Under the pieces are notes generated by a model. It had not been told where the DNA came from, did no database searches, and was given only the letters and a program-made list of their open reading frames with translations. From Bacteroidales bacterium (GTDB lineage Bacteria > Bacteroidota > Bacteroidia > Bacteroidales > F082): 30,157 nt of DNA. Shown here piece after piece: positions 1 through 30,157 of this stretch (the first letter of the stretch is position 1; each line of letters starts with the position of its first letter). The position numbers and the translations under genes are program-made. The stretch covers positions 1 to 30,157 of the forward strand of contig DATCTB010000490.1 in assembly GCA_036568185.1 (NCBI GenBank). The letters are read 5' to 3'.

Positions 1-1598
1 TCGCCCCAATACCCAATATAAGACCATGGATCATCTGGGTCAGGGCTTTCCCAATCAATGCCATTGCGCATAATTCGGTAAGGGTTGTAACCATCAGCTG
101 TGCTTGCATTCACAAATTTGCTGATGATATTTTCGATAAAATCAGGATACGAAAGACATAGCGCCTCCCAATTCTGAAAGATATCGCGCCAATTACCCTG
201 GAAATCTAACTTCGGGCTACCATCATGATTTTTATTTTCTATCGAGAATTGGTTCCAGGGACGGCTTGGGTCTCCATGCCTGCGGCTAAAAGTTAATGGC
301 AAATATTCATAGCAAATTCGTGTAAAATATGAATTGCCGATTTTTTCTGCTTGCTGAATTAATTCTGTATTAGAAACTTTCTTTGGTAACGAATTAAGAA
401 TTGATGCGAACTTTTTGCTGATTTTTTTATTTGCAAGATTTACAAATTCTATAAAATCATTTGCGTCAATCGAATAGTTGTTAACATAAATACCCCCGCG
501 CATCACATTAAACAGGGTGTTGGAATAATGTCGTGCAGAGCAAAGCTCTTCGTTACTGTGTTGCAGCCCGTCAGCAGCAGCAGCAATTTTTATAAGCCGA
601 GCAGTTCCTTTTTTGACGTCATCTTCAACCACTGTTATCAATGATTTATTTCCTTGAAGTAACCTATTCAGGTTGGCTGCATCAGTTGTATTTTGGTTTA
701 CTTCAGCTACAATAATCCATTCCTGGGGTCGACGTGGTTTGAGCTTAAAACTGGTATTTATAAAATATGCCCCTCTTGTTGCTCTAATATCGATTTCGGT
801 TTGAACGGCCTGCCCATTTTTAAAATTTTCGATTTGCCGCATTGAAAGCAGGATCTTTTTCCTGGAGAGGCCGGCTGACCAAACTGTAGTTGCATTTAAT
901 GATTCACTTGGTTCTGCACGATCAACAGGGATTGAACTGAGCGTGAAAACGCCAAGTCCGGTATCTTCAATTAGCTCATTTTTTTTATACCCATCAAGCA
1001 GGTTACTGTATTCATTTTGAAAGTTGTAATCAAGTCCGGCAGGCAGAATATTATTTATTCCGTCTAACACTTCAACGCTAATTTCTTCTGGATTCAGATT
1101 TGTTACAATTGATTTTTTTACAAATCCATATTGTTCGCTAAAATTCCAGCCATATTGGAAACCAAATCCTAATTCGGCGTTTATCTCTTCAAAAATGATT
1201 TTGTTTCCATAAATACTTTTGTAGAGGTTTCTTTCAATTTTGTAAACATTGGCCAACTCTTTCGAAAAAGGTTCCCACAAAAAAGTCTTTCCTGATTTTT
1301 CAACCAGGATTGTGGTTTTGCTTCCAGTTATGTTGTAGTAATCGTTTATTTTATCATCGGTATAATATGGAAACAATGCGTTGTTCTTGTCCTTTCTTCC
1401 AGCAGAAAGTGAGCCATTGCTTGAGATGAACATCCAATGATCAGAGTCGCTGACAATGGTCATAAAAAAGTCAGGCATTAGGTGATAGTTTTTGATTTTG
1501 TAAAACTTTTCATTCTGAATATTTACAAAATCTCCTTCAACCTTGGCTTTGCCGGACTTAAGGAGTGCGTCACCCAAAAATATATTCTTCTTTTTCAT
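1..1598 (-). CDS. GH149-like beta-1,3-glucan phosphorylase, N-terminal ~532 aa (truncated by the window edge)
   Basis: My translation from ATG at 1598 starts MKKKNIFLGDALLKSG and stays open to base 1. It contains DHWMFISSNGSLSAGR, FSRRHGDPSRPWNQF, GNWRDIFQNWEAL and DPDDPWSYIGYWG, motifs I recognise from GH149 (GH94-related) proteins. No signal peptide is visible. Confidence 0.8.
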   Translation of the reverse strand, partial: MKKKNIFLGDALLKSGKAKVEGDFVNIQNEKFYKIKNYHLMPDFFMTIVSDSDHWMFISSNGSLSAGRKDKNNALFPYYTDDKINDYYNITGSKTTILVEKSGKTFLWEPFSKELANVYKIERNLYKSIYGNKIIFEEINAELGFGFQYGWNFSEQYGFVKKSIVTNLNPEEISVEVLDGINNILPAGLDYNFQNEYSNLLDGYKKNELIEDTGLGVFTLSSIPVDRAEPSESLNATTVWSAGLSRKKILLSMRQIENFKNGQAVQTEIDIRATRGAYFINTSFKLKPRRPQEWIIVAEVNQNTTDAANLNRLLQGNKSLITVVEDDVKKGTARLIKIAAAADGLQHSNEELCSARHYSNTLFNVMRGGIYVNNYSIDANDFIEFVNLANKKISKKFASILNSLPKKVSNTELIQQAEKIGNSYFTRICYEYLPLTFSRRHGDPSRPWNQFSIENKNHDGSPKLDFQGNWRDIFQNWEALCLSYPDFIENIISKFVNASTADGYNPYRIMRNGIDWESPDPDDPWSYIGYWG

Positions 1599-1729
1599 GT
1601 TAAATAATTAATACCAAAAAATGAATCTGATTCAGGGTACTTTTTAATATTATTCAATTCTGCAGATTGATTTCGCCACGAGCGAAGGCTGGCTAACAGT
1701 CCAACCCGGTTCAATTGTTTTAATTCTTT

Positions 1730-2566
1730 TTAATTCAACTTCTGATAAATCCTTACATAATCTACCTCCATAGTCTGTGGAAATACTGATTCGTCTATCC
1801 CTTGAAGACTTCCCCAGGCTCCGCCGACAGCGAGGTTTAAAATGAGATAAAAAGGTTTATCATACGGCCATTTCGACTCTCCAAGGCCTTCATTTTGGTA
1901 TTCAAAAAAAAGGCTGTCGTTAACATATGCTTTCAATACTTCTGGGGTCCAATCTAAACTATAGGAGTGAAATTCCTGGTTAACCTCAGGGACAGAAATG
2001 ATGGCTGTTTGTTGTGTTTGCTTTTGCCATTGGTAATCTTTTGAATGAGCTGAAGCATGGATTACGCCCAAATCATGTCCAACATGTTCCATGATATCTA
2101 TTTCTCCAACATCAGGCCAGTTGCCATCACTATAAGACCATCCTCCGGGCATCATCCAGATGGCTGACCAGGTTCCTCGGCCATCAGGCAATTTGGCATT
2201 TACTTCAATTTTTCCATATTTCCAATCGGCTTTTGAAATCAACCTTGCTGAGCTATATTCTTTGTTTCCAATGTTCTCCTTATAAGCGACGATATATAAT
2301 TTCCCATTCTTTACATAAGCATTTTTTTCAATAGCTTCCGTGTAATATTGCGCTTCATTATTTCCCCATCCATCTTCGTTGCCTTCCGTGTCATATTTCC
2401 ACTTTGCGGAATCAGGCAATCCATTGTAATCGAATTCATCAGACCAGACTAATTTATATGCATCTTTACCAGGAGTGATCACTTTTTTATCAGAACCTCT
2501 GTTGCTGAATGTATCACAACTAGTGGCCAGTAAAAAGGAAATCATACTGATGAAAATGTATTTCAT
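1730..2566 (-). CDS. GH16 endo-beta-1,3-glucanase (laminarinase type), lipoprotein
   Basis: Lipobox LATSC; WSDEFD, GWGNNEAQYY, catalytic WPDVGEIDIMEHVG, LNLAVGGAWG, MEVDYVRIYQ. Confidence 0.92.
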   Translation of the reverse strand: MKYIFISMISFLLATSCDTFSNRGSDKKVITPGKDAYKLVWSDEFDYNGLPDSAKWKYDTEGNEDGWGNNEAQYYTEAIEKNAYVKNGKLYIVAYKENIGNKEYSSARLISKADWKYGKIEVNAKLPDGRGTWSAIWMMPGGWSYSDGNWPDVGEIDIMEHVGHDLGVIHASAHSKDYQWQKQTQQTAIISVPEVNQEFHSYSLDWTPEVLKAYVNDSLFFEYQNEGLGESKWPYDKPFYLILNLAVGGAWGSLQGIDESVFPQTMEVDYVRIYQKLN

Positions 2567-2617
2567 GGCTTCAATGAGTTCGTTACTTTAGTTACTAAAA
2601 ACTGACTGCTGATTGAA

Positions 2618-3949
2618 TTAATCCTGATATACACGCACCCAATCAACTACTAATGTTTGCGGGAATTCAGTAGTTCCATCAGGTGGGCCAGGCCAGTTTC
2701 CACCTACAGCCAGGTTCATAATGATGAAGAAGTTGTTTTGGAATTCACTCAACGCAACAGGAGTAATATCTGACGAGAAAAACTGGACATTATCTACATA
2801 AGCCCTTATTTGTTGATTATCCCAAACTACTGAAAAAATATGAAATTCATCTGCGAAAATCCCTGATGACAAGGTATAGCTCTCGCCATAATCAGCATTT
2901 TCCCCGTTGTTGTCCCAATGAAGTGTAGAGTAAACAGTTTTATCCCCATTAACACCACCAACCATTTCCATAATATCTATTTCGCCACATGCAGGCCAGC
3001 CAACGGAACCAAAATTGGCTCCGAGCATCCAAAATGCCGGCCACATTCCTTGTCCATAAGGCAATTTCATTTTGGCTTCAATTCTTCCGTATTTAAAATC
3101 AAATTTATTTTGCGTTGTGATTCGTGCTGATGTATAATTATACCCGCTAACAGTTTCTTCCCTTGCAGTTATTGTCAGAACACCATTATCAACCATGGCG
3201 TTACTTTCACTATCTGTATAATATTGGAGCTCATTGTTGCCCCAACCGCCACCTCCGGTCTCCATATTCCATTTCGCAGGATCAGGAAGTCCGGTATAAT
3301 TAAATTCATCAGACCAGATGAGTGTTGGGTCATAATCAGGGTCATCTTGTGTGATGCTTACCATTTGGGTATCGGAAAAATCCAGATCACCCTTTGATAC
3401 TATAAGTTCTATCTTGTAATCACCTGCAAAGGGAAAATATGCTTCATGAATTTTTTGATTCTCAACTTCTAAATTTCGGTATTTCCATTTGAATGAATCG
3501 TATTGGCCTGTTGAAGTATTTGTTAAAATGACAATATTTGGATTATCAGGGTCTATTTCAGCAGTAAATGAAACAGATACACTTAAGTCATTTTGGGCAA
3601 TATTGATGGTTTGAGTCTGCGTTTCATTCTCCCCGTAATAGTTAGTTAATCGCAATGAAACATCGTATGTTCCAGCCAAAGGATAATAAATTGTAAAACT
3701 TTCTTTTTGGTCAGTAGTTGTTTCTGTAATACCATTACCAAAATCCCATGTCATGAAATAATACTCTCCTGATGAAGTATTCACAAATTTTACATGATTG
3801 TCATCGATAAATGAATAGCTGAAACCGGGGGTAAATTCAGGGGCTTCATTTTTATTGCATCCTGATTGGACAAATAAAAAAGACATGATTAGGATTACCA
3901 GTAAATAGTTATAATTTCTTCTGGCTTTAATATTATTTTTCTGTTTCAT
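2618..3949 (-). CDS. PKD-PKD-GH16 endo-beta-1,3-glucanase, lipoprotein
   Basis: Lipobox VQSGC; two PKD-like repeats (WDFGNG...YPLAGTYDVSL; FPFAGDYKIEL); GH16 WPACGEIDIMEMVG and MNLAVGGNWPG. Confidence 0.92.
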   Translation of the reverse strand: MKQKNNIKARRNYNYLLVILIMSFLFVQSGCNKNEAPEFTPGFSYSFIDDNHVKFVNTSSGEYYFMTWDFGNGITETTTDQKESFTIYYPLAGTYDVSLRLTNYYGENETQTQTINIAQNDLSVSVSFTAEIDPDNPNIVILTNTSTGQYDSFKWKYRNLEVENQKIHEAYFPFAGDYKIELIVSKGDLDFSDTQMVSITQDDPDYDPTLIWSDEFNYTGLPDPAKWNMETGGGGWGNNELQYYTDSESNAMVDNGVLTITAREETVSGYNYTSARITTQNKFDFKYGRIEAKMKLPYGQGMWPAFWMLGANFGSVGWPACGEIDIMEMVGGVNGDKTVYSTLHWDNNGENADYGESYTLSSGIFADEFHIFSVVWDNQQIRAYVDNVQFFSSDITPVALSEFQNNFFIIMNLAVGGNWPGPPDGTTEFPQTLVVDWVRVYQD

Positions 3950-3992
3950 ATTCTTGTTTTTTGCACCCTGAGATGCTTTGTAAATAATTTCT

Positions 3993-4046
3993 AAAAAATA
4001 AAAAACGCTGAAATAAGGGTTAAAATAACCCCTATTTGCAGCGTTT
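3993..4046 (-). terminator. Intra-PUL intrinsic terminator-like hairpin
   Basis: Arms 4003-4022 (aaacgctgaaataagggtta) and 4026-4046 (taacccctatttgcagcgttt) pair with one mismatch and one bulge. On the minus strand the hairpin is followed by a U-rich run (forward A-run 3993-4005). Confidence 0.7.
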
Positions 4047-4090
4047 AATAACTAATTAATATCAACCATATTCATAAACTAAACTTTATT

Positions 4091-5029
4091 TTAAGGCACT
4101 GGTTTCACATTTGTAAAAGTATGATACCATGCAAAAAGTGGTTCATTGGCCTGAACCATGCGTACTTTTAAGAGGTTATCAGTAACCTCAATAATTTCAT
4201 ATTCGCTTGAACCAGCATAAAAACCCATAAATCCACCATCTGAGAAATTGATGGTTGTGCCCCTGTATCCACCATCTATTGTGGCAATTGAAGAAGACGG
4301 GCTAAAGTTTGCATTTTTAATACCTGCAATATCAAATGGGTAGCTGCCTTCCGCGCCTAAACCAAATTCTTCGGCATAAATTCCCTGTATAAATGCTTCA
4401 CCGCTAGGGTTTTTTTGTTCGAATTTCATGTTTCCATTATCATTGGTGAAGACTAGCTCACACTGATAGAGTGTAGATTCTATTTTCTCCCATGGAGCTG
4501 CCTGATACCATGCCGGCCATGTCCATGAACCTGGCTCATAATCATAATTATTAGGCCCTAAACCGAGATGTCCGGTTTGATCAGCTGCCCAGTACCATGA
4601 TTTTGATGTTCCACCTGTTAAAAACAGGAATGCTTCTTCATCGGAAAAACTACTGTATACTTCGATTTGTGCAGATTTGCTTGAGGAAATTCCACCTGTT
4701 CCAACTGCAAACACGGTTACGGTGAACGCATTTAGGCCATTTACCGAAAACACGTGAGTTGTAGTACCATCAGCAGCTATCTGGTTATCTTTTCCATCTC
4801 CAAATTCGAAATTGAATGTGATGGCATTATCTGCCGTTGCGGTAAAATTTACCTGGCCACTGCCGTCTCCATTTGGATTTGCTTCATCAGCACCAACTAT
4901 TTCATAAGATAGCGTTACGTTAGTGGGTGAAATTAATGCACCCATTTCGTAGTTATCTTTCTGGCAACCAGTAGTTGCTGTTAGCATTCCAATAGAAATA
5001 ATTAAAATATATTTTATACTTTTCATCAT
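4091..5029 (-). CDS. PKD-domain surface lipoprotein, putative glycan-binding protein (SGBP)
   Basis: Lipobox ATTGC followed by QKDNYE; PKD motif FEFGDG; Trp-rich C-terminal domain (SWYWAA..GHLGLGP, WTWPAWYQAAPWE, AWYHTF); no GH catalytic motif seen; lies downstream of susD. Confidence 0.75.
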   Translation of the reverse strand: MMKSIKYILIISIGMLTATTGCQKDNYEMGALISPTNVTLSYEIVGADEANPNGDGSGQVNFTATADNAITFNFEFGDGKDNQIAADGTTTHVFSVNGLNAFTVTVFAVGTGGISSSKSAQIEVYSSFSDEEAFLFLTGGTSKSWYWAADQTGHLGLGPNNYDYEPGSWTWPAWYQAAPWEKIESTLYQCELVFTNDNGNMKFEQKNPSGEAFIQGIYAEEFGLGAEGSYPFDIAGIKNANFSPSSSIATIDGGYRGTTINFSDGGFMGFYAGSSEYEIIEVTDNLLKVRMVQANEPLFAWYHTFTNVKPVP

Positions 5030-5040
5030 CTATATAATTT

Positions 5041-7116
5041 TTAATTTTTAACAAGTATAAATCTCCACCATCCGCCTCCTATATCAATATCAAGTGTCAT
5101 TTCTGAATTGTCATCCGAGAGCGTTATTAGATAGGTAATTGAAGGTGGAGCATCATCCGGTGTTGTAAGCTCACCTCCATTATATGCTTTTGGAATACCA
5201 AGATAAGAACCTGTTCCATTAAGTGTTACAGTACCTGCACCTTCATCAAAGGAATAAGTGGCCGGTATGGAACCGTCATGAGGCGCAACCGGTGTTCCGC
5301 AGGCATCGCTGCCACCCTGCCATCCTTCAATCCATGATTCGCTTTCCAGCACATTGCTGAATGAACCATCGGCACCAAAAACATAAAGATCATCATAGAA
5401 ACAATCTCTTAACAAAACACCGGCTTCGTCTATTGACCACCATGAAATATCTCCAAGTGCAGGGCCTACTCCAAGCGATCCAGCGATTGGAGCTACTTGC
5501 CATGTCCCTTCTAAAGGGGAAGGAGCAACAGCACCATCTCTAACCAGTATAAATCTCCACCATCCGCCGCCAATATTAATATCAACGGTCATTTCGGAAT
5601 CGTCGTCAGAAAATGTTATAAGATATGTAATGGAAGGTGGAGCATCATCTGGTGTTGTTAGTTCACCCCCGTTATATGCTTTTGGAATACCAAGATAAGA
5701 ACCTGTTCCATTAAGTGTTACAGTACCTGCACTTGCATCGTAGGTATAAGTAGCAGGATTAGATCCATCATGGGGTGCAACAGGTGTTCCGCAGGCATCG
5801 CTGCCACCTTGCCATCCTTCTATCCATGTTTCAGCTTCCAATACATTCGTAAACGAACCATCGGCACCAAACACATAGCGATCATCAAAATAACAATCCC
5901 TTAGTATGACACCGGCCTCGTCTATCGACCACCATGAAATGTCACCTTGTGCCGGACCTACGCCAAGTGAACCTGCAACCGGTGCTACTTTCCATGTTCC
6001 TGCTATTCCCGGGCTAGCTGAACCTGTAACTTGTTTTATATCATCAAAATAGTAAACTGAGCCATCGCCAGGATTACCAAAATCGAAGAATATTACTATT
6101 TTCTGATAGGTATTATTCACATCAATTGCGGAGAAATTAAAAGTCAACTCCTCCCATTCATTACTTACAGTTGTTAATGCGTCAACTTCCATTGCTATGT
6201 CGCTATTGTCAAGGTTTTCCACCTTTAACTTAACTGTTGCACCTGATTTAGGTGACCAGGTTTTTACTTTAAAAACTTTTTTAGCTGAGAAATCAATAGG
6301 ATTTCCAAGGGTTAAAAAGCTACCTCCCCAAACTTCAGCACCAGTAGGTTTGACAGATTGGGCAACTCTTGAACTTTGGTTAATTCCCGAGATATCAGGA
6401 TTGTCAATAACCGAAGAAGTTACGCTTCCGAAATCGGTGAACGCGTAATTTACTGTGAATGATTCAAAAGTTATTGGCAATAGAACTGGATCGGAAGCCG
6501 CTGTGATAGTGATTGTTTCACTGTATTCGGTTGTTTCTGCTCCGGCACTTTTTGCCACAACTTTTATTACATAATCGCCTGCTTCAGCATAAGTGTGCTG
6601 GACAACTTCGTCAGGTAAAGCATGCGCAGGTTCTTCATCAGGAACATCACCAAAATAAATATCCATTATTGTAGCATAATCAGCATATGCAGAAACGGAA
6701 ATGATTTTAGGATTTGTAGCATCTTGTTCAATAGTAACAACAAGGTTTTCAGGTGCTTTGAAAGTGATATTAATGTCTTTGTCAACCGAAGCTGTAAGCC
6801 CTGTAATACCTACAGCAGTTATGCCAACGGTATAGACTCCTTCAGTGTAAACATGTGTAATACTTTCGTTTAAACCATAAACAGTGGGTGTTTCATCCAG
6901 AACATCGCCAAAAGTGATTTTATACTGTGTTACTCCTTCTGCTGTTGGATAAATTGTAACAAGCCCTGAATTATCCTGTGTAACATCAAAGGTTGCATTC
7001 ACATTGGCAGGGGCGCTTACATTGTCCAATTCACTCAGATTATCTACATTCTTATTGCAAGAAATTGCAAATAATAGGATGAACAGAAATACGCTTATTT
7101 TTTTCAATTGATTCAT
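5041..7116 (-). CDS. Multimodular surface lipoprotein (SGBP-B/SusE-positioned): PKD x2, CBM-like beta-sandwich, two near-identical Trp-rich domains
   Basis: Lipobox FAISC; ITFGD and IYFGD PKD motifs; LPITFES...WEELTFNF...YYFDDI CBM-like module; duplicated 155-aa C-terminal domain; directly follows susD. Confidence 0.8.
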   Translation of the reverse strand: MNQLKKISVFLFILLFAISCNKNVDNLSELDNVSAPANVNATFDVTQDNSGLVTIYPTAEGVTQYKITFGDVLDETPTVYGLNESITHVYTEGVYTVGITAVGITGLTASVDKDINITFKAPENLVVTIEQDATNPKIISVSAYADYATIMDIYFGDVPDEEPAHALPDEVVQHTYAEAGDYVIKVVAKSAGAETTEYSETITITAASDPVLLPITFESFTVNYAFTDFGSVTSSVIDNPDISGINQSSRVAQSVKPTGAEVWGGSFLTLGNPIDFSAKKVFKVKTWSPKSGATVKLKVENLDNSDIAMEVDALTTVSNEWEELTFNFSAIDVNNTYQKIVIFFDFGNPGDGSVYYFDDIKQVTGSASPGIAGTWKVAPVAGSLGVGPAQGDISWWSIDEAGVILRDCYFDDRYVFGADGSFTNVLEAETWIEGWQGGSDACGTPVAPHDGSNPATYTYDASAGTVTLNGTGSYLGIPKAYNGGELTTPDDAPPSITYLITFSDDDSEMTVDINIGGGWWRFILVRDGAVAPSPLEGTWQVAPIAGSLGVGPALGDISWWSIDEAGVLLRDCFYDDLYVFGADGSFSNVLESESWIEGWQGGSDACGTPVAPHDGSIPATYSFDEGAGTVTLNGTGSYLGIPKAYNGGELTTPDDAPPSITYLITLSDDNSEMTLDIDIGGGWWRFILVKN
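5049..6002 (-). repeat. Intragenic tandem duplication, 492-bp period (copies ~5049-5510 and ~5541-6002)
   Basis: Protein copies differ at 21 of 155 residues by my manual alignment. 5180-5240 is identical to 5672-5732 (61 nt). Confidence 0.95.
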
Positions 7117-7134
7117 CTTTAATTATATTTTGGA

Positions 7135-8628
7135 TTAATAATTAGGATTTTGAGTCCAGTTTCCGGCAGAAAAATCAATTTCTTCCAATGGTACCGGAAA
7201 AACTTCATTTTTACCTGCAACAAATCCATCAATTTGGTTAGCTGCTCTGCCAGTCCTCACCAGGTCAAAGAAATGAATTCCTTCACCCATCAATTCAACC
7301 CTACGTTCATGATAAATTGCATCGGTAAGTGCAGCGCCTGTTAAAGTAACATCATGATTTGAATCTCCAAACGCTCTTCTTCTTACTTCGTTAAGATATT
7401 CCTGGGCTTTTGCATCTGAGATTCCTCCAACATTATACGCTTCAGCAGCCATCAGTAAAACATCAGAATACCTGATAGCCCTGTAATTATTTGGATTTGT
7501 CAAGTTCAAATCATTTTGCGCATTAGGACCTCTCTTACGTGGAATATACTTTCTGTTGAAATATCCTGTGTGCTCGTTACCAGTAGTATATTCTGCACCA
7601 GTAGTGTCAGCCCAGGTAACAATATCCAGGATAGTTACATTTTTGCGCTGATCGCCAGCTTCAAATTGATCAACTGCTTCCTGAACAGGGACGTTGAAGC
7701 TAAAACCAGGCGAAAATAAGGGGCCTGTATAACCTCTAACACCGCTAAAGCCAACTGCTACATTTCCTTCGCTACATTGCAGGCAGCCAAATCCGGCACC
7801 TTCAGCTTCAGAATACTGTACTTCGAAAACAGAGCCTGGCCCGTTCTCACCTTCCTGTTCAAAAATTGAGTTGTAATCTGAAACCAGGTAATAAGAGCCA
7901 GAGCTTATTACCTCATCAAGAGCATTTGCAGCTTCTGCATATTTTTTCTGGTATAAATAAGCTTTTCCCAGCAAAGCCAACGCAGCTCCTCTTGTTGCTC
8001 TGCCAGCTTCGGTTTGTGTTTCGGGCAATAATTCAGCGGCAAGGATTAAATCTTGTTCTATAAATGCATAAACCTCAGGTACCGAATATCTTGGAATTGT
8101 TTTTTCGTCACCCAGCTGAAATCTTTCATTATTTTTAATCGGAATCGGGCCAAACCATTTTACTAGTTCAAAGTTGTAATAAGCACGCAGGAACCTTACT
8201 TCACCAATCATTTGGTCTTTTCCTTCGAAATCTATTTTATCCCTGAATTCCATAAAATAGTTAGTGCGCTGTACACCGGCAAACATCCAGTTCCAAATAT
8301 CACTGAGGTTACTGTTTGTAGGTGTTTGTGTCATATCATCAACTTGTTGCCACCCGATTACATCCGTAGGGCTTTCGCCGCCACATAATGTATTGTTTGA
8401 AGCAATTTCGCCAAGTATTACATTTTGGTAACTTGACTGCAACATATCGTAAGATGCAACAAGCGCCATATAATAATCAGATTCTGAGTTGAAATAATTT
8501 TCCGAGTCAATAGAATACTCCGGGGAAAGTTCGGTAAAGTTGCTGCAGGAAAATGTAAACAGTAAAACTGTAATAAATACTGCAATTTTCGATTTTTGTA
8601 ACATATCTTTTTTCATTTTTCTTTTCAT
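7135..8628 (-). CDS. susD: SusD/RagB family glycan-binding lipoprotein
   Basis: Lipobox FTFSC; GEVRFLRAYYNFELVKWFG, IRYSDVLLMAAEA, ERRVELMGEG..FFDLVR, WTQNPNY. The start is probably 8628 (overlapping the susC stop) or 8616/8604, not 8655. Confidence 0.95.
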   Translation of the reverse strand: MKRKMKKDMLQKSKIAVFITVLLFTFSCSNFTELSPEYSIDSENYFNSESDYYMALVASYDMLQSSYQNVILGEIASNNTLCGGESPTDVIGWQQVDDMTQTPTNSNLSDIWNWMFAGVQRTNYFMEFRDKIDFEGKDQMIGEVRFLRAYYNFELVKWFGPIPIKNNERFQLGDEKTIPRYSVPEVYAFIEQDLILAAELLPETQTEAGRATRGAALALLGKAYLYQKKYAEAANALDEVISSGSYYLVSDYNSIFEQEGENGPGSVFEVQYSEAEGAGFGCLQCSEGNVAVGFSGVRGYTGPLFSPGFSFNVPVQEAVDQFEAGDQRKNVTILDIVTWADTTGAEYTTGNEHTGYFNRKYIPRKRGPNAQNDLNLTNPNNYRAIRYSDVLLMAAEAYNVGGISDAKAQEYLNEVRRRAFGDSNHDVTLTGAALTDAIYHERRVELMGEGIHFFDLVRTGRAANQIDGFVAGKNEVFPVPLEEIDFSAGNWTQNPNY

Positions 8629-11600
8629 TAAAGTTTTAAGGTAAATCCTAACCAATATACCCTGGCAGCAGGGTAAAACCCTGAATCAAAGCCAGAACCG
8701 ATGGGTGCACCACTTGAGGCTGCCGGATCAAATCCCATATAATTAGTGAATGTGTAGAGGTTGTTAATTGCAAAGTAGAATCTAAGCTCTTTAACCTTTG
8801 ATTTCATTACATGTTCAGGAATGGTATATCCCAAAGAAACCCTTTGAAGCCTCAGATAGGAACCATCTTCAACGTAATAATCTGAAAACACATTATTCGC
8901 TGTTGCAGCTGTAGTAAGCCTGGGCACCGTATTGCTTGTTCCTGGACCGGTCCATCTGTCAAGCGTGTACGACATACGGTTTACGTTTGGCTGCACTCTT
9001 TCATAATTTCTGACAATATCATTACCGATACTGGTAATTGTATAGAGTAAAAAATCAAACCCTTTATAGTTTAAGGTAACATTCAAACCCATATAAAATT
9101 CTGGAATTGGGTCTCCAATATACGTTCTGTCATCTGAATTGAGAACACCATCACCGTTTACATCAACAAACCTGATGTCGCCCGGGCTGGCAGGTGCACC
9201 CAATGCAGATTGCGATGGGTGGGCATCCACTTCTTCCTGAGTTTGGAAAATTCCGTCAGTTTTGTATCCATAAAAATAACCTATCGGGAATCCAACCTCC
9301 ATGCGGGCTGGCAATGGCTGGCCAACTCCAAAACTACCACCTTCAATGTAACCGGTACCATTATCTACCGCGAGCACTTCATTGTCGATGAAAGTAAAAT
9401 TGTAATTAATGCCATAAGTTAACTTATCCGGATCGCCTCCGCGAAAACCAATTGCAAACTCAAAGCCTTGATTTCTGACCGTCCCCGCATTAATAGTTGG
9501 GCCACTTGCTCCGGGCGCCGAGGTACCGAGAATACCCGAAACAGGCACACTGCTTATTAATAGGTCATTGGTTGTTTTCATAAAATAATCTGACGTGATG
9601 TCCAGCCTGTTTCCAAAGAATGAAAGATCAAAACCAACATCAAATTGCTCAGACTGTTCCCACCTGATTCCAGGATTGGGTAATTTGCCAATAGCGGTTC
9701 CGCTGGTGAGTGTTCCATTCAGAACATACATGGCCTCACCATTAAGCAAAGAAATATATCCATAATCAGGAATTTTATCAGAACCCAGGTAACCGTAGCT
9801 CATCCTAATCTTGATCAAATCTACTTTTTCGGCATTTGCCATGAAATTTTCCTTTGAAATAATCCATCCTGCTGTAGCTGAAGGGAAATATGCTGCTGCA
9901 TTGTCGGGGCCAAATTTTGTAGAGGCATCCCTTCTAAACATAGCTGACACCAAATATTTTCCCTGGTAATCATATTGTGCTCTGATAAAATAAGACAACC
10001 TGCGCTGTTCATAAACCCATGAACCGGCTGTCTTTGACTCGCTCAGACCATTGGCCAGGCTGATATCTGCGTATTCCCATGAATTATTAGGAATGTCGTA
10101 GCCTGTTCCGTTTAAGTTATTGCCCCAAGTTTGGTAAATTGTAGTTCCAAGGGTTCCTGTTAAATGATGAGCTTTATTCCAGGTGTTGTCATAGCCAACA
10201 AAAAAGTCAGCTGTATAATCATTATAATTATCCTTGCTTTGATAAACACTGCTCCTGGTTACATCAAAAACTTTCCCGCCATAATCAACTATCATAGAAA
10301 AAGATTTGTAGTTGGTATTGGCAGTATTGAAACCAGCACGGGCTGTTGCGCTCCAGTGTTTTGCGAAACTGGCAGTTAAACCAAGGTTACCGTTCCACTT
10401 GCTCAAATTATAATCATTATAGGTATTCGCAAGTTGTTGAAGCGGATTGATAATTTCAATACCCAGGTTTTGGGGTGCAAGAAAATAATCTCCGTTTTGG
10501 TCATATATTGGAACCGTGGACGGTATATTTACCGCGTTAAACAACACTGAACCCAGACCAAAATCATTGAATGTAGTACGATCCAAATAGGTGTACATTA
10601 TAGAAGAGTTAAATTTGAGCCATTTGGTAAAGTCAGCTCCCATACTTAAGTTTACATTGGTCCTGCCATATTCGGAATTGTCACCTCCAATAATCCCCTG
10701 TTGTCTAACATCAGAAATGCCAAACGAATAACTCATTTTTTCAGATCCGCCGGAAATACTAAAATTATTATCAAAAATAGGAGCTGTTGAAAATAACTCA
10801 TCCTGCCAGTCGGTTCCTTCTCCCAGGTTTGAAACATCGGGATAAGGAAGTTCCTGTCCATTTGCGGCATAGCTTTCATTTAATAAAATGGCATATTCGG
10901 TTGAATTAAGCACCGGCAAGGTTCTGGTAGTTTGCTGCAAACCAAAGTTGCTGTTGAAACTAACAGTGGTGGGTGTATTTCTTTTACCTGTTTTTGTTGT
11001 AATAAGAATGATACCATTTGCACCTACAGTTCCATAAATAGCTGCCTGAGCATCCTTCAAAACAGTAATGGTTTCAATATCATTGGGATTCAAAGTATTC
11101 AAATCGCCCTGATATCCGTCAATAATAACAACTGGGGAAGCATCTCCATTGGTTGAAATACCCCTGATGCGAATGTCCAACCCGGCACCAGGTGAACCTG
11201 ATTGCTCGGTAACCTGCACACCCGTCATGGTTCCTTGTAGTGCTTGCTCTACTTTGACAGGTTTTAGGTTGTTAATTGTTTTCGTGTCAACGGTAGAAAC
11301 GGCTCCTGTTAAATCTATTTTTTTAACAGTTCCATAACCAATAACAACAACTTCGTCTAATTGAGAAACATCAGATTTCATTTGAATGTTGATGACACTT
11401 TGGTCTCCAACAACCACCTCAATCGTTTGCATACCAATAAAAGAAAAAACGACTACTGAAGTTGGTGAAACATTTTGCAACTGGTATTTTCCATCAATAT
11501 CAGTCACAGTACCTGTTGTAGTACCTTTTACCAAAACTGTAACACCGGGAATAGATAACTTATCATCAGCAGACGTAACAACTCCTGATATCGTTTTATC

Positions 11601-11666
11601 CTGGGCAATCATGGCGATAGGTATGAAAAACAGTAAAAAAATAAAAAACGAATAAACTTTTTTCAT
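8628..11666 (-). CDS. susC: SusC/RagA family TonB-dependent transporter
   Basis: Signal peptide MKKVYSFFIFLLFFIPIAMIA (ATG 11666 preferred over TTG 11717); IPGVTVLVKGTTTGTVTDIDG, LDEVVVIGYG, DIETITVLKDAQAAIYG, GANGIILITTK, C-terminal YPAARVYWLGFTLKL. Confidence 0.97.
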   Translation of the reverse strand: MKKVYSFFIFLLFFIPIAMIAQDKTISGVVTSADDKLSIPGVTVLVKGTTTGTVTDIDGKYQLQNVSPTSVVVFSFIGMQTIEVVVGDQSVINIQMKSDVSQLDEVVVIGYGTVKKIDLTGAVSTVDTKTINNLKPVKVEQALQGTMTGVQVTEQSGSPGAGLDIRIRGISTNGDASPVVIIDGYQGDLNTLNPNDIETITVLKDAQAAIYGTVGANGIILITTKTGKRNTPTTVSFNSNFGLQQTTRTLPVLNSTEYAILLNESYAANGQELPYPDVSNLGEGTDWQDELFSTAPIFDNNFSISGGSEKMSYSFGISDVRQQGIIGGDNSEYGRTNVNLSMGADFTKWLKFNSSIMYTYLDRTTFNDFGLGSVLFNAVNIPSTVPIYDQNGDYFLAPQNLGIEIINPLQQLANTYNDYNLSKWNGNLGLTASFAKHWSATARAGFNTANTNYKSFSMIVDYGGKVFDVTRSSVYQSKDNYNDYTADFFVGYDNTWNKAHHLTGTLGTTIYQTWGNNLNGTGYDIPNNSWEYADISLANGLSESKTAGSWVYEQRRLSYFIRAQYDYQGKYLVSAMFRRDASTKFGPDNAAAYFPSATAGWIISKENFMANAEKVDLIKIRMSYGYLGSDKIPDYGYISLLNGEAMYVLNGTLTSGTAIGKLPNPGIRWEQSEQFDVGFDLSFFGNRLDITSDYFMKTTNDLLISSVPVSGILGTSAPGASGPTINAGTVRNQGFEFAIGFRGGDPDKLTYGINYNFTFIDNEVLAVDNGTGYIEGGSFGVGQPLPARMEVGFPIGYFYGYKTDGIFQTQEEVDAHPSQSALGAPASPGDIRFVDVNGDGVLNSDDRTYIGDPIPEFYMGLNVTLNYKGFDFLLYTITSIGNDIVRNYERVQPNVNRMSYTLDRWTGPGTSNTVPRLTTAATANNVFSDYYVEDGSYLRLQRVSLGYTIPEHVMKSKVKELRFYFAINNLYTFTNYMGFDPAASSGAPIGSGFDSGFYPAARVYWLGFTLKL

Positions 11667-11740
11667 AATGGGTATTTTGTGTGTAAACAATTTTTTTAGA
11701 AACCTTTTGGATTGCAACTTGCGTGCCGTTTAAATTTTAC

Positions 11741-11773
11741 CAAAAATAAGAACTGATAAAGGTGAAAGTCAAT
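11741..11773 (-). promoter_or_regulatory. Candidate Bacteroidota sigma-A promoter for susC
   Basis: Minus-strand TATTTTTG (11748-11741) matches the -7 TAnnTTTG consensus, with (A)TTG 21 nt upstream (11773-11770). A second TAnnTTTG lies at 11794-11787, so the assignment is not unique. Confidence 0.5.
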
Positions 11774-11780
11774 ATTTTAT

Positions 11781-11831
11781 GCACATCAAAAATACTTCAA
11801 TAGTCATGCATTACTACATCATTACTACGTC
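11781..11831 (-). promoter_or_regulatory. Phased 11-bp direct-repeat array, candidate operator of the upstream regulator
   Basis: Minus strand reads GACGTAG-taat-GATGTAG-taat-GCATGAC-tatt-GAAGTAT-tttt-GATGTGC. The core is a tandem CATTACTACRT at 11809-11830. Confidence 0.6.
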
Positions 11832-11923
11832 AAATAAAATCTATATAACTGAATACCAGGTTTATAAATTTTAATTTTTTACCTGCTCACTTGCAGTAAA
11901 TAATAAACTCGGAATGAAGAAGC

Positions 11924-14806
11924 TTAAAAGGAAATAATAAAGTCGGTTAAGTTGATGTCAGATGTTAAATTTAGTTTTTTTCTTAGTCTGTACCTGCTTA
12001 TTTCAACACCACGAATGGAAATGTTCATCAGCGTGGCAATTTCTTTACTCGATATGTTCATGCGCAAATAGGCACATAATTTTAATTCCCGGGGAGATAA
12101 GGAAGGATATTCTGATTTAATGCTGTTTAAGAATTCTTCATGAACTTTTACAAATTGGGTTTCAAAAACTTTCCATTGGTTCTCATTTTCAATTTCTTTG
12201 TTAATTTTCCTCACTAAATGATGAGATTGATGTTTATGTCCTTCATCGTTTGATGATGCAGAAAGTTTTTTCAATTCATCACGCAAAGTCATCAGCATCT
12301 CATTTTTATGAAGTGTTTGCATAGTAGCGTTGGCCAGTTCTTTGTCTTTTTGTAACATCTCGGCGCGCAGTTTATCATTCCTCAGTTTAATAACTTCCTT
12401 TTCTGCAAGCAAAGCTTCGTTCAGCAATCGCCTTTCGCGTTCTTTATATAAGCGTTCTTGCTTTTCTTTTTCGCGGTTTTTCAAAACACCAATTCTATAT
12501 TTAATTATTCTGAAAAATAATGCAAGAATTATTATAAAAACCAATGCATAAAACAAAAAAGCAACCCAGCTAAGATACCAAGGTGGCAAAATGGAAAATT
12601 CTAACTGGCAAACTTCAGACTCAACATCATAAATATTTCGGGCTTTTACTTTGAATAAATAATTTCCATGCCGGAGGTTAGTGAATTCTCTGTATTCACG
12701 TTTTTCCCAGCGTGTCCAATCTTCGTCATAACCTTCAAGAAAAGTTGAAAACAATAACTCATCAGCATTCTCAAAATCGTTGGCGGAATATGAAAATTGT
12801 AATCCATTGTAATCATAAGGAATCTTATCAGGAATGCTGGCTTTCTCCACTTTCTCTCCAAAATAAATAATTGAGTCGGCACCAGACAGTGTGACTTCTC
12901 TGATATAAGTGTTAAACTCGAATTGATAATTTTTTGGATACTTTGGTAGATAATGTGCAAACCCATTCTGGGTACCAAATAGTACGTTTTCGCTATTGAT
13001 GGAATATACAAACTGGAAACCTTTTATAAACATATCATCAAGCTGCCTGAAGGGTATGACTAAATCAAAATAACTGCCGTCTTCTTGTTTTTTTAATACA
13101 CCTGCTTTGCTGTTGGCAAAATACCAGATATTTTCCTCACCATCTTCATAAATTGCGGTTGGTTTACGGTTTTTGAATAAAGTATTTATTTCATCAGAAT
13201 ACTCTATTCTGTTTGTTTTACTATTAAACACATATATACCTTCGCTGGTTGTGAAAATCGGCTTTCCCCTGAATTCAAATACGTTGATGCCAAAATTGTT
13301 CGGAAAACCTTGTTCTGAATTATAAAATTTGACCATTATCGCGCTGTCAAGTTTTTCATCCAAACTAACTTTAAAAACGCCTTTGTAACCGTGACTAATC
13401 CATATCTCTTTGTCTAAGCCATTCTCAATGAACCGCGAAGATTCATCAAATCCTTTTATTTTATTCTGAAAAACCCAATTATCATTAATTCTTTTATAAG
13501 CCAATAAGCCGGAATAGGTTCCTTCAATTAATATGTCATCATAACCATTAAGTTTTAAAAAACTCCACCCGCCCGGCTCACTTGATATTCTCTTCGCTTG
13601 AAAGCCTCTAATCGAAAATGTGCCTGAATTATGACCGCACAACAGTTCACCATCCACAACCTGGAGTTTCCATACTTGCCCCTGTGTTTGTGGAATAAGT
13701 TGAAATTTATTATCAGAACCGTTTTGCAAATCAATCCAGGGCTTAGCAAAAACACCCTGGTTTGTACCAAGATAGAGTATTCCTTCGTACAGGACTGCCG
13801 CATAACCGGCGCTAATGCCTTCAGAATAGGAAAAGAATGAAAGCGGAGAATTAATTTCTATATAATCAATTCCATTATCGAGTCCAAGCCATAGATTTCC
13901 GTATTGATCAATGTTTAAACACAATACTGTATTGTTTTGCAAACCATTCTGACGATTGATTTGTTGAAGTATTACACCTGCAGTATCACATATTAACAAC
14001 CCATTTTGTACTGTGCCAAAAGCATATTTTGTGGCGTTTATTTCAATGCAGCAAAAAGCCTGGTTATCAATTAAAAACTGGTTGGCTGAGTTCTTCCATG
14101 CCGTTAATGCTATTCCATTATATTCAAAAACTCCTTTTTCGGCAGTAATAATTATAAGGTTTTCCTTTTTTTGGAGAATATTAATAATGAGTTCTCCTTT
14201 TAGGCTTTCCGTTCCCGGAACTTTTACAAGATGATTTCTGTACAACTTAAACAGGCCGTCGCGCAAATCATTAACAAAAATTTCACCATTTACCGAAAAC
14301 GAAAAATGAAATTTAGATGGGGCAGGAATGACATTAATAGTATCACCAGCATATATCATGAGTTGTTCATAAGACTGGAAAACAACCCCTTGCGACAAAA
14401 TAAAAATTCTCCATACTTCATCAAAATCTCTGTAATCCACTGGAACCTTATCCTGCAATTGAACGTAATTAAGCTTACCATTAATGTCGTGTAAAAAGTA
14501 GCCAAACTCATTAAATGCTCCTACATATATCTTGCCTTCATCGCTCACTTTTACACTCCGCACACCTGAACCTGAATTGACCGGATAAGTTATCCAATTT
14601 TTTCCGTCAAATTCGAGCAAACCATCATTGTTGGCAAAATAAACTATACCCTTGTTACTGACATCTATCATCCACGATTGCATGCCGGCTTCATATTCCA
14701 AATTTGAGTAGTTTTTTATCTGGGGTTTACCAATGCCGTTTAAGTCTGCAAATCCTAAATTGCAATTTACTATTAGAAAGAAAATTAAAACATTTCTTAA
14801 CGACAT
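11924..14806 (-). CDS. Membrane-spanning one-component regulator: periplasmic beta-propeller + Y_Y_Y domain + TM helix + LuxR/GerE-type HTH
   Basis: Signal peptide; propeller repeats (VYFANNDGLLEFDG, LWLGLDNGIDY); YTFLEGYDEDW/FTNLRHGNYLFKVKA-type Y_Y_Y region; TM PPWYLSWVAFLFYALVFIIILALFF; coiled coil; LSPRELKLCAYLRMNISSKEIA..MNISIRGVEISRYRLRKKL. No HisKA, HATPase or receiver motifs seen. Confidence 0.9.
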   Translation of the reverse strand: MSLRNVLIFFLIVNCNLGFADLNGIGKPQIKNYSNLEYEAGMQSWMIDVSNKGIVYFANNDGLLEFDGKNWITYPVNSGSGVRSVKVSDEGKIYVGAFNEFGYFLHDINGKLNYVQLQDKVPVDYRDFDEVWRIFILSQGVVFQSYEQLMIYAGDTINVIPAPSKFHFSFSVNGEIFVNDLRDGLFKLYRNHLVKVPGTESLKGELIINILQKKENLIIITAEKGVFEYNGIALTAWKNSANQFLIDNQAFCCIEINATKYAFGTVQNGLLICDTAGVILQQINRQNGLQNNTVLCLNIDQYGNLWLGLDNGIDYIEINSPLSFFSYSEGISAGYAAVLYEGILYLGTNQGVFAKPWIDLQNGSDNKFQLIPQTQGQVWKLQVVDGELLCGHNSGTFSIRGFQAKRISSEPGGWSFLKLNGYDDILIEGTYSGLLAYKRINDNWVFQNKIKGFDESSRFIENGLDKEIWISHGYKGVFKVSLDEKLDSAIMVKFYNSEQGFPNNFGINVFEFRGKPIFTTSEGIYVFNSKTNRIEYSDEINTLFKNRKPTAIYEDGEENIWYFANSKAGVLKKQEDGSYFDLVIPFRQLDDMFIKGFQFVYSINSENVLFGTQNGFAHYLPKYPKNYQFEFNTYIREVTLSGADSIIYFGEKVEKASIPDKIPYDYNGLQFSYSANDFENADELLFSTFLEGYDEDWTRWEKREYREFTNLRHGNYLFKVKARNIYDVESEVCQLEFSILPPWYLSWVAFLFYALVFIIILALFFRIIKYRIGVLKNREKEKQERLYKERERRLLNEALLAEKEVIKLRNDKLRAEMLQKDKELANATMQTLHKNEMLMTLRDELKKLSASSNDEGHKHQSHHLVRKINKEIENENQWKVFETQFVKVHEEFLNSIKSEYPSLSPRELKLCAYLRMNISSKEIATLMNISIRGVEISRYRLRKKLNLTSDINLTDFIISF

Positions 14807-14860
14807 TTATCAGAGTTTTAAATACTGATTTTAAGAACTATTAAAACTAAATGATCTCCA

Positions 14861-14868
14861 CAAAGTTA
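14861..14868 (-). promoter_or_regulatory. Candidate -7 promoter element for the regulator gene
   Basis: Minus-strand TAACTTTG matches TAnnTTTG, 55 nt upstream of the ATG at 14806. Confidence 0.45.
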
Positions 14869-15019
14869 GAAATTAGAATCATTTATTTAAATTAGAAAAT
14901 TATTTGGCCTAAACTTTTTTACTAAGGAAAAAGCATTAATTCATCCCTTGGCCTGCCAGCAATCAGAAAAGAACTGCAAAACTGGGCACCAATCTTTAAC
15001 AAATAAATATAAACTCATT

Positions 15020-15054
15020 CTTTCTCCTTTTGTCTTTTTACTTTTGTCTTTCAA
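15020..15054. repeat. Degenerate 7-bp tandem array (5 units)
   Basis: ctttctc-cttttgt-cttttta-cttttgt-ctttcaa, intergenic. Confidence 0.6.
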
Positions 15055-15118
15055 AGTTTTCCAATTGAGTAAATTGGTTTCAGCATGGAAATAACAAGCA
15101 ATTGCAAACTAACTAAAA

Positions 15119-15148
15119 CAAAAAAAACCCCGCAAAACTGCGGGGTTT
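15119..15148 (-). terminator. Rho-independent terminator of tRNA-Phe
   Basis: Stem aaaccccgca (15125-15134) / tgcggggttt (15139-15148), 4-nt loop, U-tract on the minus strand (forward A-run to ~15120). Confidence 0.9.
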
Positions 15149-15163
15149 CATTTTAAAATCAAG

Positions 15164-15236
15164 TGGTACCAGCCGGGATCGAACCAGCGACACATGGATT
15201 TTCAGTCCATTGCTCTACCTACTGAGCTATGGTACC
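15164..15236 (-). tRNA. tRNA-Phe (GAA)
   Basis: GGTACCATAGCTCAGTAGGTAGAGCAATGGACTGAAAATCCATGTGTCGCTGGTTCGATCCCGGCTGGTACCA folds as a 73-nt cloverleaf with anticodon loop CTGAAAA. CCA is not encoded. Confidence 0.98.
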
Positions 15237-15252
15237 TCGATTTTTCGGATTG

Positions 15253-15260
15253 CAAAAATA
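15253..15260 (-). promoter_or_regulatory. Candidate -7 element of the tRNA-Phe promoter
   Basis: Minus-strand TATTTTTG, 16 nt upstream of the tRNA 5' end. Confidence 0.6.
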
Positions 15261-15321
15261 AACTTTTTTTTATACTCTCATAAAAATTCTTAAAAACTTC
15301 GGAGCTTCTCTCTTAGAAGCC

Positions 15322-15329
15322 TATTTTTG
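15322..15329 (+). promoter_or_regulatory. Candidate -7 element of the coaX operon promoter
   Basis: TATTTTTG 24 nt upstream of the coaX ATG, divergent from the tRNA promoter. Confidence 0.55.
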
Positions 15330-15353
15330 CTGACAACAAAGTAATGGTACCAT

Positions 15354-16094
15354 ATGCAATTGATTCTCGACATCGGAAACTCGTACGCTAAACTTGCTGT
15401 TTTCGATGGCCCCGAAATCATCGAAATGAAAGTTTCCGAAGATATTGTAAAAAGCAAGGTTGAAGATGTCTTAAATACTTATCCGAAAATAAATGCAGCA
15501 ATTTTATCAGATGTTCGCGGAAAACCCCAATTAATTTCTGAATTTCTTAGTCAACGTGTTTACTTTATTGAGTTGAGCCACACAACCCCCGTCCCATTCA
15601 GTAACCTGTATCAATCTCCTGCAACTCTTGGCAAAGATAGAATTGCCTGTGTTGCCGCAGCCCTGAAGATGTTTCCCCTGCAAAATGTACTGGTGATTGA
15701 TGCAGGAACTTGCATAACTTATGATTTGGTAAACAACAAAAGTGAGTACTTAGGCGGTGCAATCAGCCCTGGAATAAATATGCGCTTCAAAGCTTTGCAC
15801 GATTTTACCGGAAAACTCCCGCTCATCAAAGCCACTAACGACAGCATACCTGAGTTGATTGGAAACAACACAAACAATTCAATTTATGCAGGTGTTCAAA
15901 AGGCCGTTTTGCTGGAGGTGGATGCCATGATAAATGAGTATCAGTCAAGGTTTCAGGGACTAAAAACTATCCTCAGTGGCGGCGACTATTTTTATTTTGA
16001 TAAGAATTTAAAAAGTAACATATTTGCAACCCCAAATATTGTCATAAAGGGATTGAAGGAAATCCTTGATTTTAATGAAGATAGCAAAGTTTAA
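15354..16094 (+). CDS. coaX: Type III pantothenate kinase
   Basis: LDIGNSYAK, LGKDRIA, VIDAGTCITYD, GGAISPGINMRFKALH. Confidence 0.95.
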   Translation: MQLILDIGNSYAKLAVFDGPEIIEMKVSEDIVKSKVEDVLNTYPKINAAILSDVRGKPQLISEFLSQRVYFIELSHTTPVPFSNLYQSPATLGKDRIACVAAALKMFPLQNVLVIDAGTCITYDLVNNKSEYLGGAISPGINMRFKALHDFTGKLPLIKATNDSIPELIGNNTNNSIYAGVQKAVLLEVDAMINEYQSRFQGLKTILSGGDYFYFDKNLKSNIFATPNIVIKGLKEILDFNEDSKV

Positions 16095-17355
16095 TATTTT
16101 ATTTATCCTGTTTTTTTGCAGCTTTGCAATAACTGCACAAAATTCAATCAATTCGCCATATAGCAGATTTGGTTTGGGAGTTCTACACGGAAGAAACGTG
16201 AACACCGTATCGATGGGCATGGGCGGAGTAGCTTATGCTATCAACGATCCAACCATGGTAAACCCTGCAAATCCTGCTTCATATGCAGCCTTTGATTCAA
16301 CCTCATTTATTTTCGAAGCCAGCCTGATAGGCAATTTCGATAATATAAAAACCAATGTAGCCTCGGAAAAGTCTTCGTATATGACATTAAATTATGTGTT
16401 GTTGGGTTTTCCTGTTTCCAAGTGGTGGAAAACAAGCCTGGGTGTAATGCCTTATAGCAAAATTGGTTTTAATGTTAAAATAACTGCTGAAGTAGATAAT
16501 TTTTCAAACGTAGTGAACGAATTAAATGGTGAAGGGGGCTTAAACCAGTTTTATTGGGGAAATGGTTTCAAAATTGGTAAAAACCTAAAGATTGGCTTTG
16601 ATGCGACGTATGTTTTTGGCCAGGGAAGCCGCAGCAGCCTGGTTTATTATCCCGACTCGCTCTACATTCGATCAACAAAAGTTGAAAACAGCACCACCGG
16701 AAAGGATTTTATATTTGATTATGGCCTTCAGTACGATTTTCACCTGAACAATGACCGGCTGTTAAGAATTGGCCTTGTATATGCCAATACTTTTTACATG
16801 AAAGCCACACAAAGTTCAGTTGGGTACACCATGTTTGGCGGATACAGCGATTTTTCAGAAGATATTCAGGACACAATATTTTACATCCCTGAAGATGAAG
16901 GTTTAATCCTTATTCCACAACAAGCCGGAGTGGGGATTACTTTGCTTAAAAGCAACCGCTGGCTTGTTAGTGCTGACTTTGCCTGGCAGCAATGGAATAG
17001 TTTTGAAGCATTTGGCCAGAACGATTCGTTGACAGATGCCTGGAGAATAGCTGTTGGCGGGCAATACACACCTAAATTTACCAGTATTTCAAATTATTTC
17101 ACAAAAGTTACCTATCGCGCTGGTTTTAGGTATGAGAATACTTATCTTTACCTCTTTGGAAAGCAAATTTCAGGTTATGGCATAAGTTTTGGACTTAGCT
17201 TACCGTTGAAAAATTCAAAATCAGGTATTGATATTGGATTTGAATTTGGAAAATTAGGAACAACAGAAAATAATTTATTGCAAACAAATTTTGTTAATTT
17301 TTCGCTTGGCATTTCTATCTTTGAAAGCTGGTTTAACAAAAGAAAATATAATTAG
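16075..17355 (+). CDS. Outer-membrane beta-barrel, FadL/OmpP1-like
   Basis: Signal peptide ending AITAQ; NSPYSRFGLG, SMGMGGVAYA, NPANPASYA, GEGGLNQFYWG; alternating beta-strand pattern. ATG 16075 is preferred over TTG 16066. Confidence 0.75.
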   Translation: MKIAKFNILFILFFCSFAITAQNSINSPYSRFGLGVLHGRNVNTVSMGMGGVAYAINDPTMVNPANPASYAAFDSTSFIFEASLIGNFDNIKTNVASEKSSYMTLNYVLLGFPVSKWWKTSLGVMPYSKIGFNVKITAEVDNFSNVVNELNGEGGLNQFYWGNGFKIGKNLKIGFDATYVFGQGSRSSLVYYPDSLYIRSTKVENSTTGKDFIFDYGLQYDFHLNNDRLLRIGLVYANTFYMKATQSSVGYTMFGGYSDFSEDIQDTIFYIPEDEGLILIPQQAGVGITLLKSNRWLVSADFAWQQWNSFEAFGQNDSLTDAWRIAVGGQYTPKFTSISNYFTKVTYRAGFRYENTYLYLFGKQISGYGISFGLSLPLKNSKSGIDIGFEFGKLGTTENNLLQTNFVNFSLGISIFESWFNKRKYN

Positions 17356-17378
17356 ATAATTGATTAAAATTTAATAAA

Positions 17379-18773
17379 ATGAAAAGTTTGGTTTTAACAA
17401 TTTTACTTAGCCTTGGCTTGAGCCTGACGAACGCTACTGTTGGGCAAACTGGTAAAATGACAATCCCCACATCCGAATTTAAATATGGTAACGACAGCGT
17501 AAAATGCGTCGAAGATTTGTCGCTCTACCGCGAATCTTATAAGCAATGGAAAGCAAGTAATTACACAAGCCCATCAGTTGCCCATGCTTATAAATATTGG
17601 AAAATGGTATTTGCCAATTGCCCCAGCGCAAGCGAAAATATTTATGTTGATGGTGTCAAGATGCTTGATTATTATATCAGCAAAACCAACGATCCGAAAC
17701 GGAAACAAATCCTAATTGATTCGATGATGCTGGTATATGATACCCGAATCGAACTTTTCCCATTGCATTATCAAACTGGCGAACCACAAAAAGGAGCCAT
17801 TCTTGCCCGTAAAGGTGTTGACTTGTACCAGCTCGACCCTTCTGCATATCTGCAGGTTTATGATATCTTGAAAGAATCTATTGAACTTGACAAAGCACAA
17901 ACTGCTGCCCCTGTGTATGTTTATTATTTCAGGGCTGCCACCAAAATGGCTCAAAAAGGTGAGTTAGATACCGCAACAGTAGTTGATAGTTATGACCAGA
18001 TTACTGAATATATTGAAATTAACCTGAAAAATGCAAAAGCGGTAAATAATGAAGGTGAAATTGCTGTTTACGAAAGCATACAGGGAAACATTGAAAATAC
18101 ATTTGAACCTTTCGCCACTTGCCGCGACCTGGTAAAAATTTACAAGGTAAAGTTTGACAAAACACCTAACGACGTTGAGTTGCTTAAAAAAATAACAAAA
18201 ATTCTTGACAAAAGAAGGTGCCAGGAAGAACCTTTGTATTTTGATGCAACGGTGAATTTGTACAAACTGGAACCCACACCTGAATCGGCATACCTTATCG
18301 GCAAACTCTATTTAAAGCAGCAAAGATATACTGAAGCAATTCCATACATGGAAAATGCAACCAAAATGGATGATCAGGAAAAAGTGGATGACGCTTATAT
18401 TTTCCTGGCGCAAACTTACAAAGCTTTGAATAACTTACCCAAAGCCCGCTCTATGGCACTCAAAGCCATTGAAACTAACCCTAACTGGGGCGAACCTTAT
18501 ATGTTCATTGGCGATTTATATGCCATCAGTGCGAACGATTGTGGAGATAACGACCTCACCAAAAAAGTAGCTTACTGGGCAGCTGTTGACAAATATTATA
18601 AATCGAAACAAGTAGACCCTGAACTTACCGAAGAAGCTGATAAAAGAATTCGCACATACTCAGTTTATTTCCCGCCAACCGAAGTATTGTTCTTTTACAA
18701 TTTGAACGAAGGCGATAGCTACACTGTTAACTGTTGGATAAACGAAAATACTACAGTAAGGGCAGCTAAATAG
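17379..18773 (+). CDS. Exported tetratricopeptide-repeat protein, function unknown
   Basis: Signal peptide; TPR-like helices (AYLIGKLYLKQQRYTEAIPYMENA; AYIFLAQTYKALNNLPKARSMALKAIETNPNWGEPYMFIGDLY). Confidence 0.8.
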   Translation: MKSLVLTILLSLGLSLTNATVGQTGKMTIPTSEFKYGNDSVKCVEDLSLYRESYKQWKASNYTSPSVAHAYKYWKMVFANCPSASENIYVDGVKMLDYYISKTNDPKRKQILIDSMMLVYDTRIELFPLHYQTGEPQKGAILARKGVDLYQLDPSAYLQVYDILKESIELDKAQTAAPVYVYYFRAATKMAQKGELDTATVVDSYDQITEYIEINLKNAKAVNNEGEIAVYESIQGNIENTFEPFATCRDLVKIYKVKFDKTPNDVELLKKITKILDKRRCQEEPLYFDATVNLYKLEPTPESAYLIGKLYLKQQRYTEAIPYMENATKMDDQEKVDDAYIFLAQTYKALNNLPKARSMALKAIETNPNWGEPYMFIGDLYAISANDCGDNDLTKKVAYWAAVDKYYKSKQVDPELTEEADKRIRTYSVYFPPTEVLFFYNLNEGDSYTVNCWINENTTVRAAK

Positions 18774-18793
18774 TTGTACTTTATTTCTTAAAA

Positions 18794-19354
18794 ATGTATA
18801 AAAAACTGGCAAAAAGCATCCTTTGTATTTTCATACTAGGGATGCTTTTTTCATGTGAAAATTCTATAACAACCATAAAGGAAATAACCATGGAGGACAC
18901 TTTGCCGGATCTAACTGCCTACAATATCGAATACGAACGCATTAGCGACCAGCACAGAAAAATATTACTCAAAAGCCCCTTTATTAGCAGGTACGAAGGC
19001 GAAAATCCTTATACCATCTTTCCCGATGGTTTTGAAATCACGTTTTATGATACTACGGGCAACGCAATTTCATTTATCAGTGCTAATTACGGAATCAATT
19101 TGCTGAATGAGAACATCATGCAGGCCCGCAACAATGTGGTTGTAATTAATTATGAAACAAACGAAACTTTAAATACAGAAAACCTGGTTTGGGATCAAAA
19201 CAAAAAGGAAATTTATTCCAATACATTTGTTAAGCTTTCAAGCCCCGACAGGGTTATTTATGGTGACAGCATGCGAGCGGAAGAATCGTTTGCCAGTCGC
19301 GAAATATTCAATATCAGTGCCGAACTTGAGGTTGCCGATTCACTTTCCTATTGA
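18794..19354 (+). CDS. lptC: LPS export periplasmic protein LptC (Bacteroidota type)
   Basis: Lipobox MLFSC; FPDGFEITFYD, ISANYG, ARNNVVV, LNTENLVWDQ..KEIYSNTFV; beta-jellyroll-like pattern; position in the coaX-TPR-lptC-CBS-ppiD cluster. Confidence 0.8.
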   Translation: MYKKLAKSILCIFILGMLFSCENSITTIKEITMEDTLPDLTAYNIEYERISDQHRKILLKSPFISRYEGENPYTIFPDGFEITFYDTTGNAISFISANYGINLLNENIMQARNNVVVINYETNETLNTENLVWDQNKKEIYSNTFVKLSSPDRVIYGDSMRAEESFASREIFNISAELEVADSLSY

Positions 19355-19452
19355 GTTTATAAAATGTATCTGAAACTAGCAATCAGCAAAAATCAATTTC
19401 ATCCTGAATTTTTTAGTTTATTTTTATTCTCTGATAAAAATAGAACTACTCC

Positions 19453-20724
19453 ATGAGCACACTAGGCTTATTTATTATAATCACGCTTATACTTTCCGCT
19501 TTTTTTTCAGGAGTTGAAATTGCATTTGTCAGCTCAAACCGCCTGGTTCAGGAACTCGATTTAAAAAGAAAAATTTTACCGGCAAGGCTACTGGCCGATT
19601 TTTTCAACAACCCTTCACGTTTGATTGGAGCCCTGCTTTTGGGTAACAATATTGCCCTTGTTGTTTATGGAATTGCTTTTACAAAAATTTTGGAACCCTG
19701 GCTCGAAGGCATCCTCCCACCTTCACTCGCCGACGACGAGTTTATTCTTCTGCTGTTAATCACCATTATTTCAACCCTTGTCATTCTTATTTCTGCAGAG
19801 TTTATTCCAAAAGTATTATTCAGAATAAATCCGAACACAACGCTGAAGTTTTTTGCTGTTCCCATTTGGCTGTTTTTCTATCTTTTCTATCCAATTAACA
19901 TGCTTTATATAGGTTTATCCGAATTGCTTCTGAAATATGTGTTTCGTTTCAAACTATCTTCAACCCAATATGAATTCAGTGCCATTGATTTGGAAGAATA
20001 TGTAAAAGAATACCGCTCGAATGATGAAGAAGTTGAGGAAATAAACCAGGAAATACAGATGATTCAGAACGCGATGAGTTTTAAATTTGTGAAACTTCGC
20101 GAGTGTAAAATTCCGAGAACTGAAATAAAAGCTGTTGAAATTGATGATGATATAGATACTTTGCAATCTATGTTTACGAAATTCGGCATGTCGAAAATTA
20201 TGGTTTATGAAGAAACCATTGATAACCTGATTGGTTATGTTCATGCTTCAGAATTGTTTGATAAACCTGAAACCATAAGGCAGGTGACTCGGAAAATAGA
20301 AGCATATCCCGAAACCATGACAGCCAACACATTGTTGAGCTATTTTATTCAAAACCGAAAAAATGTTGCCGTCGTTGTCGATGAGTTTGGTGGAACTTCA
20401 GGTATTGTAACCATGGAAGATATAATTGAAGAAATTTTTGGTGAAATACAGGATGAACACGACAAAGACCTTGCTGTTGAGCAGCAATTATCGGAAAAAG
20501 ATTACCTTTTTTCAACACGGCTTGAAATTGATTATATCAATGAAAAATACAAATTAAATATTCCCGAATCGGAAGAATACGGAACTCTTGCAGGTTTTAT
20601 TATTCACCACCATGAAAGTATTCCGCATATAAATGAAGAAATTCTTATCGAACCTTTTCTTTTTACAGTCACTAAATCGCATAAAAACAAGCTTGAAGAA
20701 GTCAAACTCCGGGTGATTGAGTGA
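19453..20724 (+). CDS. HlyC/CorC (CNNM/DUF21 + CBS pair + CorC_HlyC) family membrane protein, 'hemolysin family'
   Basis: LSAFFSGVEIAFVS, LLGNNIALVVYG, AEFIPK, VVVDEFGGTSGIVTMEDIIEEIFGEIQDEHD, TLAGFI. Confidence 0.92.
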   Translation: MSTLGLFIIITLILSAFFSGVEIAFVSSNRLVQELDLKRKILPARLLADFFNNPSRLIGALLLGNNIALVVYGIAFTKILEPWLEGILPPSLADDEFILLLLITIISTLVILISAEFIPKVLFRINPNTTLKFFAVPIWLFFYLFYPINMLYIGLSELLLKYVFRFKLSSTQYEFSAIDLEEYVKEYRSNDEEVEEINQEIQMIQNAMSFKFVKLRECKIPRTEIKAVEIDDDIDTLQSMFTKFGMSKIMVYEETIDNLIGYVHASELFDKPETIRQVTRKIEAYPETMTANTLLSYFIQNRKNVAVVVDEFGGTSGIVTMEDIIEEIFGEIQDEHDKDLAVEQQLSEKDYLFSTRLEIDYINEKYKLNIPESEEYGTLAGFIIHHHESIPHINEEILIEPFLFTVTKSHKNKLEEVKLRVIE

Positions 20725-20839
20725 TAGAAGTGCTATTGCTTTTTTGATGAAAATCAACTAAATACCTTGATTTTACTAGTATTTCAAACCAAGATCCTCC
20801 CCCAGAATAATAATAGGATTTTTTTTTCATACTTCCATT

Positions 20840-20855
20840 TACATTTGTACATTTG
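20840..20855 (+). promoter_or_regulatory. Tandem candidate -7 elements upstream of the ppiD-like gene
   Basis: TACATTTG repeated twice in tandem, each matching TAnnTTTG, ~35 nt upstream of ATG 20890. Confidence 0.5.
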
Positions 20856-20889
20856 CACCTCAATTTTTTTAAAAATAAATTAGAAAGAA

Positions 20890-23007
20890 ATGGCTGCAAT
20901 TGGAAGCATCAGAAAACATTCAACTTTTCTTGTAATTGTCATAGGTGTGGCATTGGCTGCATTCGTACTTGGAGATTTTACGAAAGGTTCATCGGGCCGG
21001 ATAACTGATATTGGAGACGTTGAAGGTGAGAAAATATCAATTATGGAATTCAACCAGAAGGTTGATCAGAATATTGCCGGAACCAAGCAGCAACAGGGTA
21101 AAGAAAACCTGACTCAGGAAGAAATTTTCAGACTAAAAGACGAAACCTGGAAGCAAGTGGTTCGCGGCGTGTTAATGAATAAGGAATATGAGGAAATTGG
21201 CTTGTCAGTTTCTACTGAAGAATTGTTCGATTTGGTGCAGGGCCCAAATCCTCACCCATTGATGAAACAATATTTTGTTGACCCCAACACTGGCCAATAC
21301 GACAGGAATTTGGTTATGAATTATCTGCAGAACCTGGACAAAATGGCTCCGGAAGCTAAGCAACAATGGATTCAACTTGAAGATTACATCAAGAATGACC
21401 AGATGAGAACCAAATTTAACGCATTGATGCAGAAGGGATATTACGTTCCATCACAACTTGCTGCCATGCATTACAGTGAAGAAAATGATGCTGCCAGCAT
21501 TGAATATGTCAGCGTAAAGTATTCAACCCTTAGTGATAGCCTTGTGAAGGTGTCAGATGAGGACTATAAAAAGTATTACAATAAACATAAAGAAACATAT
21601 GAGCAAAAAGCTCAGGTAGATATGGATTATGTAGCTTTTGAAGTGAAACCATCCATTAGCGATTTAGCAGCAGCCAGAAAAACCATTAATTCTGTTTATG
21701 AAGAATTTAAAACAACAAACAATATACTAAGGTTTGTGACTGTTAATTCTGACAATTCCTACGACAGCACATGGATAGTTGCGGGACAACTTCCGGTTCA
21801 GATTGATTCTTTGATGTTCAATAGCCCAGTAGGCACTGTTGCCAGACCTTACGTTGAAAACAATATATTTTATACAGCCCGTCTTGTTGATGTAGCTAGC
21901 CGGCCCGACTCTTTAAAAGCCAGCCATATTTTAATCAGTTATGCAGGTGCTTTCAGGGCGGACCCAAACATAACAAGGTTAAGAGTTGACGCACAGAAGC
22001 TTGCAGACAGTTTGTTGGCTGTTGCGATTAAATCACCAAAAAGTTTTGGAGAAATGGCAACAGAATTTTCAGATGACCCAAGTGCGCAGGCAAATGCGGG
22101 CGATTTAAATTGGTTTGCTGACGGAATGATGGTGTATGCATTTAATGAAGCTGTTGTAAATGGAAAAGTTGGCGATATTGTAATGACTGAAACACAATTT
22201 GGCATTCATATCATTCAGATTACTGGTAAAAAACCTGACGTGAAAAAGGTAAGGGTAGCCATTATTTCGCAGGAAGTAACCCCAAGCACCGAAACCATTC
22301 AGCAAACTTTTGCTTTAGCAAGTAAAATAGCTTCGGAATGTAAGACAAAGGAAGAATTTGATAATGCTATTGAAACGGATAAACTGAACAAAAGAAAAGC
22401 TGAAAAAATAGGACAGATGTCAGATTACATTCCTGGGCTAACCAATGCCAGGCAGATAATCCGCTGGGCTTTTGATGATAACACCGAAGTAAATAGGGTT
22501 TCAGAAGTTTTCGACCTGAATAATACATTTGTGGTTGCAGTAGTTACATCACGCACTGAAGACGGAATACCACCGCTTGATGCAGCTATGAAAATAAGAA
22601 TTAATGCATTTGTTACCAACGAAGTAAAAGGAGAATACCTTAAAAAGGAAATAGAAGGAATGAACAACAACTTTGACCAGATAGTTACCAGGTTAAAAGG
22701 CGTTCAGGATGAAATGAGCCCTGTTATGTTCTCTACAAGAAATATCAAAGGATATGGTACTGAAAATGAAGTAATCGGAACCATTTTTGGCCATTCTGCC
22801 GGACAACAATTTGGCCCGGTGGCTGGGCAAGGTGCTGTATTTGTTGTAAAAGTCGTTAATATTAGCAAAGCCGACCCACCAACAAACTACTCACAAACTG
22901 TAAATTCGCTTGAATCTGCATTTAGAAGCAGAGTTGACCAGGATTTTCCTTATCGTGCCTTGGAGCAGATTTCAGAAATTGAAGATAACCGGATGATTTT
23001 TTATTAA
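20890..23007 (+). CDS. ppiD: PpiD-like membrane-anchored periplasmic chaperone (SurA_N + parvulin/rotamase)
   Basis: N-terminal anchor MAAIGSIRKHSTFLVIVIGVALAAFVLGD; parvulin motifs KASHILISY, FSDDPS..NAGDLNWF, ETQFGIHII. Confidence 0.85.
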   Translation: MAAIGSIRKHSTFLVIVIGVALAAFVLGDFTKGSSGRITDIGDVEGEKISIMEFNQKVDQNIAGTKQQQGKENLTQEEIFRLKDETWKQVVRGVLMNKEYEEIGLSVSTEELFDLVQGPNPHPLMKQYFVDPNTGQYDRNLVMNYLQNLDKMAPEAKQQWIQLEDYIKNDQMRTKFNALMQKGYYVPSQLAAMHYSEENDAASIEYVSVKYSTLSDSLVKVSDEDYKKYYNKHKETYEQKAQVDMDYVAFEVKPSISDLAAARKTINSVYEEFKTTNNILRFVTVNSDNSYDSTWIVAGQLPVQIDSLMFNSPVGTVARPYVENNIFYTARLVDVASRPDSLKASHILISYAGAFRADPNITRLRVDAQKLADSLLAVAIKSPKSFGEMATEFSDDPSAQANAGDLNWFADGMMVYAFNEAVVNGKVGDIVMTETQFGIHIIQITGKKPDVKKVRVAIISQEVTPSTETIQQTFALASKIASECKTKEEFDNAIETDKLNKRKAEKIGQMSDYIPGLTNARQIIRWAFDDNTEVNRVSEVFDLNNTFVVAVVTSRTEDGIPPLDAAMKIRINAFVTNEVKGEYLKKEIEGMNNNFDQIVTRLKGVQDEMSPVMFSTRNIKGYGTENEVIGTIFGHSAGQQFGPVAGQGAVFVVKVVNISKADPPTNYSQTVNSLESAFRSRVDQDFPYRALEQISEIEDNRMIFY

Positions 23008-23032
23008 ACTTGAAAATCAAAAAATAAACACC

Positions 23033-23066
23033 AAAGCCTCTCTGAAAATTTCAGGGAGGCTTTTTT
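23033..23066 (+). terminator. Rho-independent terminator between convergent ppiD and rodA
   Basis: Stem gcctctctga (23036-23045) / tcagggaggc (23051-23060, one G-U) followed by T6. Confidence 0.85.
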
Positions 23067-23090
23067 CTTCCCTCTCCTTTTCACCGCGTT

Positions 23091-24350
23091 TTACAATACA
23101 TTCACCCGGTTCGCATCTTGTTTGATAAATACGAAAAGAAGAATGGTAAAGCCCCAAAGCGATGAACCGCCATAACTGAAAAAAGGGAGTGGAATTCCAA
23201 CCACAGGTGCCAGGCCAATAGTCATTCCAACGTTAATGGCAAAGTGAAAGAATAAAATTGAAGCCACACCATAACCATAAATTCTGCTGAATTTCGACCG
23301 CTGTCGTTCGGCAAGTTTAATCAGCCGCAAGAGCAGGGCAACAAAAAGAGCAACAACAACCGTAACTCCCAAAAAACCCCATTCCTCACCAACAGTACAA
23401 AAAATAAAATCGGTGGTTTGTTCAGGAACAAAATTATACCGTGTGAGCATACCCTGCCGGAAACCTTTCCCGGTAAATCCCCCTGATCCAATAGCAATTT
23501 TCGATTGGTTTACGTTGTAACCGGCGCCCTGTTTATCTTCTTCAATGCCCAGCATTACGTTAATGCGCTTTTTCTGGTGAGGTTCAAGAACTTTTTCAAA
23601 AGCAAAATTTACACTGAGAACAAAAAGTACAGAAAACACGAAAAAGGCAAGTAAGGTTGGGTAATTCTTTCTTATTTTTTTAAAAAAGAAAAGTAAAAAA
23701 ACTGCAATCGAAGTTAGTGCTATCAATATGCTGTACTCGCCGAACTTAAGTGTGAGCACAAACAAAGCAGCCATGGCACCTCCCAGAATAATAAAAATTC
23801 CGGACAAACCTTCACGGAAAAGTACCAGTACAAAAGCAACATAAACTATTGCAGACCCGGTATCGTTTTGTAACAAAATAAGTAAACTGGGAAGCAAAGC
23901 AATGGCAGCCGCACTAACTTTTGTCCGTAACTTCCGCATATCAATGTTTAGCATGCTTAGGTATTTGGCCAAAGCCAATGCAGTAGCAAATTTGGCGAAC
24001 TCGGCAGGTTGAATTGCAAAACTTCCAATCTCGAACCAGGATGTACTTCCGGCAACTGTTTTTCCAAATACCAAAACCATAATTAAAACTGACAGCATGA
24101 AAATATAGATGATAAACGAAAAGGCTGAAAAGAATTTGGCATCAATTGCCAGGATAATAATGATGAGTAAAACAGCCAGTCCAATCCACATCAGTTGCCT
24201 GCCATACGATTGGGAAATATCAAAAATGCTTCGCACTTCTTCTGTGGACGAAGCGGCATAAATGCTAAGCCAGCCGGCAAAAACCAAAGCGCCATAAAGC
24301 AGGATGGTTAGCCAGTCAATATGAGCAAGTATGTTTTCCCTTCTTTCCAA
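23091..24350 (-). CDS. rodA: Rod shape-determining SEDS glycosyltransferase RodA
   Basis: Multi-TM; GSTSWFEIGSFAIQPAEFAK, QNDTGSA, GYNVNQSKIAIGSGG, VPEQTTDFIF, GIPLPFFSYGGSS. TTG start. Confidence 0.95.
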   Translation of the reverse strand: MERRENILAHIDWLTILLYGALVFAGWLSIYAASSTEEVRSIFDISQSYGRQLMWIGLAVLLIIIILAIDAKFFSAFSFIIYIFMLSVLIMVLVFGKTVAGSTSWFEIGSFAIQPAEFAKFATALALAKYLSMLNIDMRKLRTKVSAAAIALLPSLLILLQNDTGSAIVYVAFVLVLFREGLSGIFIILGGAMAALFVLTLKFGEYSILIALTSIAVFLLFFFKKIRKNYPTLLAFFVFSVLFVLSVNFAFEKVLEPHQKKRINVMLGIEEDKQGAGYNVNQSKIAIGSGGFTGKGFRQGMLTRYNFVPEQTTDFIFCTVGEEWGFLGVTVVVALFVALLLRLIKLAERQRSKFSRIYGYGVASILFFHFAINVGMTIGLAPVVGIPLPFFSYGGSSLWGFTILLFVFIKQDANRVNVL

Positions 24351-24362
24351 TGGTTTAAATAT

Positions 24363-26195
24363 TTAGTCTTTCTTTTTAACTTTTACAGGGTTCTTTATCA
24401 AATCAACGCTGAGCATTCTTTCTTCCAAAGCAGTGCGTTTTGTTTTCCTGGTAAGGTATTTTTCCATCATCAAGCTGGCAATTGGTGCAGCCCATGTTGA
24501 GCCGAAACCAGAATTTTCCACAATAACCGCGATGGCAATTTTAGGATAATCCATTGGTGCAAAGGCAATAAAAATGGAATGGTCGGCGCCATGCGGGTTT
24601 TCGGCAGTTCCGGTTTTTCCGCATTGAACTATACTGTCCAATTTATAATATCGTGCTGTGCCGTGGCTTCCTTCAAACACGGTACGCATAGCTTCTCTTA
24701 CTATATCGAAATTAACCGCATCAACCGTTGTATTCATTCGTGTTTTGAATTCCTCCGGATTGGTTCCTGTTAACTCAGTTTTAATCAAGAAATGAGGCGG
24801 GTAATAAAACCCCCTGTTCGCGATAATGGCAGTAAGGTTGGCCAGTTGAATAGGCGTTAGCAGGATTTCGCCCTGCCCAATACTAAGCGATCTGATTGTG
24901 TATGCATTCCATCTTCCATTATATACTTTGTCGTAATACCCAGGTGAGGGAATATTTCCACTTACTTCGAACGGAATGTCTGTATTGAATTTTTTTCCAA
25001 AACCAAAACTTAAAATATGTTCGTACCACTGTGCGTAACCATTTTTAACATTGCCGGGTTTGTTAACAAGCGTATTGAATGTATTCCAAAAATAAGAATT
25101 GCAAGATTGCTGGATAGCTTCTTCAAGTGCCAGCGGAGTAACATGGTCGTGGGTACACCTGATTGGGCTGCTAGCTTTTCCGCGGCAAGAATAATGGGTT
25201 AAGGGAGTGATGGCATTCATCTGAAGGGCAACCAGGGCATTGACCATTTTAAAAGTTGAGCCGGGAGGGTAAGTTCCCATTATTGCCCTGTTCATTAATG
25301 GCTTCAGAGTGTCTTCCATCAATAAATTGAAATTGGCAGACCGCTCTCTTCCCACCAGCATATTCGGGTCGAAACCCGGACTGCTAACCATACAAAGTAT
25401 TTCTCCGGTTCGCGGGTCAATAGCGACAATGCTGCCAATTTTGTTTTTCATCAGTTTCTCGCCATATTTCTGCAATTCGCGGTCGATGCTCAAGGTTATG
25501 TCGCTACCCGGAATTGCCAGTGTGTCGAAAATGCCATTTTGGTATGAACCTTTTTCGCGGTTGTGGACATCCACCTCTATCACTTTCATTCCTTTTTTTC
25601 CGCGTAAATCGGCCTCATAAAATCTCTCGATGCCCGATTTTCCTTTGTAGTCGCCCAAAGCGTAATAAGCATCGCGGTCAATTTCTATTTGATTCACTTC
25701 GCCGATATTTCCCAGCAAATGACCGGCTATTGAATCGGGATACTGGCGCAATGTACGGGTTTGAATAAAAAATCCCGGAAACTGGTAGAATTTTTCCTGA
25801 ACCATTGCGAAGTTTTTCTTGGAAATCAGCTTTAAAAAAACCGAAGGCCGGTAAGTGGAATACGATCTTGCCTTTTTGAGTTTGGCCCGAAAAGCTTCAA
25901 TTTCTATATCAAACAATTTACAAAATTCGGCAGTATCCATCGCCTTTACCTGACCTGGAATTACCATCACATCGTAAGCCGCTTCGTTATACACAAGCAA
26001 TAACCCGTTGCGATCAAATATGGTTCCACGGGCAGGATATTGCGTGACATACCTCAGCACAATATTTTCTGCAGAAAGCTTGTATTTGCTGTCTATTACC
26101 TGTAAATAAAACAACCTGACAAGGTAAATTACGGCCACCAAAACAATGATTGTCGTGATGACATATTTACGCGATGAATAATCTTTTCCCAACAT
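24363..26195 (-). CDS. mrdA: Penicillin-binding protein 2
   Basis: PARGTIFDRNG, GKSGIERFYE; catalytic SxxK (GSTFK), SxN (SCN), KTG (GKTGTAEN). The start is probably ATG 26195 (MLGKDYSSRKY) rather than 26231. Confidence 0.95.
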   Translation of the reverse strand: MLGKDYSSRKYVITTIIVLVAVIYLVRLFYLQVIDSKYKLSAENIVLRYVTQYPARGTIFDRNGLLLVYNEAAYDVMVIPGQVKAMDTAEFCKLFDIEIEAFRAKLKKARSYSTYRPSVFLKLISKKNFAMVQEKFYQFPGFFIQTRTLRQYPDSIAGHLLGNIGEVNQIEIDRDAYYALGDYKGKSGIERFYEADLRGKKGMKVIEVDVHNREKGSYQNGIFDTLAIPGSDITLSIDRELQKYGEKLMKNKIGSIVAIDPRTGEILCMVSSPGFDPNMLVGRERSANFNLLMEDTLKPLMNRAIMGTYPPGSTFKMVNALVALQMNAITPLTHYSCRGKASSPIRCTHDHVTPLALEEAIQQSCNSYFWNTFNTLVNKPGNVKNGYAQWYEHILSFGFGKKFNTDIPFEVSGNIPSPGYYDKVYNGRWNAYTIRSLSIGQGEILLTPIQLANLTAIIANRGFYYPPHFLIKTELTGTNPEEFKTRMNTTVDAVNFDIVREAMRTVFEGSHGTARYYKLDSIVQCGKTGTAENPHGADHSIFIAFAPMDYPKIAIAVIVENSGFGSTWAAPIASLMMEKYLTRKTKRTALEERMLSVDLIKNPVKVKKKD

Positions 26196-26230
26196 TGAAC
26201 AGGTGTGTGAAAGCAGGTTTACAGAAGCCA

Positions 26231-26238
26231 CAAAGTTA
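26231..26238 (-). promoter_or_regulatory. Candidate -7 element for mrdA-rodA
   Basis: Minus-strand TAACTTTG, 35 nt upstream of ATG 26195. Confidence 0.5.
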
Positions 26239-26336
26239 CTATGTTTTTGGCTATGCCATCGGCTTCTTTTGGTGGCAAAAAAATATTTTTTACAAAAATT
26301 GTGATATTAAAAACGACAGTAGCCAATTAGTTTTTT

Positions 26337-26344
26337 TACTTTTG
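26337..26344 (+). promoter_or_regulatory. Candidate -7 element for the lipoprotein-M4 protease pair
   Basis: TACTTTTG, 29 nt upstream of ATG 26374. Confidence 0.5.
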
Positions 26345-26373
26345 ATTGAATTAAACCAAACAAAATTCCAACA

Positions 26374-26793
26374 ATGAAAAATTTCATTAGTTTTCTTTTC
26401 GCGGTAGCATTTCTTCTTACTTCCTGTCATTCAAGCAAAAACCTGAACAGCACTTCAGAAAAAGTTATACTTTTCGGAAATGGAGGTGGTTTTACCGGAC
26501 AGGTGATTGAATACATTTTGGACGAAAACGGAACCTTCATGAAAAATGACAAGCTTAAGTCAGAGCTTACGATTATGTCTACACTGAAGAAATCTGAAAT
26601 TAGAAAACTATTTAAAGAGCTGGAATCTATTCAGTTCGATACAATTAACTTTAAACACCCCGGAAACACATATTATTTTATCAGGAGCAATACTGACAAT
26701 ACTTCTCATGAAGTGGTTTGGGGCGAACCCGATAACCTGCCGCCAACCGGCGTTATCCAGTTGTATGATTTGTTAATATCAAAAACAAAATAA
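26374..26793 (+). CDS. Small lipoprotein of unknown function (emfourin-like motif pattern)
   Basis: Lipobox LLTSC; ILFGNGGGFTG, SEIRKLFKELESIQF, PGNTYYFI, HEVVWGE, PTGVIQLYDLL. Confidence 0.8.
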   Translation: MKNFISFLFAVAFLLTSCHSSKNLNSTSEKVILFGNGGGFTGQVIEYILDENGTFMKNDKLKSELTIMSTLKKSEIRKLFKELESIQFDTINFKHPGNTYYFIRSNTDNTSHEVVWGEPDNLPPTGVIQLYDLLISKTK

Positions 26794-26812
26794 ATTTTAA
26801 AACTTCATTACC

Positions 26813-29800
26813 ATGAAAAAAATCTACTTAACATTCGCAAGTATGCTCATTGTCTGCTTAGCTTTTTTGCAACAAGGCAATTTGTTCGCGCAACAAAATG
26901 GATTTTCGGGTAAGCAAAAAACTTCGAACGCCAATCAGAGTTTTACTCCTGAAAATCTTTTTAAAATCGGAAATTCTGAAAGAGCCGAATCTGAAAGAAT
27001 TGCCTCAGCCGAAAGCCTGGCCTACAATTCCATTCCCTTTTTTAAACCAAACAGCATTGATGGAAACAACTATTCTTCTTTGAAATATGCTGCCAACAGC
27101 CAGTTGATTTTTGCCGAAAACAAATCAGGAAGCGGTGTTTCTTATGAGTCAAGGTCTCAAGAAAACATCTCGGAAGCTTGTTATATGTACCTGGATCAAC
27201 TTGCCAAAGCAATTTATATTGAAAACCCTTCCGAAGAATTTAAGGTGATTGAAACTAAGGAAGATAATTTAGGTTTTATTCATATAAAAATGCAGCAGTA
27301 TTTTGAAGAAATTACGGTGTATGGCGGCCAGGTAGTTTTACACGGGAGCAATGGTATGCTGAATACTTTTAATGGAAATTGCTTTCCAACTCCCAAATTA
27401 TCATCGCTTACACCCGAAATTTCTACAGAACAAGCAGTTGAAATAGTTCGTGCCGATGTAAGCCAGCATTCACAAATGAAAGACCTGACAGAAAATGAAA
27501 AATTTATTTTGAATTATTCGAATCCTGTTCCTGAACTGGTTATATATCATAACCGGCTGCAATTGAATGCCGAGAAGTTGGTTTGGCATATCACCTTCAG
27601 GCCGAATTTTCTTGCTCGATGGGAATATTTTGTTGATGCCATTTCGGGTGAAATCATCAATAAATATGACAACACCTGCACCGATGGCCCGGCAACAGCC
27701 CAAGCTGTTGACCTGAACGGAGTAAGCCGCTCAATTGACACATATTTATCAGGAGGTAAATATTACATGATCGATGCTTCGCGCCCGATGTTCAATTCGG
27801 GGCAATCACAAATGCCTGATAAACCGGTCGGAGCCATCTGGACTATTGACGCCAATAATACAAGCGGCCAGAATATTAGCCTGTTTCATATTACATCGAA
27901 CAACAACCAGTGGAATAACCCAACCGGTGTTTCGGCACATTACAATGCCGGTGTTACTTATGAATATTTTAAAAATGTGCATAACCGCAATTCGATAAAC
28001 GATAAGGGAGGAACAATTATTTCCATTATAAACGTGGCTGACGATAATGGCGGCGGTATGGATAATGCATACTGGAATGGTGAAGCCATGTTTTATGGAA
28101 ATGGCGACCAGGCCTTTAAGCCTTTGGCTGGTGGGCTCGATGTAGGCGCCCACGAAATGACACATGGTGTAGTTCAAAACACTGCCAACCTGGAGTATCA
28201 ATATGAATCTGGAGCAATCAATGAGGCAATGGCCGATATAGCAGGTTGCATGGTTGACCGCCAGGACTGGAAATTAGGCGAAGATGTTATTCCTGCCGGA
28301 AGCCCTTATTTTCCTTCGGGCGCACTACGCGACATGCAAAATCCCCACAACGGCGGAACCAGCTTGAACGACAATGGATACCAACCCATGCACATGAGTG
28401 AAAAATACAATGGCTCTGATGACAACGGCGGAGTACACATCAATAGCGGAATTATAAACCATGCCTATTATTTACTGGCTGAAAGCATTTCAAAAGACAA
28501 AGCAGAAAAACTTTTTTACCGAGCCCTGGCCAATTATATGACCAAAAGTTCACAATTCATTGACTGCCGCCTTGCTTTTGAACAATCGGCAAAAGACCTT
28601 TATGGAGCTGGCTCAAATGAATACAATGCAGTAGTAACAGCATTTTACTCGGTTGGAATTGGAGAAAATACTGGTGGTGGTGGTGGAAGCGCACCTCCCG
28701 GTGAATTGCCTGTTAATCCAGGTCAGGACTATATTGTTAGCTATGATGTAAATCCTGCAGACCCAAACACTTTGTATATTTCGAGCACTCAAGGTGATAA
28801 TTTTGTGCCGATTAGCGAAACAAAAATGAAAGGCAAACTTAGTGCTACCGACGATGGTTCTTTTGCACTATTTATCAGCGAATCAGACGAAATGAGGTAT
28901 ATCGAACTGCAGGCACCCTACAATGAAGACAAACTTTCCTCACAATTGATTTGGGATAATGTTGCCATTTCGAAAGATGGCAACCGCATTGCTGCTATTA
29001 CAACTGAAATAGATTCCGCAATCTGGGTGTATGATTATAACACAGAAGTCTGGGCAAAATACCATTTGTACAACCCAACTTTTACCCCAGGCGTTGTTAC
29101 CGAAAATGTTTTGTATGCCGACCAGATTGAATGGGACTACTCAGGAGAATACCTGATTTATGATGCATATAATGAAATGGAAAACAGCAGTGGCGAAAAT
29201 ATTGATTACTGGGATATGGGTCTGATAAGGGTATGGAACAAAGCCGCTAACAGCTGGGGCGATGGGCAGATTTTCAAGATTTTTTCAAACCTGCCTGAAG
29301 GAATTAGTGTTGGCAACCCAAGCCTTTCCAAAAATTCGCCTTACATCATGGCATTTGATTATCTTGACAGCAATACCGGAGAAATGGATGTGCTGGCGGC
29401 CAATCTTGAAACCGGCGATATTGGGACTATTTTTGAAGGCAATTTAGTACTCGGTTATCCTAATTATTCGAAAGAGGACAATAAAATTGTTTTCAGTGCC
29501 CAAGACACTCAAAATAATGAGGTTGTAGCTGAAATACCTCTTAAAATAAATAAAATTGAACCCAATGGTAGTGCTACCATTTTAATTGGCGATGCCAAAT
29601 GGCCCATCTGGTATTCAACCGGAATTCGCGATTTATCAGATGTTGAAGATCAATTAGCTGAAAATATTTTCACAAACGCTTACCCCAACCCTTTCAGCGA
29701 TGAACTAACGGTTGTAATAAATGGAAAATCAAATGCAGATTATCGCATTGAAGTCTATAATATGTATGGGCAGCTCGTAAGCCAGAAATCAGGCATATCT

Positions 29801-29914
29801 GCAGAATCATTTACAAAAACGAATTTTACTTTAAGCCAATTGGCAAAAGGAACTTATGTTGTAAAAGTTTTTGTTGGAAATAAAGTTAGCAGCCTGAAGG
29901 TGGTGAAGAGTTGA
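26813..29914 (+). CDS. M4 (thermolysin/bacillolysin) zinc metalloprotease preproprotein with TolB-like propeller and T9SS C-terminal sorting domain
   Basis: Signal peptide; FTP/PepSY-like propeptide (HIKMQQYFEEITVYGGQ, WEYFVDAISGEII); NAYWNG, AHEMTHGV, SGAINEAMAD, DNGGVHINSG; Gly linker; PD40-like repeats; YPNPFSDE...IEVYNMYGQLV...KGTYVVKV...KVVK. Confidence 0.95.
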   Translation: MKKIYLTFASMLIVCLAFLQQGNLFAQQNGFSGKQKTSNANQSFTPENLFKIGNSERAESERIASAESLAYNSIPFFKPNSIDGNNYSSLKYAANSQLIFAENKSGSGVSYESRSQENISEACYMYLDQLAKAIYIENPSEEFKVIETKEDNLGFIHIKMQQYFEEITVYGGQVVLHGSNGMLNTFNGNCFPTPKLSSLTPEISTEQAVEIVRADVSQHSQMKDLTENEKFILNYSNPVPELVIYHNRLQLNAEKLVWHITFRPNFLARWEYFVDAISGEIINKYDNTCTDGPATAQAVDLNGVSRSIDTYLSGGKYYMIDASRPMFNSGQSQMPDKPVGAIWTIDANNTSGQNISLFHITSNNNQWNNPTGVSAHYNAGVTYEYFKNVHNRNSINDKGGTIISIINVADDNGGGMDNAYWNGEAMFYGNGDQAFKPLAGGLDVGAHEMTHGVVQNTANLEYQYESGAINEAMADIAGCMVDRQDWKLGEDVIPAGSPYFPSGALRDMQNPHNGGTSLNDNGYQPMHMSEKYNGSDDNGGVHINSGIINHAYYLLAESISKDKAEKLFYRALANYMTKSSQFIDCRLAFEQSAKDLYGAGSNEYNAVVTAFYSVGIGENTGGGGGSAPPGELPVNPGQDYIVSYDVNPADPNTLYISSTQGDNFVPISETKMKGKLSATDDGSFALFISESDEMRYIELQAPYNEDKLSSQLIWDNVAISKDGNRIAAITTEIDSAIWVYDYNTEVWAKYHLYNPTFTPGVVTENVLYADQIEWDYSGEYLIYDAYNEMENSSGENIDYWDMGLIRVWNKAANSWGDGQIFKIFSNLPEGISVGNPSLSKNSPYIMAFDYLDSNTGEMDVLAANLETGDIGTIFEGNLVLGYPNYSKEDNKIVFSAQDTQNNEVVAEIPLKINKIEPNGSATILIGDAKWPIWYSTGIRDLSDVEDQLAENIFTNAYPNPFSDELTVVINGKSNADYRIEVYNMYGQLVSQKSGISAESFTKTNFTLSQLAKGTYVVKVFVGNKVSSLKVVKS

Positions 29915-29985
29915 TTTTATTGATAGTTAAACCCTTTTGTTATTCTAAGGGGCAAAACCATATAAAAAGGCTATTAAAAAATTTC

Positions 29986-30071
29986 GAACAAGGATTAACG
30001 AATGATGAATTAAGATTTGCTTTTTTAACGCCAATTTCAAATCAAAAATCTTAAATCGTTAATCCTTGTTC
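29986..30071. repeat. Inverted-repeat element built from 7-bp units (MITE/REP-like)
   Basis: Perfect 16-bp terminal inverted repeat gaacaaggattaacga (29986-30001) / tcgttaatccttgttc (30056-30071). Each arm has five GA-initiated units around an 18-nt spacer. Confidence 0.8.
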
Positions 30072-30157
30072 ATTATTTCATTTCCAATTATCACTTCACT
30101 ACATGCACAATTTTTCAAGGCTTTGGCTCTCTGAGTGAATAAAAAACTATCTCTCAA

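Follow-up and report, generated by a model that had tools for sequence, protein, structure and literature searches.

The beta-glucan utilization regulator BguR has been described from Formosa agariphila KMM3901, in which deletion of the regulator abolished growth on laminarin and led to the loss of the 70-110-fold PUL induction, with no derepression (bioRxiv 10.64898/2026.01.10.698779). In the same work an XSTREME motif (E 2.4e-85) was located between the BguR gene and the first PUL gene, with the logo given as a figure (Fig. 3C) and the letters of the motif in neither the text nor the supplement, and SusR was named as the only comparable PUL regulator (bioRxiv 10.64898/2026.01.10.698779). The statement in the initial annotation that the Y_Y_Y-LuxR class has no well-defined operator is thus dated, as a predicted motif has been reported. 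Since both the regulator class and its predicted motif are already in this 2026 preprint, the locus studied here, which lies in a 30,157-nt window (the whole stretch of DNA that was analysed), adds one more example to a known kind of system. What is new here is a proposed operator consensus for the Bacteroidales branch, the 2 + 2 layout of its boxes, their distance to a -33/-7 promoter, a predicted regulon of one operon and a candidate recognition code. Laminarin is among the largest bioavailable glycan pools, and the switching of its uptake in Bacteroidota is only now being worked out.

BguR resembles the protein encoded in the window in having a signal peptide, propellers, a Y_Y_Y domain, one transmembrane (TM) helix, a helical linker and a GerE HTH with no phosphorelay domains, and in both cases the regulator gene immediately precedes the SusC/D pair in a PUL for laminarin that encodes GH16 and GH149. 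The deletion primer of the preprint and the sequences 3' of the regulator genes in the flavobacterial clade share the 14-nt word CACCCATACATTAC, a loose link that places the characterised BguR most likely in the flavobacterial clade and not in that of the window. The window regulator is ~32% identical to that clade, with full-length identities of 31-33% to 28 Flavobacteriaceae homologs (~940 aa). The hosts differ too, BguR being from Formosa agariphila and the window from a Bacteroidales metagenome-assembled genome (MAG) of a soil/sediment metagenome, whose closest named relatives are Lentimicrobiaceae MAGs. The putative operators are distinct in both letters and layout: the window carries four direct boxes of the type GATGTA, whereas the flavobacterial clade features one proximal pair of the type TGTAT-N6-TGTwG, accompanied in ~10 of 33 loci by an inverted pair adjoining the stop codon.

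Several other regulators share part of this design. The operators of Bacteroides HTCS regulators (e.g., BT1754 and BT4663) are predicted as direct repeats, and these proteins are similar to the window regulator in the periplasmic Reg_prop/Y_Y_Y sensor, the single TM helix and the local control of a single PUL. They differ in carrying HisKA, HATPase, receiver and AraC-type output domains, in place of which only a LuxR-type HTH was detected by Pfam in the window regulator. MalT of E. coli, with a LuxR-family HTH and several asymmetric direct-repeat boxes just 5' of the promoter of a glucan-utilisation operon, matches the window regulator by description in its HTH type and in having direct-repeat boxes upstream of the promoter, while it is a soluble ATP-dependent STAND protein with another box sequence and spacing. 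Short direct repeats spaced by roughly one helical turn make up the ToxR sites. ToxR/CadC and SusR are single membrane-spanning polypeptides that bind promoter DNA directly, as would the window regulator, although ToxR/CadC possess an N-terminal winged helix and type II topology rather than a C-terminal LuxR-type HTH.

The regulator gene (11924-14806, minus strand; Pfam and hydrophobicity scan) encodes 960 aa. A hydrophobic, signal-peptide-like segment at the N-terminus (hydrophobicity scan) is followed by Reg_prop propeller repeats (E 1e-5) and a Y_Y_Y domain at residues 677-739 (E 1.5e-9), both assigned by Pfam. Right after Y_Y_Y lies one TM helix (~745-768), which is the strongest hydrophobic 19-mer of the protein in a hydropathy scan, used in place of a dedicated topology predictor, and a K/E-rich linker leads from it to a C-terminal GerE/LuxR HTH (902-955, E 8e-8; Pfam) that aligns to EL222, EsrB, ComA and FixJ. 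HisKA, HATPase_c, Response_reg and AraC-type domains were not found by Pfam at E <= 0.001, GerE being the only domain in the cytoplasmic part. Judged by this domain order, the predicted protein is a BguR-type membrane-spanning one-component regulator, probably an activator.

The regulator adjoins a beta-glucan PUL, with SusC, SusD, two GH16 and GH149 encoded directly downstream on the minus strand. After a 257-nt intergenic region, the first operon gene encodes a susC-like TonB-dependent transporter (8628-11666, ATG at 11666; Pfam), followed by a susD-like gene (7135-8655; Pfam) and the genes of two PKD-domain proteins (4091-7116; weak Pfam PKD matches), which are likely surface glycan binders. 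Two GH16 genes of the laminarinase family (1730-3949; Pfam) precede the N-terminal part of a GH149-type beta-1,3-oligosaccharide phosphorylase (3-1598; phmmer against PDB 6hq6, E 6e-173), the gene of which leaves the window. This gene content indicates that the operon is a laminarin-type PUL. The 691-aa PKD gene contains a 492-bp tandem duplication (5049-6005, 1.9 copies, 83% identity), so that the putative surface glycan binder would feature two modules of 164 aa that arose by recent duplication. Housekeeping genes occupy the plus-strand half of the window. A metallopeptidase of the M4 (thermolysin-like) type (26813-29914, 1033 aa), which bears a C-terminal T9SS sorting domain, is unrelated to the PUL.

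For the DNA upstream of susC, the initial annotation reported five phased 7-nt words, and re-reading of the minus strand from 11831 to 11781 reproduced them exactly as GACGTAG (11831-11825), GATGTAG (11820-11814), GCATGAC (11809-11803), GAAGTAT (11798-11792) and GATGTGC (11787-11781), each step being exactly 11 bp. Four of them stood as boxes and one did not. The distal pair comprises box 1, TGACGTAG (11825-11832), and box 2, TGATGTAG (11814-11821), 11 bp after it; the proximal pair comprises box 3, TGAAGTAT (11792-11799), and box 4, TGATGTGC (11781-11788), located 33 and 44 bp after box 1, respectively. The spacer slot between the pairs (11800-11813), which includes GCATGAC, is unconserved, with ~0-0.2 bits per column across 30 loci, and GCATGAC, earlier counted as a box, was rejected because slot 3 carries no information in the aligned loci. 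The unit is consequently two pairs of direct repeats three helical turns apart, that is, a 2 + 2 array of TGATGTA-like repeats (slots 1, 2, 4 and 5) in an 11-bp register with 33 bp between the pairs, all on the minus strand.

Tandem Repeats Finder recovered the first pair as a period-11 repeat (11809-11832), and exact matches to the 11-mer GAYGTAGTAAT are confined in the window to the two first-pair sites; when two mismatches were allowed, 18 window matches were obtained against 12.7 expected, i.e., no enrichment. The motif had been described as missing from the other intergenic regions of the PUL, and this holds for both single-pair matrices run over the whole window. Neither gave a further window position above 14 bits, nor one in a PUL intergenic gap, and an autoregulatory site 5' of the regulator gene (14807-15353) was likewise not found by the pair matrices. 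Single-pair matrices are unspecific, with many coding matches of 14-22 bits, and only the four-box profile discriminates.

The array ends, as had been proposed, ~8 bp before a plausible promoter of the Bacteroidota -33/-7 type, for which a consensus is established. On the minus strand, box 4 is followed after 8 bp by a candidate -33 element TTG (11772-11770) and then by a candidate -7 element TATTTTTG (11748-11741), which fits the Bacteroidota TAnnTTTG consensus; counted from the start of box 4, the two lie at 15 and 39 nt, respectively. This geometry recurs in related loci: measured from where the last box begins, 11 of 29 aligned loci have TTG at +15 and 17 of 29 a TAnnTTTG-like -7 word at +38/+39 (+39 in the window), and the distance from box 1 to the ATG is ~160-167 nt in many loci and 165 nt in the window. 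A terminator 3' of the regulator gene was not found in a scan paired with a sigma-70 search, which is uninformative for Bacteroidota promoters. The boxes stop upstream of the -33 element with no overlap of the core promoter, and relative to the start, which is predicted near 11737 and so ~4 nt beyond the -7 box, they lie at roughly -94 to -44, an activator position abutting the -33 element.

Quite probably the array functions as an operator for the adjacent BguR-type regulator and serves to activate the susC operon. By analogy with BguR we infer that the regulator would be an activator responding to beta-1,3-glucan. The periplasmic propeller/Y_Y_Y sensor would detect beta-1,3-glucan oligosaccharides, and four HTH domains, probably those of two dimers joined through coiled-coil linkers and tethered to the inner membrane, would occupy about one face of the DNA in head-to-tail order between ~-94 and -44. 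The promoter-proximal protomers would then bring RNA polymerase to the -33 element or stabilise it there and switch on one operon with susC, susD, two PKD genes, two GH16 genes and GH149. Activation of the PUL by the adjacent regulator through these boxes had been put forward at the outset, and it gains support from the position 5' of the -33 element together with the genetics of the F. agariphila homolog, on which the analogy depends.

The same protein could instead bind these boxes chiefly to repress, or could have an architectural or anti-activation function there, given that activation in the window organism is argued from position and analogy and that an extra palindrome near the promoter in some related loci (see below) hints at added control. 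We regard such a role as unlikely, because the boxes end 5' of the -33 element and leave the core promoter free, and because the F. agariphila homolog is needed for induction and its deletion caused no derepression.

Whether the array accompanies orthologous regulators was assessed with two sets of loci. Set 1, obtained by a whole-genome protein search of 40 relatives, provided 14 loci at 36-49% identity, and set 2, obtained by scanning GTDB species genomes with a peptide pattern, provided 80 loci, including Lentimicrobiaceae, Prolixibacteraceae, Marinifilum, Labilibaculum, Draconibacterium, Mariniphaga, Saprospiraceae, Cytophagales and Flavobacteriaceae. Words were counted with no prior motif in 67 regions reaching from the regulator stop to the next same-strand gene, with shuffles as the expectation. 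The top 6-mer was GATGTA, present in 58 of the 67 regions against 7 expected, related genomes being non-independent samples. The conservation next to orthologous Y_Y_Y-LuxR genes that the initial annotation had set as a test is therefore present. GATGTA was strand-specific (the reverse strand lacked it in 62 of 67 regions), and box-to-box spacings peaked at 11, 22, 33 and 44 bp with 75, 36, 47 and 24 pairs, compared with ~0.9 per spacing in shuffles. Alignment on slots 0/11/33/44 revealed TGATGTA in slots 1, 2, 4 and 5, with a T-rich spacer of 4 nt behind each box. The array is kept across dozens of genera and several families and orders of Bacteroidota, in flanks that are otherwise unalignable. 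In divergent PULs the site is found on the strand opposite to the regulator gene and 5' of it (L106 with 44 bits; pairs in L097, L099 and L113).

At the genome scale the array is unique. A 59-column weight matrix derived from 30 loci, the window being left out, gave the window site 44.3 bits, and the next best position on both strands of the 3.3-Mb assembly (82% complete) scored 10.6 bits; a chance origin of the array is excluded. A sequence-only profile from 34 sites, again with the window site left out, was then run over 41 whole genomes of relatives. Sites of at least 30 bits were found in 11 of the 15 genomes with a regulator ortholog and in none of the 26 without, the maximum among the latter being 17.6 bits; seven of the 11 strong matches are training-set sites, and the window site is outside the training set. 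Three sites that did not belong to the training set were inspected: that of G003 precedes SusC-SusD, that of G024 PKD-GH16-SusC, and that of G032 a SusC-like gene truncated at the end of its contig. The sites of G003 and G024 are ~10-11 kb from regulator genes whose own flanks have no site, which supports the view that the array is tied to the regulator gene and not merely to its neighbourhood. Target PULs would thus be assignable even where the regulator gene is 10 kb off, and the practical value of the finding lies in regulon prediction and in the design of binding experiments.

The letters of the boxes were further compared with the recognition helix of the regulators in three clades, the varying residues being in the third helix of the HTH according to the alignment to EL222, EsrB and ComA. 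In the main clade, the helix ...VEI(S/G/C)RYR goes with GATGTA boxes. The retrieval pattern of set 2 contained the recognition helix, so the uniformity of the main-clade helix is partly by construction; the 14 loci of set 1, which were selected with no helix pattern, have the same helix. Paralogs with ...VEEKRYR (~30% identity) go with a GAAGTA-N8-GA(A/T)GTA pair in a 14-bp register in six of six loci (L021, L114, L115, L117, L119 and L121), two of which (L117 and L121) carry an extra upstream GATGAG pair; this paralog clade may correspond to the beta-1,2-glucan branch of the preprint. Flavobacteriaceae regulators with ...SVE(I/V)KRYR (~32% identity), drawn from 150 Flavobacteriaceae genomes, go with TGTAT-N6-TGTwG (wTGTATrTTTTTTGTwGwGG), detected in 24 of 28 loci by best match and in 13 of 33 by a strict pattern. 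An exact GATGTA-N5-GATGTA pair was found in none of the 45 loci fetched for the paralog and flavobacterial comparisons. These comparisons support a change of box letters together with the recognition helix across the three clades, and because the box letters track the helix, DNA binding and specificity swaps are directly testable. Assignment of the boxes to the adjacent regulator, as originally suggested, is backed by four features of the sequences, namely ortholog co-occurrence, the 11-bp register, the fixed promoter distance and the covariation of helix and box.

These results bear on the possibility that the array is a real cis-element bound by a different, unlinked factor, e.g., an OmpR/PhoB-type response regulator. 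Direct repeats at 11 bp are more typical of winged-helix OmpR/PhoB regulators, while LuxR-type HTHs mostly bind inverted repeats, and hexamer direct repeats in this register are classical for winged-helix response regulators. No such regulator gene is present in the window, however, the sites are found only in genomes with a Y_Y_Y-LuxR ortholog, the box sequence follows the Y_Y_Y-LuxR recognition helix, and the single strong site per genome argues against a global factor, so that an unlinked factor appears unlikely. That the phased words are a functionless product of chance in AT-rich DNA or of a recent local duplication, to which the near-perfect 11-bp tandem duplication of boxes 1 and 2 and the unenriched two-mismatch 11-mer could point, has a negligible probability in view of the gap between 44.3 bits and the genome maximum of 10.6 bits, the conservation in dozens of genera with unalignable flanks and the fixed promoter distance.

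Beyond the reading of the array as the activating operator of the adjacent regulator, a broader proposal can be made with clear reserve and is, on balance, rather doubtful: in this family the recognition code may be readable and the promoter geometry fixed, and the 2 + 2 array would reflect the ligand-driven assembly of two membrane-tethered dimers. Two helix residues may set the box letters in such a code, where I936/S937 of the window regulator may specify GATGTA, E-K of the paralogs GAAGTA or GATGAG, and I/V-K together with G933S in Flavobacteriaceae TGTAT/TGTwG. If this is true, the target operon of any Bacteroidota propeller-LuxR regulator would be predictable from sequence, and a 2 + 2 same-face array would mean that the DNA is held at the membrane during dimer assembly.

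Additional elements were observed in the leaders and related loci. A 12-bp palindrome, GCAAWCGWTTGC, which is LacI-operator-like, is exemplified by L005, L006, L013, L045 and L047 of the main clade and by L021, L114, L117, L119 and L121 of the paralogs. It lies between or just after the boxes in six of 12 paralog loci and in seven of 93 main-clade loci (0.5 expected), and it may represent a second control layer; in the window the palindrome is absent, with only GCAAGTTGC at 11714-11722. Seven Flavobacteriaceae loci (L130, L135, L140, L145, L146, L153 and L154) feature an inverted box pair (CAACATTACCyATACA-like) that directly follows the regulator stop, within 50 nt of it. The direct pair near the promoter is ~130 bp further downstream. 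For the inverted pair a role in DNA looping or read-through control is conceivable. L009 and L044 possess, besides the downstream array, a second clean box pair on the opposite strand, ~134 nt 5' of the regulator gene and pointing away from it, suggesting a second, divergent target promoter. Finally, many orthologous loci share an AACCAwwTCTAAAA-like leader word, ~25-45 nt 5' of the start codon of susC, which reads CCAAAAGGTTTCTAAAAAAA in the window (11691-11710, minus strand), with matching but loosely conserved leaders in L046, L050, L051, L054, L056, L061 and L108. This word may be a translation-initiation or leader-RNA signal, and CCAAAA, GAAACC and AACCAA were also enriched in the word count of the 67 regions.

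Follow-up and report, generated by a model that had tools for sequence, protein, structure and literature searches.

The 139-aa protein encoded 19 bp upstream of an M4 protease gene in a Bacteroidales contig (DATCTB010000490.1; the window, that is, the whole stretch of DNA analysed, is 30,157 nucleotides long) is, in our judgement, rather likely to be a lipid-anchored inhibitor of that protease. The lipoprotein is predicted to plug the protease active site, and would thus probably serve as an intrinsic safeguard, a new type of inhibitor similar to emfourin. Our best reading is that it acts like emfourin and the potempins of Tannerella, yet stands outside both families.

As originally predicted, a lipoprotein ORF is followed, after a short gap and on the same strand, by a 1033-aa M4 ORF (Table 1). 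The original prediction also placed both genes behind one candidate promoter, and this held in part. A motif scan found a TAnnTTTG element before the lipoprotein gene and no further match on the + strand from 26345 to 28797, the next occurring not before 28798, so there is no such element directly before the M4 gene; however, the motif occurs at chance level across the window, and no -33 element was seen near the candidate -7 element. A sigma-70 scan of the locus gave nothing useful, the sigma-70 model being ill-suited to Bacteroidota promoters. We infer that the two genes are co-transcribed.

Table 1. Features of the lipoprotein-M4 protease locus (positions are those of the window).
Feature	Position	Strand	Basis and remarks
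Candidate Bacteroidota-type -7 promoter element, TACTTTTG (TAnnTTTG)	26337..26344	+	Motif scan; 30 nt 5' of the lipoprotein ATG
Lipoprotein gene, 139 aa	26374..26793	+	ORF; member of an unnamed family, likely fold-related to emfourin and DUF6438
Signal peptide (residues 1-17) and putatively lipidated Cys18	26374..26427	+	Lipobox-like LTS|C read from sequence; N-terminal hydrophobic stretch; residues at +2 to +6 basic or neutral
Glycine-rich loop GNGGGFTGQVI, residues 35-45 (mature 18-28), Phe40 central	26476..26508	+	Invariant columns; predicted in active-site cleft
Second conserved motif PGNTY, residues 96-100 (mature 79-83)	26659..26673	+	P, G and N nearly invariant; predicted interface
Intergenic spacer, 19 bp	26794..26812	.	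Scanned; no promoter- or terminator-like element
M4 zinc protease precursor gene, thermolysin family, 1033 aa, putative T9SS cargo	26813..29914	+	ORF and domain matches
Propeptide: FTP (residues 141-189), PepSY (203-284)	27233..27664	+	FTP E 1.2e-11; PepSY E 2e-4, below the Pfam cut-off
Catalytic domains Peptidase_M4 (299-455) and Peptidase_M4_C (458-616)	27707..28660	+	E 1.1e-36 and 1.8e-44
HEMTH, residues 447-451	28151-28165	+	Within the M4 catalytic domains
T9SS sorting domain Por_Secre_tail (957-1029)	29681..29899	+	PF18962 E 6.3e-12; TIGR04183 E 2.3e-12

The lipoprotein belongs to a large but unnamed family comprising 1299 clusters at 50% identity. Neither the Pfam nor the NCBIfam models matched it, cluster look-ups for ten family representatives returned no informative names, and searches of PDB sequences with the lipoprotein and with the family profile yielded nothing meaningful. 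Longer family members, inspected for fusions, contained no protease or inhibitor domains, one of them having an AsmA N-terminus. The motifs listed in the original prediction (FGNGGGFTG, a helix, HPGNTYYFI, HEVVWGE and PP..V..LYDLL) are indeed present, and correspond to the conserved columns of the family. Of 48 M4-linked members, 47 retain the pattern GGG[F/V/Y/I]xG, which is altered in an M61-linked copy, a Zobellia orphan and two gltX-linked copies. In the family alignment, the lipidation Cys is retained in 122/130 members. Bacteroidota lipoproteins exposed on the surface are known for an acidic export signal just behind their lipidated Cys, at +2 to +6; here, 107 of the 122 members have no acidic residue at these positions, most of which are basic.

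The downstream protein has both M4 domains, the HExxH motif, the Glu that acts as third zinc ligand and the catalytic His of thermolysin family M4, and residues H447, E448, H451, E471 and H542 were invariant across 26 partner proteases. It is the only Peptidase_M4 match in the host genome and, judged by its sorting domain, is T9SS cargo, in a genome with 144 T9SS sorting-domain matches. The FTP/PepSY propeptide counts against an inhibitor, since such a propeptide normally keeps an M4 zymogen latent and a second inhibitor is not obviously needed.

Linkage was examined in 401 Bacteroidota genomes, 37 of which contain the lipoprotein family, always as a single copy, as does the host genome. In 26 of the 37 cases the family gene directly adjoins an M4 gene and without exception shares its strand; these pairs come from 14 taxonomic families. 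Most gaps measure between -8 and +70 bp, and in several pairs the start and stop codons overlap by 1 or 4 bp. The gene order, already noted as reversed relative to emfourin, is real: the family gene lies upstream in 24/26 pairs, while two lineages have the emfourin-like order with the M4 gene first. The identity of the partner proteases falls to 26-43%. All 26 have both M4 domains, 25 have FTP, and all are T9SS cargo as judged by the sorting domain (Por_Secre_tail in 25, CHU_C in one). A second set of 27 loci, picked by the family motifs alone from the alignment of close homologues, had an M4 gene directly downstream in 22 cases. Homologues of the lipoprotein thus lie beside M4 genes more often than expected by chance in both sets. 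The related DUF6438 family gave 71 matches in the same sample, none of them adjacent to an M4 gene, and the linkage is therefore specific to the lipoprotein family. Taken together, these data support a conserved operonic partnership of the small gene with M4 proteases that have a long propeptide and a T9SS sorting signal.

The linkage is not complete in either direction. Of the 97 M4 matches in the 401-genome sample, about 70 lack a lipoprotein partner, and roughly a quarter of the family genes adjoin no peptidase, with EF-P, gltX, LptD-like or BamB-like genes among their neighbours. One family gene lies directly upstream of a Peptidase_M61 gene and another upstream of a Peptidase_M49 gene, both encoding zinc peptidases like M4. 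In one congener pair the M4 gene has been lost, and the lipoprotein motif is starting to change. The family, together with its M4 linkage, extends beyond Bacteroidota to Rhodothermales and a Chlorobiota MAG, and it occurs in many environmental Bacteroidota.

Modelling of the complex of lipoprotein and M4 protease, as proposed originally, placed the GGGFTG region as a loop in the active-site cleft. The prediction scored 0.94; among 80 solved complexes 58 attain this mark, and among 110 mismatched pairs 2 do so. A passing score may also reflect memory of solved protease-inhibitor complexes. Three runs agreed in at least 97% of contacts, with a partner pLDDT of at least 86. The best control reached 0.58 with an unrelated 137-aa protein; the M4 cleft is 'sticky' to the model. 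On the protease side the predicted interface consists of residues 417-424, H447, E448, H451, 470, 505 and 542, and on the lipoprotein side (mature numbering) of 18-28, 79-83 and 98-102; the predicted interface residues coincide with invariant or near-invariant columns of the lipoprotein family.

A plausible course of events would be that both genes are expressed on a single transcript and both products cross the inner membrane via Sec. The lipoprotein would be held by Cys18, most likely facing the periplasm, since the acidic signal that directs Bacteroidota lipoproteins to the surface is missing from its N-terminus, and the protease would fold in the periplasm ahead of T9SS export. There, the Gly-Gly-Gly-Phe-Thr-Gly loop may lie in the active-site cleft like a substrate, pairing with the N-A-Y-W edge strand and inserting Phe40 into the hydrophobic S1' pocket beside the zinc site, which we take to be S1' from our own mapping onto thermolysin numbering. 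Additional contacts would come from the PGNxY motif and the C-terminal helix, and a protease without its propeptide would be kept harmless until export. What the analysis demonstrates is the gene linkage, the conservation of the family, a fold model and a predicted complex that outscores its controls; inhibition itself, the cell compartment and the S1' assignment of Phe40 we infer.

The linkage data would also fit if the lipoprotein bound the protease mainly as an escort, a maturation factor or a tether, with inhibition as a side effect; it might keep the folded cargo at the outer membrane until the T9SS takes it over, aid removal of the propeptide or retain the enzyme on the cell. Such a role would agree with the observations that every partner is T9SS cargo and that the protease already carries its own inhibitory propeptide, and the M61 and M49 partners would suggest handling of a more general kind. 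However, the predicted interface lies in the catalytic cleft and touches neither the sorting domain nor the propeller-like middle region, the substrate-like loop is made up of the most conserved residues, and most of the T9SS cargo of the host genome, with its one family gene, has no such partner. We regard this explanation as rather unlikely.

The chances seem slimmer that the lipoprotein is a cell-surface immunity protein, shielding the outer membrane of the producer or its sister cells from the secreted protease. There is precedent for it, in that potempins have the same gene layout and, from their place in the outer leaflet, guard the outer membrane (PMC9890683), and emfourin has been proposed to be an immunity protein (PMC9505478), but the N-termini of this family, largely devoid of acidic residues at +2 to +6, argue against surface exposure as far as can be read from sequence. 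We find it very improbable that the neighbourhood is kept for reasons unrelated to the protease and that the lipoprotein has an independent function. The members beside no peptidase and the lack of any family annotation would be accommodated by this view, whereas the linkage across 14 taxonomic families and on into Rhodothermales and a Chlorobiota MAG, the presence of both gene orders, the overlapping codons, the changing motif in the congener that lost its M4 gene and the absence of the related DUF6438 from M4 loci are not.

The original prediction further held that the lipoprotein resembles emfourin, and here the outcome was mixed: the modelled fold and a language-model search supported the resemblance, while the family models did not, profile comparison was weak, and DUF6438 proved closer by sequence. 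The AlphaFold (AF2) model of the lipoprotein (pLDDT 88) shows a six-stranded sheet with two helices, similar to Mago nashi; a model built from 16 close homologues alone (pLDDT 50) was discarded. In a comparison of predicted with predicted models, it matched an ESM-Atlas cluster in which 27% of the members have PF20242 (TM 0.68, rmsd 2.7 over 108 residues). The fold also resembled DUF6438-bearing predicted clusters, and some of these relatives are fused to BsuPI or Kunitz inhibitor domains. Among the PDB fold matches listed, the best solved structure was Mago nashi, and 6ZYG, the NMR structure of emfourin, did not figure. This entry is in the searched PDB copy, yet emfourin profiles themselves reached it at best with E 0.19, and two further searches gave no match; a fold relation to solved emfourin may still exist. 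A reciprocal Atlas search from a Pedobacter emfourin, whose query model was poor (pLDDT 0.62), did not return the lipoprotein family, but only a DUF6438-bearing cluster at TM 0.50.

With hhalign, the family profile matched a 10-sequence emfourin alignment at 50.8% (E 1.6e-4), but alignments of 125 and 44 emfourin sequences at only 8.8% and 8.6% (E 0.004); the similarity is weak, although the same colinear 81-86 columns were aligned in every run. DUF6438 was matched at 81.5% (E 1.1e-5, 93 columns). In the language-model search Emfourin was among the nearest named families (0.88), with DUF6438 the closest (0.91). PF20242 was absent from the lipoprotein (E <= 1), the whole genome (E <= 0.001) and 130 family members (E <= 0.01), and by the Pfam model the protein thus falls outside Emfourin (PF20242; MEROPS I104). 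Based on these sequence comparisons, DUF6438 is a closer relative than emfourin, though probably a remote one, and emfourin a possible homologue.

Proteases bound for the T9SS acquire their fold in the periplasm, and outside Tannerella few explanations are known for the survival of the cells that make them. A lipoprotein inhibitor, if real, would provide a general and testable answer for the M4 enzymes of soil, sediment and water Bacteroidota. It would also give a function to about 1300 protein clusters now called 'hypothetical', join emfourin and DUF6438 in one fold group, and offer a new natural scaffold against thermolysin-type enzymes, among them many virulence factors and proteases used in industry. 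The copies adjoining M61 and M49 genes constitute a natural experiment on the re-tuning of inhibitor specificity. A broader proposal, which we put forward only tentatively and with more doubt than confidence, starts from an emfourin/DUF6438 fold superfamily. One of its branches, widespread but unannotated, would act in the periplasm as a 'safety catch', held by its lipid anchor, on T9SS cargo of the zinc-metallopeptidase type. M4 enzymes would be the main partners and some offshoots would have switched to M61 and M49 enzymes, the substrate-like Gly-Gly-Gly-Phe loop blocking the active site until export. Emfourin-type inhibition would then be ancient and adapted from cytoplasmic to envelope proteases, and potempin-like control of T9SS proteases would be general in the Bacteroidota-Chlorobiota group and not a peculiarity of one oral pathogen.

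Among known systems, Mago nashi/Magoh (for example PDB 1HL6 chain B, 1P27 chain A) shares the fold only, at 8-9% identity; in eukaryotes it belongs to the exon junction in the nucleus and has nothing to do with proteases. DUF6438 (PF20033) is of similar size to the lipoprotein and common in Bacteroidota, but has CFGxCPxY where the lipoprotein family has GGGFTG. PF20033 matched neither the lipoprotein nor its genome, and 1 of 130 family members at E 0.008; together with the replaced motif, this rules out membership in DUF6438.

Emfourin (M4in) has been proven to inhibit protealysin and thermolysin by 1:1 binding at the active site (PMC9505478); our statements on its structure are based on that paper and on the title of PDB entry 6ZYG. 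In Serratia proteamaculans it is likewise a small single-domain protein encoded in an operon with an M4 metalloprotease, and in our Bacteroidota sample emfourin genes lie beside an M4 gene in 6/6 cases; the lipoprotein gene has the same kind of adjacency, both at this locus and in most of its relatives. In the colinear profile alignment the two proteins share GGF[A/T]G after the first strand, followed by a helix, an aromatic strand and a C-terminal P..V helix. They differ in that the lipoprotein has a signal peptide whereas emfourin, an intracellular protein, has none, and in that it is about 25 residues longer, with two extra strands by our reading of the alignment. Its partners are proteases of about 1000 aa that carry an FTP propeptide as well as a sorting domain for the T9SS, whereas those of emfourin are protealysin-like enzymes of 343-385 aa, and its gene usually lies upstream of the protease gene, that of emfourin downstream.

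The potempins (PotA-E) of Tannerella forsythia are a precedent for the layout, and the original view that such a pairing had not been described has to be given up, since these inhibitors are themselves lipoproteins and their genes directly precede those of T9SS peptidases (PMC9890683). They are 98-132 residues long, and each gene ends at the start of the peptidase gene or within a few bp of it and is co-transcribed with it; an orphan pair, BFO_0702/BFO_0703, is also mentioned (PMC9890683). The lipoprotein described here shows the same layout, a small lipoprotein immediately upstream of a T9SS-secreted peptidase. Its modelled fold, a six-stranded sheet with two helices, differs from the five-stranded OB folds or eight-stranded up-and-down beta-barrels of potempins (PMC9890683), and a PDB search with the family profile at E <= 10 did not pick up any potempin chain, which together rule out membership among them. 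Potempins insert a loop into the active-site cleft, and PotE, which inhibits the M4 enzyme forsilysin, places a hydrophobic residue in the M4 S1' pocket in a substrate-like manner (PMC9890683). They were described as unique to pathogenic T. forsythia and located in the outer leaflet (PMC9890683), whereas the lipoprotein family is widespread and has no acidic N-terminus.

The adjacency on which the original prediction was built was confirmed: the lipoprotein and the M4 protease are encoded by two separate ORFs with a 19-bp gap between them (see the table for coordinates). The N-terminus of the lipoprotein is a hydrophobic stretch running up to LTS and the following Cys18, i.e. a lipoprotein signal. 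In the protease, HEMTH at 447-451, E471 and H542 are all invariant across the partner enzymes described below. Residues ~617-956 (window 28661-29680; ~330 residues), located between the catalytic and sorting domains, had no Pfam match; the same region holds PD40/WD40-like beta-propeller repeats in one partner enzyme and PKD, CUB or SusE-like inserts in others. Upstream of the pair, and divergent from it, are genes for PBP2 and RodA, followed by a SurA-like isomerase, a CorC-type transporter and a SusC/SusD pair, which is an ordinary chromosomal context. A candidate Bacteroidota-type -7 element precedes the pair, with no further + strand copy of TAnnTTTG found between it and the M4 gene and no enrichment of this motif in the window; it is from spacing alone that we infer co-transcription of the two genes. 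In the source genome, the assembly of which is 82% complete and consists of 627 contigs, the lipoprotein family and M4 are represented by a single gene each, and the sorting domain by 144 matches. Elsewhere in the window, two long ORFs lacked a Pfam match at E <= 1e-5, and the first of these adjoins a SusD/SusC pair and a regulator gene.

Features of the window and of selected family loci in other genomes
Feature	Position	Strand	Remark
Lipoprotein ORF	26374..26793	+	139 aa
Protease ORF	26813..29914	+	1033 aa
Protease FTP domain	residues 141-189		Pfam
Protease PepSY domain	residues 203-284		Pfam, below cut-off
Protease Peptidase_M4 domain	residues 299-455		Pfam
Protease Peptidase_M4_C domain	residues 458-616		Pfam
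Protease Por_Secre_tail sorting domain	residues 957-1029		
Candidate -7 element TAnnTTTG	26337-26344	+	motif match
ORF without Pfam match	5041-7116	-	691 aa
SusD/SusC pair	7135-11717	-	
Y_Y_Y/LuxR-type regulator	11924-14806	-	
ORF without Pfam match	16066-17355	+	429 aa
Family gene of genome G371 (L042, G371:C56)	5986-6447	-	directly upstream of Peptidase_M61 gene, downstream of M20 gene
L042 Peptidase_M61 gene	4140-5921	-	glycyl aminopeptidase, with PDZ
L042 M20 gene	6455-7642	-	
Family gene of locus L110	4938-5375	+	24 bp upstream of Peptidase_M49 gene
L110 Peptidase_M49 gene	5399-7462	+	secreted dipeptidyl-peptidase III type
Split family gene of locus L126	4944-5183 and 5059-5370	+	overlapping ORFs, 79 and 103 aa

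The lipoprotein matched no Pfam or NCBIfam model, Emfourin PF20242 included, and a word-based search returned only 15 close relatives. A family profile run against 1.84 billion representatives retrieved 1299 clusters at E <= 0.001, of which 647 remained at E <= 1e-10; members are mostly 135-150 aa long, and there was no consistent Pfam match among 130 diverse members. Conservation is complete or nearly so at the lipidated Cys and in F-G-x-G-G-G-F-x-G, P-G-N-x-Y-x-F, W-G and a Y..L at the C-terminus. In Bacteroidota, lipoproteins displayed on the surface have an acidic export signal just after the lipidated Cys. In the family, the Cys is present in 122/130 members and positions +2 to +6 after it are basic or neutral, without an acidic residue in 107/122; because the export signal is absent there, the anchor probably faces the periplasm. 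In one member (P0061, 596 aa) the family domain (470-580) is preceded by a fused N-terminal region that is AsmA-like (PF05170), and several members of 177-213 aa have N-terminal extensions without annotation.

How tightly the family is linked to M4 genes was examined in two samples. In the first, 401 genomes drawn evenly from Bacteroidota, the family was present in 37 genomes, one copy each, and Peptidase_M4 in 78. By coordinates and ORF analysis, 26/37 family genes have a direct M4 neighbour on the same strand, mostly with gaps of -8 to +70 bp and in several cases with overlapping stop and start codons. The family gene is upstream in 24 of these pairs and follows the M4 gene in two lineages (L052, L053). 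The pairs are spread over 14 taxonomic families, and as the sampled genomes are related, this lineage count weighs more than the genome count; with ~100 M4 genes in a total of roughly 1.4 million, the probability of lying beside one by chance is negligible. Both M4 domains occur in each of the 26 partner enzymes and FTP in 25; 25 carry Por_Secre_tail and one carries CHU_C. The second sample comprised 27 loci from species-representative genomes, chosen by two family motifs alone, from taxa including Saprospiraceae, Chitinophagales, Bacteroidales, Lentimicrobiaceae, Emticicia, Aureispira, Rhodothermales and one Chlorobiota MAG. Here an M4 gene lies immediately downstream in 22/27, and one contig stops at the family gene.

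Of the M4-linked copies, 47/48 retain the GGG[F/V/Y/I]xG loop. The M61-linked copy departs from it, with GQA--IGG in place of GGGF, as do the Zobellia copy and both of two weak family matches that adjoin gltX; the M49-linked copy has an intact GGGFAG loop. Genome G349 (L044) has the same neighbours as its congener G309 (L052), in the order lpdA, M4, family gene in G309 and lpdA, family gene in G349, which lacks the intervening M4 gene. This is an apparent recent protease loss, and the orphaned loop is partly altered (GTSGGYSG vs GTAGGFTG in G309). In five genomes of one taxonomic family the gene adjoins EF-P, and an M4 gene lies elsewhere in four of the five. Orphan copies occur in Zobellia uliginosa, Rhodocytophaga aerolata, one Saprospiraceae MAG and genome G097. 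Judged from the sequences, the loop pattern fits a tuning to M4 enzymes. At L126, the split family gene precedes an intact 1018-aa M4 gene; it may be a pseudogene broken by a frameshift, or the assembly may be at fault.

The original prediction called the lipoprotein emfourin-like, a kinship that models make plausible at the level of fold but that sequence does not establish. The AlphaFold model, from a 130-sequence alignment, has pLDDT 88 and pTM 0.79; in it, one helix follows four strands and a second helix follows two more. Beyond the family itself, the ESM-Atlas matches include an 'Emfourin domain-containing' cluster (TM 0.68, rmsd 2.7 over 108 residues), a comparison between predicted models in which 27% of the cluster's members carry PF20242. 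Further matches are DUF6438-bearing clusters and proteins that combine a similar domain with protease-inhibitor domains of the BsuPI or Kunitz type. The nearest named families by language-model search were DUF6438 (0.91) and Emfourin (0.88). With hhalign, the family scored 50.8% (E 1.6e-4, 81 columns) against a 10-sequence emfourin alignment, 8.8% and 8.6% (both E 0.004; 85 and 86 columns) against 125- and 44-sequence ones, and 81.5% (E 1.1e-5, 93 columns) against DUF6438. The motifs are colinear in every family-emfourin alignment, and the phylum's emfourin genes encode GGF[A/T]G after strand 1, a helix, D-x-F-R-Y-R-I and a C-terminal V-P-x-x-[IL]-[KR]. Emfourin is a very divergent family: the 44-sequence profile matched the solved Serratia protein (6ZYG) at E 0.19 only. 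DUF6438 differs in having a conserved CFGxCPxY exactly where the family has GGGFTG (L077-L101), and none of its 71 matches in the first sample lies beside an M4 gene; it often occurs in several copies per genome. Membership of the lipoprotein in PF20242 or PF20033 was rejected, as it matches neither Pfam model. A common fold is probable for the three families and common ancestry possible, and we regard homology of the family to emfourin as evenly balanced.

We also predicted the complex of the mature lipoprotein with protease residues 290-625, using a separate alignment for each. The score was 0.94 in three runs, a confidence that is the model's own and that likeness to solved protease-inhibitor complexes can raise; at least 97% of contacts were common to the runs and partner pLDDT was at least 86. 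The best control, an unrelated protein, reached 0.58, and the score mark is attained by 58/80 solved complexes and 2/110 mismatched pairs. The predicted interface comprises protease residues 417-424, 433-438, 444, H447, E448, H451, 462-463, 470, 505, 537-538 and 542, and mature lipoprotein residues 18-28, 79-83, 98, 101-102 and the C-terminal helix. Phe40 (mature 23) contacts protease 438, 444, 447, 448 and 505. We take 418-421 to be the thermolysin N112-W115 edge strand, which pairs with substrates, and L438, V444 and L505 to be L133, V139 and L202 of its S1' pocket. In the modelled pose, Gly39-Phe40 occupies the scissile position, a substrate-like arrangement that resembles the 'standard mechanism' and is similar to the one modelled for PotE on forsilysin (PMC9890683). 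The original interpretation as a whole is supported in part: functional pairing of lipoprotein and protease is strongly supported, and inhibition is a well-motivated, putative reading.

Emfourin is an operon-encoded inhibitor that binds the active site of protealysin and thermolysin 1:1 in an intracellular setting (PMC9505478). Its gene is rare in the first sample of Bacteroidota, with PF20242 matches at E <= 0.001 in 7/401 genomes, 4 of them above the cut-off; six immediately follow a short M4 gene of 343-385 aa (6/6; L004-L009), and the seventh (G040) falls within a 10586-aa open frame. In an Actinomycetota cluster of the ESM Atlas (1312 members), Peptidase_M4, Peptidase_M4_C and Emfourin occur in one ~490-aa chain. 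The pairing of an anchored inhibitor with a T9SS-secreted protease, which the original prediction did not know to be described, has a precedent in the potempins, lipoprotein inhibitors whose genes immediately precede those of six T. forsythia T9SS peptidases, one of them M4, and are co-transcribed with them (PMC9890683). Potempins are located in the outer leaflet, form OB or eight-stranded beta-barrels and were described as a unique system; an orphan, unverified lipoprotein adjoining a thermolysin-like gene, mentioned in the same work (PMC9890683), might belong to the present family. Assignment of the family to either the emfourins or the potempins was rejected on the membership tests of each. 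With emfourin it shares the target family and, probably, the fold class; with the potempins it shares anchoring, gene layout and cargo type. In our reading it may act like both.
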